Positions 1 through 64,000 of a DNA stretch of 64,000 nt are shown here, one piece after another. Origin of the DNA: a virus (Duplodnaviria; Heunggongvirae; Uroviricota; Caudoviricetes); IMG/VR virus record IMGVR_UViG_2832442593_000001, positions 88,020 through 152,019 of that record; one strand, 5' to 3'. The translations under genes and the position numbers were made by a program. The notes beneath the pieces were generated by a model. The model saw nothing but the letters and a program-made list of their open reading frames with translations. It ran no database searches and was not told the origin of the DNA. Positions within the stretch are counted from its first letter, which is position 1. The number at the start of each line of letters is the position of its first letter.

Positions 1-759
1 GGGGTTCAGACAAAATACGTTGAAGTCCTTATGCAGATAAGGAAGCATCGGAAGCAGGTATTTCAGCCCCAGACTCATGGACTCAGTCCTATACATCTGT
101 GCGATAGAGGAGAAATACATCCTCACATACCTGAAACCGCTCTGCTCCGCTTTCGTAGACTCGCGTCGTGTAATCTCACCCCTGCGAAACAGGTCTTGGT
201 TAAACAACCACTCGCCGCGGTCATTCTGCCAGATGAAGTCTCTCTCTCGGAACGTCCGCAGCATTCCCTGAACAACTGGCGCGGTCAGCTGGAACACTTT
301 TGACAAATAGTTCACGATGTCCGGCGGATACACGTCAGCCGCGATCATCAGGTGCTTGTCAGTAGTAGTCAGGAGCATCATCAGCTTCTGCGCCTCGGTT
401 GGCGTGACGTCATAATAGCTCCCGCCTTCGAGCGGGACGCGCAGCCAGACGAAAGAGCCATAGGCCGGAGTGGCTGTTGAAACATCTCGCTTATAAGGCT
501 TCGCGGCTGGATTGGCTCCGATATCTCTAATGCGTGCTTCAAAGAAGTCCGGGTCGAGATAACGGATATCCTTTGGCTCAAGTTTCACCTTGGGGTTGTA
601 GTACCGCAGTACCGAGGTCGGAATATAAGCCCTCTGTCCATTGCCTTCCAGCGTGAAGGGAACAACGGCGGCGAACTCATGTAAATCAGCCCCGGCGTTG
701 GCTATGTCACGCAGGGTCAGCTCGGCCAACTGCGTTTTTTCTGGCTGGGATTTACCCAT
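1..759 (-). CDS. Hypothetical protein directly downstream of iteron array (possible replication-associated module); 3' end runs off window
   Basis: ATG at 759 with GGGAAG RBS. Translated codon by codon to position 1 with no stop. Absent from supplied ORF track because it has no in-window stop. No family recognised. Confidence 0.45.
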   Translation of the reverse strand, partial: MGKSQPEKTQLAELTLRDIANAGADLHEFAAVVPFTLEGNGQRAYIPTSVLRYYNPKVKLEPKDIRYLDPDFFEARIRDIGANPAAKPYKRDVSTATPAYGSFVWLRVPLEGGSYYDVTPTEAQKLMMLLTTTDKHLMIAADVYPPDIVNYLSKVFQLTAPVVQGMLRTFRERDFIWQNDRGEWLFNQDLFRRGEITRRESTKAEQSGFRYVRMYFSSIAQMYRTESMSLGLKYLLPMLPYLHKDFNVFCLNP

Positions 760-768
760 GTTGCTTCC

Positions 769-895
769 CGTCCTTCCAAATCGAACTCGCGTCCTTCCAA
801 ATCAAACCCGCCGTCCTTCCAAATCAAACTTATCGTCCTTCCAAATCAAACTTATCGTCCTTCCAAATCAAACTCGTCGTCCTTCCAAATCAAAC
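769..895. repeat. Six direct 18-bp iterons CGTCCTTCCAAATC(A/G)AAC at 21-22 bp periodicity (candidate origin iterons)
   Basis: Copies start at 769, 790, 812, 834, 856 and 878, i.e. one per helical turn, immediately upstream of the minus-strand gene starting at 759. Confidence 0.8.
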
Positions 896-897
896 CC

Positions 898-953
898 TAA
901 TCATAAATACACTAATCATAAATACATAATCAAAATACTTAATCATAAATACA
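898..953. repeat. AT-rich repeats TAATCATAAATACA (3 copies + 1 degenerate), DUE-like element adjacent to iterons
   Basis: Direct repeats seen at 898, 913 and 940. Confidence 0.6.
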
Positions 954-1056
954 TAGGCTAAGCTGGGCAGATTTTGAAAATGCCAGCCAGAGAAATGGAG
1001 AAATGGAATCACGCGGAATGAGGCTCACTCAGAATGAGGCTTACTCAAGAGGAGCG

Positions 1057-1437
1057 TCACGCTTCGTCTGAACGATTGGTCGGTATATAAATGCGCGGGG
1101 TAGAGAACTGACATTGGCTGTGTCGGCGAATCAGATGTGCTTCTTCAAGTTCCTTAAATATCTGCAGCGCTTTCTTCTCTCCACAAGAGATGTCGTTCAT
1201 AACATCTTTGAGAGAGTAATAGATGAATGGCTCGCCATCTTCGTCAATCCATTCTGGCCGGCTTTTTGATAGCTGCATTCGGTAGAGCATGAGAGAATAC
1301 AGGATCTTCCCAGCCGGAGAGACAGACTTGAGGTCAGGAGTTACGGGGATAGGGATGAAATCGAATCCGCTACGGCCATCGTAGCTGCGGAACTTTGGGT
1401 TCTTCTATGTCGTGTGGATAGCTGGTCGTTTTGCCAT
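1057..1437 (-). CDS. RepA_N-family replication initiator N-terminal domain homologue with in-frame TAG at 1405-1407 (codon 11); either TAG-suppressed/recoded or a pseudogene (alternative internal start at 1290)
   Basis: Strong RBS GGAGGAGG + ATG at 1437. Translation MAKRPAIHTT*KNPKF...PFIYYSLKDVMNDISCGEKKALQIFKELEEAHLIRR aligns with the 18718 RepA_N protein (YVYFSIDSVMESIGCAKAKAVKLMDTLEDWGLIRR). Confidence 0.5.
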
Positions 1438-2539
1438 CTGAATACCTCCTCCGCGGGGTAATTGGATTTTTTTTGCTTCTATTAACTACTATACAAAAAA
1501 GGCGTTTTTGGGACGCGGAGTTAAAGAAAAAGATGCATAAAGATTGAGAATTCTTTTGTGCATGTTGCTGAATGAAAAATAGCCAGCTGAAGTAGACTCT
1601 TCTGGCTGGCTTAGACCTATGCAGCAGTGCTTAGGTAGTAATACTGAAATAGATAAAGCCGACCATTAGAGACCTTGGCCGGCTGTATTTATGATTGGAT
1701 ACGCCCCTGGGATAGAGCAGGTATGGCGAGGTACGTCAATCATTGAAGAACCATTTTCGTTCTGGCGGCAGAATTGAGCTGTAATCGATTTTGACATGCG
1801 GATGGGAAATTATACCACGAGAATACAAAAAGCCAGTACAGGGCATTCTGAGGCGAATACAGGGCATTGTAGGCAATATGTGGAAATGCATGGAAACTAT
1901 AGGGGTGGGTTTTAGAGATCGCGGCGGCTAATTTATATAGCAGAGAACAATCATAGTAGAGCAAGAGTGTGTAGTGCTACATAGTGCTATAGGCAGTATT
2001 CCCTTCTGGCGGGAGATAAGGAGATGATAAGTTAGATACAGGATTGCATGGCAGCTGTAGACCTGCGTGACAGATGCATGATGGAGCTGCAGTAGAGCTT
2101 CCGTAGAGCTTGTGGCTGGCTATACTCGAGCTGACGGTTACAGCAGATTATAGGAATGCACCTTTTTCGAGTGTTCGGGAAAAGAGAGATGGCGAAAACT
2201 CGGGAACAGCGCACGAAATTGAGGAAACGGGGATTAAAGAGGGGAAAAGGGAGGGGGAGGAGAGCGAAAGTTCGGGGAAAAAGGGGAAAAATATGGGGTA
2301 GAGTGAGATGAGGCAACTACCCTGCCTAAAAATAGGAAAAGAACTGAAAAAGTGTAAAATATGCCCCCTTTGATAGAAAAGAGGCATTTACACCGCTGAA
2401 AAGTGCCGAAACGCTGTTTTATAGTATACTCGAAAAGTCGGTTTTTGAGGCAGGCTGATTTTTTGAGGTGTCTTGACACCTATCTTTACGCCTGAAGTTG
2501 GATATATGAACAGTCACTCATATGTTATTTTCTTAACAT

Positions 2540-3470
2540 AGTGTTAGTGTATCCTGTCTCTGTCGATCGGCAGGACAGAGGGCACGACAGGGGCACGCGG
2601 TGCTGTCTGGGCGCGGTATATGCAGGGCGTGACAGAGGGCGAAAATTTCAAAAAATCGGCGCGCAGCACGACGGGAAAAATCTTTTTTGCGCGTTTTTTC
2701 TGATTTTTTCAAAAAACTTATCCGCGCTTAAAACCTGTATTTTCGCCTGTTTTCGCCTGTTTTGCGAACCCCTACGCGCGCGTGCGTTTTCATTATCTTT
2801 GAAAAAATTGCCCCCCAAATTTTTTTTGAAAAAGGGGGTTGACACTGTACGCACAGAGTGCTATACTGTGAGCACAGTCAAGGAACGGCACCCCGCCGGA
2901 CGCCTTGACAGGGACGGCGCTCACCGTGTAGGGCGCGGGGCGCGCCCCCTATAGCGTGAAGTCCGGACGGCGTCCGGCGTGAAGTTTGACAAGTGAACAG
3001 CGACTTCTCGGCTTGTACCGCTTTCCCTCGATAGAGGGCGGGCGGGTTTCGAGTGCACCGCTTTTCCCTCGATAGAGGGCGGGCGGGCGTTATGCTTGAC
3101 AAGCTGAGAAGAACAGCTGTGAAATACCGCTTTCCGGTCGTGCATAACGGAATTGCACGACTTTCCGCAAGCGCGTTGCGCTTGCGGGCGGGAAAGTGCT
3201 TGCGTTCTGCATATGCGGTTCAATCGTGACAGGTGCACCGCGCAGAGTAGACAAGAACGGGCTTAGCCCCCGCAAGCAAGCTACGTTTAGCGTGTCCGTG
3301 AAAACACGCACCAAAACCGCGCAAGCGGTGGCGGGGTTTGCGGTTATCCAAAACCGCGCAGGCAGTACATAACAGGTTTACCCCCGGGGGGTCCCCTTCA
3401 ATTGACCCCCCGGTGCCAATGCCGCAAGGCAAGTACATATTCACGCAAGGACTTTACATACTGGAGGTTT
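2540..3470 (+). promoter_or_regulatory. Early control region with several TTGACA boxes, GC palindromes and a duplicated ~30-bp element (3010-3040 / 3058-3090: CCGCTTTCCCTCGATAGAGGGCGGGCGGG)
   Basis: No credible ORF. TTGACA at 2839, 2905, 2984 and 3096. Palindromes GGGCGCGGGGCGCGCCCC (2930) and CCCCCGGGGGG (3385). Divergent gene orientation either side. Confidence 0.5.
2839..2867 (+). promoter_or_regulatory. Consensus sigma-A type promoter TTGACA-17-TATACT
   Basis: Perfect -35, 17-nt spacer and near-consensus -10; first plus-strand gene lies downstream. Confidence 0.6.
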
Positions 3471-3474
3471 TATT

Positions 3475-4206
3475 ATGACTATGGAAAACATTAAGAACGC
3501 TGTCAAGGCGTACAACGACAACCGCGACACCGCAACCGCAACCGTAAGCGCAAAGGCGTTTGCAAGCATTGATGAATCGTGCAAGGATATCAGCAAGCAG
3601 AACCGCAAGTCTGCTCTGTCTGCTCTGGTTGCTTCCGGCAACCGTTCCGACGTTCTCACCGCGTTCGTAATGGGGTACACTTACAACCGTGTATCCGTCA
3701 AGATTGACAAGGACACCGGCAAGGCGGTTGTCGCTGAGACGCCCACCGAATTGCAATGGAAGCACGCAAACAAGGCATACGCCGACGCTCACGACGGTGC
3801 AAGCCTTGCGGACTCTGTCGGCTTTAACGCCCTTGCCGACGGCTTTTTTGACCACCTGTTCAAGGGTCACGTCCGTCTTCAGGGGCGCGGTGGCAAGTCT
3901 GCCGTGCTCGTAAGCAAGACGAAAGACGGCGTTATCCGTGACACCCTCACGCCGGACTTTGAAGCAAACGACGCAATCAGCGCAACCAAGGCAATGAAAA
4001 TGCTGGCTGACCTGTACACGGCACTGTTGCCGGAAGATATCCGCGTAAAGCCGTGCAAGTGCGATCTGATCCGCCTGCACGACGCGGTTATCACTCCGCG
4101 CGGTGGCAAACAGCTTAAGTCGTCCTCTGACACTCTGTACAAGCAGTTCTTTATGGGCGTTCGCGTCCGTATCACTGGCAACGCATACGAGGTTTACGAG
4201 AAGTAA
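3475..4206 (+). CDS. Hypothetical protein (first gene after early promoters, GC-rich island)
   Basis: ORF track; GGAGG RBS 9 nt upstream. The antisense 3454-4371 ORF is judged a GC artefact. Confidence 0.6.
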   Translation: MTMENIKNAVKAYNDNRDTATATVSAKAFASIDESCKDISKQNRKSALSALVASGNRSDVLTAFVMGYTYNRVSVKIDKDTGKAVVAETPTELQWKHANKAYADAHDGASLADSVGFNALADGFFDHLFKGHVRLQGRGGKSAVLVSKTKDGVIRDTLTPDFEANDAISATKAMKMLADLYTALLPEDIRVKPCKCDLIRLHDAVITPRGGKQLKSSSDTLYKQFFMGVRVRITGNAYEVYEK

Positions 4207-4312
4207 CCGATAGGGCGGTGCAAACCGCCCATGCCCGCAACAGTCCAACCTCCACGCGGTGCGGGTGGATAACCAACCAATGGACTGAAAACAACGCAAA
4301 GGAAGTGCAATT

Positions 4313-4849
4313 ATGAGCTTTGAAAACTGGGAAAGAGGAACCCGCAACGCAAGCGGGGCAAAAGTCCGCACTTACACAAGTGACCTACCTCGACTTCGTA
4401 TGAGCACACCGAGATCTGGGTTTGTGCCTTTTCAGTACGAAAAAGCCTACGGCGTAAAGAATGCTGTAGGCTTTCGCATGGCGGAAAAGTGCACGCAGGC
4501 AAAGATTCCGGCATGGTCGCGCAAGAACGATTTTGCCGCAGTCCACGCGGCAACCGGTCGCAAACTACCGGAGAACGTAGCCGCGGCATTGTTCGTAGCA
4601 ATCGCAATGCCTACGAGCAAACGTGCCGTCCGCAACCGCCGCCACGCAATAAACGTGTTACGTGATTTCTGCGCAGGCGAAAACCACCGCGCAACGCAAG
4701 CCGCAATGATCGCGTTCAGTCGCGATTACGCAACCGTGAAGGTTTGCGGCGAAAACGCAGCAACGCCTGCAACCGTAGCAATCCTGGTTGACGGTCTGCG
4801 TCGCGCTGGCTATGCAATCGTAAAGCCGGCGCGTCCGGCATCTTTCTAA
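4313..4849 (+). CDS. Hypothetical protein
   Basis: ORF track; AGGAAG RBS. Confidence 0.55.
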   Translation: MSFENWERGTRNASGAKVRTYTSDLPRLRMSTPRSGFVPFQYEKAYGVKNAVGFRMAEKCTQAKIPAWSRKNDFAAVHAATGRKLPENVAAALFVAIAMPTSKRAVRNRRHAINVLRDFCAGENHRATQAAMIAFSRDYATVKVCGENAATPATVAILVDGLRRAGYAIVKPARPASF

Positions 4850-4948
4850 TCCGAAAGTATACCTTTTTACTCTGCGATAAGAGCAAAATAATCGCAATAC
4901 CATAGGGAAAGTGCACCCTTTTTACATCAATCACCGCCGCGTAAAAAA

Positions 4949-4977
4949 TTGACCTTTTCCTAAGTTCATGATAAAAT
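4949..4977 (+). promoter_or_regulatory. Promoter TTGACC-17-TAAAAT
   Basis: Upstream of the RHH gene at 5008. Confidence 0.5.
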
Positions 4978-5007
4978 GAGCCTATACATAACATAGGCGG
5001 TGAAATA

Positions 5008-5202
5008 ATGAATAAGAATCAATATGATAGTGATTTTGTAAAAAGAAACTACGATAGGGTTTCATTCCAAGTTCCCAAAGGAGGAAAAGATATACTCAAG
5101 AAAGAATGTGACATACGAGGGTTTTCTGGAATGAACGCCCTTATTACCAACGCTATATTGGAAGCATATGGGATAGATCTCCGCAAGAAAACCGAAAAGT
5201 AA
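5008..5202 (+). CDS. Ribbon-helix-helix (Arc/CopG-like) DNA-binding protein
   Basis: RVSFQVPKGGKDILKKECDIRGFSGMNALITNAILEAY resembles an RHH beta-strand plus helices. Paralogue of the next gene. Confidence 0.55.
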   Translation: MNKNQYDSDFVKRNYDRVSFQVPKGGKDILKKECDIRGFSGMNALITNAILEAYGIDLRKKTEK

Positions 5203-5206
5203 ACAA

Positions 5207-5238
5207 GCCCCGGAACACTGTCGTTCCGGGGCTTTTCC
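5207..5238 (+). terminator. Rho-independent terminator
   Basis: GCCCCGGAACACTGTCGTTCCGGGGC hairpin followed by TTTTCC. Confidence 0.7.
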
Positions 5239-5259
5239 TTGCTCAAAGGAGGGAATTAT

Positions 5260-5502
5260 ATGTCAGAACAAACGATAGTGGACTACGATGCACTCGCAGC
5301 TCTGTGTATTGCTGAAATCGAGAAAGCAAAAGCTACTCCTCGCAGCAAATATGACAAAATTACTTTAAGTCTACCCAAAGGGAGTAAAGACTATCTTAAA
5401 ACACAAGCCGCTATTCGTGGCAAAAAAAGTGTAACAGAGTTAGTAACTGACGCAATCGAAAGTTACTGCGACGTAACATTGAAAAAAACCGACCGGGAAT
5501 AA
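5260..5502 (+). CDS. Ribbon-helix-helix DNA-binding protein (paralogue of 5008)
   Basis: ITLSLPKGSKDYLKTQAAIRGKKSVTELVTDAIESY; AAGGAGGG RBS. Start moved to the ATG at 5260. Confidence 0.55.
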   Translation: MSEQTIVDYDALAALCIAEIEKAKATPRSKYDKITLSLPKGSKDYLKTQAAIRGKKSVTELVTDAIESYCDVTLKKTDRE

Positions 5503-5520
5503 ACTCGGTCGGTTTTTATT
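5488..5520. terminator. Bidirectional rho-independent terminator between convergent genes
   Basis: ACCGACCG...CGGTCGGT stem followed by a T-run. Confidence 0.65.
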
Positions 5521-5995
5521 AGCAATCTTTCCATTCAAAATCGTAAACAGAGTTCTTTTCGAGATAATCAGGCTTAGGAAGTTCCATGTTAATATGTTTC
5601 TCGAAAGTCAAGAGATATTTTTTGATAGAAAAATCTCTCCCGGTTAAGAATAAATTCGCTTGGCTCCGCAAGAAAAGTTCCGCAGGACCTTTATGCATAC
5701 GCTCAGCTTGTTTGAGTTTTGCAACTCCTGTGATTGTTTTGTCGTCGATTTGCTGATAAAAAATAATTTTCTGCAACCGCATGACATCACAATGCAAATA
5801 TTTAGACAATTCGACAAGATTGGGATATTTGATTGCTAATTTGAATACTTTTTCGGTGAAAGCGTCATCGTTTTCTACTTTGCAATTATCAAGAAATAAT
5901 TGTAAATAATTACGACTACTTTCGCTTTCACAAGCATTCAATTTTTGGTACACAATAAAATCTATCACATTGTCCAAATCTTCTTTTGTGTACAT
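5519..5995 (-). CDS. Hypothetical protein, low-GC moron on opposite strand
   Basis: ORF track; GAGGTG RBS on minus strand. About 35% GC against ~50% for neighbours. Confidence 0.6.
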   Translation of the reverse strand: MYTKEDLDNVIDFIVYQKLNACESESSRNYLQLFLDNCKVENDDAFTEKVFKLAIKYPNLVELSKYLHCDVMRLQKIIFYQQIDDKTITGVAKLKQAERMHKGPAELFLRSQANLFLTGRDFSIKKYLLTFEKHINMELPKPDYLEKNSVYDFEWKDC

Positions 5996-6102
5996 AATTT
6001 CACCTCGCTTTCTACCGCAATCATATCATAACAACCCAATAAATACAAGCACCCAATCCGGGTGCTTTTTTCATGCCCAAAAATAGAAAGGAAGTTTCAC
6101 CT

Positions 6103-6432
6103 ATGAAAACAGCAATCGCAATGCTCCTCGCAGCTCTCGCAACCACTTCGACCGCAACCGCACCGGTAGCAAACGCAAACGCAACCGAAACGAAAATAAA
6201 TCCGGTTGCCCTCGAATACGCAACCGAATACCGCACCACTACTGCGGAAGTAACCGGCATTGCATGGTATCCCACGCACACCACAAGCAATTTCGCAACG
6301 CCAGACGGTCACGAATGGGCAGTCTGTGACGAACTTAACCCGGAAGCGTCCTATCTGGTTGTATTCGACACAATGGGAACCGCAGACCTCACGGACGATG
6401 AGGTTATCGCAATGGTTCCGATTCAGAAGTAA
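6103..6432 (+). CDS. Hypothetical secreted protein (N-terminal signal peptide)
   Basis: MKTAIAMLLAALATTSTATA hydrophobic N-terminus. GAAAGGAAG RBS before the ATG at 6103. Confidence 0.55.
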   Translation: MKTAIAMLLAALATTSTATAPVANANATETKINPVALEYATEYRTTTAEVTGIAWYPTHTTSNFATPDGHEWAVCDELNPEASYLVVFDTMGTADLTDDEVIAMVPIQK

Positions 6433-6503
6433 ACCAACCCAAAACCGGCCGGGAACGAAAACAAAACCGACCGGAAACGAAAACAAAAAAGGAGTAAAAC
6501 AAA

Positions 6504-6827
6504 ATGAAAATTATCAACTGCACACCGCACGCAATCAACTTCCTGCGCGAGGACAATTCCGTTCTCGTAACCATCGAGCCGAGCGGCACGATTGCCCGCG
6601 CTTCCCAGACCCGCGAAAGGGTTTCCGAAGTAAACGAAATTCCGGTGAATCAGTGCTCGTATGGCGCTGTCACCGGTTTGCCTGATCCGCAGGACGGAAC
6701 AATTTATCTTGTGTCTGCGCTGACTGCGCAGGCATGCCGCAACCGTTCCGACGTTTTCATTGTGGACGACGCAGTCCGCAACGAATCCGGTCAGATTATC
6801 GGCTGTCGAGCAATCGCTCACATCTGA
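6504..6827 (+). CDS. Hypothetical protein
   Basis: ORF track; AAAGGAG RBS. Confidence 0.6.
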   Translation: MKIINCTPHAINFLREDNSVLVTIEPSGTIARASQTRERVSEVNEIPVNQCSYGAVTGLPDPQDGTIYLVSALTAQACRNRSDVFIVDDAVRNESGQIIGCRAIAHI

Positions 6828-6995
6828 TGATCAGCAATAAAAACGAAAGAGGGGATGCCTATGATTGCGGAGCACGGGAAAAAGCCTGTGCCCAACAATA
6901 GAAAAGGCCGAGCCTTTCGGGTCTTGCAATCTGCACCGCAGGGCGGAGAACAAGAAACCGAAAGGCAAGTAATTTGAAAATGATTCCTGCCGGAA

Positions 6996-7029
6996 GGTTC
7001 TCGAGGGTTCATCCTTAAAGCCCTCATCC
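6996..7029 (+). promoter_or_regulatory. Conserved hairpin motif GGTTCTCGAGGGTTCATCCTTAAAGCCCTC (copy 1)
   Basis: Second copy at 9060 carries compensatory stem changes (GAGGG/CCCTC versus GCGGG/CCCGC). Confidence 0.5.
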
Positions 7030-7077
7030 ACAATTCAAACCGAAACAATTTCTAATACAAGAGAGGAGCAAACCAAA

Positions 7078-7377
7078 ATGAAAGAGTTCAAACACGTTCA
7101 TTATTTCCCTGTCGATGAATATATGATGGGAATGGCACGCAACAGCGATCTCGTAAAACGAGGTCTATCACAGCAGACCGCAGCTGCAATCTTCGCGGTC
7201 AGTTACGCGGAAGGATTGCTCGACGATGCCAACGAATACCATTGGCAGGCTCGAGCGTTCAATGATCTCGAAGCGGAAGAAACCGCTATCGAGTACGAGC
7301 AGCTCGCGGAAATGTACCGCAATTATGCTCGGAAAAACGGCGCAGGCTACATGCTGGAAGGGAGTAAATCGAAATGA
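7078..7377 (+). CDS. Hypothetical protein
   Basis: ORF track; GAGAGGAG RBS. Confidence 0.6.
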   Translation: MKEFKHVHYFPVDEYMMGMARNSDLVKRGLSQQTAAAIFAVSYAEGLLDDANEYHWQARAFNDLEAEETAIEYEQLAEMYRNYARKNGAGYMLEGSKSK

Positions 7378-7571
7378 AAACAACCGCAACCACACCGCGC
7401 AAGTGGCGTAACGTCTACCTCACCCACAACGAATGGGATAAACTCCGTCCCGCAATCAAATCGGCCGCGATCAGTTACAGCGCAAGCGGCTGTTTCGAGG
7501 GAATCTATCTCGAAGTATACGTGAACAAAACAGAAGCAAACCAGATTGAAAACGATCTGGAAACACTCTGA
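7374..7571 (+). CDS. Hypothetical protein
   Basis: ORF track; ATGA overlap with the upstream gene. Confidence 0.5.
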   Translation: MKTTATTPRKWRNVYLTHNEWDKLRPAIKSAAISYSASGCFEGIYLEVYVNKTEANQIENDLETL

Positions 7572-7599
7572 AACAGAACTGGAACGGAGGTAAAACGAA

Positions 7600-7863
7600 A
7601 TGAAAATCGAAATGCTCTGGAATATGGATGACGTTCGTTTCATGTGTATCCGCTACGATTATTGCAGCGGAATGGACAGTGACGAATACGAGCGCCTGCT
7701 CCATTACATCCGCGATCATGAATGCACTGCGGAAGAAATCGAATATGTAGCCGCATGGATTGCCGACTACAGCGATTTCGAAGGTTATACAAGCGAGGAA
7801 GCCATCCTTTCGGTTGCATACTCGTTGCTTAACAAATGCGTTAAGCACATCCCTACAATCTAA
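7600..7863 (+). CDS. Hypothetical protein
   Basis: ORF track; GGAGG RBS. Confidence 0.55.
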   Translation: MKIEMLWNMDDVRFMCIRYDYCSGMDSDEYERLLHYIRDHECTAEEIEYVAAWIADYSDFEGYTSEEAILSVAYSLLNKCVKHIPTI

Positions 7864-7937
7864 TGCAATGCCAGTAGCACCCGCAAAAGGGTGCATTTTT
7901 TATACCCAAAAATCAGAGTAACGGAAAGGAAATAATC

Positions 7938-8147
7938 ATGAAACACTACTTTTCTACCGCAATGTTTGCAGTGCTCGCTATCATGGCAACTGTTGCTACG
8001 GTTGCAACCGGCGAGGATAACTTCCTCGGAACGGTTGTATTCGGAACGTTCGCAATCGGCGATTTCTGGAATACTACGAAGCATTTGTACCGCCGATACA
8101 AGGCGGAAACAAATTACCACGGCAAACACAGCCGCCGCGCAGCCTGA
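7938..8147 (+). CDS. Small hydrophobic (membrane) protein
   Basis: ORF track; AVLAIMATVATVATG hydrophobic stretch. Confidence 0.5.
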   Translation: MKHYFSTAMFAVLAIMATVATVATGEDNFLGTVVFGTFAIGDFWNTTKHLYRRYKAETNYHGKHSRRAA

Positions 8148-8160
8148 AAGGAGAATACAT

Positions 8161-9003
8161 ATGGCAGATGTTAACACGAAACGGATACTGGATGTTCTGG
8201 GGCACGCAATCGAGCTTGCCCAGAACGAACTTGAGAGCAGCCCGCCGGAGTATGGACAGCCTGCAGCTCCACAGCGGACTGAAACCACGCTCCAACCAGT
8301 ACCCGAAACCGGGTCAAAAAATAATCCGCTTCTGACGAGCAGTAAGATCGAAACGTTTTACCACCCAAACTTCGGAACAATCGAAGCCACAAAGATTGGT
8401 GGTAAGCCGTATTTCAAAGCACTTTCGATTCTCTCTGCGCTGGGTTATAAAAATCCCGCAAGCGTTGCGGAATTATGCCCATTCAAGAAAGTAATCCGCG
8501 CTCCAAAGTCGAATGGCTCGGTTGATTCTGTGACGTATTTATCACAGTATGACGTCCATTCGCTTATAAATCGCCGCAAAATTGAGCTGCTTTTCGAGTT
8601 TGAGCGATGGATTGACGAGGAAATCGTTCCGACACTTTGCGGCAAGCCATTGCAAAAGAAAATCTATCCGCCGATGAAGCAATTCAAGCATGACGAATAC
8701 GGAACCGTTCTTGCAACTCTGGTTGATGGCGAGGTGTACTACAGAACCATCGACATTTGCAAGATTTGCGGATATAACCGCACTGCGGTTGCAAACATAT
8801 CCGACAAATATTACTTTGCAGGGCCTCGTGATATCTGCGGATCTAATTCAACTTTCATCAAAGCGGAGACAGTTCACTCGGTGTTCCGGCGTAAAAAGCT
8901 GGATAAAATTCCAGTCACAAAAAAGATGCTTGACTGGGTAATCTACGACATTTCGGAACAAATGAAAGCTGAATTCACCGACAGCGATTCCACAATCGCT
9001 TAA
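8161..9003 (+). CDS. Bro-N domain protein (phage antirepressor-like DNA-binding protein)
   Basis: FGTIEATKIGGKPYFKALSILSALGYKNPASVAELC matches the Bro-N pattern. AAAGGAGAA RBS. Start moved to the ATG at 8161. Confidence 0.6.
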   Translation: MADVNTKRILDVLGHAIELAQNELESSPPEYGQPAAPQRTETTLQPVPETGSKNNPLLTSSKIETFYHPNFGTIEATKIGGKPYFKALSILSALGYKNPASVAELCPFKKVIRAPKSNGSVDSVTYLSQYDVHSLINRRKIELLFEFERWIDEEIVPTLCGKPLQKKIYPPMKQFKHDEYGTVLATLVDGEVYYRTIDICKICGYNRTAVANISDKYYFAGPRDICGSNSTFIKAETVHSVFRRKKLDKIPVTKKMLDWVIYDISEQMKAEFTDSDSTIA

Positions 9004-9020
9004 CTGGAAATAATTACAAC

Positions 9021-9062
9021 GTCCCAAATCAGGGCGATTTGTATAGTAAATAATGTAGAGGT
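9021..9062 (+). promoter_or_regulatory. Variant copy of repeated promoter/operator element (GTCCCAAATCAGGGCGATTTGTATAGTAAATAATGTAGAGG)
   Basis: Matches the conserved element at 23314, 34896 and 46482. Confidence 0.5.
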
Positions 9063-9093
9063 TCTCGCGGGTTCATCCTTAAAGCCCGCAGCC
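9060..9093 (+). promoter_or_regulatory. Conserved hairpin motif copy 2 (GCGGG...CCCGC stem, same loop TTCATCCTTAAAG)
   Basis: Covaries with copy 1 at 6996. Confidence 0.5.
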
Positions 9094-9123
9094 AACCTAA
9101 ATAAGGCAAGGAGGCAATACATA

Positions 9124-9426
9124 ATGAAATATGAACTCACACAGGAACAGTGCCACACGTTCTCTATAAGCGCACTGTTTGACCATTTTGCGGGGGCAAT
9201 GGGATACAAGAACGTATCCGCACTCCGCTACGACTGTACCCGCATTCTGGTATCGACCGCAATCCAGAATGAATTCTTTGCGGCTTACAAAGAAAACGGT
9301 ACTCCGGAGGCCGCAGCCAGAATGATATGGTGTTTGGCAGGCCCCAAAGCAACCATCGACGATGAGCGGTTCCTTTTCGAACCGCAGGAAGGATTCATCA
9401 TCGAGAAGGAGGGCGAATCATTATGA
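9124..9426 (+). CDS. Hypothetical protein
   Basis: ORF track; AAGGAGG RBS. Confidence 0.6.
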   Translation: MKYELTQEQCHTFSISALFDHFAGAMGYKNVSALRYDCTRILVSTAIQNEFFAAYKENGTPEAAARMIWCLAGPKATIDDERFLFEPQEGFIIEKEGESL

Positions 9427-9683
9427 CAATGACAACTGTCCTGCGGTGGATGAACCGCAACGACCCTAACGGCGAATACGATGACGCAATCGCAATCGCC
9501 GAGGGCACCGACACCGCAAAGCAGGCGGAAATCGCAAGAGAAGTAATGTCCATCCTCGACCGCTGGATGGATGATATTGGCAATGACCCGCTGTTGTGCG
9601 GTCAGCTGATCGAAATGTTCACGTTCTGCAATCGCTATGCAACAGAGCGCGAACGCAAGAATCCGGTTCTCCTGCTGAGATAA
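9423..9683 (+). CDS. Hypothetical protein
   Basis: ORF track; overlapping start. Confidence 0.55.
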   Translation: MTMTTVLRWMNRNDPNGEYDDAIAIAEGTDTAKQAEIAREVMSILDRWMDDIGNDPLLCGQLIEMFTFCNRYATERERKNPVLLLR

Positions 9684-9711
9684 AACCGTCATTTAACAAG
9701 GGCGAAAGTCC

Positions 9712-9740
9712 TTGTTAATGTACCTTGACAATGTTATAAT
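9712..9740 (+). promoter_or_regulatory. Promoter TTGTTA-17-TATAAT
   Basis: Consensus -10 with a 17-nt spacer, upstream of the gene at 9764. Confidence 0.55.
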
Positions 9741-9763
9741 GGCAAGCAAAAGGAGGCAAAAAC

Positions 9764-10189
9764 ATGGATCATTATGCATTCCATAGCAAATTTACGGACA
9801 AATACGGTATGGGCCTGATGACCGCAATCGCTCGTATGGATTTGAGCGATGAACATATCGCAATTTATAGCAAATGGGCAGACGAAGTAGGCAAACCGAC
9901 CAGTGACTTGGACAAGATGTTCGGTCGCGGAGAAACTGCAACCCTCGAAGACTGTCTCGAGGATTGCCATACAGAAGTATTCCGTCTTGTCCAAAAGGAA
10001 TTCTTTACTCGGTTGACCAGAGAAAACGCAGTAGCACTCTGCAACGCATTGTTTCTCGCAGACAGCAAAATCGAAATCTGTGAAAACGAACCCGATCTTC
10101 TCCTCAATGCGGAGAATTTCGCTTATGAATGGAATCGTTTCCATCCAGAGGAAAAGAAAATCACCAAAAATATGGATTACATCGTATAA
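9764..10189 (+). CDS. Hypothetical protein
   Basis: ORF track; AAAGGAGG RBS. Confidence 0.6.
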   Translation: MDHYAFHSKFTDKYGMGLMTAIARMDLSDEHIAIYSKWADEVGKPTSDLDKMFGRGETATLEDCLEDCHTEVFRLVQKEFFTRLTRENAVALCNALFLADSKIEICENEPDLLLNAENFAYEWNRFHPEEKKITKNMDYIV

Positions 10190-10206
10190 TCAAATATTAG
10201 CACAGT

Positions 10207-10241
10207 AAGAGCTTGCAACAACCTGCAAGCTCTTCTTTTTT
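10207..10241 (+). terminator. Rho-independent terminator
   Basis: AAGAGCTTGCAACAACCTGCAAGCTCTT hairpin followed by a T-run. Confidence 0.7.
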
Positions 10242-10295
10242 GTACAAATTGCCGGACAAAATGTTCGGACGGACGCTTAAAAGGAGCGAATACAT

Positions 10296-10802
10296 ATGAA
10301 AAAGAACGTAATCTGGAGCAATTACAATCTCGATTATGAAGATTGGAAGGATTTCTTCGATGATGAGTATCCCGATCTGGATGAAGATAAGCGCATCGAC
10401 CTGATGTACGAATTAAATAACGTATATCTGGACGATGAGCGCATGAACCTTGACATTCCTGTTTCCGAGGAAATTATCGTGCTCGGTGACCTTGGTCTCT
10501 GGGACGGTCGTAAGTCCGGTTACAAAGAAATCCACGGACATTCGATTAAAGATTGCCTGTATACAGATACCGACTACGCAACGTGGTATCTCGATGGCCG
10601 CGGTGATTTGTGCTGCGAAGCCATTCATCATGACGGAACCAACCATTACCTATATCGAGTATTCAAGCCGGACGTAAGCGACACTCGAAAGGAAAACTTT
10701 CTGGAAAAGGTTCTTCGCGGAACCGTGACCAGAGCAGATATCACTCGTACCACTCAGCGTCTCGGTGATAAAATCGCCAAAGTATACGGCTGGAAGATTT
10801 GA
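10296..10802 (+). CDS. Hypothetical protein
   Basis: ORF track; AAAAGGAG RBS. Confidence 0.6.
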   Translation: MKKNVIWSNYNLDYEDWKDFFDDEYPDLDEDKRIDLMYELNNVYLDDERMNLDIPVSEEIIVLGDLGLWDGRKSGYKEIHGHSIKDCLYTDTDYATWYLDGRGDLCCEAIHHDGTNHYLYRVFKPDVSDTRKENFLEKVLRGTVTRADITRTTQRLGDKIAKVYGWKI

Positions 10803-10816
10803 AAGGAGAATTAACC

Positions 10817-11245
10817 ATGGCAAATTACAATTGCGCAATCAGAACGAATTATTTCCGTGTTAAGGATGCTGACAAGTTCAAAGCATTCATGTCTGATGTA
10901 TATGGCTCCGAGGACGAAATCGAAGTATTCGAGGAAACCGATAAGGACGGTGTAACTCGTTATGGTTTCGGTTGTTACGGAGGCATCAGCGGCGTTTGTT
11001 CGATGGACGAAGATTGTGAAGATTCCTCATATGATCTGTTCATCGATGGCTTGCAGCAGTGTGTTGCAGAGGATGATGCAATCATCATTCTTGAATCTGG
11101 CCACGAAAAACTTCGTTATCTGGTAGGTTCCGCGGAAGTTATTACCTCCAAAGAATACAGGTATATGTGGGTTGAAGATTTTGCTATCTCCGAAGCCGCA
11201 AAGATGCTCAATAACCCGAAATTCACCACCGAAGTTGCTTATTAA
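10817..11245 (+). CDS. Hypothetical protein
   Basis: GAAAGGAGAA RBS before the ATG at 10817. Confidence 0.6.
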   Translation: MANYNCAIRTNYFRVKDADKFKAFMSDVYGSEDEIEVFEETDKDGVTRYGFGCYGGISGVCSMDEDCEDSSYDLFIDGLQQCVAEDDAIIILESGHEKLRYLVGSAEVITSKEYRYMWVEDFAISEAAKMLNNPKFTTEVAY

Positions 11246-11258
11246 GGAGGCGTAGATC

Positions 11259-11573
11259 ATGACAGACAAGCAGCGCAAAATCTGCGAAGACCTTGGTTGG
11301 GAAGTCTATGAAACCGAAGACGATATCGAACTCAGAAAGTGTTCTTCGTTGGGTGAAGATTTTGGGTTCAGCGTAAAAGCAGACAAATTCCTTGAAGATC
11401 TGCGTGATTACTATGAGGATTTCGATGCGGAAGAACACGCAGCAATGTGGTACAATGCGCGAAATAACGTTAGAGGAGTTCCGCAGAGTCTTCGTGCTCT
11501 TTTGGATGACGCGATTGAAATCGACGGAATGCTTGAAAATTTGTGCATTGAGTTATCCAGACCCGAAGAGTAA
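11259..11573 (+). CDS. Hypothetical protein
   Basis: ORF track; AAGGAGG RBS. Confidence 0.6.
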   Translation: MTDKQRKICEDLGWEVYETEDDIELRKCSSLGEDFGFSVKADKFLEDLRDYYEDFDAEEHAAMWYNARNNVRGVPQSLRALLDDAIEIDGMLENLCIELSRPEE

Positions 11574-11588
11574 GGAGGAAAGTGAATT

Positions 11589-12260
11589 ATGAAAACAGAA
11601 TTTGACGTAAGTTTCGAGAAAAACGGAGTTTGTCAAGCAAGAATTGTTGTTGCCAAGAATAAGGATTTCGCCGAGCGTTGGTTCCGTATGATCGAACCAG
11701 AGGCGGTCGTACTCGGAATTAGTGAGAACTATGAGTACAAACCCGGGAAGCCGGTTGAAGAAGTCCCCTACGAGTGGAACGGCATCGTGTTCGATGATGT
11801 TTTCGATGATAAATACAGCAGCGAACGAATCCTGTATTTTGATGTTCCTTTGGAATATCTCGGAGAGGATTACTTCGATGAAGAAGACAGCGCAAAAGCG
11901 GTCGGCGCGACAATTAGTATCGCATTTAATCCAGATTATCCAAACTGGATTGAATCTCGATTTGAAATTTCTCCGACTGACGCAAACGGCAGTGACTTCG
12001 ATTGGCTGCAGTACGACATGGATCGCGACCAGTATGAAGAACTTATGAATCTGGCAAGTGAAGCATTCGACCGTTGCATCAATGTAGGCTATTCCTATCG
12101 TGATGATGATGGGGCCACCAGATACGACGAAACACAGTTCGATCTTCCGAATATAAACGGAGGATACGATGAGCTCGAACTTCTTAACCTCATCGTAAAT
12201 TTCTTCAAGGAAAACGAGGACATCAATCTTCCCTCGGTAACCTACATTGAGGAGGCATAA
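11589..12260 (+). CDS. Hypothetical acidic protein
   Basis: ORF track; AAGGAGGAAAG RBS. The antisense ORF 11553-12263 is rejected. Confidence 0.6.
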   Translation: MKTEFDVSFEKNGVCQARIVVAKNKDFAERWFRMIEPEAVVLGISENYEYKPGKPVEEVPYEWNGIVFDDVFDDKYSSERILYFDVPLEYLGEDYFDEEDSAKAVGATISIAFNPDYPNWIESRFEISPTDANGSDFDWLQYDMDRDQYEELMNLASEAFDRCINVGYSYRDDDGATRYDETQFDLPNINGGYDELELLNLIVNFFKENEDINLPSVTYIEEA

Positions 12261-12263
12261 CAA

Positions 12264-12596
12264 ATGGACAACACATTAAAACTCCCTCGTTGGAACATCG
12301 AAGAGATGTGCGGCTACAAGCCGTTCACTACCTTCTGGCAGGACTTTAGCATCGCCGACAATTTTGGTATCGATGCGGTTTGCGACACTTACAACCGCGC
12401 CTTTCAGGAATGGAAAACCGATTATAAGTACCTGACCGAGCTGGTCATGGTGCTCAACTGGAAGATCTGGCAGCACTACGAACACAATGAACCGCTCGCC
12501 AGACTGTATAACACTCTCTGGGAGCGTGCCGCTCAGTATGCACAGGAAAACCTCAAGGGTGACGAACTGACCTATTACTTCGTCACAACAGACTAA
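12264..12596 (+). CDS. Hypothetical protein
   Basis: ORF track; GAGGAGG RBS. Confidence 0.6.
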   Translation: MDNTLKLPRWNIEEMCGYKPFTTFWQDFSIADNFGIDAVCDTYNRAFQEWKTDYKYLTELVMVLNWKIWQHYEHNEPLARLYNTLWERAAQYAQENLKGDELTYYFVTTD

Positions 12597-12625
12597 CACA
12601 AAATGTGAATTTGAGGTGAAGATAC

Positions 12626-12997
12626 ATGACGTTAGATGAATATTTTGAAAAGCACTACGGAGATTTTGAATGCGAGTGTGAATGGTATGTAGATCCAACG
12701 CCAAAATCGTGGAAATTCTATGTCCCGAGCCTCCACGTTGACATTGTATTATCTGAAAACGATGGAGAAGTAACCGAATTGAAGGTTTCTAAGCTCCCCA
12801 GTGACAGAGCTTTTAGGGATGTAGTTGTAGAAGAACTCTGGGACAATCTAACTGATGTCCCCTTTGACCCCGAAACGGAAGAGCTTGACGAGCCTTATTA
12901 TATCTGGCCAAAAAGAACCGACAAGGAAGATATCTGGCATTGGTTCGATGAGCATCACAGCAAAGGCGTCGCATATCTTCTGGGATTTGCAGAGTGA
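12626..12997 (+). CDS. Hypothetical protein
   Basis: ORF track; GAGGTG RBS. Confidence 0.6.
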   Translation: MTLDEYFEKHYGDFECECEWYVDPTPKSWKFYVPSLHVDIVLSENDGEVTELKVSKLPSDRAFRDVVVEELWDNLTDVPFDPETEELDEPYYIWPKRTDKEDIWHWFDEHHSKGVAYLLGFAE

Positions 12998-13041
12998 CTT
13001 GATATAATCTGTTTTGAGATCTGTTTTAAGGAGAAACTTAC

Positions 13042-13359
13042 ATGAAATATAATAAAGATGATCAGCAGATCATCAACGGTTGGGTGACTTCTGTTGGTGC
13101 GCCGTATTTAGTTGACACAGAACTTGTAGAGTACAAAAGTGGTCAACTGCTCGAAATTGCAAAGTCGGATGAAGATAGCTTGCTGGCGTGGGATGAGTGG
13201 CAGTGGTTGCAGATTATGATGGGAATGGAGATCTCGTTGGAGATGTCCATTAGAATTGTCGGTATGCTCTACGAAAATGATATAGAAACATTGGAGTTGA
13301 GTACAGACAACAGCAAGGAATATGAAAAGCAAATGAACGCACAAAGGAGAATGATATGA
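13042..13359 (+). CDS. Hypothetical protein
   Basis: ORF track; AAGGAGAAA RBS. Confidence 0.55.
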   Translation: MKYNKDDQQIINGWVTSVGAPYLVDTELVEYKSGQLLEIAKSDEDSLLAWDEWQWLQIMMGMEISLEMSIRIVGMLYENDIETLELSTDNSKEYEKQMNAQRRMI

Positions 13360-13598
13360 CTCTGATGGAAAAACTCGAAGCAGCAGGTTATCCGCGAGAA
13401 GAGATGTACCATCACGAATCAGACCTCTATGTATTCCTTACTCCGCTGACCAAGCAAGTGATTGACGAATGGTTCAAAGAAAAGGGACTTACACGAAGCC
13501 TGTTCGTTAGCACATTCAGAGATCAGGTTACCGGCAAGCCGATGTACGACATCGCTTTCCAGTACACGCCAGCATTTGACCGAAGCATTTGGCCTTAA
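13356..13598 (+). CDS. Hypothetical protein
   Basis: ORF track; overlapping ATGA start. Confidence 0.55.
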   Translation: MTLMEKLEAAGYPREEMYHHESDLYVFLTPLTKQVIDEWFKEKGLTRSLFVSTFRDQVTGKPMYDIAFQYTPAFDRSIWP

Positions 13599-13613
13599 GG
13601 AGGGTACATAGTA

Positions 13614-13775
13614 ATGTATTTCAAAACAGTCTGGGGCTTTAGCGGAACCGATGAGCAGAAGGATCTGCAAAAAGAACAGCTCCGCGACGTGCTGACGAAG
13701 TTAGGCGCTGATGTAACGATAGACGATGTTGATCTCGACGGTGAAAAGGCGTTCGCGATCACTATTGAAACGTAA
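13614..13775 (+). CDS. Small hypothetical protein (53 aa)
   Basis: AAGGAGGG RBS then ATG. Below the ORF-track length cutoff. Confidence 0.45.
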   Translation: MYFKTVWGFSGTDEQKDLQKEQLRDVLTKLGADVTIDDVDLDGEKAFAITIET

Positions 13776-13802
13776 GCAGGTATTTGAAAGGAGAAGTATT
13801 AA

Positions 13803-14000
13803 ATGCCGAAAGTGAGGTATCTTCCAGTGTCAGAAGGATGGCAGGTCAACATTGAATCATTCCCTAATTTCGATAAATCTGGGAGCATCTCGGGGATGAA
13901 AAAGAAATACTACGGCAAAGACGCTCTACTGGTTCGCTGTGGTTCTTACATTTATAACGTGTCTCTATGCCCCAATATTTACTATAGAAGAGCGTATTAA
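13803..14000 (+). CDS. Hypothetical protein
   Basis: ORF track; GAAAGGAGAAG RBS. Confidence 0.5.
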   Translation: MPKVRYLPVSEGWQVNIESFPNFDKSGSISGMKKKYYGKDALLVRCGSYIYNVSLCPNIYYRRAY

Positions 14001-14022
14001 ACAAGAGTTTGGAGGTGATAAG

Positions 14023-14361
14023 ATGGGACGAAAAAAGAAACAGCCAGAAGAGTATCGTCTTCTGCCGGACGGTCAGATTTCGATGCGCTGCGGTGTTCCA
14101 ATGCCGAGAAAATATCTCCGACCGAATCAAGAAAGGGTTGACAAGCTGGTTGCCAATATGGTTGATTATGCAATCAAATGCCAAAACGAATATGTGATAA
14201 AAGAATTATCCGACATGATTAGGGAGCCGAATTTCGATAAGGCGATGGAGCATTTTCAGAATGTGTCTGACATGAACGCATATTTTGAAAGGCTGTTAGC
14301 TATCGTCAATCCCTCAGTGTATGAGGAAATCAGCAAAGAAAACGGCAATCCAGACCAATAA
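14023..14361 (+). CDS. Hypothetical protein
   Basis: GGAGGTG RBS before the ATG at 14023. Confidence 0.55.
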   Translation: MGRKKKQPEEYRLLPDGQISMRCGVPMPRKYLRPNQERVDKLVANMVDYAIKCQNEYVIKELSDMIREPNFDKAMEHFQNVSDMNAYFERLLAIVNPSVYEEISKENGNPDQ

Positions 14362-14388
14362 AACGATGAACAGAGAGGAGAAAACACC

Positions 14389-14598
14389 ATGGATGGAGCT
14401 TTCCAGAACAAATGCTTTGGCCTACCCGATGATTTTGATTGTGATAGCTGTCATTACAACGTTGGTTTTCAAACCGGCTGGGGCGGTGTTGTAGGTCCTT
14501 GCGGACAGCAGAATTGCTGGTACTCCTGCACAGCTTGTATGTATAACAACGGCGGTGAATGCTATGCAGAAGATATAGTTGAAGACGGCGATGAATAA
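14389..14598 (+). CDS. Small cysteine-rich protein
   Basis: ORF track; GAGAGGAG RBS; 10 Cys in 69 aa. Confidence 0.5.
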   Translation: MDGAFQNKCFGLPDDFDCDSCHYNVGFQTGWGGVVGPCGQQNCWYSCTACMYNNGGECYAEDIVEDGDE

Positions 14599-14621
14599 AT
14601 ACGATTGGGAGGTGACTCCAC

Positions 14622-14795
14622 ATGATCAAAAACAGATACTGCAAGCGATGCGGCCATAAAGTCAAGCGAGAAACCACGAAGGGATTACGGAAAGAATATC
14701 CGTATTATTGCCCTTATTGCGACGAGAACATGTACAGGTTTGAGACTGTGAAACATCGTTCTGAGAAGACGAATGGAGTGGAAATCAGAGTTTAA
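14622..14795 (+). CDS. Small zinc-ribbon protein (57 aa)
   Basis: GGGAGGTG RBS. CKRCGH...CPYCDEN CxxC pairs. Below the ORF-track cutoff. Confidence 0.45.
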   Translation: MIKNRYCKRCGHKVKRETTKGLRKEYPYYCPYCDENMYRFETVKHRSEKTNGVEIRV

Positions 14796-14886
14796 GATTT
14801 TCACAACAGCATAAAGCGAATGTTTGGATAAAATTCGTTTCCGGAATATATATATAGAAAGAAACAAATAAAGGAGAAAAAAAGAT

Positions 14887-15084
14887 ATGAAGGATGAGCT
14901 TTGGCAGTATATTTTGGATAATTTTACAATTGATAATGATGGAAGAAAGATAATCTGCAATATCCTTGACTGGATTTGGCTTCAGTCGATTGATAAAGAA
15001 GATACAGTTAATACATTACTGATCCTTTTAGATGGAATTGGTATCGAAAAGGAAGAGATTGAGAAATTTGTTAACTGGGATTAA
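14887..15084 (+). CDS. Hypothetical protein
   Basis: ORF track; AAAGGAG RBS. Confidence 0.5.
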   Translation: MKDELWQYILDNFTIDNDGRKIICNILDWIWLQSIDKEDTVNTLLILLDGIGIEKEEIEKFVNWD

Positions 15085-15132
15085 GCAATAAAGTGCGTAT
15101 TGGGCATGAAAACGATGATTTAGGAGGTAATT

Positions 15133-15423
15133 ATGAATTACATTGCATTACAGAAAGCTCAGGAAGAGCTCAATCTCACGCCAGCAGAAAAGGAACGCTA
15201 CGACACTCTGACTGCAATGCACCATCTCGTAATGTGCATGAACGATGAAACTGCATACATGACGTGGATTTGGTCAGTTCCAGATGAAGCAAGCGCAGAT
15301 GACCTTGCAGATATTGCTAAGGAAAAGGACGAGTTTGACGGTGTCGTAAGACTTTTCAAAAAGCTCTGGAAGAAATACGCCGCAAACGATTCCGGTTTAT
15401 GCATCGGAAGAACAACCTATTAA
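15133..15423 (+). CDS. Hypothetical protein
   Basis: ORF track; TAGGAGG RBS. Confidence 0.6.
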   Translation: MNYIALQKAQEELNLTPAEKERYDTLTAMHHLVMCMNDETAYMTWIWSVPDEASADDLADIAKEKDEFDGVVRLFKKLWKKYAANDSGLCIGRTTY

Positions 15424-15451
15424 AATTGAATCCGTATAAAATAATGACACA

Positions 15452-15480
15452 AGCAGGAGCCAGCAGTTCCTGCTTTTTTT
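15452..15480 (+). terminator. Rho-independent terminator
   Basis: AGCAGGAGCCAGCAGTTCCTGCT hairpin followed by T7. Confidence 0.65.
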
Positions 15481-15504
15481 ATATCCAAACAGGAGGTATA
15501 CATC

Positions 15505-16200
15505 ATGAATAACAACATCAAGGAAAGAATCGCAAAGCTCCTCGCACTCGCTGAATCTCCGAACGAAAACGAAGCGAAAGCCGCTCTTCTCAAGGCTCGT
15601 GCCCTCATGGTTCAGCATAAGCTCCGTCCGGAAGAGTGTACCGGCAAAAAAGAAAAGGTCGTGACCAAGGTTCTTGCCGATATCAAGTGCACGACCATGA
15701 CCGACTTCTGGATTTACAAGCTGAGCGACGTGATCGCCAAGCATTATTGCTGCAAGAATTACTGCCGCAAGCCGCCGCGCAGCAAGGCACTCACGATTAT
15801 TTTGATGGGTCTTGAAAGCGATATTGAAATCGCCGAGCGCATCCTCCGCTACGCAATCGACTGCGTCAAGAGGGAACAGCGCACCATTCATCACACGAGA
15901 AAGTGGCAGGGTTACAGCGCAACCGATATCCGCCTTGCCTGCAACGCTTACGGCGACGGTTTCGTTGCCGGTCTCGATCAGGAATACCAGAAACAGGACG
16001 CCGAGCATCAGGAATGGGGACTGGTCATGATGACGCCGAAGGACGTGCAGGATGCCTACGGTAACCTCAGCATGAAAACGAGCACTTCCCATGCAAGAAC
16101 CGCCGGTGCCTGGGCGAATAAGTACCGTGATCAGGGTGTAGAGCACGGACGTTCTTTCAAACCCGACCAGCGTCTTCACAATACCGCAATCGCAAGATAA
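15505..16200 (+). CDS. DUF2786-like domain protein (N-terminal RIAKLLALAESPNENEAKAALLKARALM motif)
   Basis: The motif is typical of the phage-associated DUF2786 family. CAGGAGG RBS. The antisense 15397-16494 ORF is rejected. Confidence 0.55.
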   Translation: MNNNIKERIAKLLALAESPNENEAKAALLKARALMVQHKLRPEECTGKKEKVVTKVLADIKCTTMTDFWIYKLSDVIAKHYCCKNYCRKPPRSKALTIILMGLESDIEIAERILRYAIDCVKREQRTIHHTRKWQGYSATDIRLACNAYGDGFVAGLDQEYQKQDAEHQEWGLVMMTPKDVQDAYGNLSMKTSTSHARTAGAWANKYRDQGVEHGRSFKPDQRLHNTAIAR

Positions 16201-16212
16201 GGAGGAATCGTT

Positions 16213-16491
16213 ATGATTGTATTCGCAGTATCTCAGCTCCGCAGTTATTACAACTGCGGAGAACAATCTTTTGGCACCGATGATATTTTTCTTAGTTACG
16301 ACGAAGCAAAGGACTTTATCAAGCAGGAGATTGACGATATCGTCTCCGGTTTTAACAGAGGGGATCACGAGATGTTCTTCGGCTCGAACGACGAGTTCGA
16401 TGATGAAGTGTCTTGGGATGATGACTCCATTTCGAGTGACGGTCATAAATTCCAATGGGAAATTTCGTCCATAACATTGAAAAACCTGTAA
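16213..16491 (+). CDS. Hypothetical acidic protein
   Basis: ORF track; AAGGAGG RBS. Confidence 0.55.
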   Translation: MIVFAVSQLRSYYNCGEQSFGTDDIFLSYDEAKDFIKQEIDDIVSGFNRGDHEMFFGSNDEFDDEVSWDDDSISSDGHKFQWEISSITLKNL

Positions 16492-16709
16492 CATTGAAGG
16501 TTTTCGAAACCATCCAGCACGAAAACGATATTGAAGATATCAAAAATACTATCGAAGTCGAAGACGATCTGCTCTACGACCATATCCGCGATATTTCGAT
16601 TGACACCATGAACCGTATGGCACACCTCAAACGCGAGAAGGAAGACAACGGCATGGCATGGAACGATGCAGCATCCGCAGCATTCCATGAAGTAATCAAC
16701 CAGCAGTAA
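16455..16709 (+). CDS. Hypothetical protein (start uncertain)
   Basis: ORF track; overlaps the previous gene by 37 nt. Confidence 0.4.
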   Translation: MGNFVHNIEKPVTLKVFETIQHENDIEDIKNTIEVEDDLLYDHIRDISIDTMNRMAHLKREKEDNGMAWNDAASAAFHEVINQQ

Positions 16710-16727
16710 ATAAGGAGTGTATACATT

Positions 16728-17339
16728 ATGACTATCAATACCAATATTAAGATCAGCCCGGGCAATTCCAAGATGGGAGCAATCCCGTCCGTCAGCCTGC
16801 CGGCCATTAAGACCTGCCGCGACTGCAAATGCAAAGAGAAGTGCTACGCAGCTAAGCTGGAGCGTCTGAGACCGACCGTAAGAAACGCCTATCAGCATAA
16901 CCTCGAGGTGCTCCAGAGCAATCCTGAGACGTTCTGGCGTGAAGTAGAGGCAACCGTAATGCTTAACCGGTACTTCCGGTTCCACGTCAGCGGCGACATT
17001 CCGAGCAAGGATTATCTGCTCCGCATGATCGGTATCGCCGAGCGCAATCGGCATTGCGAGATCCTGTGCTTCACCAAGCGATATGATTTTGTAAACGCTG
17101 TCCTGAGTGACGGCAAGCATATCCCCGACAATTTACATCTCATTCTTTCCGGTTGGGTTGATCTTAAAATGGTCAATCCTTTTTCTTTACCCGAAGCGCA
17201 CGTTCGCTTCAAGAATGGCGTGACAACCGCAAGAGCAGATGCAAAGCCGTGCAGCGGAAACTGTGCCGAGTGTGCAATGACTGACACCGGCTGTTGGACA
17301 CTGAAGCGTGGCGAGCAGGTTGTGTTCAACGAACATTAA
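16728..17339 (+). CDS. Conserved phage protein with CxxCxCxxxC cysteine cluster (family not firmly recognised)
   Basis: ORF track; TAAGGAG RBS. TCRDCKCKEKC cluster. Confidence 0.5.
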   Translation: MTINTNIKISPGNSKMGAIPSVSLPAIKTCRDCKCKEKCYAAKLERLRPTVRNAYQHNLEVLQSNPETFWREVEATVMLNRYFRFHVSGDIPSKDYLLRMIGIAERNRHCEILCFTKRYDFVNAVLSDGKHIPDNLHLILSGWVDLKMVNPFSLPEAHVRFKNGVTTARADAKPCSGNCAECAMTDTGCWTLKRGEQVVFNEH

Positions 17340-17385
17340 AACGACCGAATAAGAACAACAAATCCGACCGATTGGAGGAATCAAA

Positions 17386-17667
17386 ATGAAAAAAATCTAT
17401 GTTCTGCGCTACTGGTACGATAATGAAGACAATTCCGGCGGTGAAGTAATCGCCGCCAGTGAGAACCTGCACACACTGAACAGCATCATGCGTGACAGTG
17501 TGAAGCGCAGCGGTGTTCTGGATGAGGAGGAAATCGAGTGGGACGAAGACGAAACCGAGCGCCTGACCGACGATCCCAACCAGATGTATGTCTGTTACTC
17601 TTTTTATTGCAGTCCCTGCAATTACGCAAAAGCCGTGTGGGAAATCACCGAAGTCGAAGTGAAATAA
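17386..17667 (+). CDS. Hypothetical protein
   Basis: ORF track; GGAGGAA RBS. Confidence 0.6.
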   Translation: MKKIYVLRYWYDNEDNSGGEVIAASENLHTLNSIMRDSVKRSGVLDEEEIEWDEDETERLTDDPNQMYVCYSFYCSPCNYAKAVWEITEVEVK

Positions 17668-17679
17668 GGAGGGAATGAC

Positions 17680-18210
17680 ATGAAAAAGATTTACAAATGC
17701 ACCGAATGCGGCAAGCCATTCATGCTTGAAGATTGCGAACTTCCCGAGCCGCGCACCATCAACGATGACACAGAGCAGGAAAGGATTATCTGCGACACTT
17801 GTTTTGATAATATGTGGGATAACGATGACCTCACTCATTGTGATAACTGCGGAATCTGGTTTGAGAACAAGCTCATTCATGAGGAAATCATCGGCGACCA
17901 TTGTTTCGCTCCGTGTCCGAAGTGTGACCGCGATATCATCGACGGCATGACTCGAGAAGAGCTCCTCGACGAAGAGAACCCGAGCTTCGCAGTTACTTTT
18001 GCCTACGATGACGGCGACAATGCCACTTATCTCTTCCCGACGGAAGAAAAGCGTATCGTGTTTATCGACCAGAGGATCAGAGACCTCAAGGAAGATGGCA
18101 CCTATCTGGGTTCGGCCAGCATCCATCCCGATGAAATCATTGTCATCACCGAGGACGCAAATAAGGAAAAGCACCGTATGCAGATCATTAAGAGCAACAT
18201 TTATCGATAA
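17680..18210 (+). CDS. Zinc-finger (multiple CxxC) protein
   Basis: ORF track; TAAGGAGGG RBS. CTECG...CDTC...CDNCG...CPKCD. Confidence 0.55.
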   Translation: MKKIYKCTECGKPFMLEDCELPEPRTINDDTEQERIICDTCFDNMWDNDDLTHCDNCGIWFENKLIHEEIIGDHCFAPCPKCDRDIIDGMTREELLDEENPSFAVTFAYDDGDNATYLFPTEEKRIVFIDQRIRDLKEDGTYLGSASIHPDEIIVITEDANKEKHRMQIIKSNIYR

Positions 18211-18221
18211 GGAGAATATTT

Positions 18222-18623
18222 ATGAACGACAGAGACATTCGCCGCGGCGACATTTTTTACATCAAGAACGACGACAACGCAGTAGGCTTCGAGCAGAAGA
18301 AAACCCGACCGGCCATCATCGTATCCAACAACGCCAACAATCGCGCTTCCGGTGTGGTAGAGATCGTGTATCTGACCACTTCGCAGAAGCACCGTCCGCT
18401 TCCGACCCACATTCGAGTTCGCGGTTACGTTCCGTCCATCGCTCTCTGTGAGCAGGTTGTGACGGTCGATGTGAGCCGCCTGATGGAGCGAATCGGTTCC
18501 TGCAGCTACGATGAAATGGAAGCGGTCAATTGCGGACTGGCGGTTTCGCTCGGCTTAAAGAGCGTAAATAGTTACTCATATCAGCAGGTTAGAAGTGAAA
18601 AGCCGTGGTTATTTGCCAAATAA
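18222..18623 (+). CDS. MazF/PemK-family endoribonuclease toxin
   Basis: RGDIFYI...KTRPAIIVSNN...VEIVYLTTS...ALCEQVVTVDVSRL matches the PemK/MazF fold signature. AAGGAGAA RBS. Confidence 0.65.
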   Translation: MNDRDIRRGDIFYIKNDDNAVGFEQKKTRPAIIVSNNANNRASGVVEIVYLTTSQKHRPLPTHIRVRGYVPSIALCEQVVTVDVSRLMERIGSCSYDEMEAVNCGLAVSLGLKSVNSYSYQQVRSEKPWLFAK

Positions 18624-18646
18624 ATTGTTCATAAATTATTAACAGG

Positions 18647-18702
18647 TTTCCGCGTCCTTTTTTCGGGTCAGACGTATAGTAGATAGTATAGGGAAAAAAC
18701 TC
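18647..18702 (+). promoter_or_regulatory. Degenerate copy of repeated promoter/operator element (CGCGTCC...GTATAGTAGATAGTATAGGG)
   Basis: Shares CGCGTCC and the GTATAGTAG core with the copies at 23314, 34896 and 46482. Upstream of repA_N. Confidence 0.4.
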
Positions 18703-18717
18703 GGAGGACAAAGAAAA

Positions 18718-26732: not shown

Positions 26733-27002
26733 ATGAAATCTGAATTTGGAGATGCAGTTTTCAACAAAATGGAAAACAGAAATGGTGTTGTCGTAATTGA
26801 ATTTGGATTTTCCAAAAAACGAGAAGAAGCACTCATAATTAGTTATCCAGTAGGCGTCGATTCATGTGATAGATTTTCACAATCAAAAGCGAATCTTCTT
26901 TTATTGAACGAAAAAGGTCATCTTTCCATGCATTATGAGCTTTGTCTTAAAGAAGCAGAGTTCAAAAATCTTATGAATCTCGTGGCAAGAGAGGTGAATT
27001 AA
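26733..27002 (+). CDS. Hypothetical protein
   Basis: ORF track; GAGGTGAG RBS. Confidence 0.55.
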   Translation: MKSEFGDAVFNKMENRNGVVVIEFGFSKKREEALIISYPVGVDSCDRFSQSKANLLLLNEKGHLSMHYELCLKEAEFKNLMNLVAREVN

Positions 27003-27003
27003 A

Positions 27004-27372
27004 GTGGACTTTCATGTAGGTGAGTATGTAGAACTTCTCACCGGAGAGTGTGGCTATATTAGCGATGTGAGTTCATTCCTTGATATCACAGCTGAGTTGG
27101 GGATGGTGCTTACAATCAGCCTGATTTTTCCGGAGAGTATGAAGGGTACCGAGATAAAGGTAAAGGTCAAACACAACGAATCGGTTTACGACCGTTTTGC
27201 TCAAATCGGTTGCAGTAGGTTTCCAAAAGCAAAAGTTCCTTGCGAACCGATTAAGACGATTAACCTCGCCGGAGTTTTTCTCACCGCGACCGAGCGCATG
27301 CTCGTGCTGAAGGTAGACGAATTGGTAAGAGCAGTCAACAAAATCAACGAAAAATTAGATAAGGAGCGATAA
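27004..27372 (+). CDS. Hypothetical protein (GTG start)
   Basis: ORF track; GAGAGGTG RBS 8 nt upstream of the GTG. Confidence 0.5.
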   Translation: MDFHVGEYVELLTGECGYISDVSSFLDITAELGMVLTISLIFPESMKGTEIKVKVKHNESVYDRFAQIGCSRFPKAKVPCEPIKTINLAGVFLTATERMLVLKVDELVRAVNKINEKLDKER

Positions 27373-27374
27373 AA

Positions 27375-28016
27375 ATGGCAGAGAAGAAACCCACGTTCTA
27401 CATGATGGTCGGCGTGCCGGGTTCCGGCAAAACCACCTACGCCCGCCAGATTCCGAATGCAACCGTACTCTCCAGTAACGATATCCGCGCTGAGATCGGA
27501 GCAGACAGCAGCGACAAGAAAATGCACAAGCAGGTCTTTACTATCCTGCATGAGCGCGTAAAGGAATCGCTCTCCGCTGGCAATGATGTTGTGTATGACG
27601 CAACAAACCTTCGTCACACACGTCGCGCCGAGTTTCTGAGCGAGATTAAGGGACTGGCCGGTCACACGGTTTGCGTTTACTTTGCAATCCCGCTGGAGCA
27701 GGCGCTGTCACAGAACACCGACCGTGATATGCCGGTTCCGGAAGAGGTCATCAAGCGCATGAGTCGGGAGCTGTGTGAGCCGAGGATCGATGAGGGTTGG
27801 GATGAAATCAAAGTCATCCGCAGCCTGCCGGAACGAAGAATCGACCGTATCCGCAAGATGACCGTAAAGGAATATGCCGAGTTCGTCTTCAACAATCGAA
27901 TCATGCAGGGTATGATTACCGGATTGACAAAAATTGATATGACAACAGAAGATCTGTTTGTCCAGCGATATGCTGACTGGCTGAACAGTCCGGGTGAGGT
28001 CAACTATGTTTTTTGA
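27375..28016 (+). CDS. AAA_33-type P-loop kinase (polynucleotide-kinase-like kinase domain)
   Basis: MAEKKPTFYMMVGVPGSGKTTYARQ Walker A in a layout like the T4 Pnk kinase domain. GGAGCGA RBS. Confidence 0.55.
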   Translation: MAEKKPTFYMMVGVPGSGKTTYARQIPNATVLSSNDIRAEIGADSSDKKMHKQVFTILHERVKESLSAGNDVVYDATNLRHTRRAEFLSEIKGLAGHTVCVYFAIPLEQALSQNTDRDMPVPEEVIKRMSRELCEPRIDEGWDEIKVIRSLPERRIDRIRKMTVKEYAEFVFNNRIMQGMITGLTKIDMTTEDLFVQRYADWLNSPGEVNYVF

Positions 28017-28266
28017 TCTCGGAGAAACCTACAGCGTCATCATTGAACAGTACATCGGAAATACATTGGTCAGCCGTCAGCAGACAGCCGCACCGAAAGA
28101 ATTCCTGATGATGCAGTTTATGGGGTTCTGTGAGGAAGCCTCTCGTCAGCCGCAGCCAATCAAGCTGAGAATGGTTCGCTATGAAGAGGAATGGAATCAG
28201 CTTGAACAGCAGGTAAAGCGACTTGAGTTCAGTATTGAATTCCGCAATAACAGATTCGGAGGCTGA
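28007..28266 (+). CDS. Hypothetical protein
   Basis: ORF is open from 27994; first ATG at 28007. Confidence 0.45.
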
Positions 28267-28372
28267 TTATGAGAAGACAAATGTTAAATCGACTGGGCGA
28301 CATCGCCGCAGGGATGCTCTTCGGTGCAGTAATGCTCATTCCGGCGTTCCTTTACGTTTGGGGTTACGGTGT

Positions 28373-28684
28373 ATGAGTTCATTTAAGGTTGGCGATCAGG
28401 TATGGGTTCCGCACGCGGTATATATGGCGTGGGAACCCAGCCTTACGAAAGTAAAAAGAATCGAGATCGACCCATATGGCAACCCGCACTACGTTGTTGA
28501 CTTACTGTTCCAGCGCTCTGCGCTCAGAGAGGAACTGCATCCAGAGGAATGTAAGTTCTTAGAGAACCGGGTTTTCGCTGATTATCCGTCCTGTGAGAAG
28601 TTCGTCAAAGAGTATTACTACGACGGCTTGTGCCATGGATGCCATTACGAAGACCAGTGCGGTCATATCTGGATGTGTCAGTAA
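28373..28684 (+). CDS. Hypothetical Cys/His-rich protein
   Basis: In-frame ATG at 28373 inside the 28223 ORF. Preceded by a 35-aa membrane mini-ORF at 28269-28376. Confidence 0.45.
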   Translation: MSSFKVGDQVWVPHAVYMAWEPSLTKVKRIEIDPYGNPHYVVDLLFQRSALREELHPEECKFLENRVFADYPSCEKFVKEYYYDGLCHGCHYEDQCGHIWMCQ

Positions 28685-28759
28685 TGCGAATACGCAAAGT
28701 GGACTCATGACAAATATGGTCACAAAGCCGCTCAGGTCTGCGCTCGAAACGAAATACAA

Positions 28760-29224
28760 GTGTCTACAGATACGATCCGAAACGGTCAAGAGTGTTGTAG
28801 GTATTTTAAGCCGATTCTGCCGCAGGACAAAGAAGCCTACCAGTCGTGGGAGCATTACGAAGATGTTCTCCGGAACTGCGAGTTCAACCAAAAATGTGAG
28901 CACCATAAGAACTCCACTCACAAAACCTGTTCCTATGAGTATTGGCTAAGTATGTTGCTCCGCATTCCATGTTCCTTTGAGTACAAGGATAGAAAAGTAA
29001 AGGCTGTCATCGTTCCAAGAAATCTCTGGATTGACCAGACATTCAAGAACGGCAACAACGTGCAGTGCCACGGCCTGATTTTTGAGCCAATTCTCACGAA
29101 GAAGGGTCTAAAGAAGAAAGGCATCGAAAATTATGAATCGTTTGAATGCCTCAAAACAGTCAACATTTCGACCGGAGAAATCCAAGCTCCCGGCGAAATA
29201 ACGAAAGATAAAAGTCAAGTTTGA
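28760..29224 (+). CDS. Hypothetical Cys/His-rich protein; in frame with, and separated by TGA from, the downstream methyltransferase fragment
   Basis: ORF track; no MTase motifs recognised. Confidence 0.45.
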   Translation: MSTDTIRNGQECCRYFKPILPQDKEAYQSWEHYEDVLRNCEFNQKCEHHKNSTHKTCSYEYWLSMLLRIPCSFEYKDRKVKAVIVPRNLWIDQTFKNGNNVQCHGLIFEPILTKKGLKKKGIENYESFECLKTVNISTGEIQAPGEITKDKSQV

Positions 29225-30410
29225 GAGGAGAACGAGTTTACGAAACATCTGGGAGATATCACAAAGATAAACGGCCGCGAAGTTCCGGTCGTTGATTGCG
29301 TCATCGGCGGCAGTCCTTGCCAAGATGTTAGTATCGCAGGATCTAAAGCGGGATTTGAGGGGAAACGATCAGTTCTTTTCTTCGAACAGACACGACTTGT
29401 AAGAGAAATGAGGGAACACAGTGAAGCAGCTTCAGGGACAGCAAGTCCTCGATACATGGTATGGGAAAACGTCGTCGGAGCTTTTAGCAGCCACAAAGGA
29501 GAAGATTTCCGCCGAGTCCTCGAAGAAATCGCGAGGATCGTCGAACCAAATGCCGTTATTCCTGAACCTCCGAAGGGCAAATGGAGAACTGCCGGATGCG
29601 TCATGGGAGACGGATGGAGTATCGCTTGGCGCGTACTCAATGCACAGTTTTGGGGAGTCCCCCAGAGTCGCCGTAGAATCGCACTTGTCGCAGATTTTGG
29701 AGGAGAATCCGCTCCCGAGGTACTTTTTGAGCGCGAAAGCGTGTCAGGGAATTCTGAAGAGAGCAGAGCGAAACAAGAAGGAGCTTCCGGAGTATCTGCG
29801 GTTAGCGTTGGAGATCCAGTCGAGGACTGCATAATCCTTGATATGACGCACGCCTGTGATGTCATCAGAGAATGCGGTCAGCATGTGCCGACACTCCAAG
29901 CCCGCATGGGAACAGGCGGAAACCAAATCCCGCTTTTGTTCCGGCCGGTTTGCGTAGGAAATGGACAGGCAGCCAGTGCGACACATCTCACGTCAGATGT
30001 GTGCCGGACATTGAACTGCATGCATGACCCAATGGCGGTGATGGAAGTAAAGCCCGACAGGGATAAATTCATTCGACGGCTGACGCCACTTGAATGTGAA
30101 AGACTGCAGGGATTTCCGGACAACTGGACTGACATCGGAGAATGGACAGGCTCAAATGGGGAAGGGACATAAGGAGAGCGCAAACACGGGACGATACAAA
30201 GCGATGGGGAATTCTATCGCACTGCCGCCCTGGCGATGGGTACTTAGCAGACTGTATAAACAGTTCGGCCGACCGGCAACGATGGCAAGCCTGTTCGATG
30301 GAGTCGGAGGTTTCCCGTTGATTTGGAATGAACTCGGTGGCGAAACCATTTGGGCAAGTGAAATCGAAGAGTTTCCAATCGCGGTCACGAAACGGAGATT
30401 TGGCGAGTGA
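29225..30410 (+). pseudogene. C5 cytosine DNA methyltransferase, scrambled/disrupted: motifs IV (PCQ), VI (ENV), VIII (QxRxR) and IX in one frame, motif X then motifs I (LFDGVGGF) and II (ASEIE) in another
   Basis: GGSPCQDVSIAG...MVWENVVG...QFWGVPQSRRR...RLTPLECERLQGFPDNWT in frame 2 (29225-30172). YKAMGNSIALP...MASLFDGVGGFPLIWNELGGETIWASEIEEF in frame 0 (30090-30410). Upstream in-frame TGA at 29222; frameshift near 30150. Confidence 0.55.
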
Positions 30411-30437
30411 AACGAATGGTGAAGGACGGAGCGTGCA

Positions 30438-31106
30438 ATGAAAACTTACACGGAAGCAGAATTGAATGAAATTTTAAGAAATCATAAACATTGGATTCTG
30501 AAGAATATAGATGGTTGGAAAGAGATGAGAGCAGACTTGCGCGGAGCAAGCCTGTGTGGAGCAGACTTGCGCGGAGCAGACTTGCGCGGAGCAAACCTGT
30601 GTGGAGCAGACTTGCGCGGAGCAGACTTGCGCGGAGCAAACCTGCGCGAAGTGAAACTGTGCGGAGCAAACCTGTGCATAGCAGACCTGCGCAGAGCAGA
30701 CCTGTGCGAAGCGGACCTGTACGGAGCGAACCTGTACGGAGCAGACCTGTGCGGAGCAAAAAATATACCTTTTATTCCGATGACTTGTCCAGATATAGGA
30801 ACTTTTGTCTCATGGAAAAAGGCAAACGGACACATTGTTAAGTTGGAGATTCCAGAGGATGCCCGTCGAAGTTCCGCAACGGGAAGAAAGTGCCGATGCG
30901 ATAAAGCGAAAGTGATAGAGATTCAGGAATTAGATGGTTCACCATCTGAATTAACGGAAGTCGCAAGTGGATATGACCGCAATTTTGTTTACCGTGTAGG
31001 CGAAATTGCGGAAGAGCCTAAATACGATGAAGATCGTTGGAATGAATGTGCGCCGGGTATTCATTTTTTCATCAATCGTCAGGAAGCAGTGGATTACAGT
31101 GGTTAA
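30438..31106 (+). CDS. Pentapeptide-repeat protein
   Basis: ADLRGASLCGADLRGADLRGANLCGADLRGADLRGANL... tandem A(D/N)LxG repeats. Confidence 0.8.
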   Translation: MKTYTEAELNEILRNHKHWILKNIDGWKEMRADLRGASLCGADLRGADLRGANLCGADLRGADLRGANLREVKLCGANLCIADLRRADLCEADLYGANLYGADLCGAKNIPFIPMTCPDIGTFVSWKKANGHIVKLEIPEDARRSSATGRKCRCDKAKVIEIQELDGSPSELTEVASGYDRNFVYRVGEIAEEPKYDEDRWNECAPGIHFFINRQEAVDYSG

Positions 31107-31152
31107 TAGAAATCACACGAAAACTTGTCGGTGCGAGGAATGGGAGGAAAAC

Positions 31153-31339
31153 GATGTGGAGTGAAAACTGTAATTGGGCAAACAGGACAAAGGGAATTTG
31201 CCCATTCTCGCTGGCAGACAAGGATAAAAGATTTTCTGCCGAGTGTGTGCACGAGAACTGCGCGTGGTATTCCACAGAACGCGGAGAATGCGCCGTAAAG
31301 GTTATTGCGAGACAGGAGGAAGACGATGGCGATAAGTAA
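31153..31339 (+). CDS. Small Cys-rich protein
   Basis: GGGAGGAAAA RBS before the ATG at 31153. Confidence 0.45.
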
Positions 31340-31718
31340 GAAAATCCGCGAAGAAGTATACCGCAAATACGACGGGCACTGTGCTTATTGCGGCAGAGAG
31401 ATTGCATACAAAGATATGCAAGTGGATCATTTTCTCCCACTGAGGGCATGGGGAATTGAAGATGCGGGGACAGATGATATTTCGAATCTCATGCCGTCCT
31501 GTCGAATGTGCAATCATTACAAGCGAGCCCATACGCTGGAAACATTCCGGCGCTACATCGCGGAAATTCCGAGAAAGCTGCGCGAAAATTACATCTATAA
31601 GGTTGGCGTAGTTTACGGGAATGTGATCGAGAATGAAAAGCCGATTGAGTTTTACTTTGAGAAGCAGAAAAGTGCAACTCATTTGGAAAAGGGGTGCGAA
31701 AATGGGTGGATACATTAA
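31326..31718 (+). CDS. HNH endonuclease
   Basis: HCAYCGREIAYKDMQVDHFLP...SNLMPSCRMCNHYK HNH motif. CAGGAGGAAG RBS. Confidence 0.75.
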   Translation: MAISKKIREEVYRKYDGHCAYCGREIAYKDMQVDHFLPLRAWGIEDAGTDDISNLMPSCRMCNHYKRAHTLETFRRYIAEIPRKLRENYIYKVGVVYGNVIENEKPIEFYFEKQKSATHLEKGCENGWIH

Positions 31719-31983
31719 GCGGGATACTGCCATAAGAGCGGTGATGGCGGCGAAATGGGTGGACGGTTCCGACGGTGCCATGGCAATGGAGATTGTTGCC
31801 TCGCCGCCCGCCGCCGATGTTGCGCCGGTGGTGCATGGGCGGTGGGAGCGAGATGCGGACGGTGATTGGTATTGTACAAACTGCGACGAAGTTGTTGCTA
31901 TCTGCGAAAGTGGCAGAGAACGAACTTATCGCAAGCCGTACTGCCCCAACTGCGGGGCAAAGATGGACGGAGGTGCAGAATAA
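31702..31983 (+). CDS. Hypothetical protein with C-terminal zinc ribbon
   Basis: AAGGGGTG RBS before the ATG at 31702. CTNCDE...CPNCG. Confidence 0.5.
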   Translation: MGGYIKRDTAIRAVMAAKWVDGSDGAMAMEIVASPPAADVAPVVHGRWERDADGDWYCTNCDEVVAICESGRERTYRKPYCPNCGAKMDGGAE

Positions 31984-32117
31984 TGCGGAATCCGTGCAAG
32001 GACTGCATCTATTACCACAAAGAGAATAAAACTTGCCAGTCGAAGAAATGCGCTACTTATGGCGACGGAAAAGTATCTTGGATTGATAGATTGTTTTGTT
32101 CTCCGTGTAAAAATTGA
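31983..32117 (+). CDS. Small zinc-ribbon protein (44 aa)
   Basis: ATG overlaps the upstream stop. CKDC...CSPC. Confidence 0.35.
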   Translation: MRNPCKDCIYYHKENKTCQSKKCATYGDGKVSWIDRLFCSPCKN

Positions 32118-32130
32118 GGAGAGGCGGACA

Positions 32131-32301
32131 ATGGATTTAGCAAACAAGCATTTGGCGGCCGGGTTAATCTGTGAAAAGATGTTTGATCCGATTGAGACAA
32201 CGTGCGATCTGTCACTTTTCTCTGCTGATGAGTGCCGTTTGATTGAGACAATCGTACAAAGCATTATGAAGAATATGGACGGAGATGCAGACAATGGCTG
32301 A
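32131..32301 (+). CDS. Small hypothetical protein
   Basis: GAGGAGAGG RBS. Ends at the ...DNG* junction motif. Confidence 0.45.
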   Translation: MDLANKHLAAGLICEKMFDPIETTCDLSLFSADECRLIETIVQSIMKNMDGDADNG

Positions 32302-32539
32302 GGTGATTGGGCAGAAAACCGTTAAAACACGGAAAGACCATGTGTGCTTTGGCTGCGGTCGAAAATTTCCCAGTGGAACTTCGATGGAACGCAGTTGTGT
32401 AATTGATAACGGTCTGTGGAGTTGTTATCTTTGTCCTACTTGCCAAGAAATTACCGTTTCGCTGAAATACGGCGATGAATATGGATTCGGTGATTTAAGA
32501 GAATACGCTTTGGAAAAGGAAGGTGCTAACAATGGCTGA
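32294..32539 (+). CDS. Zinc-ribbon protein
   Basis: CFGCGRKF...CYLCPTC. Shares the junction motif ACAATGGCTGA. Confidence 0.5.
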   Translation: MAEVIGQKTVKTRKDHVCFGCGRKFPSGTSMERSCVIDNGLWSCYLCPTCQEITVSLKYGDEYGFGDLREYALEKEGANNG

Positions 32540-32699
32540 ACTGAAACCTTGCCCGTTCTGCGGGAGCAACAGAATCTCGGTGGAATACCTATATTTTAGA
32601 CCTTATATCCTTTGCGAGAAGTGTCACGCACAAATCCCTTGCTATAACACCTATCCAAAGGCAAAAGAAGCATGGAACAGGAGGGCAGACAATGGCTGA
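32532..32699 (+). CDS. Lar-family restriction-alleviation protein
   Basis: MAELKPCPFCGSNRISVEY...CEKCHAQIPCYNTYPKAKEAWNRR matches the Lar pattern. Confidence 0.6.
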   Translation: MAELKPCPFCGSNRISVEYLYFRPYILCEKCHAQIPCYNTYPKAKEAWNRRADNG

Positions 32700-32979
32700 A
32701 TACATTGCGAGAGAAGTATTACTTGCACAACTCAGAGCAATAGAATCATACAACGCCTCGCCTATGTACCGGCGCGGATATGATGATTGCGTTGAAGCTA
32801 TTCTGAAAACGCCTGCCGCCGATGTTGTATCGGTGGTGCGTTGCAAAGACTGCAAGTACGCACTTATCAATCCGTCAGGTGCTATACTTTGTTCTTCAAG
32901 TATGCAGATGAAGAAGCAAGATGGCTTTTGCGACTATGGTGATATAAATGACGGAGGTGTGGATATTGAAATTGATTAA
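32692..32979 (+). CDS. Hypothetical Cys-containing protein
   Basis: ORF track; starts at the third ACAATGGCTGA junction. Confidence 0.5.
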   Translation: MAEYIAREVLLAQLRAIESYNASPMYRRGYDDCVEAILKTPAADVVSVVRCKDCKYALINPSGAILCSSSMQMKKQDGFCDYGDINDGGVDIEID

Positions 32980-33358
32980 CTACGAGGAATATAAGAACAA
33001 GTTATTGGAAGTCAGAGACAGCATTCCACTGACTGTTCCTGCCGCATCGTATGAACTTATGCTCGAAAAACCGTATACGCATGGTATGTCGATGCGTGGG
33101 GGTATCCGTAAGGCTTTGAAGTGTTTGGAGCAATGCCAAAATGTTTCTGATGTTGTGCTAGCTTCACAGGAGAGAACCTACAAACATCTTTTAGGTGCTC
33201 TGCTTGAAGATATTCAAAGCCTTGAAACCACGCTTAACGATGCGTGTTGTATGTGCACTGGGATTGAATGCACTGAATGCAACTTATGCCATTTTAGGGA
33301 TGAATTAGAAGCTATACTCGACCGAGCAACCGAGAGAAAGAAACGACTTACGGACTGA
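32948..33358 (+). CDS. Hypothetical protein
   Basis: ORF track; weak RBS. Confidence 0.45.
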   Translation: MTEVWILKLINYEEYKNKLLEVRDSIPLTVPAASYELMLEKPYTHGMSMRGGIRKALKCLEQCQNVSDVVLASQERTYKHLLGALLEDIQSLETTLNDACCMCTGIECTECNLCHFRDELEAILDRATERKKRLTD

Positions 33359-33558
33359 AATGTTTATTTGACGGAGGACAACCAATGATCCTTGACTAAG
33401 CCATCCGTCTCATCGACCCAGCCACCACAACTGAGGAGCTCGAAAGAATCTATGCTTACGGAGGCTTCCACGGCAACGAAGTAACAGACGCTGCTATCAA
33501 CGAGGCGATACGAATTGCTTTGGAAGTTATGAGATACTGCTATAAGGAGAAATCAAAA

Positions 33559-33801
33559 ATGACGTTAACTGAGTTTTGCGAAATGGCTGGCGGCCAGTTC
33601 AAAGCGATAACTATCAATGTTTTCGATGGGAAAGGTGAACGACTCAGATATTATGCAACAGGGGACTCCAAGTGTCTGGAATTCACTATTTCTAACACCT
33701 CAAATCCAAGCTCATTTTTGCGAAACGAGTACGCATCCGCTAAAGTAGAGCAGTTTTATGCAATTGACAGCGATGTATTCGATGTGGTACTCGCAAAGTG
33801 A
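33559..33801 (+). CDS. Hypothetical protein
   Basis: AAGGAGAAA RBS before the ATG at 33559. The frame is open from 33400. Confidence 0.5.
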   Translation: MTLTEFCEMAGGQFKAITINVFDGKGERLRYYATGDSKCLEFTISNTSNPSSFLRNEYASAKVEQFYAIDSDVFDVVLAK

Positions 33802-33842
33802 ATTGGCCACCAGACAAACCAAATTTCTAAGGAGAAACAAAA

Positions 33843-34019
33843 TTGAATCCAGTATTCTATGCGCTTTGTATCATCGTCGGGGTGTTTATCTGGGCCTGCT
33901 GCGCTTTTATGTTTAAGAAGCTCGGCAGTGTTTTGACAAGCATTTTCGGCGATGCGATAAAGGAAATGTCCGATGAGGACGAAGAAAACAAAAACAAAGG
34001 AGAAGACAAACATGAGTAA
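33843..34019 (+). CDS. Small membrane protein (TTG start)
   Basis: AAGGAGAAA RBS 8 nt upstream of the TTG. Hydrophobic N-terminus. Confidence 0.4.
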   Translation: MNPVFYALCIIVGVFIWACCAFMFKKLGSVLTSIFGDAIKEMSDEDEENKNKGEDKHE

Positions 34020-34872
34020 AGGTGCAATCGGCGGCGTCGTTCTGGCAGCCGCTCTGGTGTTCGGCGGTATCGGAGCTTTCGTGTGTACAGAACGAATCCC
34101 GACCGGCTACGTCGGTGTCGTTTACAGTATGAACGGCGGCGTACAGGACGAGGTTCTCACACAGGGCTTCCATGTCGTAAGTCCGACCAAGAAGGTAAAG
34201 AGATTCACCGTCGGCAATGAGCAGCTCGTTCTGACCAAGGACTCTCGCGACGGCAGCGAGGGCGACGATTCCTTTAACGTAGCGACGGCAGATAACGCCA
34301 ACATCAATATCAGCTTCCAGATGTCTTACCGCTTTAAGCAGGACGAGGTTGTTGACACCTATAAGAAGTTCCGCGGTATGGACGGCGAGGACATCGTGAA
34401 CAACCGCGTTCGCACGATTCTGAAATCTAAGATTTCCGAGGTCACGACCGATTACACCATGATGGATATCTATTCCGGTGACCGTGCGAAGATCAACACC
34501 CAGCTGACGGAGGCTCTTTCCGAGAAGCTCGGTGACGAGTTCGGTATCGATGTTATCGACGCCTCTATCATCGACGTACATCCGGATGAGCAGCTACAGC
34601 AGACCATCAACGACCGTGTAACGGCGATGCAGAAGAAGCAGCAGGCCGAGGCGGAGCAGGAAACCATCAAGGTACAGAACCAGACAAAGATTCTGGAAGC
34701 ACAGGCTGACGCACAGGCCAAGCAGATTGCCGCGGAGGCAGAAGCAAAGGCAAACTCGACGATTTCTGCTTCTCTGACCGATAAGCTGCTCAAGAAAATG
34801 GAAATGGAAGCCCGCGAGAAGCATGGCTGGGTCACCGTTCAGGGCGGCACTGTAGTCACGGACACCAAGTAA
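34012..34872 (+). CDS. SPFH/Band-7 domain protein (stomatin/prohibitin-like) with Q/A/E-rich coiled-coil tail
   Basis: TM segment then GYVGVVYSMNGGVQDEVLTQGFHVVSP. AAGGAGAAG RBS. Confidence 0.65.
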   Translation: MSKGAIGGVVLAAALVFGGIGAFVCTERIPTGYVGVVYSMNGGVQDEVLTQGFHVVSPTKKVKRFTVGNEQLVLTKDSRDGSEGDDSFNVATADNANINISFQMSYRFKQDEVVDTYKKFRGMDGEDIVNNRVRTILKSKISEVTTDYTMMDIYSGDRAKINTQLTEALSEKLGDEFGIDVIDASIIDVHPDEQLQQTINDRVTAMQKKQQAEAEQETIKVQNQTKILEAQADAQAKQIAAEAEAKANSTISASLTDKLLKKMEMEAREKHGWVTVQGGTVVTDTK

Positions 34873-34895
34873 AAATTTTTTTGAAAAATTTTCAG

Positions 34896-34941
34896 ATTTC
34901 GCGTCCCAAAAATCGATTTTTTGTATAGTAGTATATGTAGG
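34896..34941 (+). promoter_or_regulatory. Repeated promoter/operator element (ATTTCGCGTCCC-AAAAATCGATTTTT palindrome-TGTATAGTAGTATATGTAGG)
   Basis: Near-identical to the 23314 and 46482 copies. Upstream of the tRNA/rsr region. Confidence 0.55.
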
Positions 34942-35097
34942 CAAAAAACGATGGCAGTGTGGCGACGGCGGGAAAGACCGCTGACAGCCGGGAAAGACCG
35001 GCGATATATGAGGAGCGTCCGGTGACAGAATTATGGTGCGACGGGCGGGCGCACGAACAGCAAATACATACAAAAAACTTTCTGCAAAAAAGTTTCT

Positions 35098-35122
35098 CGC
35101 GGTTCGACTCCGCGGCTCCCCA
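35098..35122 (+). ncRNA. Orphan tRNA 3' half (T arm CGCGG-TTCGACT-CCGCG + acceptor 3' strand GCTCCCC)
   Basis: No complementary 5' acceptor strand nearby. Confidence 0.3.
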
Positions 35123-35143
35123 AAATTCCGCCAACTGAATATG

Positions 35144-35259
35144 CCCGGTGTAGCTCAATCGGATAGAGCGCGTAATATGTGAGCTGATAAGTTCGCTGAC
35201 AGCAAATTTCTTTTAGATTTGAAATCTCGAGGTTGTCGGTTCGAATCCGGCCTCCGGGC
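35144..35259 (+). ncRNA. tRNA-like RNA with acceptor, D arm and T arm intact but anticodon arm replaced by ~64-nt insert containing CGCTGACAGCAA motif
   Basis: Acceptor CCCGGTG/CTCCGGG, D GCTC-AATCGGATA-GAGC, T GTCGG-TTCGAAT-CCGGC. No complementary anticodon stem. Confidence 0.5.
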
Positions 35260-35380
35260 ACCTTCTTCTAAGTCACCGAGAAGTAAAAGAGAAAAAGGCG
35301 ACTGAGCCGTGGGTTGACAGCCTACGCAGTTCTGAATCATCAGTTCTTTCGTCTGACAGCTCGGAAAAGACGAGCAACAA

Positions 35381-35457
35381 CGAGGTGTGGCTCAGCTTGG
35401 TAGAGCGCTTGCTTTGGGAGCAAGATGCCGCAGGTTCAAATCCTGTCACCTCGACCA
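35381..35457 (+). tRNA. tRNA-Pro (anticodon TGG), CCA encoded
   Basis: Acceptor CGAGGTG/CACCTCG, D GCTC/GAGC, anticodon loop TTTGGGA, T-loop TTCAAAT. Confidence 0.85.
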
Positions 35458-35563
35458 ATCCTCACCGTGCAGAGGAAATTTTATGTCCGTGAGCAAACTC
35501 CACTCACACACACCGCTTGGCACGGCAAGTGAACCTCCCGCGACTCGTCACCGCGGGAGATCT

Positions 35564-35638
35564 GCAGGTATCTTATAACGGTTAATAGGTCGGATTTCCA
35601 ATCCGAAGATGTGGGTTCGACTCCCATTACCTGCTCCA
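35564..35638 (+). tRNA. tRNA-Gly (anticodon TCC), CCA encoded
   Basis: Acceptor GCAGGTA/TACCTGC, anticodon stem TCGGA/TCCGA, loop TTTCCAA. Confidence 0.85.
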
Positions 35639-35644
35639 TTATAT

Positions 35645-44295: not shown

Positions 44296-44517
44296 ATGAC
44301 CAGAGTATTTTGTGACATCTGTGGAGAACAAATCTACTACGGATTGAATGAGCCAATCTACAAGATCAATATAGGGGCTGTGAGTGGAACCGTATTTGAG
44401 GGGGAGCAGTCCTATAATTACCAAGAGGTTTGCTCTGGGTGCGTAAAGAATATTGCATCCTACATTAAAAGAATGCCCAGATCGTACAAACTACCTTCTG
44501 AAGACGTAAAAGGTTAA
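44296..44517 (+). CDS. Zinc-ribbon protein (CDICGEQ family)
   Basis: MTRVFCDICGEQ...CSGC. Confidence 0.5.
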   Translation: MTRVFCDICGEQIYYGLNEPIYKINIGAVSGTVFEGEQSYNYQEVCSGCVKNIASYIKRMPRSYKLPSEDVKG

Positions 44518-44667
44518 TTTGGAGTGACTCACAATAGGTGAAGCAAAACGAAAGCCCGTCCATCGGTTCCGCACTATGTCTGGCTCGGACGTGACGGCTG
44601 CTGACTGCAACCAGTGCAAAGCAAACCGTAAATGGATGAAAGAGAATCAGAAGAAGAGGAGAGAACA

Positions 44668-44802
44668 ATGACCAAAGGACGGTACACCAGAGATTTTTAT
44701 TTCCTGCCGACCATTCTGCTTCACAACGGAGAATGCTACGTCAGTATTGAAATTGCGTGGCTTAAATGGTATTTCGGCATTGTTCTTGTGGAGGATTTCT
44801 AA
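44668..44802 (+). CDS. Small hypothetical protein (44 aa)
   Basis: AAGAGGAGAG RBS. Below the ORF-track cutoff. Confidence 0.35.
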   Translation: MTKGRYTRDFYFLPTILLHNGECYVSIEIAWLKWYFGIVLVEDF

Positions 44803-45125
44803 TGAGTGACATTTCAGATCTTAGCCCCAAGGCACAGGAGCTTTACCGCAAAATCATGAGCGGCAAATATCTCACAGAACAGAGCGATGATATTCCTCTG
44901 CCGATGCGCCGCTATTTCTGCCAAGCACTCCATCTGGTTCGCGGATGGTTTGAAAGCCACCAAGACCAGATGAGGTTGTACTGCATGAACAGCACAGCCG
45001 GAGCAATCGCCATTCTCAAAGAGATGGAGAAGAATCCTGACGAGGTGATGAAGGGAGACTTCGCAGAGTTTCCGGTACCGGAACCGTTCAACACGAAGTT
45101 CAAGAAAAAAGCAATGAAGCGATAA
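44801..45125 (+). CDS. Hypothetical protein
   Basis: GGAGGA RBS before the ATG at 44801. Confidence 0.55.
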
Positions 45126-45159
45126 GTTAACAACAACGACACCGAGGAAGGAAAAGGAT

Positions 45160-45555
45160 TTGAAAATCAAGCTCACTGAGCATGAAAAGAAAACCTTAAA
45201 CAAGCACAATCTGACAATCGCAAAGATTAAGAAGCTGCGTGTTTTGGATCGGGAGCAGTTAAAGCGACCTCTGTTCTGGCGCAACGATGTTGTCAAAGCG
45301 TGGTGTATCTCTGAAGAAGTTGGTCATCCAGAATTCTGCGACGAAACGAGCTACTGGATCGGAATTTACGATGAAGATGCTCCTGCTTATGCTGGAAAGT
45401 TCAAGATTCAGTTTTGGACATGCGGAGGCTATTTCAGTTACAAATTTAAGAAATTCTTCGAAGAAAAAGATATCGAAAACGATGATGACCTCCAGATTCA
45501 GATAAAGTTTCTGGCAAAAATCAACCAGTTGATTGATTTAGGTATTATCGGATAA
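45160..45555 (+). CDS. Hypothetical protein (TTG start)
   Basis: GAGGAAGGAAAAGGA RBS. Confidence 0.5.
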   Translation: MKIKLTEHEKKTLNKHNLTIAKIKKLRVLDREQLKRPLFWRNDVVKAWCISEEVGHPEFCDETSYWIGIYDEDAPAYAGKFKIQFWTCGGYFSYKFKKFFEEKDIENDDDLQIQIKFLAKINQLIDLGIIG

Positions 45556-45585
45556 ACTCAATCACAGAAAAAGGAGAAATAAATA

Positions 45586-45750
45586 TGGGAATTCCACAGG
45601 CTATCATGATTGCAGTTATGGCAGCCAACGTCACCATTGGCTTTGTTTTTCACAACAAGCCGAGAACCGACAAGTATAACGGTTGGACAACTCTGATTGG
45701 CTGCGTTATCGAGGCGGCGTTGCTGACGGCCGGCGGCTTCTTCAAGTGAG
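45586..45750 (+). CDS. Small membrane protein (54 aa)
   Basis: AAAGGAGAAA RBS. Below the ORF-track cutoff. Confidence 0.45.
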
Positions 45751-45759
45751 GTGGCAGTT

Positions 45760-46404
45760 ATGGCAACATACGTTATGGCCGACATCCACGGCGAGATTGA
45801 CCGTTTCCACGCGATGCTCGACCTTATCAACTTCAGCGCGGACGACCAGCTTTACATCATCGGAGACGTAATCGACCGGGGAGCCGAGGGCGTAGAAATC
45901 CTTCTCGAAATCATCGATAAGGGTAACATTCACCTTATTCTCGGCAATCACGAGGATATGATGCTCGGCACGCTGAGCAAAGACTCGTTCCCAGAGGCTC
46001 GCAGAATGTGGACGGCAAACGGAGGAAGCAAGACTCGCCGCGATCTGCTTTACCGCCGCACCACTGCTGAGCGAGGAAAGATCCTTCGGTATTGCCACAA
46101 GCGGCCAGCAATGGAGACCGTCGAGGTTAACGGCACGATGTGGACTTTGGTTCATGGGAGACCTTCCACCAAGTTCCTCGATATGATCTGGGGCAGGGTG
46201 GAAGCTGATGACGATTTCGGCAACGCACATTATATAGTAGGGCACACGCCGACCTGTTATCTGACCAAACAATTCAAAGAGCCGTACCACATCTTCCACG
46301 GCAAGGGATTCCTTTGCGTTGACTGCGGCTGCGGGAACCTGACGAATCCATACCGCCGACTGGCTTGTTTGAGACTGGAAGACATGGCTGAATATTACGT
46401 CTAA
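45760..46404 (+). CDS. Calcineurin-like metallophosphoesterase (Ser/Thr phosphatase family)
   Basis: DIHG, GDVIDRG and GNHE motifs, then LVHGRP and VVGHTP. GAGGTG RBS. Confidence 0.75.
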   Translation: MATYVMADIHGEIDRFHAMLDLINFSADDQLYIIGDVIDRGAEGVEILLEIIDKGNIHLILGNHEDMMLGTLSKDSFPEARRMWTANGGSKTRRDLLYRRTTAERGKILRYCHKRPAMETVEVNGTMWTLVHGRPSTKFLDMIWGRVEADDDFGNAHYIVGHTPTCYLTKQFKEPYHIFHGKGFLCVDCGCGNLTNPYRRLACLRLEDMAEYYV

Positions 46405-46481
46405 GAGACGCCGCACGACTGTGCGGCGTTCATTTTCCCTTCATTCAAAAATATTTTCAAAAAATCAAAAAAAGTTTGGAT

Positions 46482-46527
46482 TTTCGCGTCCCAAAATCGC
46501 GATTTTTGTATAGTAGTATATGTAGAG
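46482..46527 (+). promoter_or_regulatory. Repeated promoter/operator element (TTTCGCGTCCC-AAAATCGCGATTTT-TGTATAGTAGTATATGTAGAGG)
   Basis: Near-identical to the 23314 copy. Confidence 0.55.
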
Positions 46528-46698
46528 GAAAAACGAGAGCGACCACAGAAAGCGAGTGAGCACATGAGAGAATACCGCAATGATGGAAGGCGTTGCCGGG
46601 TGACCGGCTGTTGAGCTGCGAGACCGCTGCGGCAACCGTGTGATCGCCAAGATCAAGTGGAAAGACTTTAAGTATTTTGCCAGAAAGGAAGAATGAGT

Positions 46699-47046
46699 AT
46701 GAGTGAAGAAGCAAAACTGAATCATGCGTTTCTGGAACGTTTTGACCGTAAGGAGACATTCGACGAATGGGAACGCCAGATGATGGCTTGGGGCGAGGTT
46801 GGCACTGAAGTTGATCAGATCGAGAACGACAGTGGACGATGGACAACGTGCATGACAACGGTTTTCGAGATCGGCGGCCGATATTTCGCAATTGACTGGG
46901 ATCGCGGACTTACTGAACGCCAAGAGAACGAATACTGGAATCAGCCTTACGAAGTGACTAAACTCCGGTATGAGAAAACGATGGTGGTAACAGAGTGGAT
47001 TCCGATTACGGAGGAGAACGATGAGAGACCCCGCCAGAATAGATGA
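46699..47046 (+). CDS. Hypothetical protein
   Basis: AAAGGAAG RBS. The ATG is at 46693 or 46699. Confidence 0.55.
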   Translation: MSEEAKLNHAFLERFDRKETFDEWERQMMAWGEVGTEVDQIENDSGRWTTCMTTVFEIGGRYFAIDWDRGLTERQENEYWNQPYEVTKLRYEKTMVVTEWIPITEENDERPRQNR

Positions 47047-47224
47047 GTTCTGCGACCGTCTGAAGGTCGCGTGGAAGAAGCTGCCGGACTGGCGCTTCGG
47101 CCAGTTCATGATGAACTGCTTAGGGTCTATGAACGCGCAAGGCCGCGACCCGTTCTTCCCGGAAGAGCCGGAGATGATCGAGTTCATCGAAAAATACGCC
47201 GAAAAATACGGAATCGGCGATTAA
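47021..47224 (+). CDS. Hypothetical protein
   Basis: ORF track. Confidence 0.5.
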   Translation: MRDPARIDEFCDRLKVAWKKLPDWRFGQFMMNCLGSMNAQGRDPFFPEEPEMIEFIEKYAEKYGIGD

Positions 47225-47258
47225 ACAACCAGATAGAATTACGGAAAGAGGGATTTTT

Positions 47259-47912
47259 ATGAGATTAGCGAAGGGAACACGCGCGAAAGTTGTTCGTCCG
47301 TTTACCAGTCAGGATCGGCTTGGAGACGTTTTCGAGGTCGCGGAATGTGATTCCGAGTCTATCACGTTGAGTCGGTGCTATTCCGATTCAAACTCTTATC
47401 TGCATGAGCACACCTACACCATGCCGACAGACGAGTTCGGCGTTTTCTTCGAGATCATCGGCATGGAAGAGCCGGAAAAAACGTCCGACGACAGGGTAAT
47501 TACACTCAGTTTATCCGAAGACGAGCTTGATGCTCTCTGGGCGAAGTCCACTTCCTTCGAGCACTTCAAGAAGAAGCTGAAGCTCGCGGCTAAGAAAAAG
47601 GACAAGCCGCCGAAGGGAAAGCGACAGTGGACCCCGTGGACTACTCATCCGCTCACTGGTTTCACCTATTCGGTAAGCCATCCAACCGGGAAGTCGGCAA
47701 AGGTAAAGGTCGAGTCCTGCGGTTTTGTCGGTATTGCGTCTTGCAATCCGGAAGATGTTTGGGATCTTGATCTCGGAATTGAACTGGCTGCCGCACGCGC
47801 AGAAGAAAAGAGAGCCAGATTTTTGGCTACAAAGGCTGCAGACAATTATTTAGAGAAGATGGATGATCTTCACTTCATTATGAACCGTATTTACGGAAGG
47901 GTGGGGAAATAA
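47259..47912 (+). CDS. Hypothetical protein
   Basis: ORF track; AAAGAGGG RBS. Confidence 0.6.
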   Translation: MRLAKGTRAKVVRPFTSQDRLGDVFEVAECDSESITLSRCYSDSNSYLHEHTYTMPTDEFGVFFEIIGMEEPEKTSDDRVITLSLSEDELDALWAKSTSFEHFKKKLKLAAKKKDKPPKGKRQWTPWTTHPLTGFTYSVSHPTGKSAKVKVESCGFVGIASCNPEDVWDLDLGIELAAARAEEKRARFLATKAADNYLEKMDDLHFIMNRIYGRVGK

Positions 47913-48529
47913 TGGCGGACAAAACACAGTTTTTAAGCCCGGAGCAGCTCGCCAAGAATCGGGAAGAGTTTCTGGAAGTTTTGCGTGATAACGTAAAGCG
48001 TGACGGAGTGGAAAACCTGATCGCTTATCTGGAAGATGGCGATTTCTTCACAGCACCATCTTCGACCAGATTTCACGGAAACTACGAGGGCGGCCTATGT
48101 GAACATTCATTGAATGTATGCGACTGTCTGTACACTCTTCATGACAGATATGGGAAATTCAATTACAGCGACGAAACACTGACAATCGCGGCTTTACTTC
48201 ACGATTTATGTAAAATCCGCGTCTACTCCAAGCAGCCGGCATTCCGCAAGGACGCAGACGGCCGTTGGGAGCAGTACATGTCGTACAAGTTTGATGAGGT
48301 ATTTCCGGGCGGCCATGGCGAGAAGTCGTGCTTCATCATTCAGCAGTTCATGAAGCTGACGCCCGATGAGTATCTGGCAATCCGATGGCACATGAACGGT
48401 TTTGACAGCGCCGTTAAGGGCGGAGACCGAGCAATGAGCGCGGCAGCCGAGAAGTGCAAGCTCGTACCGATGCTTCAGCTGGCCGACATGGAAGCCAGCC
48501 ACATGCTCGAAATTACCGTGGAGCACTAA
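47912..48529 (+). CDS. HD-domain phosphohydrolase
   Basis: H...GGLCEHSLNV...AALLHDLCK metal-binding His/Asp pattern. Confidence 0.65.
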   Translation: MADKTQFLSPEQLAKNREEFLEVLRDNVKRDGVENLIAYLEDGDFFTAPSSTRFHGNYEGGLCEHSLNVCDCLYTLHDRYGKFNYSDETLTIAALLHDLCKIRVYSKQPAFRKDADGRWEQYMSYKFDEVFPGGHGEKSCFIIQQFMKLTPDEYLAIRWHMNGFDSAVKGGDRAMSAAAEKCKLVPMLQLADMEASHMLEITVEH

Positions 48530-48587
48530 GGACAACACACCCGGCAAAGGGTTAAATATACAGAATCACAGTTAAGGAGTGATAAAC

Positions 48588-48752
48588 ATGGGTATCCCCA
48601 AGCACAAGCCAAGCGCGAAGCAGAAGTCTCGCGCCAAGTATCAGAGCGAGAACCGTCTCGCAAAGAATAAGGAGCGTCGCCAGAAGAAGCACGAGAAGCG
48701 CCTCGAGTATTTCAAGAAGCGCCGCGAAAAGAAGCAGGAGGCAGCTAAGTGA
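48588..48752 (+). CDS. Small highly basic protein (54 aa)
   Basis: AAGGAGTG RBS. Lys/Arg-rich. Confidence 0.45.
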   Translation: MGIPKHKPSAKQKSRAKYQSENRLAKNKERRQKKHEKRLEYFKKRREKKQEAAK

Positions 48753-49426
48753 GCGAAGCAACAAAGAGCATTTTTCAGACGCTGTATGACGCAGATGTCA
48801 CCGGGAAAGTGAAGAAGAAGAACGGTTTGTCCTACATCAGCTGGGCGGCTGCGTGGGCAGAGGTCAAGAAGCGTTATCCTGACGCATCCTATCATGTCTA
48901 CACCTGCCAGCCCGACCCGTATGAGGAAACCATCACGGAGTACAAGGACGGTGTTCCGGTTATGTCCCGCACTGTCAAGCGCACACCGCAGCCGCGTCCG
49001 TGGTTTGACGACGGCAGAACCGCATGGGTCGAGGTCGGCGTGACCATCGACGGCAAGGAAGCCAAGGAAACCTACGCCATTATGGATATGAAGAATAAGT
49101 CCATTATGGCCAAGGACGTAACTTCTACCGACGCAAACAAGGCAAAGATGCGTGCTCTGGCGAAGGCTTGTTCGCAGCATGGCTTGGCGCTCTTTTTGTA
49201 CGAGGGCGAGGATATGCCGGAAGGCGTCAAGAAGGAGCGCACCGGTCTGGCCAACGCTCGTAAGAAGGTCGTTTCCGCCGCGCAGGCGGCCGTTAAGAAG
49301 GGCGTTGACCGCGCCAAGATTTACGCGCTGATTGCTGAGAAGAACAACGGCAACGATTCGCCGACCGAAATCCCGACCATCGCACTCTGCACCGAAATCA
49401 CCACCGCCATTAAGGCAATGAAGTAA
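48749..49426 (+). CDS. Putative Rad52/Sak-type single-strand annealing protein (tentative)
   Basis: GLSYISWAAAWAEVKKRYPDASYHVY resembles the Sak/Rad52-like N-terminal core. Sits in an SSAP-SSB-nuclease arrangement. Confidence 0.45.
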   Translation: MSEATKSIFQTLYDADVTGKVKKKNGLSYISWAAAWAEVKKRYPDASYHVYTCQPDPYEETITEYKDGVPVMSRTVKRTPQPRPWFDDGRTAWVEVGVTIDGKEAKETYAIMDMKNKSIMAKDVTSTDANKAKMRALAKACSQHGLALFLYEGEDMPEGVKKERTGLANARKKVVSAAQAAVKKGVDRAKIYALIAEKNNGNDSPTEIPTIALCTEITTAIKAMK

Positions 49427-49450
49427 AACAACCAAGAAGGAGATATAAAT

Positions 49451-49852
49451 TTGAACAAGATCGTAATTATTGGCCGCCTGACTCGCGACCCGGAGCTCAA
49501 GTCCACCAACGCAGGTACTTCCGTGTGCAACTTCTCTGTTGCTGTAGACCGTACTTACCGTGACAAGGAAGGCAATCGCCCGACCGACTTTTTCGACATT
49601 TCCGTTTTCGGTGCAACCGCTGAGTTCGTGGCCAAGTATTTCAAGAAGGGCAGCTCTATCGCTGTTTCCGGCGCTATGGAGTCCCGCAAGTTTGTGGACA
49701 AGGACGGCAACAACCGCATTGCTTGGTCGCTTCATGCCGATGAGGTAAATTTCTGCGGCAGCAAGTCCGAGAACAACGGCGGCAGCCAGAAGCCGAGTAT
49801 TGACGAGGGCTACTCCGGCGACCCGGTTGAGTCCGACGACGTACTGTTTTAA
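49451..49852 (+). CDS. ssb: Single-stranded DNA-binding protein
   Basis: OB-fold pattern IVIIGRLTRDPEL...GTSVCNFSVAV. Acidic tail DDVLF. AAGGAGA RBS; TTG start. Confidence 0.8.
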   Translation: MNKIVIIGRLTRDPELKSTNAGTSVCNFSVAVDRTYRDKEGNRPTDFFDISVFGATAEFVAKYFKKGSSIAVSGAMESRKFVDKDGNNRIAWSLHADEVNFCGSKSENNGGSQKPSIDEGYSGDPVESDDVLF

Positions 49853-50719
49853 GTGAGCGAATTCACCGAAAAGCTGAAGAATAGAGTCTGGAGCTGGTCT
49901 TCTGCGACGCAAGCGCACGAATGCCCCTACGGCTTCTATCTTCAGCGGCTCGCTGAGCCGAGGATTGAACAGGATGAGAACGTATTCGCCCAGTACGGTA
50001 GCCAGATGCACGAATGGCTCGAAATGGTGTTCAAAGGCATCATGCAGCCGGAGGAGCTTCTGGAACTGTATCTCACCGATTACGATTCCAAGATTACGCT
50101 CAAGTGGCCGTTTAACCGCTATGTAGACCTTGAGAAATCCTACTATGAGGACGGTCTCGCGTTCGCCCGTCATTTTAAGGGACTCTCGCCGAACTATGAA
50201 GTCATCGGTGTAGAGCTTGAGATGAAGGCGGAGATCGAAGGCTTCAAGGTCATCGGTTATATCGACCTACTGGTCAAGAACAAAAAGACCGGCGAGTACA
50301 TTGTCGTAGACCATAAGAGCAAGAAGAAGTTCGCCAGCAAAGCAGAGGAGAAGAAGTACCGCAAACAGCTTGAGTTCTACGGCTACCTCGTCTATGAGAA
50401 AATGGGCGTCTGGCCGGCTTATACAGACCTCGACCTGTTTCGAGGGCAGAAGCATTACATCGAGCCTTGCACAGCAGAGGACTGCATCGCGGCTAAGGAT
50501 TATTTCATCGAGTCCGTAAAGACCGCCTGCGAAACCGAGGAGTGGTTGGACAAGCATTCCATCAAGGCGCGTGAGAACTTCAAGTCTGCCAAGGATGCGA
50601 AAAAGGCCGGAAAGGCTGACTTCTTCTGTGCTGAAATCTGCTCCGTGCGTTCTCATTGCCCGATGTCATCCGCTTATGTGAAGCCGAAGAAAGAGAAAAA
50701 GAGTAAGAAAGCAGGTTAA
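49853..50719 (+). CDS. PD-(D/E)XK nuclease (RecB/Cas4-like) with C-terminal Cys cluster
   Basis: IGYIDLLVKN...YIVVDHKSKKK resembles the D...D/E-x-K motif. CAEICSVRSHCP. Confidence 0.6.
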   Translation: MSEFTEKLKNRVWSWSSATQAHECPYGFYLQRLAEPRIEQDENVFAQYGSQMHEWLEMVFKGIMQPEELLELYLTDYDSKITLKWPFNRYVDLEKSYYEDGLAFARHFKGLSPNYEVIGVELEMKAEIEGFKVIGYIDLLVKNKKTGEYIVVDHKSKKKFASKAEEKKYRKQLEFYGYLVYEKMGVWPAYTDLDLFRGQKHYIEPCTAEDCIAAKDYFIESVKTACETEEWLDKHSIKARENFKSAKDAKKAGKADFFCAEICSVRSHCPMSSAYVKPKKEKKSKKAG

Positions 50720-50721
50720 AT

Positions 50722-52053
50722 TTGAACGTAAACGACATTAAAAGCGTAGAGGGAGAGGCTGGAGTTATTGCAACATTGATCCAGCATCCAACTTACTATT
50801 TTTACGTTGAAGAGTTAAAGCCGGAGCATTTCACCGATCCGCAGAACCAGATAATTTATCTGGCGTTGAGTGAGCTTGCTAAAAGGGGTATAGAGAAGAT
50901 TGATGCTCTGAATGTCTTGAAGGTATTGGGAACAAAAAAAGCGACAAAACAGGCGGCTCAAAATCTCACTGTCGCATCAATCAACGAGATGATTGATCTC
51001 AGTCTGGTTGTTGCTCGCAATACGCCCGAGGAATATAAGTTGTTTGCCGATGATGTTCTGAACAAGGCTTTTCGACGTGGCGTCTATCAAAAATTGCAGA
51101 AATGTGAGCGGCTCTGCTTGACGGACGATGGAGGGGATCTCGGACAAAAGATTTATGCCGAGATTGACGAAACCGTTCTGAACTACAATCCTCGAAACGA
51201 TTTGCCTCTTTTCGGAGATATTGTCGATAAAATCTGGAAGGGTATTAAGGCGCGGCAGCGCGGCGATGCAAATATTATTGAGTTCCCGTTCCCAGAATTA
51301 AATCAGTATGTAGTCATAGAACCTAACGAAGTTGTTTGTTTTGCTGCCGTGCAAAAAGCAGGAAAGAGCGCCATGCTACTGACATGCACCGTGGACATGC
51401 TCAAAAAAGGGAAGAGTGTTTTATATGTCGATTCGGAAATTTCCGATGAACAGTTCACCAAGCGTATTCTCTCTCATTTAACTGGTATTGAATACAAAGT
51501 TATACGAGATGGTTTGTATACGGAAGAGCAGGAAAAACTTATCGACGAACAAAGAGCGTGGCTCAAAACGCAGAAATTTATCCATGTTTACACTCCTGTG
51601 CTCGATGAAAACACTCTTTTACTCGCGGCAAAACGCGCAAAACACCTTATTGATGTCGATTGCTGCGTGCTGGATTACCTGAAGCCCGCCGGTGGCACGG
51701 AAGCCTTCACGGTCTACGCTGAGCTCGGGAATATCGCCGATTGTTTTAAGAATCGTGTTTGCGGCGATCTGGGAATCTGCGGACTGACGGCCGCACAGGC
51801 TACGAAGTACGGCCAAATTGCGGATTCTGCTCGCATTGGACGTTCTGTCAGTACGGTTGTTACTATCACCAACAAAACGAAAGATGAAATCCGTAACGAT
51901 GGTGAGATGTGCGGCAATAAAAAAATGCGCGTCGCTTATAACCGAAACGGGGCTCAAATGAACGACGATGAATACATTGATGTCGATTTCAAGGGTGATA
52001 TTCTGACTTATTGTCCAGCGAGAAAACAGCACGACCCATACGCACCATATTAA
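50722..52053 (+). CDS. dnaB: DnaB-like replicative DNA helicase
   Basis: DnaB N-terminal domain pattern. Walker A AAVQKAGKSAML; RecA-fold C-terminus. Confidence 0.75.
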   Translation: MNVNDIKSVEGEAGVIATLIQHPTYYFYVEELKPEHFTDPQNQIIYLALSELAKRGIEKIDALNVLKVLGTKKATKQAAQNLTVASINEMIDLSLVVARNTPEEYKLFADDVLNKAFRRGVYQKLQKCERLCLTDDGGDLGQKIYAEIDETVLNYNPRNDLPLFGDIVDKIWKGIKARQRGDANIIEFPFPELNQYVVIEPNEVVCFAAVQKAGKSAMLLTCTVDMLKKGKSVLYVDSEISDEQFTKRILSHLTGIEYKVIRDGLYTEEQEKLIDEQRAWLKTQKFIHVYTPVLDENTLLLAAKRAKHLIDVDCCVLDYLKPAGGTEAFTVYAELGNIADCFKNRVCGDLGICGLTAAQATKYGQIADSARIGRSVSTVVTITNKTKDEIRNDGEMCGNKKMRVAYNRNGAQMNDDEYIDVDFKGDILTYCPARKQHDPYAPY

Positions 52054-52068
52054 AGGTAAGGAGTAATC

Positions 52069-53058
52069 ATGGAAATCAGAGATGTGGTAGAACAAATTGA
52101 TATCGTGGACTACATCTCCCAGTACCTCGATGTAGAGAGGCGAAGCGAGAACGAATACGTTGCGCTGTGTCCCTTCCATGACGAGAATACACCATCCTTC
52201 ACGATTACGCGCTCCAAAGGGTTGTATTACTGCTTCGGCTGCGGAGCTCGCGGCGACGTTGCCGATTTCGAGGTGCTGTACAACCATGTTTCTTTGCGAG
52301 AAGCGGTCAAGCGACTCAAAGCCTACGCCGGAATCACAGAGGGTGTGTCACTACCGTCCACCCATCTGGCGGCTGTACAGGCTCTCAAGAAGTACGCGCC
52401 ACGAAAAGAACAGAAAAATGTGTGTGAGCCACACAAAATCCTAGGGGAAAATGTGATGGAACAGTACGAGTGGCGACCGGAGAAGTTCCAGTCTTGGCTC
52501 GATGAGGGTATCCCTCTCGACCAGATGAAGCGTTTCGGTTACCGGTATGACGCGCTGTCAAACCGCATCGTTCACCCGATTCGATTGCCCGACGGCCAGA
52601 TTTTCAGTATCTGCGGACGCACGCTCGACCCCGATTTTAAGGAGAAAAAACTCCGCAAGTACACCTATCTCGTAAAGCTCGGAGCACTCGATACGCTGTT
52701 CGGGCTTTACGAAAACCGCGAAGCAATCCTCCGGAAGAAAGAGGTCATCCTGTTTGAGGGTGCGAAGTCCGTTCTCAAGGCGGCGGGCTACGGTTTCGAT
52801 AACTGCTGTGCCGTGCTGACCTCACACATCAACCCTTACCAGACCAAGATTCTCCTGCAACTGGGCGTCCGTATTGTCATCGCATTTGACGAGGAGGTTG
52901 ACCCGCGGCAGGATGGAGAAATCAAAAAGCTGAAACGCTTTTGCAGGGTGGATTGGGTTCGTAACCGTGACAACCTGTTGGGCGAAAAGATGGCTCCCGT
53001 AGACAATGGAGCGGAAGTTTGGAATGAATTGTATCAGCGAAGGGAGCGGCTATCATAA
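52069..53058 (+). CDS. DNA primase (DnaG-like: CHC2 zinc finger + TOPRIM)
   Basis: CPFHDENTPSF...YYCFGCGARGDV zinc finger. TOPRIM EVILFEGAKSV. Confidence 0.8.
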   Translation: MEIRDVVEQIDIVDYISQYLDVERRSENEYVALCPFHDENTPSFTITRSKGLYYCFGCGARGDVADFEVLYNHVSLREAVKRLKAYAGITEGVSLPSTHLAAVQALKKYAPRKEQKNVCEPHKILGENVMEQYEWRPEKFQSWLDEGIPLDQMKRFGYRYDALSNRIVHPIRLPDGQIFSICGRTLDPDFKEKKLRKYTYLVKLGALDTLFGLYENREAILRKKEVILFEGAKSVLKAAGYGFDNCCAVLTSHINPYQTKILLQLGVRIVIAFDEEVDPRQDGEIKKLKRFCRVDWVRNRDNLLGEKMAPVDNGAEVWNELYQRRERLS

Positions 53059-56000
53059 TTTTTCAGAACTACCACAAACACACAACCTACAGTAACCCTC
53101 GCGTCAGCGACTCGGTCGTGACCTACGAGGATTACGCCAAGCGTGCCGTCGAGCTCGGACATTCCATTCTGTCCAGCTGCGAGCATGGATGGCAGGGGAG
53201 ATATATCGAGTGCTACGACCTCGCAAAACAGTACGGTCTGAAGTTTCTCTTCGCCGCTGAGGCTTACTGGGTCTGGGATCGTCATGAGGAAGACCGTTCC
53301 AATTGCCATATTTGGATTGGCGCGAAGAATGAAAACGGCCGCGAATGGATTAACGAGGTTCTCAGTCAGGCGAACGAGGATGGTTTCTACTACCAGCCGC
53401 GACTGGATGAAGAGCTTCTCGACCTGCTTCCGGCGGGCGACGTTTGGATTACAACTGCCTGTGTTGCCGGATGGAAGTATCTCGGCGAAGAAGAAGAGCG
53501 ACTCAAGGCTCTTTGGAAGAAGCTGTACGACAAACACGGCGACAACTTCATGTTTGAGGTGCAATACCACCTCTCTGAACGGCAGAAAGAGCTAAACCGT
53601 TACATTCTGAATCTGCGGAAAGAAATTCCCGCGCCGATTATCATGGGCTGCGACAGCCACTACATCGAGGGAAACGGCGCAGAACTCCGCTCCGACTTCC
53701 TCGTTTCTAAGGAAGACCGCAAGGCTTACGATGACGAGGAAGAATGGTTTATGGATTACCCGGATGGCGACACTGCCGTCCGACGCTTCCGCGAGCAGGG
53801 TGTCTTGACAGAAGCTGAGATCACGGAGGCAATCGACCGGACAAACTGTTTCCTCGAAGTAGAGGAGTACGAGTGCGATATTTTCGACGACAGCACTAAA
53901 CTGTTCTCCCTTCATCCGGAGTGGACGCAGGAGCAGAAAGATGCTGAGTATATGCGGCTTGTCCAGCAGGGCTGGGAAGCGTATAAGCCAGAGGTTGACC
54001 CGAGTCTGTATCCGGTGTATGAGCAGGCTATTAAAGAAGAAACCGATACTGTTAAGCAATGCAGAATGAGCGACTACTTCATTGATGACTATTACATCAT
54101 GAAGCGAGGGAAAGAGCTCGGCGGTCACTTGACTACTACTGGTCGTGGCAGTTGTGTTGGATTCTTTACAAACAAGCTGCTCGGCTTTACCGAGGTTGAC
54201 CGAATTGCAGCCAAAGTAAAGATGTACCCCGAACGCTTTATGACTGCAGAACGTATCCTCGAAACGCAGAGTATCCCCGATCTTGACCAGAACGTAGCGG
54301 AGCAGGATATCTTTGCGGAAGGCCAGGCTCAGGTCTGCGGCCGTGATCATGCAGTTCAGATGCTTGCTTACGGCACGCAAAAAGCGTCAGCTGCGTGGAA
54401 GATGTTTGCGAAGTCCCAGAGCATCGACTTTGCTACGGCGAATGAAGTGTCCGCCCAGATCAAGCGATATGAGAACAAGCTCCATACCGTTGATGAGGAA
54501 GAGAAGGACACCATCGACATCATGGACTACATCGACAAACGATTCCATGACGTATACCTTCGCTCGACCGAGTATCAGGGAATCATCACAAGCTGGTCAC
54601 CGGCACCGTGTGCGTTCCTGCTGTATCAGGGCAGTATCCGCCGCAAGATTGGACTTGTGAAGATCAAGGACAAGATTTGCTGTGCGATGGATGGCCATTG
54701 GGCGGAGAAGAATCACTTCCTGAAGAACGACCTGCTCCGCGTTGCTGTGGTTGACCTTATCAATCGAGGCTATCATCGTGCAGGATTGAAAGTTCCTACT
54801 GTGAACGAGCTTCTCGATATGTGCCCACCAGATGACCCGGTATGGGGTATCTATCGTAAAGGCTGTACGCTTGGTATCAATCAGGTCGAGCAGCCGGGAA
54901 CCGCCAGCCGAGTAGGCGTTTACGCGCCAACCAACATTTCCGAGCTTTGCGCGTTCATCGCCGCGATTCGCCCGGGTTTCAAGTCGATGTACAAGACCTT
55001 CGAGAGTAGACAGGATTTCTCGTATGACGTTAAACCGTTCGATGAGCTTCTTCGTACCGATGAGTTGCCGCAGTCGTTCTGTCTGTATCAGGAACAGCAG
55101 ATGGCGGCGCTGAACTTCGCCGGTTTTCCGATGAAGGAATGTTACGCGGCGGTCAAGAATATCGCCAAGAAGCGTAAGGAAAAAGTCCTCGCATATCGCG
55201 AACGATTCATCGACGGATTCTCTAAGAAGCTGATCGAGCAGGAGCATTTGGACGAAAAGACCGCCATTGAAAAGACCGACATGGTCTGGAAGATCATCGA
55301 AGATTCAGCCTCGTATAGCTTCAATGCCTGTGTGTCGGGCGATACAAAAATTAAACGTTCGTCTAAAGGACAGTCCCGGTTTGAACCTACAATTGAGGAA
55401 ATGTTCTTGATTAAGAACGATTTGGAGTATGCGAAACGAACAAATCACTACCATCTGCACAGTAAGTATCTAAAAACGTATGGCTGCGGTTTATCGGTAT
55501 TTGAAGATGGAAGAATTCATCAGAACAATATTGTAGATATCGCCTATGCCGGAGAGCGTCAGACATACCGAATCATGCTTGAGAATGGCGCTTACATTGA
55601 CTGCACAGACAATCATAAGTTCCCAACACCTTCCGGAGAGAAACAACTGAGGGATTTATCGGTCGGAGATATCCTGTACGTCATGGGTTCTTATGAAAAG
55701 AACACAAACAAGTACACCTTCACAAACGGCAATTACAAGTCGAACTTTCCAAACCCCGGGCAGATGGGTTTTCAGAAACACCCCGATGGCCCAAGCGTCG
55801 TTTACGAGAGAGTCCGAGCTGAGAAAAAGAAAGAAAGATGTGCATGCGAAGTATGTGGAAAACCTTATACTGACGACTATCGCTTTGAACTTCATCACAA
55901 AGACTTTGATCGCACACACAATACGGAAGATAACTACACTTGGTGTTGTGTGAGCTGTCATAAGAAGCTCCATTTCGCTCATGGAAGAAACGCTCGGTAC

Positions 56001-57215
56001 GAAAAGGGGATTCCAACACTTCAGTATAAAATTGTCAGCATCGAGCCTAAAGCAATCGAGCGCGTGTATGACGTTGAGATGCTTTCGCCGTATCACAACT
56101 TTGTAACCGATACCGGCATTGTGACGTCGAACAGCCACTCCTATTGTGTTTCTTTGGACTCCCTTTACGGTGCATGGCTCAAACAGCATCATCCTCTCGC
56201 GTTCTATGAAACCTTCATGCGTATCATGGACGAGAAGGGAGACAAGGATAAGCTCGCCGCCGCCAAGGATGAAGCCGAAAGCTACTTTAATATCAAGTTC
56301 CCGCCGTTCAAATTCGGTCAGGATAACCGAAAGGTAACCGCAGACGAAGAGAACAACGCAATCAGCAACGCGCTGACCTCTATCAAGGGATTCAATAAGG
56401 CCGCCGCCGTTGCTCTTTATGAGCTCGGACAGGAGCCGCCGAAGTACCTTTCCGACGTTCTTCTGGCTCTCCGCCCAAAGAGCATTATGAAGTCCACGAC
56501 TGAACCATTGGCTCAAATCAGTTACTTCTCAAGCTACGGCAACGACCGCGAGGTTCTGAACATCATCTCCCTGTGCGAGGAGTTCGGATACGGTGCAAAA
56601 GCATCCATGCCGCGAGAGCGCGTTGATAACAGCTTTCTGGCTGATATTGTACCGAAGTACGCCGACGGTCTCAAGAAGGACGGCCAGCCAGCGACAAGAT
56701 ATACGTTCACGAGCCTGCAGATGAGTACCTTGAAAGACGAAAAAAAGCGGCTCGCGGCCGCTCTTAAAAAGAACCCAACGCCGGAACTGGAAGAACAGCT
56801 TCTCGCTGTCGAGCAGGAAATTGCTGAGGAACTGAAGCGAATCGTCGCTCAGGTGCTCCGCGAATGTGAAGACCGTGTACTGGCGGCAGGTATCGAAGAC
56901 CTTCCGTTCCGCGTGAAGATTGAGAACCAGCAGGAAATTCTCGGGTATGTGGACATCCGGACAGGCAAGGAAGAAGACCGCAGACTTGTTCTCGTGTCGG
57001 ATTTCCGGCCACTTTTGAGTAAAGACACCGGAAAACCGTGGGGTTATGCTTGCTTTACACAGTCACTTGGTTCTGGTAAGCGCATTCGATTGACGCTTCG
57101 ATCGCGGCAGTATGACCAGAATCCAATCAAAAACGGCAGCATCATTTACGTTGACCGATGCACGAAGAACAAATCCGGCTATTGGTATCTTGACCAGTAT
57201 CATCTGGTCGGCTAA
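53055..57215 (+). CDS. dnaE: DNA polymerase III alpha subunit (DnaE-type, PHP domain) containing an in-frame intein; likely non-canonical (AUA/AUU) initiation upstream of the first GTG
   Basis: PHP motif FQNYHKHTTYSNPRV lies upstream of the GTG at 53118, in frame, with AGGGAG RBS 8-11 nt before ATA/ATT at 53055/53058. Extein junction FNA|...|SHSYCVSL matches the conserved GYGFNKSHS motif. Confidence 0.8.
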   Translation: MIFQNYHKHTTYSNPRVSDSVVTYEDYAKRAVELGHSILSSCEHGWQGRYIECYDLAKQYGLKFLFAAEAYWVWDRHEEDRSNCHIWIGAKNENGREWINEVLSQANEDGFYYQPRLDEELLDLLPAGDVWITTACVAGWKYLGEEEERLKALWKKLYDKHGDNFMFEVQYHLSERQKELNRYILNLRKEIPAPIIMGCDSHYIEGNGAELRSDFLVSKEDRKAYDDEEEWFMDYPDGDTAVRRFREQGVLTEAEITEAIDRTNCFLEVEEYECDIFDDSTKLFSLHPEWTQEQKDAEYMRLVQQGWEAYKPEVDPSLYPVYEQAIKEETDTVKQCRMSDYFIDDYYIMKRGKELGGHLTTTGRGSCVGFFTNKLLGFTEVDRIAAKVKMYPERFMTAERILETQSIPDLDQNVAEQDIFAEGQAQVCGRDHAVQMLAYGTQKASAAWKMFAKSQSIDFATANEVSAQIKRYENKLHTVDEEEKDTIDIMDYIDKRFHDVYLRSTEYQGIITSWSPAPCAFLLYQGSIRRKIGLVKIKDKICCAMDGHWAEKNHFLKNDLLRVAVVDLINRGYHRAGLKVPTVNELLDMCPPDDPVWGIYRKGCTLGINQVEQPGTASRVGVYAPTNISELCAFIAAIRPGFKSMYKTFESRQDFSYDVKPFDELLRTDELPQSFCLYQEQQMAALNFAGFPMKECYAAVKNIAKKRKEKVLAYRERFIDGFSKKLIEQEHLDEKTAIEKTDMVWKIIEDSASYSFNACVSGDTKIKRSSKGQSRFEPTIEEMFLIKNDLEYAKRTNHYHLHSKYLKTYGCGLSVFEDGRIHQNNIVDIAYAGERQTYRIMLENGAYIDCTDNHKFPTPSGEKQLRDLSVGDILYVMGSYEKNTNKYTFTNGNYKSNFPNPGQMGFQKHPDGPSVVYERVRAEKKKERCACEVCGKPYTDDYRFELHHKDFDRTHNTEDNYTWCCVSCHKKLHFAHGRNARYEKGIPTLQYKIVSIEPKAIERVYDVEMLSPYHNFVTDTGIVTSNSHSYCVSLDSLYGAWLKQHHPLAFYETFMRIMDEKGDKDKLAAAKDEAESYFNIKFPPFKFGQDNRKVTADEENNAISNALTSIKGFNKAAAVALYELGQEPPKYLSDVLLALRPKSIMKSTTEPLAQISYFSSYGNDREVLNIISLCEEFGYGAKASMPRERVDNSFLADIVPKYADGLKKDGQPATRYTFTSLQMSTLKDEKKRLAAALKKNPTPELEEQLLAVEQEIAEELKRIVAQVLRECEDRVLAAGIEDLPFRVKIENQQEILGYVDIRTGKEEDRRLVLVSDFRPLLSKDTGKPWGYACFTQSLGSGKRIRLTLRSRQYDQNPIKNGSIIYVDRCTKNKSGYWYLDQYHLVG
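55329..56132 (+). other. Intein (268 aa) with embedded HNH endonuclease, inserted in the DnaE FNKSHS motif
   Basis: Begins with Cys (CVSGDTKIKR), ends HNFVTDTGIVTSN followed by Ser. HNH box CEVCGKPY...ELHHKD...NYTWCCVSCHKKLH. Confidence 0.75.
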
Positions 57216-57225
57216 GGAGGAAGAC

Positions 57226-57405
57226 ATGATTAAGCGACACATAGTAGAAATCATCGAAGAATTGGACAAGGACGGGAAGGTTGTCTCTCGAACGACGACC
57301 ACCACGGATGAGACAGACGACAACCATTACGGAAGTTATTATCCGCCGATTACGCAGAACCCGTTCTACGCGGAAACGCCGGAGGACTCAAAGTACGCCG
57401 TATGA
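57226..57405 (+). CDS. Small hypothetical protein (59 aa)
   Basis: GGAGGAAG RBS before the ATG at 57226. Confidence 0.45.
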   Translation: MIKRHIVEIIEELDKDGKVVSRTTTTTDETDDNHYGSYYPPITQNPFYAETPEDSKYAV

Positions 57406-57599
57406 TTCCTAAATTCCCAAACCCTAAGAACCCACGAGATCCCGATTATGTTCCGGAGATTATCGGCCGCTGTGAAAACTGCGGCAACGAGCTGTCTCCG
57501 GATTGGGAGCTCTGGAAAGATAAAGACAGCAACCTGTTTTGCTGCGAAGAATGTGCCATCTCGTTTAATGGCATCCGCGAAATCGACGACCTGTTTTAA
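57402..57599 (+). CDS. Small zinc-ribbon protein
   Basis: CENCGNE...CCEEC. Confidence 0.5.
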   Translation: MIPKFPNPKNPRDPDYVPEIIGRCENCGNELSPDWELWKDKDSNLFCCEECAISFNGIREIDDLF

Positions 57600-57616
57600 G
57601 AAAGAGAGTGATGAGA

Positions 57617-57850
57617 ATGGAAGAAATGTCAAAGACCGCGATGGAAACCATCGTAGACTACAACCAGCAGGACGACACAGCACATGTGTTCACATATGAC
57701 CCTGCGCTCCAGAAGAAGATGGACAAGCTCTGCGCCGATCATCCCGAAGAGGTTTGTATGACAATTGAGTGCAACGGCTCCAAGAACTACACGTTCCCAA
57801 AGAGCTGGCTTAAGATTACCGCACCGCGCAAGAAGAAGGTGACCGCGTGA
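57617..57850 (+). CDS. Hypothetical protein
   Basis: ORF track (57608); probable start at the ATG at 57617. Confidence 0.5.
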   Translation: MEEMSKTAMETIVDYNQQDDTAHVFTYDPALQKKMDKLCADHPEEVCMTIECNGSKNYTFPKSWLKITAPRKKKVTA

Positions 57851-58701
57851 ACGTAAAGTTACTCGCTTGGACACCAATGCCGGAACTTGTTGTCGCGGCG
57901 GCCGGCAAGGGTTGTTACTCTTCCGGCACGGCTGCGGATATTCTGGAGGACATTACTCCGGAACAGGCGGCAAAGTTCATCCGGCAGATTAAGCGTTCCG
58001 GTCATACTTCTGTTCTGGAGCATGCGTCTTTTACGTTCGGTATCGACGGGGTATCCCGCTCTCTGCTTGCACAGATTACGCGTCATCGTATCGCATCCTT
58101 TTCGGTGCAGAGTCAGCGTTATGTCAATATGGCAAAGCCGGAGTTCGTGATGCCGGAGGCCGTGATGAACAATCTGGCCGCAAAGCTGATGTTCGAGAAC
58201 TGCATGGAGACGATCAGAGCGACCTACAGCGACATTCACGCAACGCTCATGAGCGAAAAGCTCCGTGAGAAGTACGCGCAGTACGCAATCGGCGACTTTA
58301 ACATTGAGTTCCGCAACAACGGTCAGTTCTTCTATCTGCAGCTTGACGCCATTATGGAGCAGAAGAAGAACGAGGACGAAGCGCTGTACAAGCAGTACAA
58401 AAAGGATCGCTCGGCGGCTGAAAAATACGCTAACGAGAATGCCCGCTGCGTGCTCCCAAATGCCGCAGGAACGTCGTTCTCTGTAACCATGAATGCACGC
58501 GAATTGCTCAGTTTCTTCGCTCTACGGTGCTGTAATCGCGCACAGGACGAGATTAGAGAGCTGGCGGAGCAAATGTTAGTTTTATGCCAGAAGGTTGCTC
58601 CGACTATCTTTGAAAACGCCGGTGCGCCGTGTGTTTCCGGCTCCTGTCCCGAGGGTGTCATGACATGTGGGCACCCGAAGACCCGCCAGAAGGGAGAATA
58701 A
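57847..58701 (+). CDS. thyX: Flavin-dependent thymidylate synthase ThyX
   Basis: ThyX signature RHRIASFSVQSQRY. GTG start overlapping the upstream stop. Confidence 0.8.
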   Translation: MNVKLLAWTPMPELVVAAAGKGCYSSGTAADILEDITPEQAAKFIRQIKRSGHTSVLEHASFTFGIDGVSRSLLAQITRHRIASFSVQSQRYVNMAKPEFVMPEAVMNNLAAKLMFENCMETIRATYSDIHATLMSEKLREKYAQYAIGDFNIEFRNNGQFFYLQLDAIMEQKKNEDEALYKQYKKDRSAAEKYANENARCVLPNAAGTSFSVTMNARELLSFFALRCCNRAQDEIRELAEQMLVLCQKVAPTIFENAGAPCVSGSCPEGVMTCGHPKTRQKGE

Positions 58702-58702
58702 G

Positions 58703-59242
58703 TTGGCACATATCATCATTGTAAATGGGCCCGCGAGAAGCGGAAAGGACACATTTTGTTCTTTGTGCCGAGACCGGGCTTATTTCTACGATATGCTGAT
58801 CACACAGATCAGCTCTGTAGATATCATTAAGGAAGTCGCTCGACGGCTTGGCTGGAACGGTGAGAAGGACGACAAGTCCAGAAAGTTCTTGTCTGACCTG
58901 AAAGACCTGTCGACGCAGTATTCCGACGCGCCGCTTGAGTATCTGACCAAGGAATTCAACCGGGTGAAGGATCATGACAACGTCATGCTGTTCATGCACA
59001 TCCGTGAACCGGAGGAGATTCAGCGAGCCAAGGAACGTTTTGACGCTCTGACGCTGCTGATTAAGCGACCGGGCTACGAGCCAATCCAGAGCAATCACGC
59101 CGACCGTGATGTTGACCAGTTCGATTACGATTATACGATTGTCAACAACGGCACGATGCAGGATCTGGAACAGCAGGCCGGCGATTTCATCGAAAAGGTA
59201 AAGGGCGGCTACTTTGAAAAGCGCCGCGAGGAAGTTAAGTAA
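58703..59242 (+). CDS. Deoxynucleoside monophosphate kinase (phage dNMP kinase family)
   Basis: IIIVNGPARSGKDTF P-loop typical of T4 gp1-like dNMP kinases. AGGGAGAA RBS; TTG start. Confidence 0.6.
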   Translation: MAHIIIVNGPARSGKDTFCSLCRDRAYFYDMLITQISSVDIIKEVARRLGWNGEKDDKSRKFLSDLKDLSTQYSDAPLEYLTKEFNRVKDHDNVMLFMHIREPEEIQRAKERFDALTLLIKRPGYEPIQSNHADRDVDQFDYDYTIVNNGTMQDLEQQAGDFIEKVKGGYFEKRREEVK

Positions 59243-59254
59243 GGGGGACGAGGA

Positions 59255-60982
59255 ATGACAGTCATCAAACGTGATGGCAGGGAAGTGCCGTTTGATAAGG
59301 ACAAAATTGTTAAGGCAGTGGTGAAGGCGTTCGTAGATAATGATTACTCTACGGACGTCGCACACCCGGTGGCTGAAAAAATTGCAGACGAGGTTGAAGC
59401 AACCAGTAAGAACCTTTCTGTAGAAGAAATTCAGGACACAGTAGAGAAGAAGCTGATGGCCACTAAGTATAAGGATATCGCCAAAGCGTATATCGAGTAC
59501 CGACAGCTTCACAAGATGGCTCGAAGTCAGTATAAGGAGCTAATGCACGCTGTAGCAGAGAAGCTGCAGGCTAAAGATGTCAAGAACCAGAACGCCAATG
59601 TAGACGAGATGAGTTTCGGAGGTCGTGTTGGTGAGGCGAGTGACATCGTAACAAAGCAGTATGCGTTGGAATATCTTGTTTCGCCGCTGTCTCGACGTAA
59701 TCACGAGAACAACGAGATCTACATTCATGACCTGAACAGTTATGCGGTTGGATCACATAATTGCCTCTCGATTCCATTCGACGACCTGTTGAAAAACGGC
59801 TTCAATACCCGCCAGACGGATGTCCGCCCAGCGCAGAGCGTAAATACTGCATTCCAGCTCGTGGCGGTAATCTTCCAGCTCCAGTCCTTGCAGCAGTTCG
59901 GCGGTGTGAGCGCGACACATCTTGACTGGACAATGGTTCCTTATGTGCGGAAGTCGTTCTGGAAGCATTTTAAGAACGGCTTGCATTACGTTCAGGGAGA
60001 ACCGTTCCCAGACGATACTTCATTTGACCCAGAGCTTTCAATCGATGCAGACATCTATAAAGTAGCCGACGATGCGTATGAATACGCTATCGATATGACT
60101 ACTAAGGAATGTTATCAGGCTGTAGAAGGGATGTATCACAACTTGAACACCCTGCAGTCACGCTCCGGCAATCAGCTTCCGTTCACTTCTATCAACTACG
60201 GCACTTGCACGTTGCCAGAAGGCCGGATGGTTACGAAGGCTCTTCTCGATGTGTCTATCAAGGGCATTGGCAAATTGCATCGCACCAGTATTTTCCCATG
60301 CGGCATTTTCCAGTGTATGAAGGGCGTGAATCGCAAGGAAGGCGATCCCAACTACGACCTCTTCCAGCTTGCCCTCAGATCAACCAGCCAGAGACTGTAT
60401 CCGAACTACGCCAATGTAGATTGGTCAGGGAATGCAGGCTACGACATCAATGATCCCAGAACGTACTTTAGCACTATGGGGTGCAGGACGGCAAATGGCT
60501 GGGACATTAACGGATTCGGTCAGTTGAAGGACGGCCGCGGCAATATTTGTCCGGTGACTATCATCATGCCTACTTTGGCGATGGAAGCAAAAGAAAGGGT
60601 AGTTCATGCAAAAGCCCCTGAAGAGGCCATTATTGACAGCTTTATGGACTTGCTGGACACCAAAATCCATGAGGCCAAGGATATGCTTTTGGAACGCTTC
60701 GATTGGATTTGCTCTCAGTCTCCAGAAGCAGCTAAGTTCATGTACGAGAACAACGTAATGGCAGGCTATGTGCCGGAAGAAGGCATTCGTTCTGCTCTGA
60801 AACACGGAACGCTTGCTGTCGGTCAGATTGGTCTGGCTGAAACCTTGCAGATTCTGATTGGTTGCGACCATACCACAACCGCTGGCATGAAACTCGCCAA
60901 GCAAATTGAACAGTTGTTCAAAGACAGATGCGCTGAGTTCAAGGAAGAATATCATTTGAACTTCGGTGTTTATTTTACCCCT
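59255..60982 (+). CDS. nrdD: Anaerobic ribonucleoside-triphosphate reductase NrdD, exon 1 (ATP-cone + catalytic core)
   Basis: N-terminal ATP-cone VIKRDGREVPFDKDKI. Class III RNR core motifs ending ...NFGVYFTP. ORF track gives 59255-60997, where the reading continues into the intron. Confidence 0.75.
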
Positions 60983-62065
60983 GAATGTAACATATAACAT
61001 CTTGCGGGGGCGTGTGTGGTAACACATACTGAAAAAATCGCCTAACTCGGTGAACCTGAAAAGGAATACCGAACTAAGTTCGTTGCTTAAAATTTTTATA
61101 GAAAGGAGGTTATAATATGCCAAATTATATCGAAAAACTGCCTGAAGATGCAGTTCAGGTAAAAAACGCTTTGTGTTGGGTAACCCCTGCCGGGAATCTT
61201 TATGGACAAGAAACACGAACATTATATAACAAAAAATTAGATAAAAAAATTCCGCACAAACATTATGGAGAGTTCTTCCAGTATAACACCACCGTGAATC
61301 GGAGAAATGGTTACGTTTATGCACCCATCAAATACATTAAATCAGATGGGACATACGAAATTCGACGTCGCAGGTTGCACATTGTGATTGCGGAAACATT
61401 GCTTCCGAACCCTAATAAATTTCCTATTGTTGGGCACAAAAACAACATCAAAACAGATATTAGGCTGAGTAATCTGTATTGGACGACAATCTCTGAGAAT
61501 ACAAAAAAAGCGTTCGACGATGGATTGGCCGTAAATGCAAAAGGTTATGATGATTCTCAATCTATCCCTGTCATAATGTTCAACACTTATACCAACGAAG
61601 AGATAGGAAGGTATGGAAGTGCCAGTGAAGCAGTGCGAGAAACAGGAATCCCTAAAAATACAGTTTTGCGCCAATGCCGGTATAAGAAACCTGTTCGTAA
61701 ACCATTCTACTTCCGATTCCAATCAGACCCGTCGGTTGAACCGCCTCAGATTGTTATCCAATACGACTATGAAACAGATCGTGAAATAGGAAGATATTTC
61801 AATGTATAGGAGGCAGCACGTCAAACAGGCGTGTATTCGAAGGTAGTAGACTACGAATGTAAATTAGGACATAAACCTGTCCGCAAGCCTAAAAATGGCA
61901 CATATTTTACGTTCTATCAATCATCAATCTAAAGGCTCTATAAAATTTTAAGCAACGATAAATGCGTGGAGGTCATCGAAATCCGATAAGGTAAAGTAGA
62001 GTAGCGCAAGCGAAAGAGCGAACTCGTATGAAAAATACGATGAAAATATGACCCAAATAAAAATG
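60983..62065 (+). other. Group I intron (~1083 nt) in nrdD with homing-endonuclease ORF looped out
   Basis: Exon 1 ends in U (…CCU). The intron ends in G (…AAAAAUG). Splicing restores the conserved TP-AENLCY motif. A 19-bp long-range pairing GTTGCTTAAAATTTTTATAG (61084) with CTATAAAATTTTAAGCAAC (61935) brackets the endonuclease ORF. Confidence 0.65.
61117..61932 (+). CDS. HNH homing endonuclease with NUMOD1-like repeats; contains in-frame TAG at 61807-61809 (read-through restores a second NUMOD repeat)
   Basis: HNH_3 motif HIVIAETLLPNPNKFPIVGHKNNIKTDIRLSNLYW. Repeat EIGRYGSASEAVRETGI...KKPVRKPFYFRFQS matches the post-TAG EIGRYFNV*EAARQTGV...HKPVRKPKNGTYFTFYQS. Confidence 0.7.
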
Positions 62066-62554
62066 GCAGAAAACTTATGTTACACTGCAATGAAGAAATT
62101 TCAGGCAAAGTACGGAACGATTCCGAACGTATCCGACAAGGATTTCTTCACCAATTCCATTCATGTACCGGTGTGGAGAAAGGTCTCCATTTTCGACAAA
62201 ATCGGTATCGAGTCACAGCTGACCGGCTATTCTTCCGCAGGCTGTATCACTTATGTAGAACTGGAATCTACTTGTAAGAACAATATTTCGGCTCTCGAGA
62301 CCGTCGTTAATTACGCGATGGATATGGACATCCCATACTTCGCGGTGAATGTTCCAAACGACCAGTGTATGAACTGCGGCTATTGCGACGAAATCAACGA
62401 CACCTGTCCGCAGTGCGGCAGCAAGGACATCAAACGCCTGCGTCGAGTAACCGGCTATCTTACAAACGACTACAAGACCGCATTCAACAAGGGTAAACAG
62501 CAGGAAGTTGAAATGCGAGTAAAACACGACATGGAGGACAAACATTGTATTTAA
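62066..62554 (+). CDS. nrdD: NrdD exon 2 (C-terminal Zn ribbon and glycyl-radical domain)
   Basis: AENLCYTAMKKFQAKYG... Zn ribbon CMNCGYC...CPQCGS. Glycyl radical motif RRVTGYL. Confidence 0.75.
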   Translation, partial: AENLCYTAMKKFQAKYGTIPNVSDKDFFTNSIHVPVWRKVSIFDKIGIESQLTGYSSAGCITYVELESTCKNNISALETVVNYAMDMDIPYFAVNVPNDQCMNCGYCDEINDTCPQCGSKDIKRLRRVTGYLTNDYKTAFNKGKQQEVEMRVKHDMEDKHCI

Positions 62555-63060
62555 CCGTAGCAGAATTTGACACCGTGAGCTTTCCACAGTTCACGGCAGA
62601 CGTAAAAAAATGCAACCCGCTCATCTCAGAGGGCTGCATCGAAGATATGTGGCGCGACCTCGTTTTCCCTGATCGCGCGACCGAAGGCAGTGCAGGCTAC
62701 GACTTTCGCGTGCCGTATGATATCATCCTTGAACCGGGCGAGTCGGCGCTGATCCCGACCGGTATGCGCTGCCAGATTGAGGAAGGCTGGGTGCTGATGC
62801 TGTTCCCGCGTTCCAGCATGGGCTTCAAGTATCGCATGCAACTTGATAATGGCACAGGTATCGTGGACGGGGACTACATTTTCGCCGAGAACGAAGGCCA
62901 CATCATGGCAAAGATCACGAACGACAGCCGCGAAGGCAAGACAATGCATCTGCGAGCGGGTGACCGATTCATGCAGGGCGTGTTCGTTCCTTACGGCGTC
63001 ACGGTTGATGACGAACCAAGAGGGAAGAGAACCGGCGGCCTCGGCTCCACTGGAGCGTAA
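62545..63060 (+). CDS. dut: dUTPase (trimeric dUTP pyrophosphatase)
   Basis: dUTPase motifs AGYDFRV, RSSMG and GIVDGDY. GGAGGA RBS before the TTG at 62545. Confidence 0.75.
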   Translation: MYLTVAEFDTVSFPQFTADVKKCNPLISEGCIEDMWRDLVFPDRATEGSAGYDFRVPYDIILEPGESALIPTGMRCQIEEGWVLMLFPRSSMGFKYRMQLDNGTGIVDGDYIFAENEGHIMAKITNDSREGKTMHLRAGDRFMQGVFVPYGVTVDDEPRGKRTGGLGSTGA

Positions 63061-63111
63061 AAAAAAGAACGCCGAGCCGGTTACTCGACGTTCCTCAAAT
63101 ATGGCAGCCAA

Positions 63112-63207
63112 TTATTTGTTGCCAAAGAACTTTCGCTCAATCCAGAACCATGCGCCCGCCGAAGCGATGCCGATTATGAACTGAACTACTATCAGTTGCA
63201 GTGACAT
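63112..63207 (-). CDS. Small hydrophobic peptide (31 aa)
   Basis: Minus-strand AAGGAGGAAACTC-ATG RBS. MSLQLIVVQFIIGIASAGAWFWIERKFFGNK. Confidence 0.4.
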   Translation of the reverse strand: MSLQLIVVQFIIGIASAGAWFWIERKFFGNK

Positions 63208-63388
63208 GAGTTTCCTCCTTTTGAAAAAGGAGAATAACAAATTGATTCGAATTACCAAAGGCCGCCAACGGCATTATACCGCAGTGGATAGTGAATAGTC
63301 AAATAAAAAGAGCCAGCTCACTAACAATTACAACAACGTGCTCGCGACTGTCTTAGAGATCGCAAACAACAAAGACAGCGATTCAAGA

Positions 63389-63417
63389 AGAAAAAAAGGA
63401 GCGGCTTTGCCGCTCCA
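63389..63417 (-). terminator. Rho-independent terminator (minus strand)
   Basis: GGAGCGGCAAAGCCGCTCC hairpin followed by a T-run on the minus strand. Confidence 0.6.
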
Positions 63418-63430
63418 AGCACCGAAGAGA

Positions 63431-64000: not shown

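Follow-up and report, generated by a model that had tools for sequence, protein, structure and literature searches.

A conserved candidate replication-origin module with an amber codon in its RepA_N initiator gene in an SPbeta/phiCD211-like phage

At one end of the 64,000-nucleotide stretch of phage DNA analyzed here (the window), a short RepA_N-type gene on the minus strand is interrupted by an in-frame TAG and followed by a repeat array and a separate ORF. Is this locus the debris of a plasmid replicon, or is it a replication origin whose initiator is made by reading through the stop codon? A preliminary description had proposed two RepA_N-type replicons in the window, one of them split, and had suggested a phage-plasmid lifestyle or a captured plasmid origin. 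Our results suggest, with a probability of about 0.6, that positions 760 to 1437 together with the downstream ORF form a conserved replication-origin module, whose initiator would be produced through amber suppression and from which replication would proceed bidirectionally. As we read it from the sequence, the module would comprise a gene encoding only a RepA_N domain, an intergenic region with six iterons and four AT-rich repeats, and a gene for a 356-aa partner protein of PHROG 9501.

The proposal of two RepA_N-type modules was borne out by both HMM searches and direct structure matches. The gene with the TAG (1057 to 1437, minus strand, 126 codons), here called repA_N-S, matched the Pfam RepA_N family (PF06970) with 54.3 bits (E value of 1.3e-14), and the ORF at 18718 to 19686 on the plus strand matched it with 75 bits (E value of 4.5e-21), the curated cut-off of the family being 30 bits. 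In phmmer searches, the structures 4PTA, 4PQL, 4PT7, and 5KBJ were matched by both ORFs, with E values of 1.2e-9 for repA_N-S against the staphylococcal RepA N-domain (4PTA) and 5e-19 for the second ORF against 4PQL. The two genes are paralogues with 39% identity. The second one encodes a full-length, TAG-free initiator of 322 aa, over which PHROG 7882 spans residues 5 to 316, so the C-terminal domain is part of the same polypeptide. The product of repA_N-S consists of the winged-helix DNA-binding domain only; no host-specific C-terminal domain is attached to it, and its terminator, a TGA after 126 codons, is kept in relatives.

The in-frame TAG is codon 11 of repA_N-S (1405 to 1407, minus strand) and lies upstream of the RepA_N domain. 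With the standard code, translation ends after 10 codons, and there is no ATG, GTG, or TTG between the TAG and Met50. A Shine-Dalgarno sequence, GGAGGAGG (1445 to 1452, minus strand), was read from the sequence 7 nt upstream of the ATG at 1437, and the translation start is therefore placed upstream of the TAG. The AGGAGG core of this site was identical in all 11 aligned sequences, with differences confined to its 5' bases (GGAGGAGG or AAAGGAGG). The TAG was also unchanged in 11/11 of these sequences, although the neighboring codons differed. An orthologue with 56% identity, from the relative L022, has a TAG at the same position (T*KNP), bringing the total to 12 sequences. Further upstream, the element TTTGTATAGTAGTTAATAGAAGC (1475 to 1497, minus strand) occurs only once in the window and may be the promoter or operator of repA_N-S. 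In its core of 16 nt, GTATAGTAGTTAATAG, all relatives including L022 agree, despite the divergence of the coding region downstream. No sigma-70 promoter for repA_N-S was found by a consensus scan. The pN/pS ratio of the gene was 0.14 (11 relatives), and repA_N-S is, as judged from these alignments, under purifying selection.

A means of reading the TAG is encoded in the same window. A tRNA gene of 94 nt with the anticodon CUA, that of an amber suppressor, was identified by ARAGORN at 24570 to 24663 (plus strand), and it scored 50.3 bits against the Rfam tRNA model. The tRNA is Ser-like, with a long variable arm, the discriminator G73, G2-C71, and A3-U70. All eight relatives examined have, at the suppressor locus, a tRNA whose anticodon loop contains CUA. 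In six of them it is identical to that of the window, and in the other two the Ser-like tRNA is replaced by a different, 76-nt short-arm tRNA, the anticodon loop of which is enlarged. TAG is the terminator of none of the 85 predicted genes of the window. Among 84 long ORFs from relatives, three terminate in TAG; they all represent a single gene, in which a TGA 5 codons further on serves as a back-up. A second in-frame TAG was documented in an HNH/NUMOD1 ORF (61117 to 61932), where the Pfam NUMOD1 match runs across the TAG and the TAG aligns with a Ser in the internal NUMOD1 repeat. With the structural and lysis genes lying outside the available sequence, no more than these two cases were documented. 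An all-frame homology search for further cases was too noisy, and the terminase gene of L022, considered as a late-gene case, proved to have an insertion and no TAG codon. Given the conservation of the codon-11 TAG in a gene under purifying selection, a phage-encoded tRNA with a CUA anticodon, and the avoidance of TAG as a terminator, this codon, by all sequence indications, is not a lesion. The phage's own stop-codon-suppressing tRNA is probably needed for the production of repA_N-S.

The six 22-bp iterons and the AT-rich repeats of the preliminary description were recovered next to this gene, at 769 to 899 and 897 to 955, respectively. The iterons are in phase, each consisting of GTTTGATTTGGAAGGACG plus a 4-nt spacer as read on the minus strand. 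A repeat search gave six copies spaced by 21, 22, 22, 22, and 22 bp, and TRF reported 5.8 copies of a 22-bp unit with 91% matches (769 to 895). When the 18-mer GTTTGATTTGGAAGGACG was sought with up to 3 mismatches, all six matches fell in the 769 to 899 array, compared with 0.11 expected. Located between genes, these iterons are direct repeats in which no dyad symmetry is obvious, unlike the typical semi-palindromic RepA_N iterons (PMC7145576), and they carry one half-site that is shared with the second replicon. They were also present in related genomes, with 2 to 6 copies in close relatives. The four AT-rich repeats, of 14 to 15 bp, are a candidate DNA-unwinding element: TAATCATAAATACA occurs at 898, 913, and 940, together with one degenerate copy (TRF, 4.0 copies with a period of 15). 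The layout of an iteron-type theta origin, i.e., in-phase direct repeats, AT-rich repeats beside them, and an initiator gene 100 bp off, is found here. The AT-rich repeats and iterons are bracketed by an 18-nt inverted repeat, with the distal arm at 978 to 995 and the proximal arm at 736 to 753, within codons 3 to 8 of the partner gene. The arms are 89% complementary, and the CTGGCTGG core is invariant among relatives; at the place equivalent to the distal arm, L022 has an inverted iteron copy instead. Two 16-bp direct repeats at 1009 to 1047 are present in three copies in the relative L002 and absent from five others; being so variable, they are probably dispensable. An Rfam covariance search of the gene-less 1.4- to 3.5-kb region gave nothing at the gathering threshold.

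The second RepA_N gene has its repeats within the coding region (19058 to 19350), as had been described for an intact initiator with embedded iterons. They include the palindrome ACCGGTTTGAAAATCAAACCGGT and 15-bp TAATCAGACTAAGTA repeats. In classical RepA_N iterons, inverted half-sites converge on an A tract (PMC7145576), and the array of the second gene fits this form (ACCGGTTTGAAAATCAAACCGGT). The iteron cores of the two replicons are related, as had been noticed: the 9-mer AAATCAAAC is common to both, with five copies at 799 to 895 and four at 19130 to 19280, and these nine copies, against 0.97 expected, are the only ones in the 64 kb. On the plus strand, both arrays are then followed by 15-bp TAATCA-type repeats (897 to 955 and 19311 to 19350). 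The second gene is conserved in contigs of eight relatives. It lies in the lysogeny block, where genes for a MazF toxin, a tyrosine recombinase, and an MrpR-like repressor flank it. With two modules, paralogous initiators, and a shared half-site core, the suggestion of two origins stands as a possibility.

Comparison with relatives linked repA_N-S to the adjacent iterons. The gene was found in 10 IMG/VR contigs, in L022, and in L020. The order of RepA_N-only gene, iterons, and partner gene is kept in all three lineages, namely, the 10 close contigs, L022 (partner 87% identical), and L020 (partner 57% identical). Each lineage has its own iterons matched to a diverged RepA_N. Between the window and L022, where RepA_N is 56% identical, the right half of the iteron has been replaced, and the partner is 92% identical past residue 65. 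L020 has a third RepA_N and a wholly different iteron unit, which is palindromic, GGGGTAAAAAATTTTTACCCC. The context in another relative, L021, ends at a contig edge and was uninformative. Positions 1 to 8000 of the window had no nucleotide similarity to GenBank phages, and no relatives were found in 185,579 GTDB species-representative genomes.

The separate ORF was confirmed to start close to the last iteron, its ATG at 759 lying 10 bp beyond. This partner gene (1 to 759, minus strand) runs off the window start after its first 253 codons and encodes 356 aa in relatives. It had been taken as the other part of a split replicon, a view that we abandon: the product is a tandem winged-helix protein of PHROG 9501, a family of unknown function, rather than a RepA_N C-terminal domain. 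The PHROG 9501 profile matched 27/27 family members including the partner (best E value of 3.8e-35). Searches of the partner against Pfam, against PHROG 7882, which spans the intact paralogue end to end, and by BLASTP against the C-terminal half of that paralogue gave no match, and a detached RepA_N C-domain was rejected. Profile and fold searches returned only generic MarR/ArsR-like winged-helix matches. Similarity to Rep_3/RepE/Pi-type tandem winged-helix initiators over the two winged-helix domains was not found, the likeness to Pi and RepE being weak (TM of about 0.26 to 0.33, probability of 0.2 to 0.3). The AlphaFold model of the partner built on a 13-sequence alignment had a pLDDT of 74.5, and a 4-sequence version (pLDDT of 49) was too poor. 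The window clade has a specific N-terminal extension of about 90 aa, and distant PHROG 9501 members align only from about position 93. Residues 1 to 65 have 66% identity between the window clade and L022, compared with 92% for the remainder.

PHROG 9501 genes usually stand first in the late operon of big SPbeta/phiCD211-like phages. Distant members recur upstream of genes for YonO-like RNA polymerase, YonG-like protein, and terminase; a fusion with a UvrD helicase is seen in one member. No RepA_N gene was found near distant members at the 46 loci examined. The context of these distant members fits a late-transcription or packaging role equally with a replication role.

We then considered the genome setting. 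In a 74-kb composite, the cumulative GC skew reaches its minimum at window position 952, inside the AT-rich repeats, with a skew of -0.039 on the left and +0.066 on the right. In six close relatives, the minimum lies about 105 to 210 bp upstream of the partner ATG, and in L022 about 470 bp. Gene orientation diverges at this locus, with the module sitting between a rightward early/replication block and a leftward late block. The skew switch is not independent evidence because it coincides with the coding-strand switch. The C-rich iterons themselves contribute to the exact position of the minimum. A DnaB-like helicase (50722 to 52053), a primase (52069 to 53058), and a DnaE-type polymerase are encoded in the window at 50.7 to 57.2 kb.

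The main alternative is that the repeats are mainly a transcriptional operator, through which the RepA_N-only protein represses or activates the late genes on the left (those for the partner, an antirepressor, YonO-like RNA polymerase, and packaging), with PHROG 9501 acting as a late-gene regulator rather than in replication. We regard this as unlikely, although several observations are in its favor. Only 10 bp separate the last iteron from the partner start codon, the locus stands first in the late block, and the partner fold is of the generic MarR/ArsR-like type. PHROG 9501 members without RepA_N head YonO, YonG, and terminase operons after long noncoding gaps, and a TAG in a gene of the late block matches the published pattern of late-gene recoding (bioRxiv 10.1101/2021.08.26.457843). 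However, the characterized RepA_N proteins described in PMC7145576 are replication initiators, and the AT-rich repeats, the iteron spacing of two helical turns, and the skew minimum are origin features. Operator activity is also compatible with an origin because iteron initiators commonly autoregulate too.

It is very improbable that a captured plasmid replicon is decaying here, with a nonsense-broken, truncated RepA_N and leftover iterons in a phage that replicates only by DnaE/DnaB from another origin. A stop after 10 standard-code codons, a protein without any C-terminal domain, and an iteron copy number drifting between 2 and 6 in close relatives would be expected of such a remnant. Against it, all 12 sequences have the TAG, that of the 56%-identical orthologue among them, pN/pS is 0.14, the ribosome-binding site and the upstream element are conserved, a suppressor tRNA is encoded while TAG terminators are avoided, and the architecture persists, with iterons that have changed in step, even where the partner is only 57% identical. 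The conserved TAG, the low pN/pS, and the kept ribosome-binding site also rule out repA_N-S as a pseudogene. Equally improbable is a pac/cos-type packaging-recognition site for terminase at the start of the late operon, since, even though packaging sites often have direct repeats near the late-operon head and distant PHROG 9501 genes lie directly upstream of YonG-like and large-terminase genes, the latter two are 7 to 8 kb downstream in this phage, the repeats change together with the neighboring RepA_N gene and not with packaging genes, and the core motif recurs within the second RepA_N gene.

As for the origin and lifestyle of the phage, it is a roughly 100- to 175-kb SPbeta/phiCD211-like phage of gut Firmicutes. 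The best PLSDB matches of its RepA_N were about 29% identical and the partner had no plasmid match at all, so the earlier suggestion of a captured plasmid origin finds no support as a recent event from a known plasmid. A plasmid lifestyle is plausible, given the MazF toxin, the tyrosine recombinase, and the MrpR-like repressor beside the second RepA_N and the phiCD211 context. The RepA_N genes on which that idea had been based are by themselves no sign of a phage-plasmid because many temperate Streptococcus prophages are annotated with a RepA_N initiator. No partition gene was found among 33 window proteins in a nonexhaustive scan; two tyrosine-recombinase-like genes are present.

Returning to the replication-origin module, we propose the following sequence of events. 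The CUA tRNA would decode the codon-11 TAG, and full-length initiator would be made only when this tRNA is active. The RepA_N-only protein would then bind the iterons, as their covariation suggests; each iteron would combine a GTTTGA(T) half-site, common to the paralogous replicon, with a lineage-specific half. By analogy with iteron origins, binding could open the neighboring AT-rich repeats. More speculatively, the partner, in which residues 1 to 65 diverge in parallel with the initiator and the iterons, might substitute for the absent RepA C-domain and link the complex to the phage DnaB-like helicase, primase, and DnaE-type polymerase. Replication would be bidirectional, with which the skew data are consistent. 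With the last iteron 10 bp from its start codon, the partner gene is probably also regulated by iteron binding. The TAG-free second RepA_N may provide a replicon usable under the standard code of the host, e.g., for prophage maintenance. The full scheme, in which the main bidirectional origin fires only after the suppressor tRNA permits initiator synthesis, the initiator has two chains, one of them PHROG 9501, and the TAG-free paralogue maintains the prophage, is offered tentatively and is rather doubtful as a whole.

Two replicons in one phage are known from P1, which has a plasmid oriR/RepA with iterons and a lytic oriL/RepL. Its two initiators are unrelated, and its lytic replicon is under the C1 repressor. 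The present phage would resemble P1 in having two separately controlled origins in one genome, one for maintenance and one tied to the lytic cycle. In contrast to P1, its initiators are paralogous, the proposed control is translational, and the plasmid state is putative.

Among the closest known systems are the RepA_N theta plasmids of Firmicutes (pSK41 and pTZ2162 RepA; 4PT7, 4PQL, 4PTA, and 5KBJ), which have a homologous N-terminal winged-helix domain. As in these plasmids, both window genes come with iteron arrays, and in 18718 to 19686 the array lies within the gene, as is classical. In contrast, repA_N-S, to which plasmid RepA proteins are only about 29% identical, differs from them in being an N-domain alone (126 aa) with intergenic iterons and an unrelated protein next to it, in a phage of at least 100 kb. 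The RepA of PLE, the phage satellites of Vibrio cholerae, is a RepA_N-type initiator with iterons in a noncoding region, in a phage-associated element that relies on phage-supplied replication machinery (Barth et al. 2019, PMC7145576). Our locus would be similar in all these respects, but PLE RepA has its C-terminal domain in the same chain, no stop-codon gating, no PHROG 9501 partner, and a Gram-negative host. In the plasmidial siphophages of Clostridioides difficile related to phiCD211 and phiCD5763, of a similar genome size class, a PHROG 9501 gene is followed by genes for HU, a YonJ-like exonuclease, a YonG-like protein, and TerL (PMC5786514). In phiCD211, the PHROG 9501 homologue comes directly after a partition gene, instead of a RepA_N gene and iterons (PMC5786514). 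This homologue is about 26% identical to the distant PHROG 9501 member P0009 and was undetected with the window-clade partner as a query.

Like stop-codon-recoded gut phages, the phage encodes a CUA tRNA, avoids TAG terminators, and has an in-frame TAG within the late-oriented block. It differs from them in that the gene so interrupted, at codon 11, is that of a replication initiator to which an origin of its own belongs and that the tRNA has a long variable arm (type II), compared with the glutamine type usually inferred. Code switching has been proposed to partition the lytic and lysogenic programs (bioRxiv 10.1101/2021.08.26.457843, Borges et al.; PMC9523058, Peters et al.), and the evidence to date for recoding as such a switch comes mostly from structural and lysis genes. 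If our reading is true, an amber-dependent initiator would be a genetic-code lock on a replication origin. With its conserved amber at codon 11, an origin-specific initiator would allow a simple test at the replication level, involving a single codon, a single tRNA, and a single origin. In addition, the RepA_N DNA-binding domain would here be a module that works by itself and whose iteron cassettes can be exchanged. Finally, it gives a first functional lead for the uncharacterized PHROG 9501, in the SPbeta/phiCD211-like group that includes plasmidial C. difficile phages.

Two RepA_N genes were found in the window. The short one is a minus-strand ORF of 126 codons running from an ATG at 1437 to a TGA at 1059-1057, with an in-frame TAG as codon 11 (1405-1407) and GGAGGAGG 7 nt upstream of the ATG. 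The second, at 18718-19686 on the plus strand, encodes a protein of 322 aa. Both matched the Pfam RepA_N profile (54.3 and 75 bits, respectively; cutoff, 30 bits), and both directly matched solved N domains of staphylococcal RepA proteins (4PTA at 1.2e-9 for the short ORF and 4PQL at 5e-19 for the second). Their RepA_N domains share 39% identity. PHROG 7882 covers the 322-aa protein from end to end, the short protein corresponding only to the N-terminal third of the profile.

Six 22-bp units, read on the plus strand, lie at 769-899 (TRF, 5.8 copies with 91% matches), with spacings of 21, 22, 22, 22, and 22 bp. An 18-nt iteron core searched with up to three mismatches gave six matches, all in this array, against 0.11 expected from shuffled sequences. 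The array is directly abutted by four AT-rich repeats of 14 to 15 bp, TAATCATAAATACA (897-955), beyond which are two 16-bp repeats (1009-1047); an 18-nt inverted repeat, with arms at 736-753 and 978-995, flanks the iterons and AT-rich repeats on both sides. Relatives that are otherwise near-identical had anywhere between 2 and 6 iterons, as expected of tandem repeats. The repeats inside the second RepA_N gene include ACCGGTTTGAAAATCAAACCGGT. AAATCAAAC occurred nine times in the 64 kb (0.97 expected) and was confined to the two arrays, and 15-bp TAATCA repeats come after both of them on the plus strand. As described previously, RepA_N iterons take the form of inverted half-sites converging on an A tract (PMC7145576). 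The preliminary description had proposed two RepA_N modules with related iterons; the profile matches and the related repeat arrays therefore fully confirm this observation. A separate 15-bp tandem repeat, GAGCAAACCTGCGCG (15.5 copies), was noted at 30529-30760 within a predicted 222-aa ORF.

The partner gene, on the minus strand, starts with an ATG at 759, 10 bp past the last iteron, and continues beyond the window edge; in relatives its product has 356 aa. The preliminary description called this replicon split, which implies that the partner is a detached C-terminal domain of RepA_N. This part of the description did not hold: the partner protein matched neither Pfam nor PHROG 7882, and comparison with the C-terminal half of the intact paralogue revealed no similarity. 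PHROG 9501, of unknown function, was matched by 27/27 sampled members of the partner family. An exhaustive profile search gave 414 relatives, mostly of about 300 aa and alignable from about position 93. An AlphaFold model built on a 13-sequence alignment (pLDDT of about 88 over residues 100-340) shows two predicted winged-helix domains. No RepA_N gene was found within 4 kb of any of 46 distant partner-family loci in IMG/VR. The distant family genes usually sit after a long noncoding gap, with a YonO-like RNA polymerase, a YonG-like protein, and the large terminase as recurrent downstream neighbors. Fusion to a UvrD helicase was seen in one family member; another is located in a small Xis/Int element. 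In phiCD211, a plasmidial phage of Clostridioides difficile (stretch compared, NC_029048.2 948-3282), the PHROG 9501 homologue (2419-3282) lies right behind an annotated partition gene and a small ORF, and is followed by HU, an exonuclease, a YonG-like gene, and TerL (PMC5786514). The partition-gene context hints at a role of the family in plasmid maintenance or replication.

The genes on the two sides of the module diverge. Between 3475 and 64000 the predicted genes, save a few doubtful ones, all lie on the plus strand, and for at least 20 kb leftward from 1437 the genes lie on the opposite strand, in the order partner, Bro-N/ANT antirepressor, YonO-like polymerase, YonJ, HU, YonG, and terminase. 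In L001, a relative's locus extending left of the window start, positions 12133-15078 encode a 981-aa protein with a weak Pfam RdRP match that resembles YonO-type single-subunit RNA polymerases; the YonJ-, HU-, YonG-, and TerL-like genes downstream constitute an SPbeta/phiCD211-like late operon. The roughly 2 kb between the divergent blocks (about 1440-3470) are without a convincing ORF, contain a purine-rich tract (about 2150-2300), and are 85 to 93% conserved in the relative L022; an Rfam scan of this region gave nothing at the gathering threshold. In a composite of 10 kb of L001 plus the window, the cumulative G-C minimum fell at window position 952, within the AT-rich repeats, with a GC skew of -0.039 to the left and +0.066 to the right. 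The minimum was about 105 to 210 bp upstream of the partner ATG in six close relatives and about 470 bp upstream in L022. No skew switch was found at 18.7-19.7 kb, around the second RepA_N gene. The pattern at 952 looks like that of a bidirectional origin; we count it as supporting but nonindependent evidence because the coding strand switches at the same place and the C-rich iterons help to set the exact minimum. The repeats could instead be mainly a regulatory operator heading the late operon, an explanation that we consider rather unlikely and that is compatible with an origin.

The in-frame TAG was then compared among relatives. The short RepA_N locus occurs in ten IMG/VR contigs of 13 to 175 kb, with protein identities of 92 to 99%; across the 11-sequence alignment the TAG is unchanged, with variation in the adjacent codons. 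When the ORF was read through the TAG, pS was 0.18 and pN 0.025 (ratio, 0.14). The RepA_N protein of L022, only 56% identical, has a TAG at the equivalent position (T*KNP) and its own ribosome-binding site upstream. No ATG, GTG, or TTG start lies between the TAG and Met50, and since Met50 is already within the RepA_N domain, a standard-code product would lack part of the fold. Judged from these alignments, the TAG is conserved under purifying selection. Damage was rejected as its origin on the basis of its invariance, the pN/pS ratio, and the shared site in L022; a decaying captured replicon is highly improbable. That the region is a packaging site is equally hard to credit.

The order of a RepA_N-only gene, repeats with AT-rich DNA, and a partner gene is conserved in L022 and in a further relative, L020, whose partner proteins are 87% and 57% identical to that of the window clade. 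The iterons are GTTTGATTTGGAAGGACG in the window, GTTTGATCTGTACCATCGA in L022 (six copies plus one inverted copy beyond the AT-rich repeats), and the palindromic GGGGTAAAAAATTTTTACCCC in L020. Between the window and L022, the flanks are 85 to 93% identical, and a diverged block extends from the RepA_N start codon across the iterons to about codon 65 of the partner gene; partner residues 1-65 are 66% identical and the remainder 92%. The N-terminal extension of the partner is absent in family members without RepA_N. From this comparison, RepA_N is probably the iteron binder, and the partner N terminus can be read as coupled to it, a coupling that may be physical or may do no more than mark where an exchanged cassette ends.

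Among the tRNA genes of the window is one of 94 nt with a CUA anticodon, and the identical gene is present in 6/8 relatives. The other two (L076 and L078, about 12224-12299) have at the same locus a different tRNA of 76 nt, with CUA in an enlarged (8-nt) anticodon loop, in place of the long-arm suppressor. A tRNA-like fragment (24505-24568) lies immediately 5' of the suppressor gene, and four further tRNA-like genes missed by ARAGORN were reported by Rfam (35144-35259, 35907-36032, 37991-38059, and 38166-38252), two of them unusually long (116 and 126 nt). By gene prediction, TAG is avoided as a stop: 57 of the 85 window genes end in TAA, 28 in TGA, and none in TAG. In the relatives' loci, 3/84 long ORFs end in TAG, the sole such terminators seen in the clade; all are second RepA_N genes (L076, L077, and L079), in which a 1-nt deletion at about 6964-6984 changes the TAA stop to TAG, with a TGA five codons on. 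The sequence covered for in-frame TAG codons excludes structural and lysis genes. It includes a second gene with such a codon, a plus-strand HNH_3 plus NUMOD1 homing-endonuclease-like ORF (61117-61932) whose in-frame TAG (61804-61806) is spanned by the Pfam NUMOD1 match and aligned to a Ser of the preceding internal repeat. The one apparent late-gene case, the L022 terminase, was rejected as an insertion; the insert of about 250 bp (about 19240-19500), intron-like in look and absent from L001, splits the large-terminase gene after '...NEISWS'. A DnaE-type polymerase (53118-57215; 1365 aa) matches HNH endonuclease PHROGs at residues 891-968 or so, possibly a homing element that has inserted there, or an intein. 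A long variable arm, G73, G2-C71, and A3-U70 in the window tRNA point to serine under the identity rules that we assume. Together with the Ser alignment of the NUMOD1 TAG, this makes serine a candidate for the residue inserted at TAG, an assignment weakened by the alternative tRNA of two relatives. The TAG pattern found here fits that of published phages in which a stop codon is read by a phage-encoded tRNA and appears in late-oriented genes (bioRxiv 10.1101/2021.08.26.457843; PMC9523058).

The second RepA_N gene lies in a lysogeny or maintenance block free of in-frame TAG. Immediately upstream is a PemK/MazF toxin gene (18222-18623) for which no recognizable antitoxin partner was identified; downstream are a tyrosine recombinase (19993-20799), a protein with the N domain of MrpR, the SPbeta master repressor (22310-23233), and a sigma-70-family protein (23465-23986), followed by a group of tRNA genes that contains the suppressor. 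The 33 window proteins scanned included no partition gene, two scans of 185,579 species-representative genomes gave no relatives, and RepA_N initiators occur commonly in Streptococcus prophages of the ordinary, integrating kind as well; a plasmid prophage state is therefore possible.

The finding is real: the module is a variant of RepA_N iteron replicons in which the initiator consists of the DNA-binding domain alone, the putative origin lies between genes, and the partner gene is unrelated. We infer that the CUA tRNA decodes codon 11 of the short RepA_N gene, and that the RepA_N-only protein would bind the iterons and melt the AT-rich repeats, iteron binding also regulating the abutting partner gene. 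More speculatively, the partner might stand in for the missing C domain and recruit the phage helicase, primase, and polymerase, and the TAG might keep the origin silent under the host code, with maintenance left to the TAG-free paralogue. Bacteriophage P1 has plasmid and lytic replicons, and the two-origin division proposed here would be similar. The module falls within a known phenomenon, the suppressor-tRNA recoding of gut phages, for which it provides a clean, testable case of origin control dependent on the genetic code.

Follow-up and report, generated by a model that had tools for sequence, protein, structure and literature searches.

In Staphylococcus aureus, the genes infC, ccpN and citZ, with AUA as start codon, and cvfC1, with AUU, are initiated behind extended Shine-Dalgarno (SD) sequences with an efficiency of about 10% (up to 30%) relative to AUG, and the AUA start of ccpN is found in Bacillus subtilis as well (PMC13009471). 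AUU starts are also ascribed to Escherichia coli infC and pcnB (as cited in PMC13009471). The finger domain of the DNA polymerase III (PolIII) alpha subunit is a known intein hotspot, with insertion points a-d and g located within 75 residues and with the cyanobacterial split DnaE intein among its occupants (PMC4760082). In the window analysed here, a stretch of 64,000 nucleotides of viral DNA, a single dnaE gene appears to combine both kinds of feature, neither of which is unprecedented.

With the AUA/AUU genes of Firmicutes, dnaE of the window shares a near-cognate AUH codon, a long SD of 8 nt at a close, optimal spacing and the conservation of the non-canonical state among relatives, and by analogy an attenuated output would be expected. 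Unlike the S. aureus cases, which are host regulators, the gene encodes a phage replicative polymerase, its putative start overlaps the upstream stop codon (AUAA), where coupling may contribute, and the predicted non-canonical state is met with repeatedly, in numerous independent lineages and in more than one replisome gene. Like other inteins of the PolIII alpha finger domain, the class-1 (Cys1) intein of the window adjoins the FNxSHS motif; unlike the cyanobacterial split DnaE intein it is contiguous and HNH-bearing and has Ser at the penultimate and +1 positions. The site of the split intein is presumably located a few residues upstream of the site in the window, before CFNKSHS.

Among individual relatives, the orthologue of Butyricicoccus sp. 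AM05-1 (QUDG01000001.1, annotated as 'PHP domain-containing protein', P0002) has junction DNA identical to that of the window, and its NCBI start is already non-canonical and upstream of the PHP motif; it differs in that NCBI chose ATT, one codon downstream of ATA, and in being an allele without intein. Geobacillus virus E3 and Lactococcus phages of the 949 group (e.g. AM1), the DnaE proteins of which are about 40% identical to that of the window, possess the same very short N-terminus before the H-x-H motif (LRYNNYHKH; MTDLNALTYQNIHSH), but start at canonical TTG or ATG codons. Taken as a whole, the account in which this is the DnaE gene of a temperate phage of Butyricicoccus-like bacteria, with AUA-type initiation and a mobile, splicing intein, is given a probability of about 0.8.

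The dnaE gene and its phage

Domain content identifies the gene as that of a replicative DNA polymerase III alpha subunit (DnaE). The phage is probably temperate, measures approximately 100-130 kb and infects Butyricicoccus-like Clostridia. The Pfam PHP domain matches residues 6-172 (numbered from ATA 53055; E = 5e-14), beginning at profile position 2 of 164, and is accompanied in canonical order by PF07733, PF17657 and PF14579, which represent the Pol3_alpha catalytic, finger and HhH regions. NCBIfam DnaE models align with residues 3-757 at scores below their equivalog cutoffs, which suggests a divergent phage branch, and near-identical DNA was absent from the GenBank phage collection. In at least one isolate genome the locus is found mid-way in a 709-kb Butyricicoccus contig as an integrated prophage of a Clostridium-class bacterium using genetic code 11. 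The order of primase and dnaE is conserved in relatives; the lineages are referred to below by L numbers, and average-linkage clustering was used for grouping.

Table 1. Features of the primase-dnaE locus (window coordinates)
Feature	Position	Strand	Basis or remark
DnaG-type primase gene	52069..53058	+	Pfam Zn_ribbon_DnaG E = 1.4e-26; ORF list
In-frame TGA closing the dnaE frame 5'; limit for any start	53025..53027	+	Sequence, ORF
Extended SD GAAGGGAG, 8-nt pairing with the 16S 3' end	53039..53046	+	Duplex about -12 kcal/mol
Consecutive near-cognate candidates ATC-ATA-ATT	53052..53060	+	ATA 53055-53057 best supported; ATT 53058 is the NCBI choice
DnaE N-extein: PHP, pol3_alpha and finger domains	53055..55328	+	Pfam PHP, DNA_pol3_alpha, DNA_pol3_finger; NCBIfam
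First metal-binding motif of PHP, YHKHTTYS; His codons 53073, 53079	53070..53093	+	N, Y, H, H invariant in alignment A1
GTG picked by mechanical ORF callers, rejected as start	53118..53120	+	GTT in L003, L007; upstream codons constrained
Class-1 intein, 268 aa: Cys1 (CVSGDT), block B TDNH, block F VYDVEMLSPYHNF, end ...VTSN, Ser+1	55329..56132	+	Exact gap against intein-less alleles
Putative HNH homing-endonuclease domain in the intein (CEVCG...ELHHKD...HNTEDN...CVSCHKKLH)	55788..56000	+	PHROG HNH families
DnaE C-extein, begins SHSYCVSL, HhH region; TAA stop 57213-57215	56133..57215	+	Pfam, intein-less alignment, ORF

Initiation of dnaE translation

Downstream of the TGA at 53025 the dnaE frame reads ATT GTA TCA GCG AAG GGA GCG GCT, then ATC (53052), ATA (53055) and ATT (53058), followed by TTT CAG AAC TAC CAC AAA CAC. 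As the sequence-only reading had noticed, this leaves no ATG, GTG or TTG between the stop and the PHP motif, the next canonical start being GTG 53118, and sequence and ORF list agree on this; the H-x-H of PHP (53073-53081) thus stands upstream of the first canonical start, is invariant in alignment A1 and is preceded by the beginning of the Pfam match. The AGGGAG ribosome-binding site recognized in the same reading is found at 53041-53046, inside the 8-nt pairing element, which is conserved in the clade of the window as well as in its sister clade. Among the long ORFs of the window that are led by an SD, only dnaE has no canonical start close by; an ACG at 29240 considered as a second non-canonical start was rejected, as it belongs to a C5-methyltransferase fragment without motif I. 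A search of the primase/dnaE junction for RNA structure, promoter and terminator gave none above chance.

The relatives indicate where the protein begins. Homologues with a clear ATG start 4-7 codons before H-x-H (MSNFIFQNYHKH, MDNLIFQNYHKH, MRIFQNYHKH), not after it, and the ATG-less junction recurs in many independent assemblies, which rules out that a sequencing error has removed an ATG. Of the 120 nearest database entries, 118 have been called from the equivalent of GTG 53118, hence the callers had no canonical start upstream there either. In the sister clade (L003, L007, L021, L027) a GTG aligns base for base with the ATA of the window; the 8-nt spacer after GGGAG is common to both clades, and so is a 4-nt stop/start overlap with the primase gene, which reads GTGA in the sister clade versus ATAA in the window, where the primase TAA occupies 53056-53058. 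Over the 20 codons before GTG 53118, window and sister clade differ by 10-11 synonymous changes versus one amino-acid change, a pattern of coding constraint which indicates that this segment is translated. The proposal of AUA/AUU initiation is thereby supported and can be refined in favour of ATA 53055.

Which of the three codons is used is a question of spacing and conservation. AUU at 53058 or AUC at 53052, which would employ the same mechanism with a different codon, is together an unlikely choice: the SD can serve any of the three codons, bacteria classically employ AUU as non-canonical start, as in E. coli infC and pcnB, and the NCBI protein P0002, encoded by identical DNA, begins MFQNYHKH at ATT, but ATT is replaced by GTT in the close relatives L006, L017, L019, L020, L025 and L028, which keep ATC-ATA, and ATA is favoured over ATT for this reason. 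Aligned to the SD, ATA is spaced by 7 nt, ATT by 10 nt and ATC by 4 nt, a spacing of 7-9 nt is seen in 12 of 14 scored lineages with an SD-led non-canonical start, and the GTG of the sister clade corresponds to ATA, which argues against both other codons. From these comparisons AUA 53055 is probably the initiation codon, whereas AUU 53058 is a doubtful and AUC 53052 an improbable candidate. As T and A of the ATA also serve as the opening two letters of the primase stop TAA, conservation of ATA in the clade does not count as independent evidence. Among near-cognate start codons, AUA generally ranks with the weakest. The adjacent ATC, ATA and ATT are not rigorously separable.

Readings that dispense with a near-cognate start fare far worse. 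Initiation at GTG 53118, with a DnaE devoid of the first PHP motif and a non-coding stretch upstream, is very improbable even though GTG is the first canonical start and the choice of the callers, since it lacks a preceding SD (ctcggtcGTG), is GTT in L003 and L007 of the sister clade and follows 20 codons under strong purifying selection which harbour the family-wide invariant H-x-H and the beginning, at residues 3-6, of the Pfam PHP and NCBIfam DnaE alignments. Hardly more credible is a programmed -1 frameshift in the terminal part of the primase gene, which would make the dnaE start codon unneeded: with the primase in the +1 frame as seen from dnaE, a -1 shift in the overlap of the frames (53028-53058) would fuse both proteins, and the SD-like element could stimulate frameshifting, but this overlap contains no slippery heptamer X XXY YYZ and the junction no RNA structure that could act as stimulator (fold z-score -0.16), a separate GTG occupies this position in the sister clade, an SD and ATG belonging to dnaE follow other upstream stops in distant relatives, among them TAA stops that are differently arranged, and the SD spacing in the non-canonical lineages is typical of initiation. 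Similarly remote is the loss of the start by mutation, leaving a silent dnaE in a decaying prophage; ATG to ATA (or GTG to ATA) would be the origin, the former being a single transition, and an integrated prophage does exist, but more than 120 homologues of 87-99% identity retain the full-length open frame (1097-1386 codons) with mostly synonymous change, many copies are located on contigs of 100-175 kb classed as viral, the strong SD is retained and the state without ATG, GTG or TTG recurs in at least 12 independent lineages. Least credible is a start at TTG 53019, for which TGA 53025 would have to be read through or recoded. In its favour, TTG (ATG in L002, L006 and L017) is located two codons 5' of TGA with a GGAG 7 nt upstream and L017 carries CGA in place of TGA (caller output MERIVSEKGAAIIVFQNY), but TGA functions as an ordinary stop in the window, closing 10 of the 43 long plus-strand ORFs, the CGA reflects an AAT to AAC change that is synonymous in the overlapping frame of the primase, the code-11 host of the Clostridium class speaks against recoding and homologues with a clear ATG lack such an N-terminal extension. 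A general use of TGA as sense codon in the window was accordingly rejected, and so was TAG as sense, by which the ORFs are hardly lengthened across the 64 kb.

Under initiation at the near-cognate start, most probably AUA 53055, primase and dnaE would be co-transcribed, and the ribosome could reach the start either through binding of the 30S subunit directly to the SD, as suggested by the 8-nt extended SD at optimal distance, or through termination-reinitiation, as suggested by the AUAA overlap. AUA would be decoded by initiator tRNA with a third-position mismatch, from which an output of only a fraction of the AUG level is expected, and the likely effect would be to keep the polymerase scarce. 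A phage-encoded initiator tRNA reading AUA was considered and rejected; the tRNA(CAU) at 24164 is of the elongator type, with a paired G1-C72 and without the GGG/CCC anticodon stem.

Weak starts in replication genes of related phages

At least 12 DnaE lineages lack ATG, GTG and TTG between the upstream stop and H-x-H, namely the clade of the window, L012, L013/41, L032, L034/36, L038/39, L043, L052, L070, L081, L143 and L144, whereby in L032 and L052 the upstream stop is TAG and possibly read through in TAG-recoded phages. These lineages present ATA, ATC, ATT, CTG or ACG at an aligned SD spacing of 5-10 nt, and the non-canonical codon positionally equals the ATG or TTG of relatives, for example in ATA AGA ATA TTT CAA versus ATG AGA ATT TTC CAA. 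Codon calls in the other lineages relied on SD position, which makes the finding that weak starts go with stronger SDs partly circular. The adjacent primase-helicase gene has the same non-canonical start state in 8 of 16 lineages, and a strict survey encountered non-canonical starts in 7 of 17 replisome gene clusters versus 0 of 108 other gene families. On these counts weak starts are unusually frequent in replication genes of the phage family of the window. In a limited literature search, AUH starts were not found to be described for replication genes of phages, which is weak evidence of absence.

The combination of AUH and strong SD might, tentatively, be a selected, lineage-wide control of replisome genes (DnaE, primase-helicase, primase and DnaB-like helicase) in a large family of phages of gut and rumen Firmicutes, with the sister clade braking otherwise. 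If so, it would hold the replisome proteins at low stoichiometric levels or tie their synthesis to the infection state, e.g. via lowered IF3 fidelity. Downstream of the canonical GTG start, the sister clade has conserved an in-frame TAG as fifth codon, which, as it needs a suppressor such as tRNA(CUA), would give a comparable brake; a tRNA(CUA) suppressor is encoded by the phage of the window. The data thus suggest that replisome dosage is tuned by the choice of the start codon in Firmicutes phages, which is amenable to testing in the cultured lysogen Butyricicoccus sp. AM05-1. A practical consequence concerns annotation, as standard gene callers truncate DnaE by 21 codons in the 118 entries mentioned above, with loss of the metal-binding motif, and primase-helicase and helicase genes of related phages are probably misannotated in the same way.

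Intein and HNH nuclease in the finger domain

The 268-aa intein previously delimited on the sequence is bounded exactly, since the intein-less alleles P0002, P0003 and P0006, which read FN[SI]/SH[SA]Y, show a gap at precisely these coordinates; in empty alleles the site reads FN[SIA]/SH[SA]Y. The site is FNx/SHS, and the motif is FNA/SHS here and not FNKSHS as first assigned. Likewise, Cys1, the terminal Asn and Ser+1 stand, but the junction is SN/S (IVTSN/S) rather than HN/S; the 'HN' belongs to block F (YHNF) and the penultimate residue is Ser. The replacement of the penultimate His by Ser is also present in a mini-intein allele (ITSN/S), which makes it a family trait. An intein motif scan retrieved TIGR01445 intein_Nterm (28.7 bits, cutoff 24.5) and Pfam Intein_splicing PF14890 (36.3 bits, cutoff 35.8), and PDB matches were to gp41-1 and DnaE inteins at weak sequence similarity. 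No paper naming FNKSH as an intein site was found in a limited literature search, which is weak evidence of absence.

As a conserved motif of the finger domain is split by the insertion, in a polymerase gene that is conserved elsewhere, the precursor would have to splice, by means of Cys1, the terminal Asn and Ser+1, to restore the FNA-SHS motif; conserved residues and the allele comparison lead us to infer that it does so. The HNH box seen at the outset in the intein is matched by PHROG HNH families (best E = 1.6e-6), while Pfam HNH reaches 19.8 bits, slightly below its cutoff of 21.4; the HNH motif is flanked by CxxC pairs (CEVCG...HH...N...CVSCH). In close relatives the site occurs in three states, empty, with a 141-aa mini-intein that lacks the HNH segment, and with the 268-aa HNH intein. 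Between the window and L003, intein DNA is 95% identical versus 70-85% for the dnaE background, and between the window and L008 the relation is reversed, with 68-82% for the intein versus 95-99% for dnaE. This discordance argues that the intein has moved horizontally between related phages. From the conserved residues and the distribution of alleles, the HNH nuclease would be the agent of its spread to relatives which co-infect and whose dnaE alleles are empty. One DnaE site thereby gains a compact HNH-bearing allele and a natural mini-intein of 141 aa, and the Ser at both the penultimate and the +1 position of the two alleles might be of interest for protein engineers.

A dnaE gene without a canonical start codon

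The frame of dnaE, the gene of the DNA polymerase III alpha subunit, is closed upstream by TGA 53025 and then reads ATT GTA TCA GCG AAG GGA GCG GCT ATC ATA ATT TTT CAG AAC TAC CAC AAA CAC. As the sequence-only reading had stated, no ATG, GTG or TTG lies between this stop and the PHP motif; the earliest is GTG 53118, and matches to the Pfam PHP and NCBIfam DnaE models begin upstream of it, at residues 3-6 numbered from ATA 53055. The N-Y-H-x-H residues, which include the first metal-binding motif (H-x-H) of the PHP domain, are invariant in an alignment of six lineages with 47-57% identity. The equivalent of GTG 53118 is the called start in 118 of the 120 closest database proteins and, as they are called from there, the contigs of these 118 also lack an upstream canonical start. 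Over the 20 codons 53061-53120, the window differs from L003 and L007, loci of a sister clade, by 10-11 synonymous changes, one Tyr-to-Phe replacement and one CAG/TAG difference; this mostly synonymous change is evidence that the stretch upstream of GTG 53118 is translated. GTG 53118 itself is replaced by GTT in the L003/L007 clade. The earlier observations on dnaE are confirmed and their interpretation is supported, with corrections.

Against initiation farther upstream with bypass of TGA 53025, the TGA is an ordinary stop within the window, and the ATG/TTG-GAA-TGA mini-frame is opened in the relative L017 solely by a change that is silent in the primase frame. This two-codon mini-frame (TTG-GAA-TGA, 53019-53027, dnaE frame) lies 7 nt past GGAG, just 5' of the real start region; it is ATG-GAA-TGA in L002 and L006, and in L017 TGA is changed to CGA, so that the gene caller added 12 residues to DnaE. 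For a -1 frameshift out of the primase frame, neither a slippery heptamer nor a stimulatory structure was found. dnaE is not a pseudogene, as it is clearly maintained.

With non-canonical initiation preferred, the junction with the primase gene bears on the choice of codon. The sister clade (L003, L007, L021, L027) reads GGGAG-CAGATCAC-GTG-ATT-AAA-TTT-TAG and the window GGGAG-CGGCTATC-ATA-ATT-TTT-CAG, with the primase stop, TGA and TAA respectively, at one aligned position. Because junctions and primase ends align, ATA 53055 is the base-for-base counterpart of the GTG start, ATAA corresponding to GTGA. Counted from where GGAGG of the Shine-Dalgarno sequence (SD) aligns, the distance is 7 nt to ATA, 4 nt to ATC 53052 and 10 nt to ATT 53058; in six close relatives ATT is changed to GTT while ATC-ATA is kept. 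The proposal of AUA or AUU initiation is thereby supported; ATA 53055 is the favoured codon, but its neighbours may be used instead, and the NCBI start on identical DNA is ATT. Runs of two or three AUH codons occur at 53052-53060 (ATC-ATA-ATT) and in the start regions of L013, L012, L038 and L067, the forms seen across non-canonical lineages being ATC-ATA-ATT, ATA-ATC, ATC-ATA and ATT-ATT-ATT; they might offer several initiation chances, or may merely result from AT-rich spacers.

Weak starts among relatives and replisome genes

Among 178 loci of relatives, 12 dnaE lineages lack any ATG, GTG or TTG from the upstream in-frame stop to H-x-H. The codon behind their strong SD (ATA in six, ATC in three, ATT, CTG and ACG in one each) aligns with ATG or TTG of relatives. 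In three or four further lineages the sole canonical triplet lies within the SD, with ATT or ATC at proper distance. The sample falls into 52 clusters at 80% identity; those with non-canonical starts are interspersed with those that have ATG or TTG, which implies that the start codon has switched repeatedly. Of the 14 SD-led non-canonical lineages that were scored, 12 have an aligned SD spacing of 7-9 nt; the mean SD score is 12.1 for non-canonical versus 9.8 for canonical starts, a partly circular comparison since the codons were called with the SD position as a guide. Two relatives known from culture, Geobacillus virus E3 and Lactococcus phage AM1, share about 40% identity and start with TTG or ATG. 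DnaE of AM1 (locus L256, KY554768.1) is annotated as two CDS, 2483-4654 and 5843 onward, separated by about 1.2 kb with small ORFs, and the DnaE match is likewise in two pieces in phages 949 and P1048; in these cultured 949-group lactococcal phages an intron or other mobile element may split the gene.

In distant lineages the gene upstream of dnaE is a primase-helicase fusion with a conserved N-terminus, I-[LF]-[VIF]-[DE]-K-E-x-I. Its start, exactly 40 codons ahead of the zinc motif, is ATG (2), GTG (1), TTG (5), ATT (5), ATC (2) or ACG (1), so that 8/16 lineages use ATT, ATC or ACG, behind very strong SDs. A strict survey of the loci with 10-kb flanks and of the window, which demanded that the SD be strong and that canonical codons be absent from the upstream stop to 15 codons downstream, returned non-canonical starts in 3/8 clusters of dnaE, 2/3 of primase-helicase, 1/3 of primase and 1/3 of DnaB-like helicase, besides one ERCC4 nuclease, HNH/AP2 endonucleases and one methyltransferase; there were none in 108 other families (155 clusters), a few further hits being judged spurious in appearance. 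SD-led ATC, ATT or ATA starts without canonical alternative belong to a DnaB_C helicase, a primase-like protein (so labelled by eye, with no Pfam match), an ERCC4 nuclease and a DNA methyltransferase (L211 5451-6926, L225 5889-6914, L251 13509-14045, L191 14755). Within the window, no second convincing case besides dnaE was found. Start codon and intein are both of known kinds. A limited literature search turned up no earlier report that weak starts concentrate on the replisome genes of phages.

Coordinates of replication genes and other features in the window and in related loci
Feature	Sequence	Coordinates	Strand
DnaB-like helicase	window	50722-52053	
DnaG-type primase	window	52069-53058	
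DnaE	window	to 57215	
Primase-helicase fusion	L015	1034-2995	
Primase-helicase fusion	L122	522-2486	
Primase-helicase fusion	14 other loci	about 500-2490 (locus coordinates)	
C5 cytosine methyltransferase ORF	window	29225-30172	+
tRNA(CUA)	window	24570-24663	+
tRNA-like match	window	24508-24563	+

Possible restriction of DnaE synthesis, and the reading of TAG

In Staphylococcus aureus, start-site profiling and reporters showed that AUA (infC, ccpN, citZ) and AUU (cvfC1) initiate behind extended SDs, with about 10%, up to 30%, of the AUG output (PMC13009471). The window junction is alike in anatomy and has in addition a 4-nt overlap of primase stop and dnaE start, which would permit termination-reinitiation; polymerase translation is probably attenuated, and possibly coupled to that of primase.

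In the four contigs of the sister clade, the GTG start is followed by a conserved single in-frame TAG at dnaE codon 5, where the window has CAG. Their DnaB-like helicase (L003 499-1986; L007 580-1986) contains two more. For each of the three TAGs, one close relative or more has Gln at the aligned position, so TAG is read as sense in this clade, probably as Gln. The window phage encodes a CUA-anticodon tRNA, which reads TAG (ARAGORN label 'Pyl'). Together, the sister-clade TAG, seen in one lineage, and this tRNA suggest a possible second route restricting DnaE synthesis. Unusually, the variable arm of the tRNA is 20 nt long; the tRNA also shows G73 and an A1xC72 mismatch. Immediately upstream, a 56-nt Rfam tRNA match (46 bits, above the gathering score) without ARAGORN call could be an atypical tRNA or a truncated one. 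The 43 long plus-strand ORFs of the window end in TAA (32), TGA (10) and TAG (1), and since reading TAG as sense barely lengthens ORFs within the 64 kb, recoded genes, if any, probably lie outside.

The DnaE intein and its phage

Against the intein-less homologues P0002, P0003 and P0006 (1097-1129 aa), the protein alignment has a single gap of exactly 55329-56132, the 268-aa intein as delimited before. It starts with CVSGDT, has TDNH as block B and VYDVEMLSPYHNF as block F, and passes the curated cutoffs of both TIGR01445 and Pfam Intein_splicing. As it ends in ...GIVTSN followed by Ser, the junction is SN/S and not HN/S as previously read, the 'HN' being the histidine-asparagine of block F. 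The HNH box was rightly recognized: motif and several PHROG families identify the central segment as an HNH nuclease, marginally under the Pfam cutoff. Close relatives present three states at the insertion site: empty, a 141-aa mini-intein without HNH, and the 268-aa form. Intein DNA is 95% identical to that of L003 while the rest of dnaE is 70-85% identical; against L008, the intein is only 68-82% and dnaE 95-99% identical, and this conflict is the hallmark of horizontal homing. Finger domains of PolIII alpha are a documented intein hotspot (PMC4760082), and the window's intein is a known kind of element. In the close relative L018 (8429-9390), a far longer NrdD homologue (at least 706 aa versus 396+) with a faint Intein_splicing match suggests that, in this group of phages, NrdD also bears an intein.

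The locus encodes a PD-(D/E)XK nuclease, DnaB-like helicase, DnaG-type primase, DnaE, ThyX and NrdD, an order shared by relatives. Contigs of close relatives span 100-175 kb and are classed as viral; as one relative is embedded centrally in a contig of 709 kb from Butyricicoccus sp. AM05-1, an isolate of the Clostridia, the element is a temperate phage. The DnaB-like helicase (about 50820-51960) has only about 50% DNA identity to those of all close relatives and its flanking genes 92-99%, so by sequence comparison it looks like a swapped module, an instance of mosaicism. The C5 cytosine methyltransferase ORF, preceded by an in-frame TGA and a same-frame stretch at 28760-29224, lacks a match to the first 43 positions of its Pfam profile, the match beginning at position 44; it has motif IV (GGSPCQ), motif I is absent upstream in all three frames, and the first ATG lies downstream of the catalytic Cys. 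The gene may be truncated or split, or a pseudogene.

Follow-up and report, generated by a model that had tools for sequence, protein, structure and literature searches.

Several phage introns of the IA type have their open reading frame (ORF) looped out from a peripheral helix, e.g., the intron of the td gene of T4 (I-TevI), with an ORF located in P6a, those of the DNA polymerase genes of SPO1 and SP82 (I-HmuI/II) and that of Twort nrdE (I-TwoI), the ORFs of the SPO1 and Twort introns coding for HNH enzymes (PMC2988022, PMC3653736). All of them occupy other host genes and other sites than the intron described here, which resembles td in that its ORF likewise lies in the loop of P6. With respect to the host gene, the intron of T4 nrdD (sunY, I-TevII) is more similar, sharing both the same gene of phage nucleotide metabolism and the same RNA class. 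An identical nrdD site is occupied in the Enterococcus phages EF1 and EF5 (GenBank MF001358 and MF001361), where a search of phage records with blastn showed nrdD to be split at the same codon (YSTP-AESLCY) by a homologous ORF. The endonucleases share 74% nucleotide identity over ~650 nt, and the ORF of EF1 is annotated as 'HNH homing endonuclease' with the addition 'Phage intron'. A literature search for this particular intron in Enterococcus phages found no description. The intron family is already annotated in EF1, and its site in nrdD is new with respect to T4. Finally, the idea of a stop codon inside an intron endonuclease has a precedent in the Agate phages, which possess a group I intron endonuclease, an early gene, with in-frame stop codons and a phage suppressor tRNA, and in which these stops are proposed to delay the production of the endonuclease (Borges et al., bioRxiv 10.1101/2021.08.26.457843).

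The window, i.e., the whole stretch of 64,000 nucleotides that was analysed, contains on its + strand an nrdD gene that is interrupted between positions 60982 and 60983 and resumes between positions 62065 and 62066. The ORF list of this strand comprises two NrdD-like ORFs (59255-60997 and 62048-62554) separated by a 230-aa ORF (61117-61809). Exon 1 (59255-60982, + strand) encodes residues 1-576, which comprise the ATP-cone and the greater part of the catalytic barrel, and ends with ...UACCCCU at the 5' splice site. Exon 2 (62066-62554, + strand) encodes residues 577-738, among them the cysteines that bind zinc and the RRVTGYL loop of the glycyl radical. As the first-pass annotation had claimed, the two parts rejoin precisely: joined in frame, they give a 738-aa NrdD reading ...NFGVYFTP-AENLCYTAMKKF... 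(junction motif ...GVYFTP-AENLCYTAM...), with the insertion point between the codons of Pro576 and Ala577. The alignment with intron-less NrdD that it had proposed as a check bears out this reading, the joined protein matching the PDB chains 8p23 (E = 5e-122), 9d3x and 1h78 of T4 from end to end, ungapped at the junction, where the counterparts are ...laTPAEgls... in 8p23 and ...ysTPsEslt... in 9d3x. The terminal bases are also those it had announced, U for the 5' exon (CCCCU) and G for the intron (...AAAAUG, ending at 62065). The second NrdD-like ORF begins with an ATG (62048) located within the 3' strand of P7 (62048-62053), so that its first residues, MTQIKM, are intron sequence and do not belong to NrdD. 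No terminator-like site was found on the + strand between the exons. Among seven members of the lineage, the variable sites of exon 1 comprise 139 synonymous and 44 non-synonymous ones, and the nrdD exons are intact and under purifying selection.

The region 60983-62065 (1083 nt, + strand) is read here, with a probability of about 0.9, as a mobile IA2-type group I intron that separates the Pro576 codon of nrdD from that of Ala577 and carries an HNH/NUMOD1 endonuclease in the loop of P6. At its 5' end, the P1 helix (60978-61010, + strand) is formed between the exon sequence CCCCU (60978-60982) and the guide sequence GGGGG of the intron (61006-61010), the pair next to the splice site being a U.G wobble, and P10 is built by the preceding guide nucleotides UGC (61003-61005, + strand) and the first bases GCA of exon 2. 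P2 (61012-61029, + strand) is a hairpin of 7 bp capped by a GUAA tetraloop. The 5' strand of P3, UCGC (61038-61041, + strand), pairs with GCGA (62018-62021) and builds the pseudoknot with P7. By sequence reading, this helix has 4 bp in the window as compared with 6 bp in the relatives and in T4. P4 (UCGGU/ACCGA) and P5 (CCU-GAAA-AGG) together occupy positions 61047-61072 on the + strand, with A-rich J4/5 and J5/4 segments.

The 5' strand of P6 (61080-61102, + strand) faces its 3' strand (61937-61958, + strand), which was delineated from the inverted repeat and from covariation, and the endonuclease ORF fills the loop. The first-pass annotation was right in describing a long-range helix that brackets the ORF, though not in its length of 19 bp: the pairing is perfect over 17 bp (61080-61096 with 61942-61958) and, by reading, reaches 22 bp with one bulged U. 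The 3' half of the core (61971-62053, + strand) comprises the 5' strand of P7, GGUCAU (61971-61976), the P7.1 hairpin (61983-61991), the P7.2 region (61996-62017), the 3' strand of P3, the P8 hairpin (62025-62039), J8/7, and the 3' strand of P7, AUGACC. A minimum-free-energy fold of the core, in which the ORF was replaced by GAAA, recovered P1, P2, P4, P5, P6 and P8 unaided.

The strongest argument in favour of this structure comes from covariation among ten distinct introns, i.e., that of the window and nine others at the same NrdD site, the helix strands of which were aligned with no gaps. In 40 pairs from seven helices (P1, P2, P3, P4, P6, P7 and P8), all 392 of 392 cells are standard pairs and both-side (compensatory) changes occur at 29 of the 40 pairs, figures that lean towards the structure insofar as the alignment was segmented by hand, trimming of P6 included, and fitted to it. 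In a shuffle control, none of 500 shuffles reached any of the five measures, and sliding the partners by 1-3 columns lowered the pairing to 34-50%. Covariation affects nearly all positions of P2, P6 and P8, with compensatory changes at 7/7 pairs of P2 and covariation at 8/8 basal pairs of P6. P3 occurs as UCGC/GCGA, CUGC/GCAG, CCGC/GCGG and UGGC/GCCA. P1 occurs as CCCCU/GGGGG, CUCCU/GGGAG and CGCCU/GGGCG, so that position -4 covaries (C-G, U-A, G-C), and the U.G wobble at the splice site is invariant in all ten introns. In P7, the GGUCAU/AUGACC of the window differs from the GACUAU/AUAGUC of all its relatives by three changes, all compensatory. P10 keeps its three pairs in every intron, UGY/GCA being replaced by UAU/AUA where the 3' exon starts with AUA. 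P7.1 also covaries by sequence reading (CC/GG, CU/AG, UCU/AGA).

The core aligns with that of T4 sunY over AAAAUCUGCC (J2/3-P3), UAAAACGGG (J3/4-P4), CCGUUGCUAAAU (P4'), UAAAUG (J6/7), GACUAU (P7, with AUAGUC as P7'), a P7.1/P7.2 block ending in GAAA..GGCAG (P3'), a short P8, and GAAGAUAUAGUC (J8/7-P7'). The 41 nt at positions 61977-62017, which hold the P7.1 hairpin and a conserved, GNRA-capped P7.2, align to the same region of sunY. The identification of the insert as a group I intron, put forward in the first-pass annotation, is thus supported by the covariation and by the similarity to the sunY core, and its subgroup is IA (IA2-like), because the P7.1/P7.2 insertion is present and the core aligns with sunY. 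Of the P1-P9 core initially expected, P1 to P8 and in addition P10 are found; there is no P9 hairpin, the distance between P7' and the 3' splice site being just 12 nt in the window. This P9-less form is common to most members of the intron family, whereas sunY has a P9 hairpin. The sunY core is active even after truncation of its 3' domain.

A comparison with the Rfam group I model RF00028, also proposed at the outset as a check, gave no match, neither on the window at the gathering threshold nor on positions 60900-62150 at E <= 10. This miss is attributed to the ORF of 816 nt that fills P6. The same model gives 105 bits for T4 sunY, 74 bits for an ORF-less intron located elsewhere in the nrdD of a relative, and 54 bits for a locus with the P7.2 motif. 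Two other kinds of insertion were discarded. An intein does not agree with the stop codons present in the NrdD frame, which reads ECNI followed by a stop straight after the junction, and no match to an intein family was found. A group II intron was dropped, the sole sizeable ORF on the gene strand being the HNH/NUMOD1 one, with no match to a reverse-transcriptase family.

The analogy with the T4 sunY intron, suggested in the first-pass annotation, holds for the gene, the RNA class and the core but neither for the site nor for the location of the ORF. The sunY site corresponds to residue ~293-296 of the window NrdD, as compared with 576/577 for the window intron, and an insertion at the same site was rejected since T4 nrdD is continuous there (YSTP-AENLCY). 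In sunY, the ORF comes after the core and its product is an enzyme of the GIY-YIG type, whereas the window intron harbours an HNH ORF in the P6 loop, in agreement with the earlier statement that the two endonucleases are different. EF1 and EF5 share P1, P2, P3, P7, P7.1, P7.2 and P8 with the window intron. EF1 differs by its P9 hairpin, a reduced P4-P5, no obvious P6 bracketing the ORF, and an endonuclease devoid of any internal stop. In addition, EF1 is a lytic phage of at least 142 kb (partial-genome record), whereas the window phage is a prophage. The locus adds a well-supported IA2 intron family at a new nrdD site, in a minimal version with P9 absent and the ORF in P6.

According to the known chemistry of the family, the intron would be transcribed together with nrdD and would then adopt the P1-P8 fold, including the pseudoknot of P3 with P7 as well as P7.1 and P7.2, which are specific to IA introns. 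The guide (61003-61010) would align the 5' exon through P1, with its U.G wobble, and the 3' exon through P10, and two guanosine-dependent transesterifications would excise the intron to give the mRNA of the 738-aa NrdD, with ...UACCCCU-GCAGAAAA... as the predicted spliced junction. The endonuclease presumably cuts or nicks intron-less nrdD at a conserved site reading ...TAYACNCCT-GCAGAAAAC..., and repair would copy the intron into the cleaved allele.

To examine the distribution of the intron, a search was made with GTAGAGTAGCGNAAGCGAAAGAGC, a motif of 24 nt conserved in both the window and EF1, and yielded 15 IMG/VR loci together with 2 genome contigs. According to tblastn, an insert occurs between NrdD residues 576 and 577 in loci L003-L007, L009, L011, L014, L016, L017 and L019, and introns homologous to that of the window were recognized at this same site in EF1, seven IMG/VR contigs and one MAG. 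Several relatives contain further introns at NrdD residues 167, 217, 410, 619 and 708, and a blastn search of phage records showed the nrdD of the Thomasclavelia phages TR-TP1 and TR-TP2 to be split at other places. Out of 2924 NrdD matches in phages, 2906 have no interruption at 576/577. The site is likewise uninterrupted in TR-TP2, which offers an empty site reading GGTGTTTATTATACACCT-GCAGAAAACCTATGC. The closest prophage relative (L022) was also considered as an intron-less allele and proved uninformative, its nrdD being a different allele with 23-27% identity.

Diversity was compared among seven copies of the same intron (the window, L011, L017, L118, L021, L023 and L024). The proportion of variable sites is 1.75% for the intron as compared with 10.6% for exon 1 and 6.0% for exon 2, so that the diversity of the intron is 3-6 times below that of its exons. 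Over its 267 nt, the RNA core displays 2 variable sites, and at one of them a G.U pair of P2 becomes A-U. Such a low diversity is the pattern that would be expected from a recent spread between diverged alleles, and homing driven by the endonuclease would fit an intron far less diverse than the flanking exons. Indirect support for homing also comes from the polymorphism of the site, which contains the intron in some nrdD genes and is empty in others. In this respect, the intron family offers clear population evidence of recent homing in prophages of gut Firmicutes.

The endonuclease gene (61117-61932, + strand; 816 nt) is preceded by a strong Shine-Dalgarno sequence of its own, GGAGG (61105-61109), 7 nt upstream of its ATG. 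The ORF starting at 61117 stops at a TAG (61807-61809), after which the frame stays open for 40 more codons, up to a TAA (61930-61932) located 4 nt before the 3' strand of P6. The product would count 230 aa if ended at the TAG and 271 aa if read through. The assignment to the HNH/NUMOD endonucleases with an internal TAG, already made in the first-pass annotation, agrees with a match to PHROG 59 'HNH endonuclease' (E = 1.2e-22) and with a Pfam NUMOD1 match at residues 213-239, which spans the TAG (23.2 bits, above the 22.8 cut-off). Pfam HNH_3 scores 23.7 bits at residues 86-129, below its cut-off of 24.8. Another NUMOD1-like repeat, the first of two, is seen by eye at residues ~160-200, and the motif VGHKNN...NLYW...SEN is conserved in all endonuclease homologues. 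A search of PDB sequences with the endonuclease found no match at E <= 1. Upstream of the TAG, 14 synonymous and 2 non-synonymous variable sites occur among the seven copies, which shows strong purifying selection on the endonuclease.

At the position of the TAG, the residue is Y, Q, A or G in full-length homologues (L004, L005, L009 and EF1) and W in L006, which is interrupted elsewhere. Like the read-through frame of the window, the full-length homologues end a few nt before the 3' strand of P6. Other homologues are shorter: those of L007, L016 and L019 stop naturally after the first repeat, and in L014 a TAG terminates the ORF slightly beyond this repeat. The earlier view that the endonuclease itself requires amber read-through is correct as to the in-frame TAG and goes too far as to the requirement, the 230-aa product keeping the HNH domain and one NUMOD1-like repeat. 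Because homologues with a single repeat occur naturally (L007, L016 and L019), this shorter enzyme may be active.

A possible decoder of the TAG is encoded in the same window. A phage tRNA with the anticodon CUA (24570-24663, + strand) has its CCA end encoded in the gene. Its variable arm is long, position 73 is a G, and A1 faces C72 in a mismatch. This tRNA is conserved in six related phage contigs. Both G73 and the class II arm suggest a Ser-like tRNA, and a search for a relative with a sense anticodon returned just the same six CUA copies. Termination in the window relies on TAA in 76, TGA in 39 and TAG in 3 of 118 ORFs, the three TAG-ended ones being the endonuclease and two small doubtful ORFs, and none of the 53 called genes of L026/L027 ends with TAG. 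When TAG was read as sense, no other real gene was merged in the 64-kb window, nor in the 49 kb of late genes (from terminase to tail) of the contig IMGVR_UViG_3300045988_140941, which is 98-99% identical to the window. The endonuclease therefore contains the sole in-frame TAG found in ~113 kb of this phage lineage, a survey that stops before the last ~8 kb of the contig and a few kb beyond the nrdD end of the window. Genome-wide recoding of TAG was rejected on these grounds. The phage uses the standard code, avoids TAG as a terminator and encodes a suppressor tRNA, which represents a candidate decoder of the TAG of the endonuclease. Read-through of this codon is plausible because the phage encodes tRNA(CUA), and its chances are estimated as roughly even. 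It would most likely be performed by the tRNA(CUA) of the prophage, to restore the ancestral 271-aa form with two repeats, whereas termination at the TAG would yield the 230-aa enzyme with one DNA-binding repeat.

The explanation that competes most seriously with read-through accepts the intron as real and regards the TAG as a plain stop, resulting either from a fixed nonsense mutation or from a natural shortening, with a 230-aa one-repeat enzyme, a relic of 40 codons behind it and an unrelated tRNA(CUA). The odds of this explanation approach one in two. It agrees with the short homologues mentioned above and with the variability of the residue aligned to the TAG (Y, Q, W, A, G), and the single TAG in ~113 kb leaves the tRNA(CUA) without a demonstrated client. 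Moreover, the presence of tRNA(CUA) in a contig does not strictly go together with that of the TAG-bearing endonuclease: five related contigs possess the tRNA without the nrdD intron, and the contig of L017 possesses the TAG-bearing endonuclease with no exact match to two tRNA(CUA) probes. The segment located downstream of the TAG argues in the other direction. Over these 120 nt, 1 variable site is observed as compared with 11.3 expected for neutral sequence (from the synonymous rate upstream; P = 1.5e-4) and 2.9 expected for coding sequence, which suggests that the tail is still constrained, although the local genealogy or constraints on the RNA could also account for the deficit. This segment still matches NUMOD1, and its frame ends where the full-length homologues end, 4 nt before the 3' strand of P6. 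Once the tRNA(CUA) of this genome is expressed, it is difficult to see how read-through could be avoided altogether. The TAG is kept in 7/7 copies of the intron, and a search of metagenome and viral contigs for a sense codon in its place returned TAG copies only.

A more elaborate scenario, proposed tentatively and rather improbable as a whole, considers a temperate phage with the standard code, purged of TAG terminators, that would use a class-II, probably serine-type, amber-suppressor tRNA on one gene among those read, the intron endonuclease. Synthesis of the full-length nuclease with two repeats would be confined to the time of expression of the phage tRNA array, presumably the lytic phase, and the lysogen would contain the short form or none. 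If correct, this scenario would show stop-codon recoding at the earliest stage that can be observed, limited to one gene, and would provide a DNA-cutting enzyme with a built-in safety switch. The situation differs from that of the Agate phages, in which TGA is read as Trp in the frame of a genome-wide recoding, the window phage having a single TAG and otherwise the standard code. The amber codon associated with a phage tRNA(CUA) is the only part of the locus with some novelty, and provides a small case, accessible to testing, of the way in which phages may start to recode a stop codon.

It is highly improbable that the insert is a decayed, non-splicing relic of an intron left in an nrdD pseudogene of a prophage. 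The P3 helix reduced to 4 bp, the lack of P9 and the stop codon in the endonuclease ORF would agree with such a decay, but the exons are intact with their excess of synonymous over non-synonymous sites, the two variable sites of the 267-nt core include one that changes a P2 pair from G.U to A-U, the three differences of P7 from the relatives are all compensatory, and the P9-less form is shared by most members of the family. That splicing does not occur at all, a free-standing endonuclease gene having split nrdD so that NrdD is made as two polypeptides, is hardly credible in spite of the two NrdD fragments annotated by gene callers and of the precedent of Aeromonas phage Aeh1, whose NrdA works as two polypeptides (PMC3653736), considering that the ORF is flanked by a conserved and covarying group I core in which P1 and P10 define the exact junction, that neither of the ATGs upstream of exon 2 is preceded by a Shine-Dalgarno sequence and one of them lies within P7, and that the split would break the conserved TPAE motif.

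With the insert read as a group I intron, the nrdD locus, which gene callers report as pieces of 580 aa, 230 aa and ~160 aa, should be annotated as one gene and not as two fragments with a stray HNH ORF, and the same holds for the hundreds of assemblies that contain the same prophage. The phage itself is an SPbeta-like prophage of a gut bacterium, because its left side encodes homologues of YonJ and YonG together with a terminase, and the window corresponds to its right arm. Identical genes occur in bacterial contigs of >390 kb, where they adjoin a large serine recombinase and the host guaA gene.

The variability of the intron was compared with that of its host gene over window positions 59255-62554, using the six other copies of the intron in related phage and prophage loci (L011, L017, L021, L023, L024 and L118). 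The variability amounts to 1.75% in the intron versus 10.6% and 6.0% in the flanking nrdD exons, i.e., 3-6 times lower in the intron, and a dip in diversity also occurs in the final ~130 nt of nrdD exon 1. Taken together, the low diversity of the intron and the dip in exon 1 represent a population signature of recent homing accompanied by co-conversion.

The nrdD gene is an intron hot spot in this phage group. In related phages (L005, L009, L014 and L016), nrdD contains up to three separate inserts per gene, distributed among sites at residues 167, 217, 410, 577, 619 and 708. The insert located at residue 217 in L005, where insert regions include positions 5602-5931, is devoid of any ORF and matches the Rfam group I intron model RF00028 with a score of 74 bits. 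Another RF00028-positive group I intron (54 bits), found at positions 1338-1686 of L010 and also in L018, shares the P7.2 motif of the nrdD intron but occurs in a different genomic context, and a promoter-like TTGACA...TATAAT element is found within its aligned region. Downstream of nrdD in the window, a dUTPase gene (62545-63060) directly follows, and no gene for the NrdG activase occurs among the genes adjacent to nrdD, while a radical-SAM gene comes next downstream of a divergent nrdD allele in the relative L022.

A different homologue of the endonuclease, encoded by the nrdD intron of L006, possesses its own single in-frame TAG in an otherwise intact ORF, at a position occupied by Trp (N-W-V) in the other homologues compared. 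No tRNA gene was found in the 12.6 kb of sequence available for L006. In the window, a tRNA with a CUA anticodon (24570-24663) belongs to a phage tRNA array, with tRNA-Gly(CCC), tRNA-Met and tRNA-Lys as neighbours, and is characterized by G73, an A1.C72 mismatch, a long variable arm and an encoded CCA. TAG is very rare as a terminator in the prophage (3 of 118 ORFs in the window, none of the 53 genes called in relatives), and no in-frame TAG other than that of the endonuclease was found in the whole window.

The wider layout was read from positions 1-3400 of the window and from the sequences extending beyond both window ends in L021-L027. The prophage is SPbeta-like, and the window forms its right arm: terminase, HU protein and homologues of YonG and YonJ are located to the left of the window, and a 549-aa serine recombinase and the host guaA lie just past its right end. 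Apart from a RepA_N gene on the minus strand (1057-1290), the coding potential of positions 1-3400 is low. A NUMOD3 endonuclease ORF interrupts the terminase gene in one of the relatives, L025.

The DNA polymerase III alpha-like gene (53028-57215; 1395 codons) probably harbours a mini-intein, a candidate to which a Pfam Intein_splicing match points at residues 826-1033 (32 bits, under the cut-off of 35.8); the corresponding protein of L024 is shorter (1238 aa). Two Rfam tRNA matches of 116 nt (35144-35259) and 126 nt (35907-36032), both missed by ARAGORN under default settings, contain insertions of 22 and 54 nt, respectively, in its intron mode, and the motif AAGTTCGCTGACAGCAA is common to both insertions. 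These matches may be interrupted tRNA genes. Two further tRNA-like matches, at 37991-38059 and 38166-38252, were detected by Rfam only.
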